Shown here: piece after piece, positions 1-64,000 of the stretch
Numbering within the stretch: position 1 is the stretch's first letter
How the letters are laid out: each line of letters begins with the position of its first letter
Source: Antedon mediterranea
Taxonomy: Eukaryota > Animalia > Echinodermata
Direction: 5' to 3'
Assembly: GCF_964355755.1 (NCBI RefSeq)
Contig: NC_092680.1
Coordinates: 12,471,045-12,535,044 of the forward strand
DNA length: 64,000 bases
Made by a program: the position numbers and the translations under genes
Notes under the pieces: generated by a model
Seen by the model: only the letters and a program-made list of their open reading frames with translations
Database searches by the model: none
What the model was told of the DNA's origin: nothing

Positions 1-482
1 ATATACGCGCATTTTTTAAGTTCCTTTGAGTACATGCCATATTGTTTGATAATAAAATAGCAGAATTAAAAAAATAAGTACACAAATCATACACATTCTT
101 TATTCTTGTGGGTCTAAGGTTTCTTTGGGCTATGTCCAATGAATTACTACTTAGTGTAATGTCTTGCCTAGCTGTCGATTAGCCTCGACTCGACACATTT
201 TGCATAGTGGTGTGTGTGACGTGTGAAGAAGAGTGCGCGAAGGCAATCACGTGAATTGACAGAATCCTAGGCCTACTCAAAGATAGTGTAGTAGGAAGAT
301 GTTACACTTCCTATTCGTTCAATGCAAATAAAAGCGAGACAACATGGAGCTAAATTTAAAGGGCGCCTCGCACGTCGAGTAGGGATACAGAAAGTTATTG
401 TATAGGAAATAGGCTATTATAACAGTAGAATAATATGATTGTAAAAAAAGTTAAGATTTAATACGAATTAACATATAAAATG

Positions 483-2110
483 CGTATCCGGATATTCACC
501 CCCTGGACATTTACCCCCCGGACAACTACCCCCCGGACAACCACCACCTGGACCACTACCCCCTTAGGACAACTACCCCTTTAGGACAACTACCCCCCGG
601 ACAAATACCCCCCGGACAACTACCCCCTTAGGACAACAACCCCCTTAGGACAACTACCCCCTGGACAACTACCCCCCGGACAATTACCCCCTAGGAACAA
701 TTACCCCCCGGACAATTACCCCCCGGACAATTACCACCCGGACAATTACCACCCAGAAAACTATCCCTTTAGAACACCCTAACCACCCAGACCATTCAAC
801 AACCTGACTCTGCAACTATTAATTAATAACTATATTTTAATTCGTTACTTTGACGAATTACTATTCATTATTGTAAACAAAAGTAAAAGATTGAACATAA
901 ATATAGCCTGGTGGTATAAACTGAAGATTGTCACACATGATCATAGGATAGGATTTTTGCGTCAGGACAATGCTTCGATAACCACTGGTCTTAAAAGAAT
1001 TAATTTTTGTCTCAAATTTGTCATATATGTATTTTTGTACACTTGAAGAATAATATCACTTTTGATATTTGACCTCAATGTTCACTCACCGAATAAACGT
1101 CGATCTTTAAATAAATTCCCCTCAAATAAACGGTGAACATGTCACTCCCATGAAACATCATATGGAATAATCGGCGTCTATTTCCATTAGATTATACCCC
1201 CTCCCATTGAATAAACAACTTTCTTCCAATAAATGTCCACCTAAAAACCACCTAAACAATAAACAGCCCAGGCCGTTTTTTCAATAAATACGGTACTTTA
1301 AATCTAGCACATCTAGGGTCTAGCGTGCTGTTAAACAGAATAATCGGTTAAAAACGGGTGTTTCGAAACTAGAGACCCGAGACCAGAGACCAGAGACCCG
1401 AGACCCAATACGAAAAGGGAGACCTAAATATACGAAAAGGGAGACCCACGTACGAAAAGGGAGACCCCACTATACGAAAAGGGAGACCCCACTATACGAA
1501 AAGGGAGACCCTAATATACGAAAAGGGAGACCTAAATATACGAAAAGGGAGACCAAATATACGAAAAGGGAGACCCAAATATACGAAATGGGAGACCTAA
1601 ATATACGAAAAGGGAGACCCACTATAAGAAAAGGGAGACCCCACTATACGAAAAGAGAGACCACACTATACGAAAAGGGAGACCCTAATATACGAAATAT
1701 AGGTCTCCCTTTTCGTATTGGGTCTCGTGTCAGGTCTCTGGTCTCGGGTCTCTAGTTTCGAAACACCCGTTAAAAACAGATGATTTCATTTTTACAGAAA
1801 CCGGTCCTATATATTTGTCTACTTTTGGATTGGGGGGGGGGGGGGTAGTTGGCCGGGGGGTAGTTGACCGGGGGGTAGTTGACCGGGGGTAGTTGACCGG
1901 GGGGTAGTTATCCTAAGGGGGTAGTTGTCCTAAGGGGGTGGTTGTCCGGGGGGTTGTTGTCCGGGGGGTTGTTATCCTAAGGGGGTAGTTGTCCTAAGGG
2001 GGTAGTTGTCCGGGGGGTAGTTGTCCGGGGGGTAGTTGTCCTAAGGGGGTAGTTGTCCGGGTGGTAAACATCCGGGGGGTAACTGTCTAGGGGGTAGGTG
2101 TCCTAGAACC
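483..2110. mobile_element. MULE-like foldback element with GGACAACTACCCC subterminal arrays (copy 1)
   Basis: Array of about 14-15-bp GGACAACTACCCC units at 500-770 and the inverted array at 1845-2100. Flanked by ATAAAATG (475-482, 2111-2118). Same termini as the copy at 38300-39676. Confidence 0.75.
1356..1768. mobile_element. Nested MULE-type MITE with internal TATACGAAAAGGGAGACC tandem array
   Basis: TIRs GGGTGTTTCGAAACTAGAGACCCGAGACC / GGTCTCGGGTCTCTAGTTTCGAAACACCC. 9-bp TSD GTTAAAAAC (1347-1355, 1769-1777). About 12 copies of a roughly 23-bp unit inside. Confidence 0.85.
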
Positions 2111-5100
2111 ATAAAATGTAATGTTATCTTTATAGAAAGTGCAAATGAATCATATTTATATGTTTTGGAATACAAATTTGTGTTTCAATTACCTGGAATT
2201 GTTTAAGTACCTGGAATTTATCTACCCGTATTTTATTTCTTTTATTTTAATGTTTTTATTTGCAAATCAATTGAACTTTTTAAAATTATTTACATTTAAT
2301 TGTTTATCATTGGACATAGATAGAAAATTTAATACCTAGCTTTAGAAACACTTCTTCGTCAGAGTGAATAAATATATTAGGAGCCTAGTAGTGGTAAATA
2401 GGCCTATAATGTGTATGCCTATATAATAATCCATTACGTATGGTTTATTTCTAAGGGTAATAAAAGAGAATAGGTAGTATGGCATGTAATCAATAATCAA
2501 TCAATCAATCAATATTTATTATAATCAATAATATTATACAAATAGTCGATCTGCATAAACTGAATACGGTACCAGTAGGCTTGAACATTATAGGAATTTA
2601 GGACTACGAGTATGTTTTTTTACTGAAAAAAAAACAATTATTGTTAATTATCTATTAATTTTAATAATTTAATAATACTGTAACTAATTATTATATTATG
2701 CTTGTAACACTCCGAACTTTTGTGCATTCATCGTAATTGTATATGCCCTGATTATGTAACGCCTAACATTATTGATAATATTAATTATAAGCCAATGAGT
2801 TCATTATTGGTAAGGTTATATCAAGGAAAAAATATCCGCGGGGAAGCCTACTTTACCCCCTTTCATTATACTATCCTTACAAAAAATGTTCTATCTATAG
2901 AAGTTTTAGAATTCTATGTTAATCTATAGAAACAGATAATTTCTATAGAAACGAATTTACAGATTCTACCCCTAGAGTTTTATAGAAATTGCAGAAGAAT
3001 TGCTATAATTTATTCATAAATCATATATTGTTTGTCAACAACAATACTGTATACTGTAAAATTAGCATTATGACTTCAGACTTAACTGGGGTTTACCAAA
3101 GATAGGTAAGAGTTTTTATGGGTACGGGTGGGTTGGTTTGGGTACGGGTTGGTTTGGGTACGGGTTGGTTTGGGTACGAGATGACCACCATCCATTCATT
3201 CATGAAAGCGTCTACAGGCGCGCGTAAGCCTCCTCCTGATCCTAGCTCAGTGTTTACAGTCATGTCATGACAAAACTCACTCCAAATAAATGTATTAACA
3301 ATTAAAAAGATCCAAAAACAGTATGAAAACATCATATTAATTTTTAACTTTGTATAATAAAGACAAAAAAGAAGTTTTTGTTTGTTTTTTGTGGCTTATT
3401 TTTACAATTTATTGCCGAAAACACCATTTTCATTGGGCTTTGCCATTGCGCTCCTCATGTTTCAGATTCGTCTATCCCTACTCGTCGTGAGAGGCGCCCT
3501 ATCTCGAGCGGTTCTTTAATTTTTGAGCGAAGTGTAACATCTTCCTACTACACTATCTTTGGCCTACTGTAGAAAGTATCGTATCGCAGTTATGTAATCA
3601 CTTCTTGTTGCTATACGCTTGGGTGCACACGGAACAAGATAATTTAACTGATTAATTATTCATGTTTATTTTGTGACGTTTCATGAGGGGTCCCCAACTT
3701 ATGTACGAAAAAAAAATCGGGCCCGGGCAACACCCTTAATTTCATACTAAATTTTGTTTCTACCACTAAATTAAAATTGAGTCCCATTTCATCGCATACA
3801 ATATCCATATTTATACGTTATAGAAGTCCAGTCTGGAGAGAATATTTGTAAATTGGCAGAATGCACAGCAGTCACCAATAGGCCTACTATACCGCGCACA
3901 GATAAGTGTAGATAAGTTTCTGAGCATGCGCAGAATGAATTTCTGATTGGCTAGTTGCTTGTGGTGCGCGCGTCATAAGAGCAGGGAGATGTATCTCTCT
4001 CCTGATGAGAGGTACGAACGGAGGCCAACACACACTGTGTTCGGAAAAAACCCATCATATGGGTCGTCGATTTGTTCATAATTATTGCGTTTTTCTATAA
4101 TTTAAGGCCAAATCATAATTTTTGCGTATAGTTTTGTTTTTTTCGTGTAGTACCCTATTTATCTTCTCCGGACCCGGAACTTGAGTGGCTTAGTCATAAA
4201 GTAGTTACAGAGTTGCAGGGCATTTTATCACTGTTGAATGTTTTGATGTTAGCTTAATTGTTAAAATTGGTAACGCTGGCGCGAACGAATTTAACGACCT
4301 CCACAACCAAAATATTTCTTTGTAACAAAATTTATTTTAAATGAAGCGCTACAAAAATAATAACGTATCTTTGTTAAGCTTTACTATCAATCCATTTTCA
4401 TTATCACGCAATCCATTTTTCAACAATATGGTAGTATAATAACATTTTGATTGAATAGTGAGGGATTAGTTACAGTGTTGACTTTGAATACACCATAGGA
4501 AATTTACTGAAAATCCAAAATGAACTTGTGTTATAATAGAAACAAAATTATTCAATCAAAGATCAAAGAAACGCTCTACTACACATGAGAAATACATGTC
4601 GGTTGATAAACTTCTGACGACGACGAAAATAACGACAATCAGCTAAATGTATTCGTGATTTTATTTCATCTCTGGCTTGTTACATTATCATGACACATTA
4701 CCGGACTTCCCCCTCCTCTCGCAATGAACGGCAGTAGAGATCTTCCCTATCTAGGCTCGTGTATGTAGCCTACTACGTCATTCACAAATTACCCACGCAT
4801 AGCAGTGTTACTAGCGCCATCACAGATTACGTACCTCTAATCATAGAGAAATAAGTTATATTTTTTCCATGCTCTAATGGAACAAGCATTCACACATGAA
4901 CTTTGCGTCAAAAAAAAAATTCATCGACAAACGAAATATAGCCTATATTCATTCATTTTAAATATTAGGCATATTGCCCAGGCTAATAATCGATTTGTCC
5001 ATAATTATTGCGTTTTGCCGGGGGTTTTCCATAATCTAAGGCTAATTTTTAGGCCAAATAATAATTGTGGGTATAGTTTTGTATTTCCGATGCGTGTAGT

Positions 5101-5185
5101 ACCCTATTTATCTTCACTTCCGTACGTCCGTAAATATTAGGTCGAATTTCCGTAATGAATTTTACTTGCGAGAGTACCGTTTACG

Positions 5186-7427
5186 CAGCGGTGGCGCCAG
5201 GATTTTTCAGAAGCAGGGGCTACATTTCCCGACGAGGGGCGAAGCGAGCATCACTAGGCTGGAGACCAGGGGGAAGCCAAGGGCCCTCGGTGAAGCAACG
5301 CGTTCAAGCGTCATTTGAGGCCATTTTAATAAGATTTAGGGTAGCCACTTTTTCCATTGTTTTTATAATGCATAAAGAAAATACTGCTTGCAAAAACACG
5401 ATGCGCGATGATGACTGTTTCAATCCATATTTTTCAATTTTAAAAAAAAGTTCAAAATATGCCTATATTTATCGGGTAAATTGTAGCTTAGAAAATTAAT
5501 ATACGCAAACGTAAAGCGTAGGGTACCCACAGGCGAAGAGGTGTGCCTATATTGTTTATCGCATAAGCGTATGCTGGTTGCTGTCTGGGGTTGCAAAAAT
5601 GGTAAATGCGTGCCTTGGTCTGATCTGTAAGAAATTTTTGAAAAATAGAGCTGTTAGGTCCTCGGAAGTTGCAATTAATTCTATGAAACGAAATTACAAG
5701 TCTACAGAAACAGACAACCGTGGTTGGGATGGAGCTAAGAAGATTTAGAAAAATAGAGTTGGAGGTCCCGGAAATTGGACTTATTATACTTCAAAACAAG
5801 AAACAAAATATAGTCCCTATCATGGTTATGACTGAGATAAGACATTTTTGAAAATTAGAGCTGTTAGGTCCCGAAAAGTGCACTTATTATTATTCGAAAT
5901 ATGACCAGCCTTATGGTTGGGGCTGAGCTAAGAAAATGTTTAAAACTAGAGCTGCAGGTCTTCAAAAATTGCATCTCATACTATGGAAACATCGGGCCTA
6001 GAGGCTTAAAAAAAGTGGTCCGTTTTGCCTTTATTTTAGAGGAGGAGGTGGGGTGCGTCCGCAAGCGTAGAACCTTTTAGTCGGGGAAATCAGTTTATAG
6101 CCTACTTCCCAAGTGTATGCGTGCGTACGTCCATCTGGACTTCCGAGTGGTGAGAAGTTCATACAGGACATTGACAATTTAATAACTTAGCTATAATAAG
6201 ATGTTGGCTAAGCGAAAATAGCATGTTTTTTTGTGTAGTAATGTATGAAATATATATTTTAAGTGCCCTATGGTACAGGGTTACTTGTAAATCCAAAAAT
6301 TTGTGAACATACGAACAATTAACATAATTCGTTTTTCCTGTAGTGTAGCTTACGTCGACACAGTACACGACGTAACCGTCGGTAAACTTCGCCTGGAAAG
6401 TAACTACAATACACATTTTGGTCCCTGGATGGAACATGATATCACGCGTCTGGACCCAACGTTGAACGATTCGTACAAAGGGATACTTTAAAATTAGGAC
6501 TTATAAGTACTTTCAGAAAGAGAAACACATAATAACAAATAAATAAATCCTTTAAATTGATGATTTTACAGATGTGTTTCTTTGTATACTGTAATGTAAC
6601 TCCTCGAGCTCCCCATGCTCAATGTTTTTGTTTCTATGGAGCGCCAAAAGAGCAACAATAATAGTACAAGTATAAAAACAGAAAGAAAACGAAACAAAAA
6701 AACTTATCATGATTTTTAAATTAAAATTTATTTGCCAGTATTTATTTCTTCGTACTTGCATGATTATACTATTATCATTACAATTTTAATTTTACATTGT
6801 TCCATTCACACTGTAGATGGACTCCACAGGGTTTTCAGCCCTCTATATAATTTTTGCTCTTTTGACGTTCCATAGAAACAAAAACATTGAACATGGTGTA
6901 GGCCTACTGTACTGTAGGCTAGTCATTTTGTGTGCGAGAAAAACGTCTGTAAAATCACCAATTTAAAAATGTATTTGTTACTTTTTATGTGATTCTTTTT
7001 CATGAAAGTGCCAATTCTAAGGTGTGGTATTCAGAATAAATGTTTGGAGTTAAAATACAAGGCAGGTGCGAAAGATAAATATTTGTAATCTTAGGTCTGG
7101 GTCTTAGCTTTCGTGATCTTAGGTCTTAGGGGGTCTTAGCTTTCGTGGTCTTAGGTTTCGTGACACCCACTGTTTAATAGCTAGATCGCTGGCAATAACT
7201 AATGCATAGTGCATAATAGCCCTCTGATGTATTCACGGTCAATGGAACGTCGCGGTTTTCTAGGCGCTGAAGCTACGAAGTGAACGCGAACGATTTTTAC
7301 TGTTATTATATTCCCCGACAAAAAGTACCCGTGTTCCCCGACGGGGGGGGGGGGGGGGCTAGGCTCCCCGACGAGGGGGCTAGAGCCCCCGTAGCTCCTC
7401 CCCCCCCCCCCGCTGGCGCCACCACTG
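5186..7427. mobile_element. Non-autonomous hAT-like element (CAG termini, 6-bp duplication)
   Basis: CAGCGGTGGCGCCAG at 5186 and CTGGCGCCACCACTG ending 7427 (1 mismatch). TTTACG on both flanks (5180-5185, 7428-7433). Contains degenerate repeats of about 110 bp (5630-5960) and MITE fragments. Confidence 0.6.
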
Positions 7428-7821
7428 TTTACGGCCATCTTGGGGTGTCATTTAACAATTTGCTTGCTCAAATACTCAGTGTCTACAGCCCTGGAGTCTT
7501 TGGGCAACTCTCTTAAAATAGTCCTGTGACCGCCCCTGAACACCTAATCATATCTTAATTTAATCTTAATAAGTTTTTTAAAAATAGAATACATTAATGT
7601 TATATTACTAACCAATAACTGTACTTTTATACTAGGCTAAAGTCGCTATAGCTATACACTTGAATTACCCCATGATAGTATAGTGTGGAAGCGTCCAACT
7701 TTTACGCAAAAAAGTAGCCATTCGCTTACCAAAGTCTGTTTGTGCAATCATTAGGGCTTAATTCGGTTGGCGGTACAAGAAGCTCGACTGGGGAATAAAC
7801 CATAGGCCCTACATTAAATTC

Positions 7822-10800
7822 ATGAAAGATACGGCGATGGATAAGTTATATGAATACATGGAGGAACGAGGAATTGAAGAAGAGTACATACAGACAATGA
7901 GGGATGAAAAGGTAAACAAAAAACAATGTCTATGCTTAAATCATGGGAATACCAAATATTATACTGTAATTATATTTGTCATTAAATATTGTATCCTCTA
8001 TAAGATTAATATAGGCCTATAGTCCTATTCTGCATCTTTGTTGTATGAGGTTGAAACGTTCACACGGCGCCCAGTTGCGAATCCAGGGAGAGGGGGAATG
8101 TTTAAGTTTTTGTGAACCCCCTAATAAGCGGCGTAAAAAGGAGGTTTGTACTGTGAAATCTGTAATTTTCCCAAATATTTAAGTTTTTCACCCAATAAAA
8201 GGCAACCTTACAGCAATTTCAAATTTTGTTTCCATAAATGGTTTCCCTTATAGTTGTAGTGTTTATCTAATCAATATTAAAATTGATATATGTACATATA
8301 CATGATTTATCCTAATCTGTTAAGAAAATTCATAATTTAACGTAGCACATACGGGTCGCTTGCATGCCACGATGTTTTACACAGTACGCACACATTTTAA
8401 AAGGTTTATTGTTTAGATCAATCATTGGTATGCCTAATTAAATATATTGAAACGTTCACTCGACCCCTTAATGTGACTATGTAATGCATGATGTTAATCA
8501 ACTTTTGTTTTTTGCAGATTTATTCAGTAGTTATAGTAGTCATGACTGACGAAGACCTTTCGAAATTTATTCCTCTCCTTGGGGACAGAATTGCTGTACG
8601 CGAATTTTGCAAAGACAAAAAACGCAAAGGTAAAAGTAAAAAAAAAACAGTTCTACAAAAACTCAAACAAAAATTGAACAAGAGAAGGGACGATGAAGAG
8701 GACGTGGAAGAGGACGGAAATCTTTGGGATACGCGCTCAAGCACGCTGTTGGGGAACAAAAATGCCCAAAAACAAATCGGAAAATCGATATAGGGTGGTT
8801 GGACTACGACGCTGAATCAAAATGCTTCAAACAAGTTCGCAAACAAAAAGGAGGAGGAACAAGACAGCTAATAGTTCAAAAGTCCACAAATTATAATGAA
8901 CTTTTAGAAATTGCCACTAACTAGCGAATTCAACTGCAAGCTATGTGATTTTCGACAACATCCCTTGAAAAAAGACATGAGCGTTGGGGAGCTGTATGCT
9001 GAATGCAAAATGGCAGTTCTAAGGTTCTACCTTCAAACCACTCCAGTTGGCAGAAAAGATGAAGCCGTAAAACGAAAGAGAAGTGGCGAGTCATCTGATG
9101 ACCGGTATGGTGTACCCTAAATCAGATGATTTCAGATGAAGGGGATTCTGCTGTAATTTTGTTTCTTTTCAATTTCAATTTTTTCGTTTCTGTCGTATTT
9201 ATATGGTGTTGATTTTTTTTTTTTGTAATACAGTATCACGAACTTGTGTAAAAACAATCAATATTGATTGAACGAGTTGTACTACACATCAGTCTCGTGT
9301 CTAAATAAAGTTTATATATATATGACGACGACGGGGATAATGATGTACCGTTGGTAGCAATAGACCATCCAACACGCCCACTTGTACAGCCCGACACACC
9401 AACCGTATCGTTTAAGGTATGTAATATTTAAAATTGTAATTGGAACCCACAAGTAATAATTATGCATTGTATAATTGTGGTACAACTCAATGATATACTA
9501 GTGTGATTCATTTTTGTTAATTAACAGAAGACCGAGTCCATCTTTTCTGGTAGTAAATATAACCTTGTTACAGAAAGGTGAAATAACTCATCGTGCACTT
9601 ATAATACAATATTCATAAAGTAAACTCCAGCATTATAATGAATTGCTCCATTTTCCGAATCTTCAGAATGATGAATCGAGGTAGCATACATAGACGTGAC
9701 AGGGCTACCATTACGATAGTAGTAATCAACTATTTGTTTAAAAACAAAAATACAAGTTTATGTACCATGGTTAGATTTAAAGGCAAATTGTCTGTCATCA
9801 GAAGTTATAGTATCACCAGATAATTCGATAAGAACATGTTCTAAAACCTTAGATAATACACAGGCTAGGGCCTCGGCACCCAAAATCTTCTTACTATGGC
9901 AAACTCAGGCCAAATGCTTAAATTCATTAATGAATCTCTACTATTAAAATCACAACTTATCTTAAACGAAGAACAATCATCCCTTTTACTTGGAAGAGAT
10001 CCAACTGTTGCTTCAATTGAATTTGACTTTGACTTTGACTTTGTTGCTTTGAATTGACTTTGTTCGCAGATGGTTCTTAACATCTTCTACTGTTGTACTC
10101 GGGTCCATATATACAGTGGTGTAACAGGCGGGGGTGGGTTCCAGATACGGCGGGTTCCAGATACCCCCTGACGGATGTTGAACCGTGCTAAACAAGCCTT
10201 CGCACTTGGCTGGGGTACTGGCCGGAATGCAATTGTAGACAAAAAATCTAGTTAATGACAAGGGCGTATCCCTCATACTTTTTGGTTTGGACGTTGTTGG
10301 TTACTTTTTGTATTTTTTTGTATCTTTGGTTTCGTATGCCCAGTGCATACGCACGTAGGTATGCATGTGTGTATTTTATTGTTACAGTAACATTTTGAGC
10401 AATATTTATTTTAAACAATATATACTGGTTGCGCTTTTCTGATAATTCTTATTGTGCACTTTGAATTATATAGACTACTAATGAAAGCAGTTTGCGAACA
10501 GTTGGGAGTGCTGGAAGGAGAAGTGGGGAAACAAAATTTTACCCATAACATAGAGCTATTAGAGCAACGCAAATATGCTATGGCTGGTAGTTTCGTTGCA
10601 TGGAGTCTATTGCATGGAGGTCCGGGCTTACCAACTTTGCAACCAGAGCTTTTCAAGCTAATGTGTGGGTTAAAGTCAAATGGATTTTCGGACGTTAATA
10701 GTGTGTGTGACATAGATGTCCGAGGCAAGATAGCAAAGGCAAGTGATTTTCGTTTACCATTCTAACATCAAATAACTTATGGGAATATGTGTTATGTTAA

Positions 10801-12701
10801 AATATTCTATACGTTACCTACCGGACTTTTTATTTATAACATTTTTAAATGGGACAAGAAATGTTATTAATTTAACTTTTACTATTAAAATAGCAAAAGG
10901 TAAATTAATACAATTTTTGTTTTACATTTTTTTTAACATAAATTTTGGTTATTTACGGTCTGATTATTTTTTAAAACACGTAGGCCTACAGTAACCACAA
11001 TCAACTTATTTAACCCAAACCTAATAGGCCTATAATACACGCGGCAAAACGTGTAGACCTACATTGTCTTTTATCACACGTTTAGGCCTAATAGGCTTAC
11101 GATGAATTTGTATTTAATTTTTGTATATTTGTAAAGTATTTGATTACAGTATCTTTATATCCAGATTGCAAATGCCAAACGACGGATGAGTACCGTACTA
11201 TTTCACATGAATTATCGGATTGGGCGGCAGATCAAGAGTCAAGACGTTGTATAACTCAGATTTCAATCAAAAACAACAAGTCGTGTCAAGTCTGTTGAAG
11301 CATTTTTTGTTTTACAGGTAACGTAACAGGCCTAATTGATAGTATATTGTAAGCACATGGTTATTCAGTGTTAGATGCGGGTAAACTAGATATAGATATT
11401 ACACTGGCAAATAGGCCTCCATGGGTTACGTCATGTAAACAATTAGTTACTAGCCCTTTTTAATCCAATAAATAGTACGGTATCATTAGGCCTATGCATA
11501 TTTCCTTAAGGAAAATCACAAGGGGTTATGTCTAGTTCAGGACAGGAGAAACATTTTGGCATTAGGATTTAAAAGCATCGTGAAGGAAAATCCATCGAAA
11601 TCCATCCAAATGAAATTCTCCTTTGATTTTTATTTGTCGGTTGACGGCTGCTCTGGGTGATTCTTCTGTAAAATTGCTGAACTTTAAATCAAGGCTTGGA
11701 ATTATTGTACAGGTCGTATGAATGTGAACACATTTTATTTGTTAATTGTGATTATAATTTACATGGTGCATTCATTTTCTCCTAATCTAGAACACAGTGA
11801 AATCCGACAGTTCACTGAAGGATTGGGAGTACTTTGGGAAAAAGTAAGAGATTACCCAAACCAATTTGTCCCACTTTTTACTCTGGAGGGGAAAGGACTG
11901 ACACGGCAAGTACTAAAGACACTAATGACAGTTGAATATTCAGAGGCAGGCTCCAATTTACGAAGTCTGGAGGTTTTTTTACAAGAGTCGGAAGGTATTG
12001 TACAGTATTTAAACTATTTATATCTTTATTTTAATGTAAACTAAATTAAACTCTATAGATGGGCCAGTAGCGTTACATGCAGGGGGAGGGAGAGGGGGTG
12101 TTGAGATACCCCCACACCTGGCGGATTTTATACACGGCTGACAAATCCTTCGGGCTGAGAATGAATATCCAAAGTAAAATTAGATACCCCCAAACAGGGC
12201 TCGAAACGAAACGATACAATACCGTATTTCCTTACAGTTATATAATATAGCCCTTCGAGAAAGAAACAATTAGGTTGTGTGTATTCACGAACAAACTTTA
12301 CCTTGAAGAACTATACCGCTATACCCTATATTTGTAATTCCTTGTACCAAAACGAAAGTATGCTAATAAGAGCGATGAAAGGGTAAATGGTAGACGAAAA
12401 AAGTATACATTTTTTATTTCATAATGTTTAACATTTTTATTTTTATGCATTTTAGATAAAAAAGACCAAGACATCCCTTGGAGACTTCCTAACATTTGTT
12501 ACTGGTACTGACTCAATTCCCCCTCTTGGTTTTAGCAACCAGATACATATAATTTTTTTTAGTAAGGAGCGAAAGATGAGAGGTTACCCGACAGCCAGTA
12601 CATGTGGGTTGGATTTACACCTCCCCCGTGGATATGACGATCCATTGGAATTCACAACTCTAATGGAGGAAGCCATCATAAATGGCAAGAGTTTTGGATA
12701 A
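7822..12701 (+). pseudogene. Decayed multi-exon G2E3-like HECT E3 ubiquitin ligase
   Basis: Exon-like pieces: 7822-7911, 8518-9110 (frameshifts near 8775 and 8920), about 10474-10738 (YAMAGSFVAWSLLHGGPG), about 11790-11993 (IRQFTEGL) and about 12456-12701. The last reads LGDFLTFVTGTDSIPPLGF...YPTASTCGLDLHLP...INGKSFG-stop, a HECT C-lobe with the catalytic Cys. Disrupted by frameshifts and a LINE fragment. Confidence 0.75.
9650..10330 (-). mobile_element. LINE ORF1 C-terminal fragment
   Basis: ORF 9865-10083 ends SSFKISC...LMNLSIWPEFAIVRRF, resembling the SFK...WPxxxxVRxF ending of CR1/L2-group ORF1 proteins. Boundaries approximate. Confidence 0.5.
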
Positions 12702-13430
12702 CTTTAAAGATGTATTGTCCCCCAAAATCATGAAGAATAAAGATTTTTTAAATCGGACTTTGAATAGGCCATTTTGCAGTTTTAATGAAGTTGTTTCCAT
12801 AAGAAAAAAAACGAGGAAAAAAAATTATTTCACCTATAGAAAGACAAAACAGTTAAACAGTTAAATTACCCCAAAACTCATTGTCTTCCAGCCAATTCGA
12901 CCATTTATTTGCTTTAAATTACAGTTTTCTTAGGTAAATAATTTTTTTTCAGACCCATTTTTGTGTGAAAGTGAATAACTATTATGTGACATTAAAATAA
13001 CATATTCAACAAAACAATTAAAAAAAAAAAATTTCAGGGGGACAATAGCCTATATCTTTAAATTATGATCAAGTTTTAGTAGCCAACAGTTTTGTAATTG
13101 TTTCAGAAATAAAATACTGTTATATTAAAGTTTCAATAAACAAAATGTTGTTGTTAAATTACATCTGTTTTACTGTATTGTACAGCTACATAACACAATT
13201 CTGTCTGATCATCACAAACTGAACATAATACTATAAATATAATTGTTTATATTGTATTCATTACATGTGTTCGTTGCAATTGTTCTAACTTTGTATTGGA
13301 AATAATATCACAGTGACAATTAATTAATTAAAAAAAACGATTTATAACGTGATAATGTGATATCACGTGCTTGCTGTGGCATTTGATCAGCTGACGTCAA
13401 GAAACATATTTCTAAGACTGCTGTAGGCCT

Positions 13431-14335
13431 AATAATAATAACTTTATTGTTTCTCTTTTATAGCAGAGGCACAATTCTCAGATGTGCAACAACAAAAAAA
13501 AAAAATAAATATGAACTTATCTTACTACACAATCAAATACAAACATTATAAATTATTACAATAAAAAGTATATACACATTAGGTTATAAAAATACATTCA
13601 ATACATTTGAGCGAAAAGTAAAAGATTGTTTTATGGACGGATATTATAAATTTTGTTGCGTTCTTTCCATGCAGTTGTTAAAAATAATTTACAATATTTG
13701 TCAAAGATGTTACTTGCTAATACATAGTTAATATTGTTTATACATTGGATTTGATATTCTTCATGAATTTCTAGGTCGTCAAAAAAAAGGTGATATTTAA
13801 GTTCAGGTGAGCTTGACATGAATAAGTCCCATATTTTATGCAAATCATTGTTGTATAGATCTTCCTTAAGTTGTTTAAATATTGAGTTTCTAATATTAAC
13901 TAATCTAGTACAATTGAATACAAAATGATAAATTGTTTCTTTTTCACCACAATTACATAACAAACATGATCCTAACTTTTGTGGTGACCAAGCTTCCTTT
14001 CTTCCTTCGAGTGGTAATGAGTTAGAACGAGCTTTAAATTTTAGACTTGATGCATGGTAGCTACGTTTTTCCAATAAGTATTTTTCCATTTTAGGTTCAT
14101 TTTTATATCTTTGTAATTTGTTAAGGATGATTTAGTTTGAGCCTTGTTAAACCATGTTATGTTATCTTCTATAATATTTTTTTCTTTAAAACCATTAAGC
14201 CACTTATTACAATAATCAATATTGAAAAACATTTGCAAATCAAATTTGTTTAAAATGGATTCAATCTTTTGGAGCCATTTCCAACTGAGTCTATCTGTAT
14301 AACTGCAAACCTTCATCACATAAGTATGGTACAAT
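13431..14335 (-). mobile_element. 5'-truncated LINE, 3' end of ORF2
   Basis: Frameshifted ORFs 14041-14334 and 13631-14089 with the C-terminal CCHC motif CLLCNCGEKETIYHFVFNC. On the minus strand an AATAAA is followed by a (TTA)n tail at 13431-13448. Confidence 0.75.
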
Positions 14336-14339
14336 GTAC

Positions 14340-15445
14340 ATCAATGTCGGGCGTCCAAACGGACCATGGCTATTTCTAGATTTTGAGATGCGATGGGCAT
14401 TCCACTCATTTGCAACCGTGTCCAGTTCATCCTTTAAAAAAAGCCAAATATAATACAGTACAGTAAAAACAAATAGTTTAATGACAGTTTAGACCGTGAA
14501 AAAAAACAATATCGTAAATAAAAGAGGAGTGATTTAATTCTAGGCTAATATTGTTTGCTTTTCAAATTGTTGCGAAAGCCCTAATTATTATTATAATTGT
14601 CGTACTTGGGGACTATAATGCATAGCACACAATGTAATTGCTGTACTGCTTACCTGGATAATTTTCATAAAACAAAATTGTAATAAAGACTTGTCTATAA
14701 GACCTCCATCATATCTACCGTCATTCTTTAGTTGTTTAAAGGCATCCATCCAAAACTGAGTAAAGTGTTTTCTGAGAATGCCTCACCAACTCTCAATTCG
14801 TTGATTAAGCTGACTTGTTCCTTGTATAAAACTGCTGTTCTCATTACAAAGAAATTGTTGCATTGGACCAACAATAGAATTTTCAGTTCCGAAATCTGTT
14901 CTAATAGACTTTGGACAACCCATTTTTTGGCGAACAGAATTTACGTAATAGCCGTCTATAACTGTTGGATTGCTGCTAGTTAAGTAAGCTTCTAGCCATA
15001 TTATGTTTAGATAATCCGTCTATACAGCCATTTTTACAAATGCCGTATGGCTTAAGTTTGTCGTACGAGTCGATATGCCAGATATAGTTTGGGCCAGGTA
15101 CATGATAAATTCTTCTGTGTAGTCGTCGTCTCCTTCTTGCTTCGACACCCTCTGGGAGAAGGTTTAAAATTATTCTGACCGTCTCTTTATCTATGTTTAA
15201 CCCATTGTGTGCAACGAATGTGCATCCACCTGTACCCATGTAGCATCCCTGACGTCTGTAATTGGTTTTCAATGAATAAGTAATTGGTTTTCAATGAGTA
15301 AGTTCGTCAGAATGCCGTTTTCTTCGACTAAGGCACATTTTATCAAAATATCACGATTTTCTGCTAACATTTCAATAATCTCTTGATAATTTAAACTACG
15401 ATTGAAATATATAATCTAATCCAATGGTTTTCAGGACGCATGATG
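14340..15445 (-). pseudogene. Decayed integrase-core (DDE) transposase, IS3EU-like
   Basis: ORF 14976-15272 contains RRRLHRRIYHVPGPNYIWHIDSYDKLKPYGICKNGCIDGLS, the RRxYxxxGPNxxWHxDxxDKL signature of eukaryotic integrase-core transposases. Frameshifted on both sides. Confidence 0.7.
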
Positions 15446-15507
15446 ACCAGATTGCATTAGCTAAAGTAATCCGGGATGGTTGGGATGTCATTAGAAAGGG
15501 CAGAGGT

Positions 15508-15908
15508 CGAATTATTAATTCGAAATAACGAATTACTAATTTGAATTTTCGAATTATTAATTCGAAATTTCGAATTATTAATTCGAAATAACGAATTAAA
15601 AATTTGAATTAACGAATTACTAATTTGAAATTTCGAATTACTAAATTATTAATTCGAAATTTCGAATTATTAATTCGAAATAACGAATTACTAATTCGAA
15701 ATTTCGAAATAATAATTTGAAATAACGAATTACTAATTCGAAATTTCGAATTAATAATTCGAAATTTCGAATTAGTAATTTGAAATAACGAAATAAATAA
15801 TTCGAAATTTCAAATTAATAATTCGAAATTTCAAATTAGTAATTTGAAATTTCGAATTAATAATTCGAAATTCGAAATAACGAATTAATAATTCGTTATT
15901 TCGAATTT
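15508..15908. repeat. Roughly 21-bp TTCGAA-rich tandem array (subterminal repeat of the DDE element)
   Basis: Repeated TTCGAAATAACGAATTACTAA / TTCGAAATTTCGAATTATTAA units. Orientation flips near 15750. Followed by TGGCCCTAATAGGCTTTCGAGGCTTTCGTA ending at 15962. Confidence 0.85.
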
Positions 15909-16137
15909 GTGAAAGCAATATTATTTTTTTGTTGGCCCTAATAGGCTTTCGAGGCTTTCGTAGAAAACACCATCGTTTTGCATAATTGTACATCTCCTGT
16001 TTCATTATCGTCTATCCCTACTAGTCGTGAGAGGCGCCCTATCTCGAGCGGTTTTCTAAATTGCACGCTCCAAAAACTTAGGCCTATTAACTGTACTTCT
16101 TTTCTACTGGTTGATTGTGTTTATTTTCTTCTTTAAC

Positions 16138-19100
16138 ATGTCTGCTGTAGTAAGGAGAATAATAACTGCAGCAAAAGATGCACCTGCAGCTATTGGAGCA
16201 TACAGGTTAGTAGCCTACTGTCTGTAGCCTACTACATTACATGACAGCAGTGGACAAGGACGGGATAAATAGGAGTAGGGCCTAGCCCTACTAGCTAGGG
16301 CCTAGGCTAGGCTTAGGCCTAGAGGTCTAAGCCTAGGGGAGTATGGTCGAAGCGCCAGCGCCAGTTTAATATCGTCATTTGTATGGAACGCCATGTGCGC
16401 TTTAATATTTGATTGTCGTTGTCAAGGCCGCCTATATGGCGAGTTGAGTTACAGCTGTATGATGTATGGACCTATATGGTCAAACCAATAAATATAAGCC
16501 AAATCATGTACTATCGAATCTTTATATTTCTATAATAATTACCGTACTGACGCGGGTATAAGCCCACCCCCCTCGAACATGAAATCACGTCAAGTTTGGG
16601 GGGTGGGCTTATACCCGAGGATCCAAAAATGCAGATCGTCAAAAACAGCACATGTACACTGTGTATTTCCACCATGCGAGCGAGCGCCCTCGCGTGTAAG
16701 ACGTTGCCTCTAAATACACGAGGTGTAGAGTGTCGGAAAATTAAGCTTATAGCCTAGTTCGTGTAATTTATCGTAGAATATCTTATTTTAAACATCAATT
16801 GAACAAGAATTTATCAAGCAGAAAAGCAAGTATACAATGTTCGTTAAATAGAAATGTACCAAAGAAATTTAATAAGCTTGTTTATGGCAGCCGATACCAA
16901 ATAGTGGTTTTCCATTTTGGCGACTTGTATTGTATGTAGCGTCGTGTGTGAAGCGATCTTTGACCGCGATGGAGTGTAAACAAAACAGGACCGCTAGGCC
17001 TCATATGGCCTAGCGTATATTAGCCTAGCTTGGTTATGATCAAAGGTAGGTGTATTCGGTGTATGGACGTCGCCAAATACAAAAATATGTATTACGACAC
17101 ACACTGTAGATCTTCAAATTAATGGGTGGGCTTATACCCGAGTGCCTCATTTTTCATGAAAATTAGTCAAAAGTCGGGGGTGGGCTTATACCCGAGTATG
17201 GGCTTATACCCGCGTCAGTACGGTAAGTTTGCCTGCCGATAAATCAATAATGTATATTTTATTTGTATTTTAATATTAACTAACTAAATATATTTACATA
17301 CTATCGAATCATTAATAGTTTACGTTTGCATCATAATCTACATACAGTACTATTTAATATTTTATTTATTTATTTTTTTATTTATTCGACTTCTCACTAA
17401 TTCAGTTAGTGAAGGATCTGGACCAACAGGTGTGGTAAACACCTCTAAAACGGTCCAGTCCCAATTTATGTCTCATTTACGTACTATTTATTTGTTTATT
17501 TATACGCCGTGGTTAGGATTCCGGCACCGGAACTCAACTGCCCACCGTTAGGGAATCCGACACGCTATTGCGCATGCTCAGAGCTCTGGGAAGTGAATAA
17601 TTATAGCTTGTGCCACACTGCACACCACACTACCACTGCTGAGAGTCGGAGTGTTAGGATTTACTGTAGCCTAGTTAGTCGTTGCGCGAGCGAGAGAGCG
17701 ATGTATTAAACTTGGCCTAGGCCATACATGAATTAATAATTAAAATACGAATACGCCAGGCGCCACGCGTTAAAATAATTATTATGATATTAATAAGAAT
17801 CGGTATATCTATCTACCGTAAGAATCGTAATGCTGTATTTAGCGTTGCGACCCCGTCTTCCCGAACAGTTTTTTCACATCCACGCGGTGGCTGCCGTCAA
17901 TAAATTAACTTGTGATTGCATGTTATGTACAGTTATAATGCGTTATATGAAATCTTTTATTTTGTACTTGAAAAATCATAAAACTAGTCAATTCATGTAA
18001 TTATATAATTCATAATTAGGCCCTATATGAAGTTTATGAATGAAGCAACCACTTTTTAATTACAAAATAAATAGGCCCACTGGTCACGTCTAGCTGGTAG
18101 GCCTAGCCTAGTATTTACTATTAGTGGATCCCGTTATTAGTAGGCATCTACGCTAGTTCGCCGTGGCGGAGCTATGAAATGATCCATCGCTGTTGATAAA
18201 GTATAGAGTCACCGATTACCGGCGCTCTGGGCATGCGCAATAGCGTGTCGGATTCCCCTTCCCGTCGGTTGGCAGTTGAGTTCCGGTGCCGGAATCCTAA
18301 CCACGGCGTTATTCATATCTCTTTTTTTTAAAATACATTGGCAGTGAAGGGAAAAAATAACGTTGAACTGACCCGACGTTTCTTGAGCACTCTCCTATCG
18401 AATCTTCATACAGTATTGCATTAATAATTTACGTACGGTATTGCCGAATATTTATATCTCATTTACATACTATCGAATCTTTATACAGCTCAGTATGGCA
18501 TTAATAATTTACGTACGTTATTGCCGAATCTTTATATCTCATTTTCATCGAATCTTTATACAGTATTGCAATAATAAGTTACGTACGGTATTGCCGAATC
18601 TTCCAGTATTGCATTAATAATTTACGTATGGTATTGCCGAATATTTATATCTCATTTATATACTATCGAATCTTCACAGTAGTGCATTAAATAATAATTT
18701 ACGTACGATATTGCCGAATCTTTATAGGCCTTTCTCATTTACATACTATCGAATCTTTATACAGTATTGCAATAATAATTTACGTACGGTATTGCCGAAT
18801 CTTTATATCTCATTTACATACTATCAAATCTTTATACAGTATTGCATTAATAATTTACGTACGGTATTGCCGAATCTTTATATCTCATATGATTTACATC
18901 GAATCTTTATACAGTATTGCAATAATAATTTACGTACGGTATTGCCGAATCTTTACTGACACATGTTTGATAGACTTAGTTGATTCCCTTAAAACCCAAA
19001 CTTCTTAGGGAAATTTCTCGGGTATGGTGTTGGTCGATTTAAAGAAGGCTTTTGACACTGTAGATCATGACATTTTATGTAATAAGCTTAAATTAATGGG

Positions 19101-22100
19101 TATTGTAGTATCTATTGAATGGTTCAAATCTTACTTATCAATAAGAAAGCAAATAGTAACTATTGATCATTGGCCCTTTAAGCCCAGAGGCTTGTTTCCA
19201 AAGGGGTCCCCAACATAATAAAATAATATTACAATAATTATACAAAAATATGGATCTATTATTATTTTATACAGTATTACAAATTAATTTAATTACATGT
19301 TAGATTTATGCTGAATTCTGATAATCATTATTATTACAAAAATATCTACTATTATTTACAAGAAAAGTCAATCATAATTTTAGGTCTATATAATTTGCAT
19401 ATTTGTTAATAAAAATTTCTTAAGAGTCCTTTTAAAACTATTGTGTGTAAAAATATTTGTTATTTCTATTGGTAATTTGTTCCACAGTGTGATTGCATTA
19501 AAAAAAAAGGTATTACTAACAGTATAGTTATTCATTGGAACAATAAAATTACAATCTTTTCCTCTAGTACCATGGTTATGATTTATCCTATTAAAATTAT
19601 TTAACATAAAGTCTGGACAACTTTTTGTATATATTGTCTGTACGTGTTGTAGTGTCATTTGTTCGGCCCTGGTTTTAACATCTAATAAACCAAGAAAAGT
19701 ATAATCGTCTTTGGTGATATGGTATCTATTATGTTTCCCTAAGATGAATCTAATTACTTTATTTTGTGTTCTTTGAAGTTTAGTACGGGAATCCGCGGTT
19801 GTACCCCAGTACCAGGATGATATAGCATAATTTATTTACTTCCATTATGAGTTTACGGATACAGCGATCAAAGTTACGACAATTCCTATACGCAAATTTA
19901 ATACGACCATTAACTTTCTTAATAATTGTTGAGACAATTAATTCACTATTAAGCCTATTGCTTAGTTCGATACCAAGGTATTTTATAGAGCTATTCAAAG
20001 AAATTGTATAGCCATTGTAAAGGACGCTAAAATTTGTGTAGTTCTTGAGAGACATCCTGGGACCAAACAACATTAGTTCAGTTTTTCCCATGTGAAGTGA
20101 TAAATTATTGTCAATTAACCATTTATTACAATTAGACAGATCCCTAGCAAGATTTTTACTGATGATATCAGGATCATGATGAGCATTGACAATTGCACTA
20201 TCGTCAGCATATTGCATTAACAATGATGAGACGGACATAGGCATATCATTGACGTAGATGAGGAACAGGAGTGGTCCCAGGATGCTCCCTTGTGGCACTC
20301 CACATACAATTTCTGAAGGCTCTGAAACAGCCCCACCAATATTGACTGTTTGATGTCTACATTCCAGATATGATTTAAACCAGCTGACAGATTCGATTCC
20401 AATTTTTCTGAGTTTCTTACAAAGTAAGTCATGACTAACGCAGTCAAAAGCTTTTTGGATGTCAATAAGTAAGATACCAGTAAATTTCCCTTTCGCTGTT
20501 TGAGTTTTAAAGTGGAGCTACACTCAGACTTTCTCAGCTTTTATTATGTTTAAGTATGTTTAATTGAAAGTGATTACATAAAAAAAACAGGGAAAATACG
20601 GAAATATTTTCCAAAAACTCATTTATAAAAAATCGGTCAGAAAATAGTGTTTTTTAACAAATTACAGTTTTTCAGTAACTTAGGGGTTATTAGTTTACAA
20701 TACGTCGCGAAACGCGTTACACTTAGCGACTGACGCGTTTTAGTCGCTGGTCAACGCATTGTGGAAATGTCTCCCCTTTGGTAAATTATGTGTCAAAAAA
20801 TGGGGAATAAATTTTATACACACAATTAATACGATTTGTTTAGGCCTAACTAATATTTCCGATAAGAATGTCAGTATAATTTACATGTAACCTCATGATT
20901 TTCACTGTACAACAACAGCATAATAATCTTATCAGATTGCTTTTAACTTTAAGCTAGGGCTAGGCCTAGTTAAGCCGTCTGCTCAGCCTAGCTAGCCTTG
21001 AATTTTTGTCTAGGGGCCTATGTATTCATAGACATGGTCGTTTCGCCCCATTTATCGTTCCTGGGTTTTCTCGCACATTAAGAATTGTGGAACACAAAAT
21101 CCTATACAGAACAAGAGTAGTAAAGAATAGTAAAGCGATGTGCAAGCTTAGACCTGACTGAAAAGCAACTATTCAGGCACCCTATCATGGCCCATGGGTA
21201 GGCCAAGGTCGGGTGACAGCAAAACAAACTTCACTGCTGTCAGCCTAGCCTAGCTAGAGGCCAAGCCACTGAGCAGCATCGGTATATACCTACACTCTAG
21301 TAGTAGGCCTAGGCCTAGCTTCATTGAATATATAGGAGTGTTGACAAAGTGCGAGGCAGCGAGGCACGCGAGGCAAGCGAGGCATGCCAAATATTTGTGC
21401 GAGGCATCATTTTATCCTTTCCAAAAGTGCGAGGCATGCGAGGCATATAGTTTACAATTTCAAAAAGGTGCGAGGCATATCTTAACGTGCTATTATGCTA
21501 TATTATAGGCCTAATAATCAATCGATACAAGCGTATCTAAATAGATTCGTGTATACACTCATCATGTTGTTTATTTTTATGTAACGATTGTTTTTTCATT
21601 CAAGTCATATCGTGTCAAATTTTACTTTTACAAAAGTGCCCAAACTACGGTTAAAAAATCAAATGACTGCAATGTTTGTTGGCATTTCGAGCGTGTTCAC
21701 TCACATGTCTCTCGAACATAGCAGAGTGAAAATAATATTTTGTCACACCCCTGCGCCTAGATCCGGTAGACCGGAGAGATGGAAAATCCCTCTTTACTAT
21801 TAGCAGGTAGCGGAATGATTCAGCCCTCAGCTCAGAGGATTGTGGTGCATTCCCCTACTATAGCACGTGGTTTCAGCAGCAGCAACGCACAGACTTCTCT
21901 CTGAGCGGCGTGCCAAAGACATTTTTGACATTCCATTCTCTAGGAACAACACGTGTACCTCTCTCGCAAATAAGGTGAACAGCGATTGCCAGGACAAGTT
22001 CAATAACTGGCGGTGAATAAAAGGTAATTGATATGCCGATCCAATAACATGCCGCAAAGAAAAAAATTGCGACAGAATTCTGGAGCGCGTGTGAAAAAAG

Positions 22101-25100
22101 ACTTACGTCCGACAATTGTAATACTAGGCCTAAAATTAAACTTTAGCTAATAATTTTTATTATGCTTAGCCCTAACCTAGATAAGAGGCCTATGTAGAAA
22201 ATAATTTAATCAATTTTGATATAATAATAATTGGTGTAATATTTAATAATGATACACTATTCCTGTTTTAGTAAGCTAAGTATATTACGAACGATTTTTA
22301 TTTATTGTTGTCCATGTACGTACTAATAAACGTGGCGCTAGTTTCCTTCGCTTGTATTTTTACTCCAAATTTGATAACTAACTTTATCGTGTGAATACCA
22401 CACCTTAGAAGTATACCTCATGAGTACTTTAATGAAAGAATCACATAAAAAGTAACAAATAAATCCTTAAATTAATGATTTTACAGGGGTGTTTCTCGCA
22501 CACTGTTCGCGAATTTCACTTATTCAATGTTCAATATATTTGTTTCTATGGAGCGCCAAAAGAGCAACGATAATAGAGGACTAAAACTCAGTGGAATGCG
22601 TCAATTTCTCATGCATTTATTGGTGAAAAACACGTTTTATTTCAATATATTTGTTAATTTGTCAATAAAAATGTTGTAATATGTTACTGCTGATACTGTT
22701 CTGTTTTCTTCAAAGAATAATAATCGATCCTAAATCAACATCACTACCTAGTCTAGACCTAGGACATCCTACTAAGGATATTATGATGAATTTTTCTATT
22801 TTATTCTTTAAAAGGTTAACGAAACCGTGTAGATTATCAACAGTAACATTTTTCCTTACTGACAGTGACAAAATCTATTGAAATTGTACTTGATTTTCAC
22901 CAAATAATGCGTTAAATATAAATGGATTCCACAGAGTTTTTAGCCCTCTAATTAATTTTGCTCTTTTGGCGTTTCATAGAAACCAAAATATTGAACATTG
23001 AGTGTGCGAAATGCGAGAAAAACAACGTCTGTAAAATCACCAATTTAATGGATTAAAGTAGGCCTACTAATTCTAAGCTGTGGTATTCAGGATAAAGTTG
23101 GTTAAAATACAAGGCAGGTGCAAAAGGAAACTAGCCTAGCGGGCCTAGGCCTAGGCTACTTCAATTTCGGTGATTACCTGCCTTGCAATTTTGAGAAATG
23201 ATAAAATGATGCCTCGCATTTTTTGATGATGGTAAAACGATGCCTCGCATACATTTCTGACTTGCCTCGCATGCCTTCCCTGCCTCGCGTGCCTTGCTGC
23301 CTTGCACTTTGTTACTACCCAATATATAGCCACATCTTTCTCAAATCTCGTTAAATTTGACATTTTATTAATAGTCTCATAATCACATTATTACACTGTG
23401 AAACATAATAGGGTCACATTCAGAATGTTTTAATATACTTTTCGCCCGTCAAAAATAACATCGCGACAAAATAACAGATCGCCAGCTGCAGTAGTGTGAT
23501 TGTGAAAAATGTCACGTGATCGTACTCCCTAGCAAAATGAAAAACCCAATTGGACCCGAACGGGGGAAAGTGTCTATTTACGCAAAATTGCGCAATGTAT
23601 ACGTGATAAAAATACCAGAAATAGAAAGATCTGGAAAAATTACATAAAAATACATTTTACATTTTTTTTTTGGTGAAGAAATGAATTTTTTAGGATTATT
23701 CAAATATACCCCCCTTTTGCATGTAAAAGAATAGGAAATTACAAGGTATCCCCCCAAAACGCAAAAAGGCGTGATTTTCAAGAAAATCGTACTCATTGAA
23801 AAAAATTTCAAAAAAATATGAAGTATAAGGGATGATATTTTTAAATAATAGTCGAAATGTATGAAAAATAGTAATTTTCTGGGTGGAGCTCCACTTTAAT
23901 GAAGTCTGTCAAGTGAATTAAACAGTGATCTGTTGAAAAGGACTGTCTGAAACCAGACTGAAAACGATATAAAAGCTTGTTCCTTTCCAAAAACTCATTT
24001 AATTGTGAGTGAACAATCTTTTCTACAATTTTTGACACCACCGACAGTATACTGACAGGCCTATAGTTAGCAGTTTCAAGATTACTTTTTTTCTTGTAAA
24101 TTGGTCGAACACCAGCCAATTTCATCTCATTTGGAAAACATTCCGTTTCAAATGAGAAATTGATAATCCGTGTTATGGGAGTTGCAATAATTTCGGACGC
24201 ATCCCTTAAAAAACGTGCGGGTATGCCATCTAGACCTGTACTTTTATTTACACTGAGACCCAAGATCTCCTTTTTAACTATATCGTTGTTTACAGGTTGC
24301 AAGGAAAATTTGTCAGTACCGTCATAGTATTTTTTTAAATTCTCAGAATTTACATCAAATTCGTATGACCTTTGCGGGAGCTTTCTTACCAGATCTGATG
24401 CTACGTTTGTAAAAAACGAGTTAAAGTGACTGGCAATAATGTTTGGCTCACTACATAGTTTGTCATTTATTTTAAGAGTAATCGAAGCAGTTTCATTTTG
24501 TTTATTTTGATACCCAAGATCTTTTATAACCTTCCATAACTTTTTAGGGTTACAGTATGTCGATTTGTATTGATCTTGTCAATAAAATGAGTCTGCTTTG
24601 CTTCTTTTATATTTCTTTGTACCTGATTTCTAAGTTTACAGTATTCAGTACGATATAATAAATTACGAGTTCTTTTGAATTTTTTAAGATAATTATCCCT
24701 GGCCTTAATAATTTTGAGTATGTCAGGTGTCATCCACGGCTGAGAAGAGTGTCTAATTCTGACTTCTTTTACAGGAGCAACTTTATCCAAAACATTTGTG
24801 AAATTTACACAAAAGGCTTGCCACGAACAATCAACGGTTTCTGCCTTGTGAACATTGTCCCAATCAGTCTCTTGAAGAAGACGTATAAACTTTTCTCTAT
24901 TGTAGTTTTTAGTTGATCTAATCTTCACCTTTTTATGCGTGTGGTGTTTTTGTTGCTGTGTATGACGAGTGGCATATATAGGAAAGTGATCACTGAAGCC
25001 TATAGATAGCACTCCGAATTTGTTTAGTTTGTCCGAAGAGTTGGTGATAATATGATCAAGACAAGATTCGCAGGAATCACAGATGCGTGTGGGTTCGCTC

Positions 25101-28100
25101 ATAATTTGAGACATTCCACTGATGTGCAGAGTCTGTTGGAATTTGATATAGTTGCTATCCTTTTTCAAGCTACACATGTTTGTATCTCCGAAAATGTAGA
25201 TCTCTGAGTTTCTCGGTAGTTGTTCCATAATGTCATCCATTCCATCAATAAATTCACCATGACGTTGTTTTGGTGGCCGATAACAGACTCCAACGATAAT
25301 AGGCCTTGTTCTTGGGAGATGAACTTCAGACCATAGTGCCTCAATGTTGGCATTGTCACAGTCAGACCGCATAGTAATGGCCAGGGTAGACTTGAAGTAC
25401 AGACATACTCCACCACCTGCTCTGGCACGGTCTCTACGATATAGTTGGAAGTCTGGGATGTGTATTTCATTATCGGTAATGGAACTGTCAAGGTGCGTTT
25501 CAGTGACAGCAATGACTGCCACTTTGGTTCCACCAACAAGTGTTCTAAGTTCAGATATTTTGGGTAGTAGAGACCGCGCATTAACATGAAGAAAATGCAT
25601 GCCTTTTCCTTTCAGTACCTCTGCAGGATCAATGATAGAGTCCGAATTACTGCTGGAATCGTTGTTGATTCCACATACTAGTGGATCCAAGTTGAGCAAT
25701 GCATCGTTTTCATTTGTATCCGAAGAGATACTAAAGAATGAATCATTCAGTTTTGGGAGTGCACAAAGATGGCAGCAGCAGTCAGAAGACCTATTTTTGA
25801 AGAATGTTCTAAACCTATGAGGATTAATGTAGACACAACTAGCATGGAAATTCCTAGAACAATTAAAGCATTTAAGCTGTTGTCTGTTTTTTGCAATCTT
25901 TCTTTCACAAACATGACAATGAATCGGAAGTGTATTTCGATTTGTATTGTTATTATGATTCATGTTTGATTCTGGTCCAGGATTAGAGTGGACATCCCCA
26001 CATTCGGTCAAGTCAATATTATAAGTGGAGATTGAATTGTGATCATATTGTACTCTACTTTTTGAGAACTTGCACTTTTTGTAAGGATGTCCCAAGAGTT
26101 TGATGTTACTATGGAGTTGTAAATACCTGGGAATATCAGACACATTATGTTTAGTAACGTGAAAGAGTGCAAACAACCAGAACAACAAGGGGATGGTAAT
26201 TCTGATACTGGTGGTACTGAGCTATTATTGTTTTTTTTTATCATGTATATAAATATATTGTATAATCCGGGTTGTAAAATGAAAACAAACAAATGAAAAT
26301 GTGTGAACTATTTTAAAATGGGATAGATGATAATGATGATCCTGTCAAGTGTATAACAAAATATAAGAAAATTAATGAAAAAAGGAGTAATACAGAATTC
26401 ATATATGTAAAAATGTTACTTATGAACTGTAACGACATTTACAAGTTAAATAATACGATTTTATGTAATATGAGATAATATGAATGTGAATAAAAGTGGT
26501 GTTTGCGCCACAAAAGAGAAAAAAAAAGGGGATGGTAATTCTACGCATCGTGCAAAAAAAAAAAAAAAAAAAAAAACCTACAGGCCTATGCAATACATTC
26601 TATTTTAATGCAATCAGAGAATGGAATAACCTTCCTGACTATATTAAACAAATTTCCAACACATCTAAATTTAAAACTGAATTGAAACAATATTACAAAA
26701 TTAAACATAGATAAATTATTATTGTGCCATTATATCAGATGTTTTGCTTATATGCTTATATATTTATGAACCCCGTCTTATAATGTTTGTTTTGTTAAAA
26801 TTATAATTACTATCTTTTTAGGGACCACATTGGAATTAAGTTGTTTTACTTTAAACGACTTTATGTGTTTTCCCGTGCATCGTCAGACCTCCTTAATCCC
26901 GCCATTTTTATTTGCTTTTTTGATGTATTTTAATATTTAAGGTGATTATATATGTTATTGACGTATTTTTAATGTTATGTATTGAGATGCCAAATAAATG
27001 AAAGAAAGAAAGAGGGGAATACAGATCACTCCGGCCGCGCTTCAATTCGGCCGCACTTCAATCCGGTCGCGATTCATTCCGGCCGCAGATATGGTGCGAT
27101 TTATAGGGCTATAATTACATTATAAACGGCATGGACCTGGATGACGATATATGGGTAGGGTCCAGTGGTATTTTTCTGAAATGACTGGACCCTACTCGCC
27201 CCAACCCATGTATCGTCATCCCGGTCCATGCCGTTTATAACGTAATTATAAATAGCCCTATAAGTATAAATCATACGTTTATATTGCATTTTTTATTTTA
27301 AAAAACATTAAATTGGAGTAACGTTTTAAAATGCCGTAAAATGCCAGCTAGACGGCATGGACCGGGGCAAGTGGTACCTTTCTGTAATGACTGGATCCTA
27401 CTCGCCCCAACCCATGTATCGTCATCCCGGTCCATGCCGTTTATAACGTAATTATAGCCCTATATATCATGCGTTTATAATGCATTTTTTATTTTTAAAA
27501 AACGTTAAATTGTAGTAACTTTTTAAAATGGCGTAAAATGACAGCTAATATATATTTTTTTATATATCTTATAATTATATGTTACGATATATATTTTTTA
27601 TATTCTTGTCTTTTTGATGTTTATTCGTATTTTTATAAGATCTTGTATTTTTGTATTTCATGACTTTTTATATATTTTTAATCGTCATACCGGTCCATGC
27701 TGTTTATAACGTAATTATAGCCCTATAAATCATGCGGTTATATTGCATTTTTTATAATAAAAACTTCAATTGTAGTTACGTTTTAAAATGGCGTAAAATG
27801 ATAGCTAGACGGCATGGACCGGGGCAAGAGGTATTTTTCTGAAATGAATGGACCCTACTCGCCCCAACCCATGTATCGTCATCTCGGTCCGTGCCGTTTA
27901 TAACGTAATTATAGCCCTATAAATCATGCGGTTATATTGCATTTTTTATAATAAAAACTTCAATTGTAGTTACGTTTTAAAATGGCGTAAAATGATAGCT
28001 AGACGGCATGGACCGGGGCAAGAGGTATTTTTCTGAAATGAATGGACCCTACTCGCCCCAACCCATGTATCGTCATCCCGGTCCGTGCCGTTTATAACGT

Positions 28101-31100
28101 AATTATAGCCCTCCTATAAATCATGCAGTTATATTGCATTTTTTATAAAAAAAACTAAAATTGTAGTAACGTTTTAAAATTGCGTAAAATGGCAGCTAGA
28201 CGGCATGGACCGAAGAAAGTGGTATTTTTCTGAAATGACTGGACCCTACTCGCCCCAACCCATGTATCGTCATCCCGGTCCATGCCGTTTATAACGAAGT
28301 TATAGCCCTATAAATCATAGCCCTGGTTAGTCTAGAAGCCGTAAGTATAAAATCATTTAATTAAAATATTACACATATTGCGCCCCATACATACATGTGA
28401 ATGTGAATGTCGAATAAGGATAAAAAATTTGAATATCGAATAAGGAATAAGTAACCAACTTCACGCCGGTTGTTTTGTATGTCAAAATCGGTAACGATAA
28501 GATAACAAACAGCATACGATAACACATTTGCACATTAAATTTAATTATTTCCCTTTGTCATCGTTTTCGTGCACTCTGGGTGCTGTACGAATTGGTTGAT
28601 GTTTCATTTCGCGATTTCTTTCATTTTTTTTTCATTATGTTTTATCATGTTTCGTATTTCAAAATCGGTATACGATAACATAACAAATAACATACGATAA
28701 CATAATAACGGATACTGTTGGCGAAACTGTGATAGGTATAGGCACAGATTGCATGCATATTATAATGTACACCTCGTTCGGAGTACCTTTGTATCAGTTT
28801 CATGGGCACACGAACATTCATTATATATCACGATACATAGACATTAAATACTTGAATAGTAAAACAAAATCAATGCAGTGACTTTTCTCAACTTTAACTT
28901 TTTTTTTGTTAGCAACAATGAAATTAGCTCTTTTTAAACTCCGATCTTTTTTCCCAGGCAACTTCAAGAAAATGTTTACAATATTTATCAAATGCTGCCA
29001 AGACAGCTTTACTAAGATCCATGTTAATGTCCCCCCTAAAACTAAAATTGTTTTTTCATTAACATTAGCATTTATAAAATATTCCCATGTTGCAGTCTCA
29101 TCCAAAATTTCAAGGTCATTATTTAGCTTTACTAATTCAATCTCTCTTAGAGCTTGGAAATTAAATAAAAAATGTTTTTATTTAATAATAATAATAATAA
29201 TATTAATTTTCTATTTCACCACTCTATATAGTGCAGTGGCCAGTTATTTCTTTAGACATAAAATACACGGTTATATCAAGTTAAAACTTCTGTTTTTATT
29301 TTCTCTTTCCATTCCTATTCTATAATGAGTTTACTCTATTTTAACACACGATTACCATCACTGACAGAAGGTAGTTTGCATTATGTATTATTTATTTTTA
29401 ATAAATGTTATAGTGTACAGAAACGAATTTCTGATTTTATTTGACCAAATAAATCCATCGGTAGCGCCTCATAGTTGACCGTTGAATACAATACACAAAA
29501 GACACAGATGAATGCGTTCGTTTCGTTGCTACAATGTTTATCAAACGCATTCGGTTCTGGAATACGACGGCGAGAAATTCAACTTTAAACTTCAATTATA
29601 TTTATCAGTTTCTGAAAGAATTAAGCTTTGAAATTTGCAATATACCCTTAATAATGAATTCCAAACAGGTGGCTGCTCTCTGGTGGTAGGATTTATTGCT
29701 CTAGTAGGTATCTGGTGGTATTTAGTAGGACCCTCCTACTACTAGTAGTAGTAGTAGTAGTAGTAGTTAACAGGCTACTTGCTCTTTTTAAAATAAATCC
29801 ATCCAGGCCATGTAGCCTATGTATGTGCAGTTTCATGCTTTTGTTATTGCTTTTACTTATTATATCTATGTTTATTTTTGTAAATGTTGTTGCTTAACCA
29901 TACCTTGATGTTAAGGTGAATGTTAATAAAATGTTGAATTTGTGCAGTGATAAAAGTAATTAGCCTTTTTTTTCCACACACCATATACTCTAGTGTCTTG
30001 GTATTTATTTAATTCTACAATTAAAGGGCTACTACTGTTTTTTTAAACCTAGGTCCCGACCCTAGCCTATCAAATATTTAAAATTGTTTTTATTTACATC
30101 TTTTTTTAATTTGAAAACTTTTTAGTCAAGCTGTGATAGTGGATCGAACCATGTACGTCTCCGGTCAGCTTGGTATGAATCCAGAGACTCTTAACTTAGT
30201 TCCTGGTGGAATTGGACCGGAGACAGAACAGGTAGGCCTAGTGAATGAAACAAATAAACAGTCAAAAATAAAATTATCTTTTTTCAGATTCAAAGAAGTT
30301 TTGAAAAATACACTTTTAATACTACTGTACAGACGGATATCAGGAGAAGTGATCATGCCATATAGAACTAGCCCAGCTCATGATGATGTTTGCCCAATTT
30401 GTGGAAAAAGACCCCTCCCACCCCTCACCCCAAGAAAACAAATCTTGACAATAGGCTTTGAGAATTGAGCATGTTTCATGATCATCAAAAAAATGTATGC
30501 GAGGAAGATAATTAATACCAGAACAGTGCCTTTGATACCAAATTTACTTCACATTTTTCTTTTAGGCTTTGAAAAATATGGGGGCTGTACTTCGTGCAGG
30601 GAATATTGACTACAGCCATGGTATGTTTGGGAAAAATATCATTTACAAAACTTAAATATAGATTTCTATTTATTTTAACCCATTCTAAAACTGCCTTTAT
30701 GGCAATAATATACCAAAATTAGGTTCAATTTCCAAGATCTTTTAATGACCGTTTTTAGATGTTTGCCACCACGCCCCCTTTTTAATTTCGGTATGTGTTT
30801 GTATGTTTTTTACAAAACCTAACAAGCCTCTTATTTTATTGATTACAGTTATAAAATGCACAGTGATGCTAGCAGATATAAATGACTTTAATGAGATGAA
30901 TACTATCTATTCTAACTGTAAGTGTTTTACTTTGGCATTATATCTAATTGTCTTCAATGTCGATACCATCTGTATAAAATAGTTTAATGATTGCCAAGGA
31001 GCAGCTTGTTTGTTAAGCTCTGTTTACACTCCCAAACTACTTCTATTCCCACTGTTATCATCACCATCATCTATCCATTATACATTAAATAACATGATTG

Positions 31101-32161
31101 TCTTAAAAATAGTCATTACTGTATTATTGTTGTTTACCTCTCATCAATGTTCATCATCATGATTGGTGTCACCATCACCAACATGTCATAACCATCAACG
31201 TTTGATAAAAAATCAGTTCTTTTTTAATAGCTGCCTGTCTACTTTAAGAGGAGTTGATCCGGCAAATTTTCAAGATATTATATTTATAATAATATAATGA
31301 CCTTTGATATTTATAATGACATTTAATGACATTTTACAAGCATTTAACAGACATTTTTGACAATTCTATGGAATCATTTCTGCAGAAGTTCTTTGAATTG
31401 TTGTTATCCGGTTGCATTTGGTTTTTTTGAATGACTAGATTTGAAGCAGTACTTGTTTTCTTGTCAGCAACATGTTTCATACTTTAAAATGTCGTCATCA
31501 AAAACCTGGCAGATTTAATGTTGTCAATCTTAGTATATATATTTACTCCGCTTGTTTGTATTCCAAAGTAATTATATCATTTTAATATTTTAGATTTTTC
31601 TGACAATCGTCCAGCTCGTGTGGCGTTCCAAGCTGGTGCACTTCCTAAGGTTAGACTAATCATTTTACCTAACATGACCCTACAGATTTAGTTTAACCTT
31701 CTATAGTAGAACCACCTAACACTGTAAATTTGAATTTTAAAAAAGTAGATTACTCTTAGTCATATTAGGGAGGTTTCGTCGAATATGACTGGTGATATTC
31801 ATCAACACGAATACGCTTTACGAATTTGAAATGGGGATCAGGATCAGCTCAAAAAGTTCACAATGTGTGAATATCCATTTCCGTTATCGTATTCATAGCG
31901 CTGCGTAATCTCCCTAATGACATGTTTTCTTTATTTGTGAACAATCTTAAAATGTATACTGGACCAAATCTATACACAACTTCAGTTATTATAACACATA
32001 ATGCCTGACTGGTTCTATTATTAAACAATATGTAGCTGTTATGGTTGTTGTATAATACCTAAGTAATTTAAATAATATTAATTTCTTGTTTTTCTTTTTA
32101 GGGAGCAAGAGTGGAGATAGATGCAATAGCAATGGTTGATCAGATCAAAGAAATTAATTGA
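16138..32161 (+). CDS. RIDA: RidA / UK114 / HRSP12 2-iminobutanoate/2-iminopropanoate deaminase, 137 aa, 6 exons
   Basis: Exons 16138-16205, 30126-30231, 30566-30620, 30849-30917, 31594-31649 and 32102-32161, all GT-AG with compatible phases (414 nt). Protein MSAVVRRIITAAKDAPAAIGAYSQAVIVDRTMYVSGQLG...RPARVAFQAGALPKGARVEIDAIA keeps the catalytic Arg (PAR) and Glu. AATAAA at 32211. Confidence 0.95.
16542..17223. mobile_element. Tc1/mariner-superfamily MITE
   Basis: TIR CCGTACTGACGCGGGTATAAGCCC / GGGCTTATACCCGCGTCAGTACGG flanked by TA on both sides. Internal GGGCTTATACCCG repeats. Confidence 0.85.
17504..18309. mobile_element. MITE with long TIRs and 3-bp TSD
   Basis: ACGCCGTGGTTAGGATTCCGGCACCGGAACTCAACTGCC at 17504 and its reverse complement ending 18309, with inverted similarity over about 80 bp. 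TAT on both flanks. Confidence 0.85.
18395..18956. repeat. Minisatellite, 70-75-bp unit
   Basis: About 8 copies of ACAGTATTGCA(A/T)TAATAATTTACGTACGGTATTGCCGAATCTTTATATCTCATTTACATACTATCGAATCTTT. Confidence 0.9.
19010..19165 (+). mobile_element. Short LINE reverse-transcriptase fragment
   Basis: GMVLVDLKKAFDTVDHDILCNKLK...EWFKSYLSIRKQ is an RT motif. It is truncated by the adjacent minus-strand LINE tail. Confidence 0.75.
20511..23895. mobile_element. Kolobok-like non-autonomous DNA transposon inserted into the LINE RT
   Basis: TTAA on both flanks (20507-20510, 23896-23899). TIR AGTGGAGCTACACTCAG / CTGGGTGGAGCTCCACT. Removing it restores the LINE reading frame. AG termini with a TTAA TSD favour Kolobok over piggyBac. 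Confidence 0.75.
21336..23320. mobile_element. MULE-like element nested in the Kolobok-like element
   Basis: 9-bp TSD AATATATAG (21327-21335, 23321-23329). Imperfect TIRs of about 140 bp rich in GCGAGGCA repeats. Interior segments resemble 6520-7075. Confidence 0.8.
26580..27013 (+). mobile_element. 3' end of an L2-like LINE
   Basis: NTFYFNAIREWNNLPDYIKQISNTSKFKTELKQ is an ORF2 C-terminus. It is followed by a GGGACCACATTGGAATTAAG motif, AATAAA and a (GAAA)n tail. Confidence 0.75.
27098..28322. repeat. Tandem array of 195-205-bp units containing hairpins
   Basis: ACTCGCCCCAACCCATGTATCGTCAT recurs at 27194, 27400, 27857, 28051 and 28248. Units contain ACGGCATGGACC...GGTCCATGCCGT inverted repeats. 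Confidence 0.85.
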
Positions 32162-32725
32162 AAGAATTACAAACAATCCTATGTTTCATTACAGTATTTA
32201 GTTACACTGAAATAAAAGTTTATATTTTGAACAAGATTTATTAAGTTTATGTTTTAGAGTTATATACTGAATTCAACCATCCCATTTACACACCACTCTG
32301 AAAGCAGTTTGTAAATCTGAAAGTTCGTAAATGATAAGTCAAGAAGAAAAACCTTATTATCAATACTAAGTATCAAAATATATTTATTTTTAATCCTTCT
32401 ATTTGTTTTTAACATAAAATACTTTTAAAGAAACACATTTTGGACAAAATGTAGCAATGATTGAGGACCATTGTTAAAATAGTTTATAAATGTAGTTGAC
32501 TAGGTTTTCAATATCCTAAATCTAATTATTTCATATCTATAGCATATTGTTATAAATGAAATCAACAAATCATGTATTATTACACTAAATTATTCTGATG
32601 GATCTAATTTACTGATAAATAAAAACAATGGCTCTGCGATATCTGTAATCTTAAAATAAAACTAACTTGTCAGACTTGAACATTCACTATTAAATCATGG
32701 ATAAATGTATCGGCCGGTTCATTTA

Positions 32726-32861
32726 AGCTTGGTTCCCACTGGGACGTAAACGCAACTTAAGCGAGTTGACCAATGACAAGTTTGAATCCATCGCTTCTGA
32801 TTGGTCAACTCTCTTACGTTGAGTTACGTCCTTGTATTGCGTCTCTAGTGGGAACCAAGCT
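32726..32861. mobile_element. Short PIF/Harbinger-like MITE
   Basis: AGCTTGGTTCCCACT...AGTGGGAACCAAGCT inverted termini in a TTA/TAA context, with a palindromic interior. Confidence 0.7.
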
Positions 32862-33724
32862 TAAAGCACAATCCAATTTTTGAACACCAGGTCGCCGCCC
32901 TCTATAGGTATAGTTGCAAATCTCGGATGTCGAAAGTAATACAAATTTCCCAAAATAAAAATAATATTTAAATAAAAATATAAATGTTATTGTTTATTCT
33001 ATTGAATTGTATGTGTAGACAAAAAAATGAATGAATAATTTGTTTTTATTGACGAACGTATCGGAGAGTTATTCAAATACTGTATATAAATGGGTTAAAG
33101 GCAAATTAATGACAAATGGCAATGACGTGGGCATCAGACGCGTTACGTCTACGTATTGTGTTACGTCTACGCCTTGCGTTACGTCAGCGTCTTGCATTAC
33201 GTGTACTATTGTGGTAAGTCTACGTCACGTCTTGCTTTATGTCAACCTCTTGCGTTACGTCTAAGTATTGCGTTACGTCTACGCGTTGCGTTCAATTGGG
33301 AATCAACCTTTAAATTAAGCTACATGTGTTTCTCTAGACACCGTAACAGAATCTGGCGGGTGTACAAAGGGCCATGCATTTGCCATTGATTCCCCCTATC
33401 CTAAAAATCATAGAGGCAATCTATTTTAATTCCAGAAAAGAAAAACCTGGAATGAATACAAAGTGTGCAGAAGCAATTAGAATATTTGCATATTGATTAG
33501 GTGTAACGTTCAGCTCGTTCTTAAGATAAACTTTAATTTGTCTCTACTATGGATCATAGAACACAAGCAGGACGTATTGATACTGCGTTGTATTTTCACC
33601 TAACAAGAAATGTAGCGTATCCTGTACATAGAAGAAAATAATAGTGAAATACAGTATATAGTGATACGGAGCCAACCAAGAAGAAATGGATTTGATTTGA
33701 ACCAGCAAACGCGCACACGTATAT

Positions 33725-35205
33725 TAGTCAGGTTAAAAGATGTCATAAAATAGGGTCCCGTGTGCAATTTGTGGTGAAAGTTGGGAACTTGTCTAAATAT
33801 CTTTAGTGGGTCAAAATAAACCAGAAAAACGTTGTTGCCCAATCTGTAACCCCGTGGGGGGTCTTTTATGGGCCTTTTCAAAATGGCGGCCAAAATATTC
33901 AAATAGCTTATATCTTTGTAATGGCTGGTGTTACAGGTTTCATTATAGTATCAAATAATTCACAACATATATATTTATATTCACTCTAATACAACATTTT
34001 GTCAAAAAATGGCTGCAACTACCATTTCTGGCATTTTGACCTTGGACCTTGTCTTCTTATATCTCTGTAACCAATAAACTTTGAGAGAAAAAGTTTAATG
34101 CAAATTGTTCCGGACCAATATATTTATATTTGACCTAATGAACTTTTTTGTCCAAAAGTGAACAGAATTATTTTTATTGACCTTTCAGAGCATATATGTT
34201 TATATTCACTCTAATGAAACATTTTATCAATATGTGGCCAGAAATGGCTTCATTGACCTTTGACCCTGACCTTCTTCTATCTCGATAACTACTGGTCATA
34301 GAAACATGTATTTGGTCTTAAATTGTTTAGGGCATATATGTTTATATAGACTTGCCCCAAGTCTGTATTATCTTTTTTTTTTATTTATTTGTTTTTATTT
34401 CGACCGCGATTTTTGTCTGAAATTCAAGTAGTATACGTATGAAACGCCATATGTGCCAAATTATTTATCTTTTTACTAATATTAAGACAAAACTCCGTCT
34501 GGAACCCAGACTAATGTTTATATTCACTCTAATGAAACATTTTATCAATATGTGGCCAGAAATGGCTTCATTGACCTTTGACCTCGGTTTTCTTTATCTC
34601 AATTATACTGGTCACAGAAAAATAACATTTGACTGAAAATGGTCAGAATATAAAGTGAACATTAGAGTGAATATAAACATATATGCTCTGAACAATTTAA
34701 GATCAAAAACATGTCTCTATGACCAGTAGTTATCGAGATAGAAGAAGGTGAAGGTCAAAGGTCAATAAAAATATTTCCATTCACTTTTCGACAATAAAGT
34801 TCATTAGATCAAATATAAATATAGTCGTTCTGAGCAATTTCCATTAAATTTTTCTCTCTAAGATTATTGGTTACAGAGATATAAGAAGACAAGGTCAAAG
34901 GTCAAAATGCCAGAAATGGTAGTTGCAGCCATTTTTTGACAAAATGTTGTATTAGAGTGAATATAAATATATATGTTGTGAATTATTTGATACTATAATG
35001 AAACCTGTAACACCAGCCATTACAAAGATATAAGCTATTTGAATATTTTGGCCGCCATTTTGAAAAGGCCCATAAAAGACCCCCCACGGGGTTACAGATT
35101 GGGTAACAACGTTTTTCTGGTTTATTTTGACCCACTAAAGATATTTAGACAAGTTGCCAACTTTCACCACAAATTGTACACGGAATACCTCTTTTAACCT
35201 GACTA
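33725..35205. mobile_element. Foldback non-autonomous element with 550-600-bp TIRs (Academ-like)
   Basis: TAGTCAGGTTAAAAGA / TCTTTTAACCTGACTA termini and 3-bp TSD TAT (33722-33724, 35206-35208). Arms at about 33725-34350 and 34670-35205 are nearly identical in their outer 350 bp or so. Superfamily call rests only on TAG termini and the 3-bp TSD. Confidence 0.75.
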
Positions 35206-35290
35206 TATAGGTAAGTAACAACGCACTACAAGTGTTTGAATTATAGGCCTATAAAGTAGGCAACCGTACTTAAATAAGGCTCAATTTATC

Positions 35291-38200
35291 TTAAACGTTC
35301 AATTCCGGACAAATGTGTGAAAAGTAAATAAAAAGCTCTTGTATTGCAACTTCTAGTGGCATATGAATAGTGTTCGGTGAATTATAAGACAAGTTCATGT
35401 CCCAAATGTCTATGTAATGGATGCCCATTCCGTGGAAAGTTTCACGCATCAGACGCCGGAATTCGTACAATAATACGTCACTCGTCAGCCTAGCGATTAT
35501 GAATGTTTGTAAAGATTTTGAACTGTGTCTTCTTGGGTGTGGACTCTTAATAACGAATTGAGCTTGTGGACATTTTTTTCTGAAAGCAATGATCGCAGCT
35601 TTGATATGTTCTAAACGACTCAAGTAGGCTTCTTTTGTCCACACCTCGTAGTGTGCCCATGGACTTATCATAATTACGTATTCACAACTATCAGTTGGTA
35701 ACGATTCTAAAAAGTCAACCTCAAACATGCCGTCACCGATTCGTTCCAAACCGTTTCCAAGAACATACGGATGAAATTGAAAGGTCAAATTAAGAAAATC
35801 TGTGAGGATAGTATAACGTTTCTTTGATAGATCTTCAGGTACATCGATATGCAGATACATCAATAACTTTTCACACCACTGTCTTGTCGTAGAGTCTCCC
35901 AGAAAGACGAGACGTTTAGTTGATGTACACTGTCCTATCATTTTTCTTGACCAACTTCGGCTCCGACAAGCAAACGAATGCCACGTATCTCTATACCAGA
36001 ACCCGTCACTCAGGGGCTCAGGAGTATCTGGTGCGCACTCAGGTCGCTCTATGCTGTCCAATAACTCTCTATGGAAAGTTCTTGATGGATCTAACAAATA
36101 ATAAATGTAAAATGTGTGATGGAAAGCGGCAATATATGCGATGTGTAATGTAACGGTTTGTTACTGTTAAACGTACCCCACCCATTCTATCACGCAGTAC
36201 TCAAGTGTGTGTCGTGCATCACAACACTATGCTAACGGTTGAACACAGCCCCTTTGTAAATCTAGCTTTTTATTTTATTTATTTATTTTATTAATTTCGG
36301 CAAACACAGTTATACAGACATAAATACAAACAATTAGCTAGATTGCGCCAAGGAGTGGCAAAAGAGGCCAATAGCTTCTGTCGCCAATTAGGCGTGCCAC
36401 TCCAACAAAAAAAACTAAAACGAACAGTAATCAATATAAATATATAATAAAATTATATGGTTCTACAGGTATTTTTTAAAATATCTTTAAAATGTTAAAA
36501 TATCTTTATTTATTCTTTGAAGTGATTAGTGTTTAGTGCAATTGCATATGTTTTTGTCAATACGTACCTGATCTCATAATTTCAAATGTACTTGTTCCGT
36601 TTGTTAATTTACCAAAATTGATTTTCCTACAAAAATATAAGTAATGATTTAAATTGTAAAACTCCACATTGTATTCCACATGGTCTTAAGAAATAACTAA
36701 AATAGAACAGTGATCAAGTGAAGTTTGAACACATTTTTCTTAATAGATAACTTTGTCAAATCACTTTAAAAAAGAGTTAACAATAATGTTATGTTTTGAT
36801 TTTTCTAACGATACCGTAGTCTTAATAACAAATCAAAATTGTTAGAAATACCTAAATATCAGCCTCGGAAAAAATAGCACGAGCATCATAGTTATTAACT
36901 AATGAATTAGAAAGTATCAGTAACATCTGTTTAATTGCTTTGCACTATAAAACAATCACTCACCTTTTAAATAAATCTTCATTTTTTGTTAGTAATCCCG
37001 TATAAGACTTGGATAAAATTTCGTGAACGTTTCCTTTGGAGCGTATACCGTATAAAGAGGAACAAGGTAACGTTGAGGGTGGATCACACAGCATCAACGA
37101 ACCTCCCATTGCTTTAGGTTGTGGATATTCACATTTGTCTTTCCATACCCCAACGTTGTGTATCCGACACAATCCATACTCTTCTTTATTACCAACTTTG
37201 TATGTAGCGTTCCATAGTTTACGTTCCTCCATAGACCAGACGGTGTGTTTGTAAAAGCTGACAGTTTCAACAGTATGAACGAGAATAATACTCAATTGTA
37301 CTTTTCCATGGCAAGGTGCAAAGAAAATCGCTTCATAAGTTCCATTTTTAAAATCTAGAATTTTAGCTGCTGTCGAACAACGAGCTGTTGAAATGGTAGC
37401 GTACCAGAAATCTCCACCCAGAACACGGTGGCGACCGAATTCGTCAAATGATTCAATTATTATACCAAAGAAATCACCGACATGAATATCAGTGTTGTTG
37501 TCTTTGATATGAAAAGTAGTTTTGGACGCATCGGTAAAACCCATGGAGCCTGGAGTACCTTTGCTGTTGAATACTGGCTCAGGTACCGGAATAGTACTCT
37601 TCAATGAGTTGTACGTTGGAATTTTAATCTTTTCATCTTCATAAAAATTCGAAGAGTAATTCCGATATTGCCCTTCACTGTAGTACATATTCCCAATTTT
37701 TGTTCTTTCCAATAACTGTAAAGTTGAAGTTTTTAATTTAGTTCGTTAGTTATAATAAATCATTTTATTTTCTGTATAAGTTATCCACCATAATAAATAC
37801 AAACAAGAAAAAAAGCACAATCATATCACACCCCAGTGACTGAGTTCACTTTTAACAACCCTTAAATATCTTTGAGTAATACAATTTTTGTCAACAAAAA
37901 AATTACAACAAACTCAATACTAACCCCTTTTACACTATCACTGTAACAGCGGTGTAACCCCGCAGTTGTTAGTACACCGGGTCGTTAAACGCCGGTGTTG
38001 TGGTTTTTATTGACTGGTGTAAATGGGAAAATCCAACCACCCCGGTGTGGTCTCCCCGGGGTGAAACGAAGCTGAATGTTTTCCGGTGTACCTTCTCCGG
38101 TGTAGTCGAATCTACACGTACCGGGGACAAGAAGTGTAAACGGTTTTTGTGGTTCAACACCGAGCTGTTAAAGGTCATTGACGTAAAAATGTAACATTTT

Positions 38201-41200
38201 GTCACAGAAATACAATATATTATGCGAACAAAATAGGTTTTTTGCTTAAAATACACCCTTTTTGCTTAAAATAATAATTGTACGATATATTGTGCTGTTC
38301 GTATCCGGATATTCACCCCCTGGACATTTACCCCCGGAAAATTACCCCCCGGACAACCACCACCTGGACAACTACCCCCTTAGGACAACTACCTCTTTAG
38401 GACAACTACCCCCCGGACAAATACCCCCCGGACAAATATCCCCCGGACAACTACCCCCTTATGACAACAGCCCCCTTAGGACAACTATCCCCCGGACAAT
38501 TATCCCCTAGGAACAATTACCCCCCGGACAATTACCCCCCGGGTAATTACCCTGCGGACAACTACCTCTGAGACAATACTCCCCGTAGGACTCCTGGACC
38601 TGGACAATACTCCGAGGGCAAATAATCTTTTAGGACAACTACCTCCGTAGGACAACTACCCCCGGACAATACTCCGAGGGCAAATAATCTTTTAGGACAA
38701 CTACCTCCGTAGGACAACTAACCCCTGGACAACTACCCCCGGACAATTACCCCTAGGAACAATTACCCCCCCCCCCCCCCGGGTAATTACCCCGCGGACA
38801 ACTACCTCTGAAACAATACTCCCCGTAGGACTCCTGGACCTGGACAATACTCCGAGGGCAAATAATCTTTTAGGACAACTACCTCCGTAGGACAACTAAC
38901 CCCTGGACAACTACCCCCGGACAATACTCCGAGGGCAAATAATCTTTTAGGACAACTACCTCCGTAGGACAACTAACCCCTGGACAACTACCCCCGGTAA
39001 TTACCCCGCGGACAACTACCTCTGACACAATACTCCCCGTAGGACAACTACCTCCTGGACCTGGACAATACTCCGAGGGCAAATAATCTTTTAGGACAAC
39101 TACCTCCGTAGGACAACTAACCCCTGGGCAACTACCACCCAGACAACTATCCCTTTAGAACAACTACCCCCCGGACGGACAACTACCACCCAGACCATTC
39201 AACAACCTGACTCTGCAACAGTGTATAATAGGAATTAATAACTATATTTTAATTCGTTACTTTGACGAATTACTATTCATTATTGTAAACAAAAGTAAAA
39301 GATTGAACATAAATATAGCCTGGTGTCAGGTCTCTGGTCTCGGGTCTCTAGTTTCGAAACACCCGTTAAAAACAGATGATTTCATTTTTACAGAAACCGG
39401 TCCTATATATTTGTCTACTTTTGGATTGGGGGGGGGGGGGTAGTTGACCGGGGGTAGTTGACCGGGGGTAGTTACCCGGGGGGTAGTTATCCTAAGGGGG
39501 TACTTGTCCGGGTGGTTGTTATCCTAAGGGGGTAGTTGTCCTAAGGGGGTAGTTGTCCGGGGAGTAGTTGTCCTAAGGGGGTAGTTGTCCTAAGGGGGTA
39601 GTTGTCCTAAGGGGGTAGTTGTCCGGGTGGTAAATATCCGGGGGGTGACTGTCTAGGGGGTAGGTGTCCTAGAACCTGTGCTGTTCGTTATTTTATTATT
39701 TATTTATATTTAAAGGCAAAAACAACTTTGTGATTTTTTTTTCTGCTGAAAATATTGCAATTTTTCGTGTGCATTCTACCTTACCAGAAAGCCTAAAATA
39801 ATGTAATATTGGTGTAACTCTACCCTGGCCGATTCTATATGTAGGCCTAATTATTGAAAAAGGGAAAAATATATATAATACTGACGTCTTTAGGAACTGA
39901 AAAAGTAGGCCTACCATATAATAATTTTCCTTCATTGATACATTGTTATGCTAATTAACAAATACATTTTTTATTTTAAATACTTACCATCCCTATTTTT
40001 ACAGGGGTCCCAAGTCTACCGCTATTCGCGGTAGTCTACCGCTTTTAGTACCCATCTACCGCGCTACCGCTATCTCGACGTTTTCTACCGCATTTTGATT
40101 TTTTTACCGCATTTTCAAATTTCCCCATATTTTTGGCCAAATTGATTTACGGTAATACACCCAGCCTCAGCCCAGGTCAACAATAGTCAATAACCAGACA
40201 AAAGTGTGTTTCACGTTTCGTGAATGGTAGAATATAACAATAAAGATACGGACTAAATAACTCGTGTTACTCGGTAGCCATATTTATTCAGGTCAAGAAC
40301 ATAGCGCCCTCAGTCGGGACACGATACTGTGACATCCTTCCTTTTTTATAATAAGTTACGGTGTGCGCTTTTATGAATTTTTTTTTATATACTTATTTGT
40401 CATTTAGTGTGATGAATATAATAAAATATAGTATATCAATTAGTATCAGTGTTACTGTTTAGACTTCATATCTCTTGTGAGTGAATTATTATAAATACAG
40501 TATTATCATGAGTAACTTTAACACAACTTTAACTTTAACTTCTTTAACATAACGTTTAACTTTAACTTTTTTTTTTTAACATAACGTTTACTTGCAACAA
40601 TTTAAAAAATGGTTTGTAACATAGTTCCAGTCTGCTTTTATTGATTAATTAGTTATAGCAGCTAAGATATGAATTTGTTTTTATTTATGAGTTACATAAT
40701 CTTTTAGATAGATAGGTTGTTTTTTTATTCTGGTTGATCTGCGTGGTTGAGTTGGTTCCGTCATTGGTCTGTGTGATGTAGTTTGTTTGGTTGTTGGTAT
40801 TGGTTGCGTTGTGACCTCCTGCTGTTCAGTTGGTATTGTTGCATTATCATCTGCTGTTGCCATTGGTGTGTAGAGTTGAGTTGTATCAGGGGGTGATTCA
40901 GGTGTTTTCCTAATATGTACTCTGTTTCTTCTATATGTACCTGTTGGTGTGTCTATCTCATATGATCTTTCATCTAGTCTTTTTACAACTACTCCTTTTT
41001 GCCATTCTTTTTGACCTAATCGGTGTGGTTTTAGTCTTACCGTATCACCTTCAACCAGTTCTGGTAGGTCATGTGCATGTTTATTGTATTTAGATACTTG
41101 TTTCTCCTTGTTGGCTTTTATCTGTAGCTTGTCCAACTGTAGATACTCTTTTCCTCTGGGTGTTAGTAATGTGTCAGTCATTGGTAACATTGATCTTGTG

Positions 41201-44200
41201 CGTCTGTTGAAAAGTCTCTGTGTAGGACTAGTTCCTGTTCCTTGAGTAGGTGTGTTTCGAACTTCAAGTAATGCCATATATGGGTCAGTTTTGCTTTTCT
41301 TACACTTCATCAACATAGTCTTTGCTGCTTTTACAGCTGCCTCTGCTTTACCATTAGCATTAGGATGATGTGGAGATGAGGTTTGATGTTGGAAATCCCA
41401 ATTTGCACTGAAGTTTCTGAACTCTTGACTTGCAAATTGGGGGCCGTTATCCGAAATAACAATTTCAGGAATCCCGTTTCTCGCAAAGTGTTGCTTTACT
41501 TTCTTTATGACTGATTTAGTTGTTGTTTCAGTTAGTTTGTCAACTTCCCAAAATCCACTGTAGTAGTCCACTGTGGTCATGTAATCTACCTTATCAAGTG
41601 TGAATAGGTCAATTCCAACTTTGTGGTAAGGATATTTGGCTTCAATAGGAATCATAGTTTCCTTTGTCTGTGCCTGTTGATACGTTTGACAAGCATCGCA
41701 CATTTGTGTCATTTGTTTTATTTCATATGACATTCCGGGCCAAAAAATACATTCCCTTGCTCTTCTCAGCATACTATCTCCTCCAAGGTGGGAAACATGC
41801 AGACGTTCCTTTATTGATTTTCGTGATGAGATAGGTACTACTACTCGTTCACCTTTGAATACAAGTCCATCATGCACTGCCAGTTCATCTCTGAATGAAT
41901 AATAAGGCATAATCTGCGTTGGTACAAACTGTTTTTCATCTGGCCATCCTTGCATAATTATGGATTTCAGTATTTTTGTAGTTTCATCCATGTTTGTTTC
42001 TCTTTTAAGTTCATCAATTCGCTCTGGGCCAATACGAAGACCACCAACTGCATTTACTTGATCAAATTTGTCTACCTTGTCAGTATTTGGTAGATATGCC
42101 CTAGATAAAGTGTCGGCGATATACATTTCTTTGCCTCTTGTGTATACTATCTTTGTATCGTACTGTAACAGTCTCATCAGCATGCCTTGCAGTCGCTTTG
42201 GAGCTTTGTGTAAAGGCTTTCTCACAATCATTTCAAGAGGTTTGTGATCACTGTTGATAATAGTCAAACGTCCAAATGTATACTGATGAAATCTCTCCAT
42301 TGCAAAAACAATTGCGAGGCACTCCTTCTCTATTTGAGCATATCTTACTTCTGTAGCTGATAGAGATCTGCTAGCGTATGCAATTGGCTTTCCTTCTTGT
42401 AATAAAGCTTCTCCAAGTCCTGTGCTTGAGGCGTCACATTGTACTATTAACTCCTTCTTTGGATCATAATAGACTAGAATAGGAGCTTTAGTGATTAGTT
42501 GTTTCAAATTAAGCATTGCTTTATCTTGGTCATCTGATCAGTGCCACTGACAATCTTGATGAGTCAGTCGACGAAGTGGTTCAACAACAGTTGCTAGCTG
42601 AGGTAGGAACTTTGCTAGGTAATTTGTTAATCCTAGCATTCTACGAACACCTTCAACATCTGTTGGATTATCCATTTTGAGGATTGCTTCTAGCTTTTTC
42701 ACGTCAGGTTTTAATCCATTAGCAGTTATGGTATGTCCCATGAAATCAATTGTGTCAGTATGAAATACACTCTTCTCTTTATTTAGTTGTATTCCAGCTT
42801 TCTGACATTTTTCAAAAAGGTTTCTCAAACTTTTGTCATGTTTTTCAGTTGTATTACCATAGACAAGTATGTCATCTGCTACGCATGCTACTCCTTCTAA
42901 CCCTGTCAATGATTCATTTAACTTCCTTTGGAAAATTTCTGAGCTCACTTTCAAACCAAAGGGTAATCTATTCCAGCGAAATCTTCCAAACGGACAGATA
43001 AACGTAGTCAGACGGCTGCTGTTTTCGTCCAATTCACAGTGCCAGTATCCATGTGACAGATCAACCTTGCTAAATACCTTTGCATTGGCTAGTTCTGGTA
43101 GAATATCCTCCATGGTTGGTAGTGGATATCTCTCACGCTGCAGAACTTCATTCAGCGGTCTCGGATCTACGCATATTCTTAGTTTACCATTTTTTTTGGT
43201 TTGTATAGATATCTGTGAACACCAGTCTGTTGGTTCAGATACTGGCGTTATAACACCTTCTGTTAGTAGTTTGTCTAGTTCCTCTTTTAACTTGGGCTTC
43301 ACGGATATAGGTACTCTTCGAGCTGGACATTGCGTTCCTTTTGAGTGCTCGGCAATCTTTATACAAACTTTTCCTGGTAGACGTCCCAGTTTACCATTAA
43401 AAACTGTTTTGTAGTCTTCAAGGATCTTGGATGTTGTCTGTGTGACACTATGTAATTGCTTGAAGTTACTGTAGTTTACCGTGATCAGTTTCATTTTTTC
43501 TGCTGTCTCTCTGCTTAATAGTGGTTGTAAATCTTGTTTGACAATTTGAAAATCAACTGTATATGACTTGTTTGTGGCGTCATTTTTAAGCGTTAGCACA
43601 CATTTTCCTAATGGGATGACTTTGCTCTTGTTATACATTGTTAACTTTGTGTGTGATTGTTCAATTTTGGTACTACCTAGTTCAACATATTTTACTGGTA
43701 TCACGTTTACAGTAGCTCCGCTGTCCACTTGGAATCGTATTTTACTTCCATCATTCATGGTCATTTCCGCATATATTGGTCCTGTTGAAACATTGTAAAT
43801 TTTGTCTTCAGTTACACTCAATGTACTATCATCTGAATCTTGTGCTTCAACACCATATAGCTTGGGTTTCCGTTTGCATACAATAGCGAAATGGTTCATT
43901 AATTTGCATTTGTTGCACCGTTTACCCCAGGCAGGGCACATTTCTTTCTTTCTTGGGTGGCTGTTTCTACAATATTTGCATTTAGGCATGTTGCCAGACG
44001 GTGCTCTGTCACTAGTTTTATGTTTTCCTGATGACTGAGGGGTTTCATGTTTCTGCTTATGTCCACCTCTGTTCATCACTTTATGAACTTCTTCTTCCTC
44101 CAATGATTTACCAGAAATCACTTTCATTTGGTTGTATGTGTTTTCATAGCTGTGGCAGATGTCAATACATTTCTTTAAATCTATTTTTCTTTCTTGGAAT

Positions 44201-47200
44201 AGTCGTTTTCTTACTCTTTCATCATGCACACCCAGTACTAAACGATCTCGAATTAGACCATCTTTCATGCAATCACAGAAATTACAGGTTTTTCTGAGTA
44301 TTTTCAAAGCATTTATATATGTGTCAATTGACTCGCCTTTTTCTTGTTTTCGGGAATTGAATTTATATCGTTCAAAAATTTCATTGGTTTCACCAAGGAT
44401 AAACGTATCCAATTTTTGTATGATTTCCTCACACGTGTCAGATTCTAGTGGGTCACATCCATTATATATTTGGAGTGCATCAACACCCATGGTAGAGATC
44501 AGTAATGATTTCTTAAAATGAGGTGATCGTGATGGATGATCTAGGTTGCTAGCAATGGTATAATGTGTCCAAAGCTGCTTCCATAATTTCCAATTTTCCT
44601 GTTTACCATTTGTGTCTAGTTTTACCGGTTCTGGGGGTTTAACATTGAACATCGGGACAGGCATTTGTATCGTCGGCAGTCCGTTGCCGTTAGCTTCATC
44701 CTGCAGGCCATGTGCGTCATTTTGCACGCCCTCCTCGCCGTCTGCCATGCTGGCTAGGCTAGTCGTATCTATCTCGTGAGATTTAACAGTAAATATCTTA
44801 CTTTACTTATCTGTGTTTCAGTGTGCAATTCAGACTAATCTTTTCTTGCAATGAGCACCGCTGCCACCATGTTTCACGTTTCGTGAATGGTAGAATATAA
44901 CAATAAAGATACGGACTAAATAACTCGTGTTACTCGGTAGCCATATTTATTCAGGTCAAGAACATAGCGCCCTCAGTCGGGACACGATACTGTGACAAAG
45001 TGAGGCAGGATGTTGAAACAATGTCTATTCATGCAGTCTCCGTGGGTCTATTATTGTATTTTTATTTGTATGCACTGCCTTTGTTAAACCGTAACAATAA
45101 TATAAACATGCACGCTACTACACGCAGGACGTAGAAAAAAAAGAAGCGTGCAACCAACCGTGAATCAATCACGTGCTAACCGGAATACGCGATTATCAAT
45201 TTTGGGAGGATCCAAGTTTTAACTAAATAAACGCTTTGATTACAAAGTGGTTGAGACACGTTTTTAATAGTTATTACATTTTTAAACACCCTCATAATTA
45301 ATGAACTCTACCAATGTTGATCCGCTGCAAAGAACAACAGATCGCACATCGCACGAGGTTGTTGAGGCGGTGTTTTATTTGGTTTTACTGTACGATCCGA
45401 TAATACGAACATGTTAAATGATTTAAAAGGCATGGATTCGCCAAGCAAGTAGGCCTACGTTTAATAAAAATAAAAAAAAAGATTTTCGTAAGCTCTTTTG
45501 TTCAAACTTGTTATTTATTATATAGCAATAATCCACCCGTTCCGGCATGCACGCTAGGCCTCTAGCCTAGCTAGGCCTACTCCTCGATCGATCGATGTCG
45601 CTGGTGGGGAATTTCCCAGCGATAAGAAATCGGCGAAATAGCTCATAAACGGCCTACATTTTAATGTTATATCTTTAATGCCAGTGTAATTACGTATGGA
45701 TAAAACAATATAAAACTCAATGTTTTTCATCTGAAATAATATGTTAACTCGCGTAATGTAGCATAAGACGGATTCGGAATAGTTATTTCGATTGTTTTGG
45801 GGTTTTAAAATGGTAGCTAGCTAGGGCCTAGCTAGAAGTAGAAGCCCTAGGCTAGGCCTAGGCCTGTGCCTAAAAAAAATGAGTAAATTCTATTGGGCAA
45901 TACTATCATGTGTTTATTGTACATTATGTAATTAAGTTAAATTATTTTATATACTGAATATTAGTTAAAATACAGTATATATTTTTTACATTTTTTGTAC
46001 TGAGGATGTGTCCATAAAAAAAATATTAGAATGTAAAAATACTGATGTATAAACCTATGTAAAAATTAAGCCAACTTATGTGTAAATATTGTATATACTG
46101 TATATGTAACATATTTAGTTAATTAAGAGACGTAAACGACACGCGTGTTGATTTTCGATTCCCCGCGTGTTGATTTTCGATTCCCCGCGCGTTGACTTTC
46201 GACGCCCCGATGAATTGAATGTGGTTCACGACAAAATCTCCTGCGAATAGACTTTCCCAAGTTGGGACCTCTGTTTTTACGCCAACATAACAATGTAAGG
46301 CCTATTTGTACGTACAGTCTACAAGGCGGAAATGCAGTCATTTTAAAAAGAAAAATAATTGTTAGGCCCTAATTTTTAAAATAATAAATGATAATCTAAT
46401 AATAGCCACAAAGAAAATATAACACTGGACTACATTCAAAATTAAATAAATTGTGTGTAAATTCGGATTATTATGTTTTTATATTAGATTTGTCGATATG
46501 TTCCAGTATTTTAACATTTAAACCATTAGTCAGTTAAGTTCCACGTGTGCGCTTGCAATAGTGATTTGATTGACAGCACCGGGGTGATCGATGTAGTGTA
46601 AATGGGCGCAACTCGAGTTCATCTCGCAGTTTTTTTGGCTAGTGTAAATGGAAATTGCCTCCGAGTTCAACTCGTGTTCCTCTCTCAGTCGATAGTGTAA
46701 AAAGGGTATTTACACGTGGTGTACCGCAAACTTTTTATCAACAAAAGAAATAAAAAGAATTAAAGTAACAAAATGCCAAGGACACACGCTGAACTATTGT
46801 ATCATTTGAAAACAATTATATTTAGCAAGAGATTATGGATTTAAATACGCCATTTTGACAGCACTGATATGTTTTCTTTCCAACAGAAACGGGTCCACAT
46901 AGAAAGAACAGATTTTAAATCCGGTTTTACAAAAACCGTTGATTCGGGTTTTAGAACAGTTTTTCTTTTAGCAAAGGTGATCTCAAGAAAACTTGAGAAG
47001 GGCGCAGGATTGGTCGAATGGACAAGAACAGTTAAGAGCATGTCGATATAACAGCATTAAAAATAAGCAATAGCAACGTAGGCCTCCTACAGCATAGAAG
47101 CAATGAATAAAACAGCTAGCAGTGCTAAAAAGGGGCATCATAGCTGCGTTAAAGCTTAAGCCAAACATAAGCTATGCAAAAAAGGGGAAAGATAAGAGCT

Positions 47201-48189
47201 CATTAGGCCTATATACTTAAATTTGCAACATTAGCTAAATATATAAATGCTATATTCTGCTTAGGCCTATTTATGCTTTGTTATTCTTTTTTGTGCTTAG
47301 ACCAATCCTGCGCCTGAGTTGAAAACTTTTGAGATATGAGTAAAATTGTGAAATTAGGCCTACGTCACGAGTTTTCTTCTGTTCTTTAATGATTATTTTA
47401 ATGTCCAATCCAATTAATTACCGAAATTCAGGGAGAGGGCCTACCTTGGATCCGCCTTGACATCTTTACCTTTACTTCAACGTGGATTAAAGTTTTGAAA
47501 ATTAATTTCAGATAGTATCCACTATTAGATCAGAATGGTACATTGTACAATTTAATTCAAATTAACTTTTTTTTTATCACTTTTGTGGCGTAAACACCAT
47601 TTTTATTCACATTTATAACATCTTTTGTCATCACTATAAAATCATAATGTTTTCATTATTATCACATTTTGGTTAATTTTATTAACTTTATCAGTAACAT
47701 TTTTAAATCTAGTAAATTCACTATATATTCCATTTTACCTCCTTTATTCATTGATTATCTTATCATTTTCTTACTGCACTTACAATAGAAGTTTAAGAAA
47801 TTAAATTTGATAACTAATTCAACATTTAACTCACAAAATAAGCCTTTTACAATCTGGCTAAAGGTAGGACGGACGTAATCTATAACTGACAGTGTTGTAA
47901 CCACGCAATTTCAACTTTCACAGTCTGGAGAAACTTCATGGTAGGATCGGACCATGGAGGTATAATGTAGCCTATACCAGGGAGTTGTATTTACAACCAC
48001 TTGGTTATACCTCCATGTTAGGACCATGGTAAAAACAACAGGAAGTTACTTAACTAATATTTGCAATATTCTGAAGAAAGTCAAACAATTATAATAAATA
48101 CATACCGGAAAAGTGCTGTTAAAATATACCAACATTGTTAGACCAATGATCAACACAAGCACAAATAATTTAACGTTATATTCAGTCAT
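35291..48189 (-). CDS. NXPE (neurexophilin and PC-esterase domain) family protein, about 564 aa, 4 exons
   Basis: Exons 48189-48106 (signal anchor MTEYNVKLFVLVLIIGLTMLVYF), 37715-36964 (Ig-like region with GGDFWYA and DFKNGTYEA), 36626-36568 and 36090-35291 (SGNH-like FLGDSTTRQW, IDIWDM, NTIH). All GT-AG, with phases 0/2/1 consistent (1695 nt). Exon 1 linkage is the least certain part. Confidence 0.85.
38300..39676. mobile_element. MULE-like GGACAACTACCCC foldback element (copy 2, internally deleted, expanded left array)
   Basis: Same termini as 483-2110 (CGTATCCGGATATTCACCCCC ... GGTGTCCTAGAACC). 9-bp TSD TGTGCTGTT (38291-38299, 39677-39685). Confidence 0.85.
40207..44997 (-). mobile_element. 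Full-length Ty3/Gypsy LTR retrotransposon (Mag-like), recent insertion
   Basis: Identical 128-bp LTRs TG...CA (40207-40334, 44870-44997) and 5-bp TSD AAGTG. PBS TGGTGGCAGCGGTG (44869-44856) is complementary to a tRNA-Leu 3' end. Polypurine tract adjacent to 40335. Confidence 0.97.
40681..44748 (-). pseudogene. Gypsy gag-pol polyprotein with one in-frame stop
   Basis: Gag with zinc knuckles, protease VDSGA and RT (VADDIL) in 42538-44748. RNase H (CDAS) and integrase (HHCC, ISDNGPQF, NGKAE) in 40681-42516. The two ORFs are in the same frame, separated by TGA at 42540-42538 where Trp is expected. Confidence 0.92.
47575..47830 (+). repeat. Diverged copy of the LINE 5' region
   Basis: TTTTGTGGCGTAAACACCATTTTTATTCACATT... 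matches the reverse complement of about 26290-26515. Confidence 0.55.
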
Positions 48190-49359
48190 TTTAAAATCCG
48201 TTTGAAGACCGTTGAAGCAGGGAGTTGGTTGAAGGAACAAGTACGTGATGCTCATTGTCGACAAGCGTCAACAGATTTAAATTCAATGTAAACGCACTCG
48301 TTGTCGAGGAGGTGTTTAAAAGATCCTTCACGCCCAAAAGGTTTTGTTCTGTGTGACGTTCGATGACATCATAGTCGTTTACTAACTAATTGTTAATCCT
48401 TAATACTACCCTAATTGACTAGATTTTTTAAATTAATTTATTTTTTATACTGGGTATAACCTCTTCATGAAAAAAATGTTCTCCAGAGTACACAATTAAC
48501 AATCACAGTAAAATTACAAAACAATTTAAAACAAACCAACGATACAAATACAAAAAATAACAGACAGAATAAAAAACCACCCCATGTGATTGGATTGGAA
48601 CACCAATGTTAATGTTATTATTAATTATTATATTGTAAAATTTATTTTATTTATGTTTCTTCATATTTGAAACATTTGTAATTAGTCTATAAATGTATAT
48701 AATTGCTATTCTTTGACAACTAACGGTGACTTTTGGTTTCAAAGAATTATTATTATAGCATTCAAATGAAAGTTTGCGGTACTCCACGTATTGTTATGAA
48801 AAGAACTATTCTGAAGTATCGCGTTATTCATAGAGCACATACCGCGTTAGCACAGACAATGTGTAACATAACAATGGATACCGAATGCATTCTTTTACTA
48901 ATTACAAAACATTACAAAAGACTTCTGTGTAGTTCATTCAGCTAGAAAGTTACCTTATGTCTTATTAGCCAACCATTTCATCCACTGAACAAATAATGTT
49001 ATGTGTTGGCTGGTGAGAAACTATTTTATGAGTTGTAACCGAACGCCGGCAAATGATCGTTGTGACTGTAATTATAATTGTTGCCGCCGCACAAAAACCC
49101 AGTTTTAACGAAACGGGCGACACGCGAGCAACGCTCGTTAGGCCTACTGGGCGTTTTATTAATTTTGTAATATCACGAACCGTGTGTAAAAACAATCAAT
49201 ATTGATTGAACGAGTTGAGTCTCGTGAATAAATAAAGTTTATTATCGCGATCATTCCATAGCGATATTTTGATCATTCACATGCCCCCCCCCCCCCCCCC
49301 ATACCACAAACAATTCACATATATCATTCTAAAGTCGTGGCCTCCTATGATATAGGGCC

Positions 49360-49857
49360 GGGAGGTTTTGCAACCTTACGAATACGATAACGAAAACGGA
49401 TACGTTACACATTTGTGAAACTTTTGAGCTGATCCCCATTTCATATTCGTAAAGCGTATTCGTGTTGACGAATATCACCAGTCATATTCGTAACTACAAA
49501 ACGAGTATAGTTTTTGATCTATTATTTGCACATTTTGCAATTGAATCAGGAATGATTCATGATTATAATATAATTATACTTTTATTTAAAGTAATTTACT
49601 AAAGTAATTTACTAAAATGCCATGTCAATTTTGATAAATAGCAGTTTTAGTCCTCACTCCCTTTGATGTTACGCTAGGAGGCCTAGGCAGCCACCAAGCA
49701 ACACCTGCGCTTCGCTCAAATTTACCGCAGTCATATTTTGGACGGCGCCCTCAATATTTCGTTGCCATGCGAAACAGATTTTTACTGGCTTACGAAAAAC
49801 GAATACGTGTGTGTGATCCGTTTTCGTTATCGTATTCGTAAGATTGCGAAACCTCCC
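49360..49857. mobile_element. Harbinger-like MITE (related shorter copy at about 31767-31915)
   Basis: GGGAGGTTTTGCAACCTTACGAATACGATAACGAAAACGGAT / ATCCGTTTTCGTTATCGTATTCGTAAGATTGCGAAACCTCCC inverted termini. The interior matches the element in RidA intron 5 in reverse orientation. Confidence 0.75.
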
Positions 49858-50770
49858 TAATGCAGAATGTTCTTGCTACCAACGACTATCGTGTCAATGT
49901 TTAAATATTGGATTTTTACGTGCAAATCGGAGCGTAAAAAACCCTCTTTGCCTGTTTTCCTGTCGACGTTGAAATACGTTGAGTTGCGTTGAGTTTAAAA
50001 TCGTTAAAGTTGAAAATAAAATAGCGATGACGATGGACCGCTAATATTTACACATTTTTACGCGATCGTTCATAGTTTCTTGGTTCTCTCGAGCGTTGCT
50101 GGGACACGCGGACGTGAAGTGTTGCAAAACTAAAGGCCGGTGCACACCAAACGCGAAGCCGCGAATTTCGCGTTAAAAAGTGACGCACGCGGCAGGCGAC
50201 GGACGCTTCCAGTATGAACATAAAAGCGAACAGTGTACGATAGCAAAGAATATATATAACAAGAATGAGTAATCCGCGATTTTCCCTGTAACAGTAATAT
50301 TGTCCATGTGGTAGGGCGCCGCCATAAGTGAGGATGTATCTGGGATGTATACAACTGTTTGTGACGGTTTCACTAATCAAAAGCTGGACCACCGGTAGTA
50401 TTTTCATGATAAAAAATGTTATCAACTACATGCCAACATCATGTTAAATGCTATTTGGATATTTAATTGTTCGTTTTATGCAATTTATTTTGTAAAAACT
50501 GCCGTATAAACAGTTCGCTTTATCAACCGGGCGCTACGATAGCGTGACCGGGCGTGTTGGTGTTTACGCGTTTTCACGAAGGATAGTTTAATAATATTCC
50601 TATATTTAACTTGTTTCTGGTAAAACAAATAAATGTTAATGACATTTAACATTTTATCCTATAAATAACATGTACTTTATACTAATTTATATCATAAAAA
50701 CAATACTTAATTTACCGGGCGTAGAGTAGTACGCGGCAATAGTAGTAATAGTGATACTTCAGACCCGACC

Positions 50771-51312
50771 TTGGTGTATTTCCTGATTACGTAATATCCG
50801 CCAGGTGTTTCTAATGAAGGTCGTTCATTTCCTGGTACTTCAGCCCAAGGTTGGCTTTGGTGTATTTCCTGGTAGTTACGTAATAGTTATATAATTTCCG
50901 CCAGGTGTTTCTAATGAAGGTCGTTCATTTCCTGGTACTTCAGCCCAAGGTTGGCCTTGGTGTATTTCCTGGTAGTTACGTAATAGTTATATAATTTCCA
51001 CCAGATGTTTCTAATGAAGGTCGTTCATTTCCTGGTACTTCAGCCCAAGGTTGGCCTTGGTGTATTTCCTGGTAGTTACGTAATAGTTATATAATTTCCG
51101 CCAGGTGTTTCTAATGAAGGTCGTTCATTTCCTGGTACTTCAGCCCAAGGTTGGCCTTGGTGTATTTCCTGGTAGTTACGTAATAGTTATATAATTTCCA
51201 CCAGATGTTTCTAATGAAGGTCGTTCATTTCCTGGTACTTCAGCCCAAAGTTGGCCTTGGTGTATTTCCTGGTAGTTTCGCAATAGATATGTAATTTCCG
51301 CCAGGTGTTTCT
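50771..51312. repeat. Exact 100-bp tandem array (about 5.4 units) at the outer end of the palindrome arm
   Basis: CCAG(G/A)TGTTTCT recurs at 50801, 50901, 51001, 51101, 51201 and 51301. Mirrored from about 63788 to the window end. Confidence 0.95.
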
Positions 51313-51481
51313 TTGTCTCTTATTTATTAATTTTTGGCGCGATGTTCTGGTACGTGGTGAGTGACGTCATTACTTTATTTACGATTTAAGACGGTGAAAC
51401 AAAGTGAAGCGGCTATTGCTGTACTATTTTCCAGTTGTTTTGCCTATCTTTGCGTAGAGTATCTCTTTACAGTATTTCATT

Positions 51482-52036
51482 ATGTCTGGAAGTATATATT
51501 TTTCGCAAGGGAGTTGTGTAGATACTGTTATAATAATTAGCGATGATGAGGATACTGTTGTTGTTCCAGGCAGTGATATAGATGATCGTTACACGGCGGC
51601 CGAAGAGGTTATCCCCGCCGGTATAGATGAAGGAGTCGAGAGGAGTAACAGGCCTACAAGTTGTATATTTACGTACGTGGACGAGGTGGAGAGAGAATTT
51701 TTGTTGAAAATGGAGCGTTTGGTTAAACAATTGTTTGCTGCTCAAGTGTTAGCCAAGTGTTGGGTTTTAAGTAAAGCGGCTTGTTATGGTTGTGAATTTG
51801 ACAGGAGCAGTCAAAAAGATCATGATTTCTGTTGTATGAAGTCTCTAGAAGAACAGATTGACTATTTTTATCGGGAGGTTCTGGATAAGAAGTATGTTTC
51901 AGTCGATACCGTTTACAACGAACTAAATATGCAAGGAGAATATTCATTGCCTCGGTATAGACATTTCGTTTATTTTCTTGTCAATACCCTGATTAATTCA
52001 GAGGCTATTTTTAAGCTGTTGTGCGAGGATATTTAA
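51482..52036 (+). CDS. Uncharacterised 184-aa intronless protein with CxxC-x6-SQ-x2-H-x2-C motif and SIM-like VIIISDDED
   Basis: ATG-to-stop ORF of 555 nt in AT-rich DNA. CYGCEFDRSSQKDHDFCC at 51782-51835. Acidic N-terminus. Confidence 0.75.
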   Translation: MSGSIYFSQGSCVDTVIIISDDEDTVVVPGSDIDDRYTAAEEVIPAGIDEGVERSNRPTSCIFTYVDEVEREFLLKMERLVKQLFAAQVLAKCWVLSKAACYGCEFDRSSQKDHDFCCMKSLEEQIDYFYREVLDKKYVSVDTVYNELNMQGEYSLPRYRHFVYFLVNTLINSEAIFKLLCEDI

Positions 52037-52198
52037 ATTGTGTTTGATCGCACGTGTCACGGAAACGATTGACCGGAAATAACAATCATTATCTTTTTAA
52101 TTACTGTACTGGGCTACTTCCCTACTGAGCTGCATATACATCCTGATTCAAGCGTAATCGTTCGTTTCACTCTCTGTAACTCTCTACAGTCTATAAAC

Positions 52199-54030
52199 AT
52201 GAGTTTCAACTGTTTACCTACTCCGAAATTGGCAATTGGTGAGAAAGCCCGTAGGACTATGAAAAGAGTTATGGGGAGTTCTAATGGTCAAACTGACGAG
52301 TGTAGCAGTTTAAAATTACCAACGATGGCTTCTACATCAGCGAATATAATGGATTCTATAAAATCTTTTAACGGTCAAACAGATGAGTGTAAAGGTTTGA
52401 GTAAAGCCTTAGGAATGAGCGCCCGAGATTTTGCCGTAATGACCGATGGTGTACCAAAGATTTCCATAACTTCAAAGAATCGGATTTTCTTGTCTAAAAA
52501 ACGCCATGTAGTGGCCCAACGATGGGGTGACGATGTTTATGTTTGTCTCAGAGAGTATTACCAAACGGAAGAATATGGTGCCTTCAAACCTGGACCTCTA
52601 GGTATTAATTTACCCGTTCTGCTGTGGCAAAAACTTTTCAACAATATTGATTTAATTATTCAGGCACTGGAAGACTTACAAAGAGACATTAACATGGTGG
52701 AGGCAGTAAGAATCCCACTTTCGGACATAATTCATGTGGTAGTTAGTAACTGGAAAGAAGAACAATTTGTGTGTATTCGCCGCTATTACCAGTCTGAAGA
52801 AGGAGGCAAGTTTAAACCCGGTAAAAAAGGTGTAAACCTTCCAAAGAGTCAGTGGTTCAAGATAATTGAAAAACACTGTGAAATACAAAAGATGATTGAG
52901 GAGGTTAGTAATGATAATGCGGCTACTGTTGACAAAAGCGATAATGGAGGACGTTTATTCAATTCAGAACATCAATTGCTACCCCCTGATAAGTTATCGG
53001 TGCAAAAGATAATAGGGGAAAATTTAGACTGTGATTACCTTCAACTTCTTGATAAAGGAGCAGCCGATACATTGTTTAAAAAATGTGAGGAAGAGATTGA
53101 CTATTTTACCGGTGATCTTGCAAAGGTGAAAGTGTATGGAAAGTGGTTTAATATTCCTAGAAAACAGGTTAGTTCCATTATATTTTTATCCGTGGTTTTG
53201 TATTAATGACTTGTTAATTACTTGTATATCGTTTCCTTTGTTTTTCTTTATTTACCGCTGTGTAGCTATAGGTGTAATTTACTCTTTTACTGTAAATTAT
53301 TTTATTTAGGCGTGTTCATTTACATCTCGCCAAATAATAAATGACTTTCTTTGTATGGTTTCCTCTCTGCAGGTTTCGTTTGGCGATTCGGGCTTAACTT
53401 ACAAATATTCAGGCAATACAGTACCAGCTTTACCATGGCCACCATTCCTGAAAGATCTCCGCGACCTTTTAAAATCGGTTACAGGACATTACTTCAATTT
53501 TGTTTTGGTCAACCGGTAAATATTCTTGTTTATTATTTTATTTATTTATTTATTTTTTTATTGATTAAAAGGGTCTATAGTTTACCTCTAAAACGATTGA
53601 ACATTATCAGTATTCATACTGGATGATTTCTGCAATTTGTTAGATAAGATTGTTTTAATGGATAATTGGGGTTTTTTTTAGTCTCATCTTAAAATATCTT
53701 ATTTTCTATTGTATTTTGTCGTTACTCTATAGATATGCTACTGGAAGTGATTACATTGGCGAACACAAAGATGATGAGAAAGACATGGATCACTTTAGTC
53801 CAATCGCCTCTGTATCATTGGGGCAAACACGTATGTTTAGATTTCGACATGGTGATGCGCGAGGTAAGAGTCCCAAAAGAATCATTGAGCCAGTAACTGT
53901 TGATCTTAAACACGGTACATTATTAATGATGAATTATCCCACTAATGAGTACTGGTACCATTCACTGCCTAAAAATCAATCCATCAAGCTACCAAGAATA
54001 AATCTCACGTTTAGAGATATTAAAAGATGA
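52199..54030 (+). CDS. Tandem PC4 (Sub1/p15) domains fused to ALKBH2-type Fe(II)/2OG DNA demethylase, 469 aa, 3 exons
   Basis: Exons 52199-53167, 53373-53515 and 53733-54030 (GT-AG, phases 0 and 2). PC4 repeats at aa about 95-157 and 171-233 (VCLREYY...FKPGPLGINL; VCIRRYY...FKPGKKGVNL...QW). AlkB part reads LDCDY...EIDYFTGDLAKVKVYGKWFNIPRKQ/VSFGDSGLTYKYSG...FNFVLVNR/YATGSDYIGEHKDDE...YWYHSLP...RINLTFR, with HxD...H and RxxxxxR intact. Confidence 0.92.
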
Positions 54031-57000
54031 GAGAAATGTTACGCAAACATTACAGTCTTTAATAGTGATTGCAGATCTCAAGAATATCAACTGTTCATGA
54101 TCTGTTCTCATTTAGTATAGTAGTACCAGTTGAATTATTTTTGTGATGATATTCCTACAAATGGTTGTATTATTGTATTGAAGTTAATTCACTTAGATCT
54201 TGGCCTAATTCCATTGATCGTTAATAATCATGTGATTGTTTGTCATTGTGTGGATAATGATTAACTTTACGAATAATTTCTTAAAAGTAACTTGTAATGT
54301 ATTTCTAATTGTTAAATACAATTTTTTATGTTTTTAATAAGTGTGTAAGTTTTTCTTTAAAGCATTTTAATCGTAATTTCAAGAGTAATATGTACTTGTA
54401 ACGTTTGAAACGGACTGGTAGATTAAACAAAAAAAAACAAAAACAACAAAAACAAAACACGTTATAATAACACTAATAATAGCACATATTTTCGTACATG
54501 TATCAATGATTTATCTACATATGTGTGATTAATATTATTACAATAAAGACCATGTACATCTACGATATTTTTACTGTAAGTGGTATTGTAAATAAAAATT
54601 ATGAATTCAATCGTGAGATAAGACCGATATCTGTGTATTATTTTATATTACTTTTATCATAATTGCAACAACAAAAAAACTCAGAGAAATCATAATTATC
54701 GAATACAGAAAGACGTTTTGGTTACCAATTGTATTTCTTGACACTTAATACATTTTAACAGAAAACAAGACCTTCAACCGGAGCCAAAAATGGAAATTTG
54801 TTTACGTGCAGGTTATTGCCATTAGATATTCTTAGAACTACTTTGGTTTATAAATATTGTCACTTTTTTTCTACACGTTTATCTACCGAGATTTTGTTTT
54901 CCTTTTTATGAATCTTCCGTTGTTCATAAGCATTATTAATTTTTACAGGCCTTGTTCTTCGCTTTGCAGGCTAAATCTTATAACGGCATAGGCCTACATT
55001 TTAACGGTTCTTTGTAAATATCCTCTTATTGATTGTTACCTTTAGTTCTCTGAATGTTTTAATTTACCGTAGATGATGAAAAAATCCCTTAATCTAGCAC
55101 CATTTAAAAAAAAAAAAAAAGGTTCCGCAGTAAATGGTTTATTTTTGATGGTATTGATGGAATCATCGAGGCACAATATTAGGCTGAAAAACATGACGTC
55201 ACTATTTTAAACGGTTTATCATAACAAGAACAATTAACCAATCACAAAACTGAGCTACTGATTTGCGTAGAAGTTTCTGGAAATGACAAATTAAGGAAAC
55301 ACGTACACATTAATAAATATATATTAATTTTTATATAAATAATAGACAAAACAAAAGGAAATACACCAAACAAATCATTTTTGTTATGAATTTATAATAA
55401 CTTTAAATTTTGTCCATCACAGGAGACGCGTTTAGCGTTTTCCAATTGTAAAACAGTTTCGCATTGCGTCGCAACACATGCACATACTGCAAGTACCGTA
55501 CCGTACTGTAACAAGTCTACTGATATGTATTTTGTTGGTCACTCATCATTTTAGCCAACACATTATTTAACTCATCAGGTGTAATATCTTTTCACAAATC
55601 CTTTATATCTTTACTTTTTCTTGACAACTCATAACAAACAAGAATAGTACTCTGAATGAGTGTGGGAGAGGTGTGTGAGAGTCCCATTCAACTAAACCTT
55701 GCCAATTTGTACTCGACCTACGATAAAACCATTTTTTTAAAGTCAACATAGCGACGCGAGAAAAAATTGATAATAGGGATAAAAAGTTTTTCTTGCATTG
55801 TTATACAGTAATCTATGTTTTTCGGTGTTTACACCATCTCATTGTTTATAATTACGTTTGTTAATATCGATAGTGTTTCTCTAGCAGAGTTATATTACTT
55901 GTTTATACTCGTATAGTTTGAAGTCCTCCATGTTGTTCGTATATTTTGTAAAAAGTGTACTTATGATTACTTTTAAAAACCAACTCATTTTATTTGCATT
56001 TTATCTACACCTCATGGTTAAAATGTGTTGTTTTTCATAGAGTGTGATGATGCTTAAAACGTTATACTAGTATAACCACCAAAACGGTTTATTATCTGTA
56101 GGAAATCATCAATTGTAACATGCGGTAAACAATACAAATTAGTTTCACAAATTATTAAAAAATAGCACAATTGTTACAAATGAATTTAAGAAAATAAAGG
56201 TGTACAGATTTTATTTCGAAAAAGTGTAGGCCTATACCTACAAAGATAATTTTACATAAAGTGTACAGAATAAATTAACAAAAAAAGGTCACACATACAT
56301 TAAACTAATTCTTATAAAAGTGTACAGTGTACTTTGGTTATCAGGTATATCAACTTTAGTATTTTAAGTATAGGGCCTATTTGTGGCAAACACACGGTCC
56401 CTTTTAATTGTGGGTAGAGGCCTTTTGCCGTTCGTAATTCAAACTGTTCGTAAAATTGAAGTTAATATTCTGAGATTAGGCCTATAGCCTATGATCGCAG
56501 CTTATACTAGTCAACGGTCTAAAAGAGTTGTATTGCAGGATGTGAAACATAAAAGTTCATTAATAAACAGTATATTATAACGATAAAGAAACGAATGTAC
56601 GATACACCAATATAGCAATACAATAACTGATTAACTGAAAACTTGAAGTCTACTGTATTCCTACAATCATTCAAGTAGACATTGTTTGCTGAGTGTATGG
56701 TACTTTCTCCAAAGAGAATTCGAACGATGGGCTTTCGGACGTGTTTCTACGGTTATCAGAACGGGTCGATAATGAAAAAAAAACAAAAACAAAACAAACA
56801 AACTGCCTACTAACTCCCAAAAAAATCAATACCTATAAATAAGCTGAACCTACCCCACTAAATAATCTCTTCCATACATCAAAATCGACCGAAAATGATC
56901 TGGACATTGAAAAATGGACACGGTCGTCTGTTCTTCTTTTCTGTTTCCACGGCTTGGGACGACATCCCTGTTAGTGATGTACGGTAGCCATGCGGTCTAC

Positions 57001-57412
57001 ACACTTATGATGACCACATCGCATAACATGTTCAGGGAACTTATTTTTCAACTCTCTGATACAATGTTTAAATACAAGTAGACTGGAAACCATTTAGGAA
57101 CAGGGGTTTCTAATAATAAAAGTTGTTTAAAACTTTAGTTATTGTCAAGGGGAATTGTTCAAGACTTGGAGTAAAAATGGTCAAGACCGGAGGAAAATGG
57201 TCAAGACCGGGGAAAATGGTCAAGACCGAAAGAAAATTAAATTTCACCATTTTATAAGTTTATAGTCATTTATTGTGTTAAAATTCATTTATTATTAGAC
57301 CTGTATACGTATTCAATAACAAAAAATAACTTTGTTACATTAATAACATATCTTTAGTGGTTAAGGTAATATATTATTTCTCTGTATACTGACGTCACAA
57401 ATATAGATAAAG

Positions 57413-57708
57413 AGAGACTGTAACTAAATGTTTATTACTTATTAGGGTTACAGGGAGAGTTCCATGCAGCATTAAAAGGTCAATTAATGAGCCACCCAAC
57501 TTAATTAAGTACCGGTACTTAACAAATGTGCTCAAACTCAATAAGGGTTACAAATCTACAAGAGACTGTAACTAAATGTTTATTACTTATTAGGGTTACA
57601 GGGAGAGTTCCATGCAACATTAAAAGGTCAATTAATGAGCCACCCAACTTAATTAAGTACCGGTACTTAACAAATGTGCTCAAACTCAATAAGGGTTACA
57701 AATCTACA
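57413..57708. repeat. Two tandem 148-bp copies in the palindrome spacer
   Basis: AGAGACTGTAACTAAATG...GGGTTACAAATCTACA at 57413-57560 and 57561-57708. One visible mismatch (GCAGC vs GCAAC). Confidence 0.95.
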
Positions 57709-60700
57709 AAAGAGGACATTTTATTTTTAAACCAGGGTTAAACATTAAAAGGTCAATTACTTGAACTCTGAACATGGGAAAAATACTTGTGTCAATTGAC
57801 ACTTGAACTTGACATCTATACAAGGACGAATAGACTGTGACAATTAACCATGACCTCTGGTCAGCCGTTTTCACAGTTGACCATTTTCCCCGGTCTTGAC
57901 CATTTTCCTCCGGTCTTGACCATTTTTACTCCAAGTCTTGAACAATTCCCCTTGACAATAACTAAAGTTTTAAACAACTTTTATTATTAGAAACCCCTGT
58001 TCCTAAATGGTTTCCAGTCTACTTGTATTTAAACATTGTATCAGAGAGTTGAAAAATAAGTTCCCTGAACATGTTATGCGATGTGGTCATCATAAGTGTG
58101 TAGACCGCATGGCTACCGTACATCACTAACAGGGATGTCGTCCCAAGCCGTGGAAACAGAAAAGAAGAACAGACGACCGTGTCCATTTTTCAATGTCCAG
58201 ATCATTTTCGGTCGATTTTGATGTATGGAAGAGATTATTTAGTGGGGTAGGTTCAGCTTATTTATAGGTATTGATTTTTTTGGGAGTTAGTAGGCAGTTT
58301 GTTTGTTTTGTTTTTGTTTTTTTTTCATTATCGACCCGTTCTGATAACCGTAGAAACACGTCCGAAAGCCCATCGTTCGAATTCTCTTTGGAGAAAGTAC
58401 CATACACTCAGCAAACAATGTCTACTTGAATGATTGTAGGAATACAGTAGACTTCAAGTTTTCAGTTAATCAGTTATTGTATTGCTATATTGGTGTATCG
58501 TACATTCGTTTCTTTATCGTTATAATATACTGTTTATTAATGAACTTTTATGTTTCACATCCTGCAATACAACTCTTTTAGACCGTTGACTAGTATAAGC
58601 TGCGATCATAGGCTATAGGCCTAATCTCAGAATATTAACTTCAATTTTACGAACAGTTTGAATTACGAACGGCAAAAGGCCTCTACCCACAATTAAAAGG
58701 GACCGTGTGTTTGCCACAAATAGGCCCTATACTTAAAATACTAAAGTTGATATACCTGATAACCAAAGTACACTGTACACTTTTATAAGAATTAGTTTAA
58801 TGTATGTGTGACCTTTTTTTGTTAATTTATTCTGTACACTTTATGTAAAATTATCTTTGTAGGTATAGGCCTACACTTTTTCGAAATAAAATCTGTACAC
58901 CTTTATTTTCTTAAATTCATTTGTAACAATTGTGCTATTTTTTAATAATTTGTGAAACTAATTTGTATTGTTTACCGCATGTTACAATTGATGATTTCCT
59001 ACAGATAATAAACCGTTTTGGTGGTTATACTAGTATAACGTTTTAAGCATCATCACACTCTATGAAAAACAACACATTTTAACCATGAGGTGTAGATAAA
59101 ATGCAAATAAAATGAGTTGGTTTTTAAAAGTAATCATAAGTACACTTTTTACAAAATATACGAACAACATGGAGGACTTCAAACTATACGAGTATAAACA
59201 AGTAATATAACTCTGCTAGAGAAACACTATCGATATTAACAAACGTAATTATAAACAATGAGATGGTGTAAACACCGAAAAACATAGATTACTGTATAAC
59301 AATGCAAGAAAAACTTTTTATCCCTATTATCAATTTTTTCTCGCGTCGCTATGTTGACTTTAAAAAAATGGTTTTATCGTAGGTCGAGTACAAATTGGCA
59401 AGGTTTAGTTGAATGGGACTCTCACACACCTCTCCCACACTCATTCAGAGTACTATTCTTGTTTGTTATGAGTTGTCAAGAAAAAGTAAAGATATAAAGG
59501 ATTTGTGAAAAGATATTACACCTGATGAGTTAAATAATGTGTTGGCTAAAATGATGAGTGACCAACAAAATACATATCAGTAGACTTGTTACAGTACGGT
59601 ACGGTACTTGCAGTATGTGCATGTGTTGCGACGCAATGCGAAACTGTTTTACAATTGGAAAACGCTAAACGCGTCTCCTGTGATGGACAAAATTTAAAGT
59701 TATTATAAATTCATAACAAAAATGATTTGTTTGGTGTATTTCCTTTTGTTTTGTCTATTATTTATATAAAAATTAATATATATTTATTAATGTGTACGTG
59801 TTTCCTTAATTTGTCATTTCCAGAAACTTCTACGCAAATCAGTAGCTCAGTTTTGTGATTGGTTAATTGTTCTTGTTATGATAAACCGTTTAAAATAGTG
59901 ACGTCATGTTTTTCAGCCTAATATTGTGCCTCGATGATTCCATCAATACCATCAAAAATAAACCATTTACTGCGGAACCTTTTTTTTTTTTTTTAAATGG
60001 TGCTAGATTAAGGGATTTTTTCATCATCTACGGTAAATTAAAACATTCAGAGAACTAAAGGTAACAATCAATAAGAGGATATTTACAAAGAACCGTTAAA
60101 ATGTAGGCCTATGCCGTTATAAGATTTAGCCTGCAAAGCGAAGAACAAGGCCTGTAAAAATTAATAATGCTTATGAACAACGGAAGATTCATAAAAAGGA
60201 AAACAAAATCTCGGTAGATAAACGTGTAGAAAAAAAGTGACAATATTTATAAACCAAAGTAGTTCTAAGAATATCTAATGGCAATAACCTGCACGTAAAC
60301 AAATTTCCATTTTTGGCTCCGGTTGAAGGTCTTGTTTTCTGTTAAAATGTATTAAGTGTCAAGAAATACAATTGGTAACCAAAACGTCTTTCTGTATTCG
60401 ATAATTATGATTTCTCTGAGTTTTTTTGTTGTTGCAATTATGATAAAAGTAATATAAAATAATACACAGATATCGGTCTTATCTCACGATTGAATTCATA
60501 ATTTTTATTTACAATACCACTTACAGTAAAAATATCGTAGATGTACATGGTCTTTATTGTAATAATATTAATCACACATATGTAGATAAATCATTGATAC
60601 ATGTACGAAAATATGTGCTATTATTAGTGTTATTATAACGTGTTTTGTTTTTGTTGTTTTTGTTTTTTTTTGTTTAATCTACCAGTCCGTTTCAAACGTT

Positions 60701-61069
60701 ACAAGTACATATTACTCTTGAAATTACGATTAAAATGCTTTAAAGAAAAACTTACACACTTATTAAAAACATAAAAAATTGTATTTAACAATTAGAAATA
60801 CATTACAAGTTACTTTTAAGAAATTATTCGTAAAGTTAATCATTATCCACACAATGACAAACAATCACATGATTATTAACGATCAATGGAATTAGGCCAA
60901 GATCTAAGTGAATTAACTTCAATACAATAATACAACCATTTGTAGGAATATCATCACAAAAATAATTCAACTGGTACTACTATACTAAATGAGAACAGAT
61001 CATGAACAGTTGATATTCTTGAGATCTGCAATCACTATTAAAGACTGTAATGTTTGCGTAACATTTCTC

Positions 61070-62901
61070 TCATCTTTTAATATCTCTAAACGTGAGATTT
61101 ATTCTTGGTAGCTTGATGGATTGATTTTTAGGCAGTGAATGGTACCAGTACTCATTAGTGGGATAATTCATCATTAATAATGTACCGTGTTTAAGATCAA
61201 CAGTTACTGGCTCAATGATTCTTTTGGGACTCTTACCTCGCGCATCACCATGTCGAAATCTAAACATACGTGTTTGCCCCAATGATACAGAGGCGATTGG
61301 ACTAAAGTGATCCATGTCTTTCTCATCATCTTTGTGTTCGCCAATGTAATCACTTCCAGTAGCATATCTATAGAGTAACGACAAAATACAATAGAAAATA
61401 AGATATTTTAAGATGAGACTAAAAAAAACCCCAATTATCCATTAAAACAATCTTATCTAACAAATTGCAGAAATCATCCAGTATGAATACTGATAATGTT
61501 CAATCGTTTTAGAGGTAAACTATAGACCCTTTTAATCAATAAAAAAATAAATAAATAAATAAAATAATAAACAAGAATATTTACCGGTTGACCAAAACAA
61601 AATTGAAGTAATGTCCTGTAACCGATTTTAAAAGGTCGCGGAGATCTTTCAGGAATGGTGGCCATGGTAAAGCTGGTACTGTATTGCCTGAATATTTGTA
61701 AGTTAAGCCCGAATCGCCAAACGAAACCTGCAGAGAGGAAACCATACAAAGAAAGTCATTTATTATTTGGCGAGATGTAAATGAACACGCCTAAATAAAA
61801 TAATTTACAGTAAAAGAGTAAATTACACCTATAGCTACACAGCGGTAAATAAAGAAAAACAAAGGAAACGATATACAAGTAATTAACAAGTCATTAATAC
61901 AAAACCACGGATAAAAATATAATGGAACTAACCTGTTTTCTAGGAATATTAAACCACTTTCCATACACTTTCACCTTTGCAAGATCACCGGTAAAATAGT
62001 CAATCTCTTCCTCACATTTTTTAAACAATGTATCGGCTGCTCCTTTATCAAGAAGTTGAAGGTAATCACAGTCTAAATTTTCCCCTATTATCTTTTGCAC
62101 CGATAACTTATCAGGGGGTAGCAATTGATGTTCTGAATTGAATAAACGTCCTCCATTATCGCTTTTGTCAACAGTAGCCGCATTATCATTACTAACCTCC
62201 TCAATCATCTTTTGTATTTCACAGTGTTTTTCAATTATCTTGAACCACTGACTCTTTGGAAGGTTTACACCTTTTTTACCGGGTTTAAACTTGCCTCCTT
62301 CTTCAGACTGGTAATAGCGGCGAATACACACAAATTGTTCTTCTTTCCAGTTACTAACTACCACATGAATTATGTCCGAAAGTGGGATTCTTACTGCCTC
62401 CACCATGTTAATGTCTCTTTGTAAGTCTTCCAGTGCCTGAATAATTAAATCAATATTGTTGAAAAGTTTTTGCCACAGCAGAACGGGTAAATTAATACCT
62501 AGAGGTCCAGGTTTGAAGGCACCATATTCTTCCGTTTGGTAATACTCTCTGAGACAAACATAAACATCGTCACCCCATCGTTGGGCCACTACATGGCGTT
62601 TTTTAGACAAGAAAATCCGATTCTTTGAAGTTATGGAAATCTTTGGTACACCATCGGTCATTACGGCAAAATCTCGGGCGCTCATTCCTAAGGCTTTACT
62701 CAAACCTTTACACTCATCTGTTTGACCGTTAAAAGATTTTATAGAATCCATTATATTCGCTGATGTAGAAGCCATCGTTGGTAATTTTAAACTGCTACAC
62801 TCGTCAGTTTGACCATTAGAACTCCCCATAACTCTTTTCATAGTCCTACGGGCTTTCTCACCAATTGCCAATTTCGGAGTAGGTAAACAGTTGAAACTCA
62901 T
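61070..62901 (-). CDS. Mirror copy of the PC4-PC4-ALKBH2 fusion gene
   Basis: Exons 62901-61933, 61727-61585 and 61367-61070. ORF translations are identical to the left-arm copy. Confidence 0.9.
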
Positions 62902-63063
62902 GTTTATAGACTGTAGAGAGTTACAGAGAGTGAAACGAACGATTACGCTTGAATCAGGATGTATATGCAGCTCAGTAGGGAAGTAGCCCAGTACAGTAAT
63001 TAAAAAGATAATGATTGTTATTTCCGGTCAATCGTTTCCGTGACACGTGCGATCAAACACAAT

Positions 63064-63618
63064 TTAAATATCCTCGCACAACAGCTTAAAAATAGCCTCT
63101 GAATTAATCAGGGTATTGACAAGAAAATAAACGAAATGTCTATACCGAGGCAATGAATATTCTCCTTGCATATTTAGTTCGTTGTAAACGGTATCGACTG
63201 AAACATACTTCTTATCCAGAACCTCCCGATAAAAATAGTCAATCTGTTCTTCTAGAGACTTCATACAACAGAAATCATGATCTTTTTGACTGCTCCTGTC
63301 AAATTCACAACCATAACAAGCCGCTTTACTTAAAACCCAACACTTGGCTAACACTTGAGCAGCAAACAATTGTTTAACCAAACGCTCCATTTTCAACAAA
63401 AATTCTCTCTCCACCTCGTCCACGTACGTAAATATACAACTTGTAGGCCTGTTACTCCTCTCGACTCCTTCATCTATACCGGCGGGGATAACCTCTTCGG
63501 CCGCCGTGTAACGATCATCTATATCACTGCCTGGAACAACAACAGTATCCTCATCATCGCTAATTATTATAACAGTATCTACACAACTCCCTTGCGAAAA
63601 ATATATACTTCCAGACAT
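63064..63618 (-). CDS. Mirror copy of the 184-aa Cys/His-motif protein
   Basis: Translation identical to 51482-52036. Confidence 0.75.
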   Translation of the reverse strand: MSGSIYFSQGSCVDTVIIISDDEDTVVVPGSDIDDRYTAAEEVIPAGIDEGVERSNRPTSCIFTYVDEVEREFLLKMERLVKQLFAAQVLAKCWVLSKAACYGCEFDRSSQKDHDFCCMKSLEEQIDYFYREVLDKKYVSVDTVYNELNMQGEYSLPRYRHFVYFLVNTLINSEAIFKLLCEDI

Positions 63619-64000
63619 AATGAAATACTGTAAAGAGATACTCTACGCAAAGATAGGCAAAACAACTGGAAAATAGTACAGCAATAGCCGCTTCACTTTG
63701 TTTCACCGTCTTAAATCGTAAATAAAGTAATGACGTCACTCACCACGTACCAGAACATCGCGCCAAAAATTAATAAATAAGAGACAAAGAAACACCTGGC
63801 GGAAATTACATATCTATTGCGAAACTACCAGGAAATACACCAAGGCCAACTTTGGGCTGAAGTACCAGGAAATGAACGACCTTCATTAGAAACATCTGGT
63901 GGAAATTATATAACTATTACGTAACTACCAGGAAATACACCAAGGCCAACCTTGGGCTGAAGTACCAGGAAATGAACGACCTTCATTAGAAACACCTGGC

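Follow-up and report, generated by a model that had tools for sequence, protein, structure and literature searches.

Antedon mediterranea, a crinoid, encodes a protein in which two PC4-type repeats are joined in one reading frame to a complete ALKBH2-type DNA-repair enzyme; the gene lies on contig NC_092680.1, in a stretch of 64,000 nucleotides that was analyzed as a whole and is referred to here as the window. The fusion is real and lineage-restricted, and it is best read as a novel form of accessory cargo in a Maverick-type element. The explanation that we favor, to which we assign a probability of about 0.5, is that a Maverick/Polinton element captured a host ALKBH2, which was joined in frame downstream of a MOSUB-like, PC4-type gene of the element, that the PC4 pair would function as a single-chain dimer binding displaced single strands, that a predicted flexible linker would hold ALKBH2 at the displaced strand, and that the tethered enzyme would reverse 1-methyladenine and 3-methylcytosine during the strand-displacement copying of the element. 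Protein-primed copying displaces a single strand, and both of these modified bases stall polymerases and arise more readily where bases are unpaired. A polymerase of the protein-primed type is encoded by Mavericks (PMC6431247). The repair role is a plausible prediction only, in which the fusion would be kept for the repair of element DNA.

The reading frame is directly observed. Splicing of the three GT-AG exons (Table 1) yields 1410 nt that translate into 469 amino acids with no internal stop codons, as stated in the initial annotation of this DNA, and residues 81-469 are identical, letter for letter, to the RefSeq protein P0014 of A. mediterranea. The domains that had been recognized by eye were recovered with the profiles that had been suggested for the purpose: exon 1 contains two stretches matching the PC4 family (PF02229, E = 6.3e-24, 83.7 bits against a cut-off of 25), exon 3 matches 2OG-FeII_Oxy_2 (PF13532, E = 1.2e-19) and exon 2 matches it weakly (E = 0.012), and in P0014 both families score above their cut-offs. 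The PC4-to-AlkB junction (about residue 250) is inside exon 1, so that the fusion is a continuous frame, independent of splicing or gene modeling. The exon boundaries are derived from splice motifs, the RefSeq models and an intron position common with the host gene; run X5, the type of which was guessed to be RNA, resembles the other runs in covering introns and intergenic DNA, and of its 33 joints, the 15 listed include none that falls at an intron, which is uninformative with regard to expression. The start codon is uncertain, with the RefSeq model of the window copy beginning at Met81, the paralogs P0009, P0013, P0016 and P0017 beginning at Met1, and full-length paralogs spanning 460-473 amino acids. 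P0014 has two accessions on one contig, which matches the presence of a second identical gene copy in the window.

Table 1. Features of the window (feature, positions, strand, remarks)
LINE-type pieces	19386-20517 and 23841-26221	-	Endonuclease match in a 565-aa frame; RT-like frames by eye
NXPE-family gene pieces	35291-37745	-	Neurexophilin and NXPE4_C matches; likely host neighbor
G/C-rich tandem arrays, inverted pairs	498-767 / 1840-2103 and 38315-39171 / 39436-39632		15-17-bp units; pairs look like termini of a non-autonomous DNA transposon
LTR-retrotransposon-type region	40681-44802	-	RT, RNase H and integrase; two abutting ORFs split by a stop
Left boundary, starts AGTAGT	50741-50746	+	Maverick-type end motif; contig comparison of four runs
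Subterminal tandem array	50792-51312	+	100-bp unit, 5.2 copies; other runs have related units, shorter and at high depth
Left arm of inverted duplication	51100-57223	+	Portion with mirror in the window
ORF A	51482-52036	+	184 aa, no family; CxxC..SQ..H..C motif
Exon 1	52199-53167	+	N-terminal extension (aa 1-88), both PC4 repeats, linker, start of ALKBH2
PC4 repeat 1	about 52463-52687	+	Within exon 1
PC4 repeat 2	about 52688-52906	+	Within exon 1
ALKBH2, initial portion	from about 52952	+	Within exon 1, after the linker
Intron 1	53168-53372	+	GT-AG, phase 0; acceptor at the rejoining point of two host ALKBH2 isoforms
Exon 2	53373-53515	+	Nucleotide-recognition lid region of ALKBH2
Intron 2	53516-53732	+	GT-AG, phase 2
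Exon 3	53733-54030	+	Catalytic core of ALKBH2: HxD..H iron ligands, two 2OG arginines; stop codon
Repeated stretch	57114-57421		308 bp; tandemly repeated in three other runs
Non-mirrored spacer	57224-57876	.	653 bp, between arms; 148-bp tandem pair
Right arm of inverted duplication	57877-64000	-	Runs off the window; second fusion gene and second ORF A
Second fusion gene	61070-62901	-	Identical copy, in right arm
Second ORF A	63064-63618	-	In right arm

The two PC4 repeats show 43% identity to each other over 69 amino acids and match the PC4/Sub1 fold, each superposing at about 1.2 A on the C-terminal domain of PC4/Sub1 (PDB 1PCF, 4USG, 4BHM; rmsd 1.1-1.3 for single repeats on human PC4 in the structure search). 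The model of the pair (pLDDT 91.5, pTM 0.85, from a 65-row alignment in which tandem PC4 proteins abound) folds as one unit, so that the single-chain pseudo-dimer proposed in the initial annotation gains support as a prediction. Among solved structures, the best match spanning both repeats is to Pur-alpha (Z 11.0, rmsd 3.7, 129 aligned positions), where repeats I-II (3K44, 8CHT) are likewise packed in one chain; the dimeric ssDNA-channel arrangement is a prediction from the pTM of 0.85 and the two-repeat matches to Pur-alpha and MOSUB. The fusion differs from PC4/Sub1 in being a single chain rather than a homodimer, in having an enzyme attached and in the loss, in repeat 1, of two basic residues of the KPG(R/K)KG loop. 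Aromatic residues occupy both base-stacking positions in both repeats; for W89, this role appears in the title of 4USG. The longer model of residues 81-469 (389 aa; pLDDT 84.8, pTM 0.62) contains a low-confidence linker and is consistent with two units joined by a predicted flexible tether.

Among viral proteins, the best structural match of the pair is MOSUB of the Branchiostoma lancelet adintovirus (A0A5H3CIS2; E = 3.8e-8, TM 0.74, 170 columns), followed at a distance by a match with E = 1.4e-4 and TM 0.38. The similarity to MOSUB spans the whole tandem PC4 fold, with only 21% identity. Its top viral rank may reflect the scarcity of tandem PC4 proteins in the library, and algal tandem PC4 proteins outscore it by sequence. 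MOSUB also resembles the fusion in its position near an element end, in a map row beside an ITR in Supplementary Figure S2 of PMC8502044. Unlike the fusion, MOSUB has 203 amino acids and no AlkB domain, and it belongs to an element with core genes, whereas the window copy has none. The tandem arrangement itself is not new but common: 132 of the 148 non-Antedon PC4-like representatives (drawn from the top 150 of 210 matches) have 2-4 repeats, and MOSUB matches the whole pair. The multi-repeat proteins, abundant among P0023-P0169, often contain DEK_C or Z-alpha domains, and two of those among the named top matches come from green algae.

The AlkB part is closest to ALKBH2 (E = 4e-72 to human ALKBH2 versus 7e-23 to ALKBH3) and is complete and catalytically intact, as originally claimed. 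The window protein has equivalents of the human iron triad (H171, D173, H236), of the 2OG residues N159, Y161, R248 and R254, and of R110 and Y122, and all nine of these catalytic and lid residue equivalents are kept in 12 of the 12 family members examined. The same iron, 2OG and lid residues are found in human ABH2 (PDB 3RZG/3BTX) and in the crinoid proteins XP_071945810 and XP_033113497, from which the fusion differs in having two PC4 domains in place of the N-terminal region and in being multi-copy. Human ABH2 acts more efficiently on duplexes, for which it uses F102, the RKK loop and the R198/G204/K205 long loop, which contacts the complementary strand (PMC12295762). The initial annotation needs a correction here: the enzyme is the duplex-preferring member of its family, and ssDNA targeting would be a changed preference, not the default. 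For the additional suggestion that the enzyme removes host-placed marks such as 6mA, no supporting observation was found.

The positions of F102, R110, Y122 and F124 are occupied in the fusion by Y, R, Y and Y, with the intercalating aromatic finger kept (Tyr stands in place of F102 in 42/113 and of F124 in 38/113 other ALKBH2), and the alignment to the human chains shows a long loop of the R198/G204/K205 type. The fusion lacks the RKK loop (R241-K243) of human ALKBH2, with basic residues at the three positions in none of the 12 family members. The three PC4-less crinoid proteins examined lack the RKK loop as well, so that its loss is not fusion-specific, which rules out the loss as an ssDNA adaptation peculiar to the fusion. 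The first Arg of this loop is present in 113 of the 113 non-crinoid ALKBH2 matches listed and in none of three PC4-less crinoid proteins (P0177, P0020, P0021).

The fusion gene belongs to a dispersed family of 17 distinct RefSeq models, listed under automatic names, on 7 chromosome-size contigs of 22-41 Mb. Seven of the 17, on 5 contigs, combine two PC4 repeats with a complete AlkB domain; most of the models are truncated, internally deleted or later-starting. The same species has separate PC4-less ALKBH2 genes, namely, one with a long N-terminus (XP_071945810-812, 77% identity over 223 aa) and a 268-aa pair, P0006/P0020 (XP_071944660, XP_071944657; 79% identity), and the ALKBH2 of Anneissia has no PC4 domain either. 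These PC4-less genes together with the multi-copy family rule out a standard single-copy ALKBH2 ortholog. In the domain-architecture searches, PF02229 is present on three AlkB-side matches, all from Antedon (best 120 of 382), and AlkB is present on none of the 148 non-Antedon PC4-side representatives (best 150 of 210); among the matches listed in both searches, the PC4 and AlkB combination appears only in Antedon. The Atlas produced only plain AlkB clusters (0.88), and the titles and abstract openings surveyed contained no PC4-AlkB fusion and no AlkB gene in a Maverick/Polinton. A sea-cucumber protein with the WW-PC4-PC4 architecture (P0088) exists.

Both halves of the fusion have identifiable relatives. 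Residues 1-250 resemble crinoid stand-alone PC4 proteins without AlkB (five Anneissia models, one of which is a tandem pair, and three metagenome proteins), with per-repeat identity of 41-51% to the seven stand-alone proteins on the tree versus 36-39% to canonical-looking PC4. In the PC4 domain tree (31 rows), both window repeats fall, together with these seven proteins, into a 14-row group (SH-aLRT 99) that includes two long-branch rows and is separate from the algal repeats and from canonical-looking PC4. Host SUB1 as the donor of the repeats is rejected on this tree, which is built from a short alignment and in which the comparison protein was judged canonical by eye. Outside the repeats, the N-terminal extension also resembles the stand-alone proteins, if weakly (pairwise E = 0.001-0.009), and a short motif after the last PC4 repeat is common with them, exactly where the similarity to ALKBH2 begins. 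Residues 248-469, in turn, are 77-79% identical to the PC4-less ALKBH2 of A. mediterranea and 75-77% identical to crinoid host genes. In the AlkB tree (24 domains, no ALKBH3), the 11 fusion-family rows form one clade (96/98) nested in the crinoid ALKBH2 clade (99/97); the nesting within Antedon is modestly supported (80/73 and 84/78), and the bootstrap is not fully settled.

Between the two host ALKBH2 isoforms there is a difference of 12 residues, after which their sequences come together again where intron 1 of the window gene lies. With intron 1 at the acceptor of both host isoforms, the sequences point to capture of the host ALKBH2 as genomic DNA and not by retrocopying, an origin that the introns rule out. 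The PC4-less pair P0006/P0020 is sister to the fusion clade (84/78), and its N-terminal 13 residues are similar to those with which a stand-alone crinoid PC4 protein begins (pairwise E = 1e-4); the pair may be another form carried by an element.

Carriage by a mobile element, as originally proposed, is supported by the sharp boundary within a repeat, the dispersal of the copies and the MOSUB-like fold. At the left boundary, 1.5 kb outside the start of the fusion gene, four of four runs show the high-depth repeat of the flank going on with different sequence beyond 50739-50744, and one contig of run X6, the first 30 letters of which are unaligned, starts matching at 50741; the position is ambiguous by 4 bases because a common variant of the flanking repeat continues with the same four letters. 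The element begins here with AGTAGT, one of the two Maverick end motifs, (AGT)2 or (AG)3, found at this one end; either motif begins at a fraction of 0.00055 of the window positions, and the match is a post hoc observation. (AGT)2 is the commonest end motif of vertebrate Mavericks, in which target-site duplications are 6 bp long, TIRs measure 46-1447 bp and the core lies between accessory regions (PMC8097293).

The remainder of the element is dominated by an inverted duplication, with 0 differences in 6124 bases between the arms, the full length of which is at least 6.1 kb; the right terminus is beyond the window. A symmetric element would extend 359 bases beyond the window and total 13.6 kb. 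The mirror arm might be an assembly artefact; the five near-identical same-contig pairs in the family (the two accessions of P0014, P0001/P0008, P0009/P0015, P0010/P0013 and P0006/P0020) hint that two-armed elements are common rather than assembly errors, these pairs being identical or one residue different. ORF A has no Pfam match, homologue or viral locus, and its Atlas matches reach only 0.83-0.84; it matches the sea-cucumber protein P0088 weakly (pairwise E = 0.004). The CxxC..SQ..H..C motif of ORF A occurs also at the tail of P0088 and is present in 1/148 PC4 representatives. The 3.2 kb between the fusion gene and the spacer contain no long ORFs.

No protein-primed DNA polymerase (pPolB), integrase or capsid gene was found within the element in the window, where ORF A and the fusion are the only frames of more than 100 amino acids in 50741-64000, and 34 selected short frames (5 of these outside or at the left edge) had no Pfam match better than E = 0.012. 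Autonomous Mavericks/Polintons have genes for PolB, integrase, ATPase, protease and capsid; this element, lacking any core gene, is likely a non-autonomous derivative that would need an autonomous helper. None of the fusion copies was seen beside a pPolB, integrase or capsid gene, the terminal pattern of the element is absent from metagenome contigs, and no viral or metagenome locus was found with PC4 queries. The one viral match (L001), of 23 residues on the strand opposite to a 370-aa ORF, was dismissed as chance. On this combined evidence, the carrier is probably a non-autonomous derivative of a Maverick/Polinton. It appears improbable that the copies were spread by another DNA transposon (of foldback, MULE or Ginger type) or by segmental duplications: the missing core genes and the arms that far exceed the reported vertebrate TIRs are compatible with such carriers, but the AGTAGT boundary, the MOSUB-like fold and the sharp insertion into another repeat are in better agreement with a Maverick.

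The most serious competitor of the favored explanation, although itself unlikely, is that the fusion is passenger cargo, that is, the product of a chance in-frame capture of ALKBH2 that multiplies with the element and is useless to it. The restriction of the fusion to one genus among the matches listed, the many partial copies and the near-identity of the AlkB domains, which fits a recent capture, are all expected in this case, and the PC4-less pair P0006/P0020 may represent capture without fusion. Between two fusion subfamilies, 199/203 residues of the AlkB domain are kept, compared with 65/75 and 60/73 in the PC4 repeats and 21/45 in the N-terminus, a pattern of sequence conservation that could result from purifying selection but also from recent capture or gene conversion. 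Against useless cargo stands the retention of all catalytic residues in every member examined; the AlkB part, which remains intact, is 16-24% diverged from the PC4-less genes and sits on a stem branch of 0.11. The differences among reads point in the same direction, with 3/3 synonymous in the AlkB exons versus 2/10 in the upstream part of exon 1 (13 sites listed; a weak signal).

An active fusion could, alternatively, benefit the host: its PC4 pair would keep an ALKBH2 of duplex type in place on the host chromosomes, at bubbles, forks or sites of transcription, and the element would only have delivered and amplified the gene. The retention of the duplex-binding finger and the long loop and the inability of the window copy to replicate on its own are compatible with such a role, which is nevertheless rather unlikely for an enzyme encoded by dispersed, often broken copies instead of one conserved locus, in a host that retains its own ALKBH2. 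Still less credence can be given to the possibility that the product is mostly a PC4-less ALKBH2 translated from an internal start near residue 232, or a PC4-only protein resulting from read-through of intron 1. RefSeq models P0008, P0011 and P0012 start at a Met near this residue and P0017 reads into intron 1, but these starts are automatic predictions, and the 250 codons upstream form an open frame that the subfamilies have conserved. The favored explanation, capture by a Maverick of an ALKBH2 that repairs the displaced strands of the element, can be taken further, to a Maverick lineage with its own replication-coupled repair enzyme, in which the PC4 part switches a duplex-preferring demethylase to displaced strands and palindromic, helper-dependent derivatives spread two gene copies each. 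This extended form is tentative, and the odds are somewhat against it.

Accessory cargo of host origin is known from other Mavericks. In nematode Mavericks, intron-containing, host-derived cargo adjoins the left TIR (bioRxiv 10.1101/2022.07.12.499685), and the wasp proteases and krma kinases found there resemble the Antedon gene in being host-like, intron-bearing and located near the left end; the difference is that the Antedon cargo is a DNA-repair enzyme joined to a domain that is likely element-encoded. As for non-autonomous Polintons, these are apparently absent in anole (PMC3014272).

The reach of these observations is limited to one genus so far, and the role of the fusion stands as a prediction. 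If the favored explanation is correct, the little-studied MOSUB/PC4 gene would gain a functional clue, as an ssDNA-binding module that receives host domains. The fusion would also make it possible to ask, with a natural protein, whether ALKBH2 can be switched from duplex to single-stranded substrates by tethering, and because both halves have close unfused crinoid relatives, such a test would need only three proteins.
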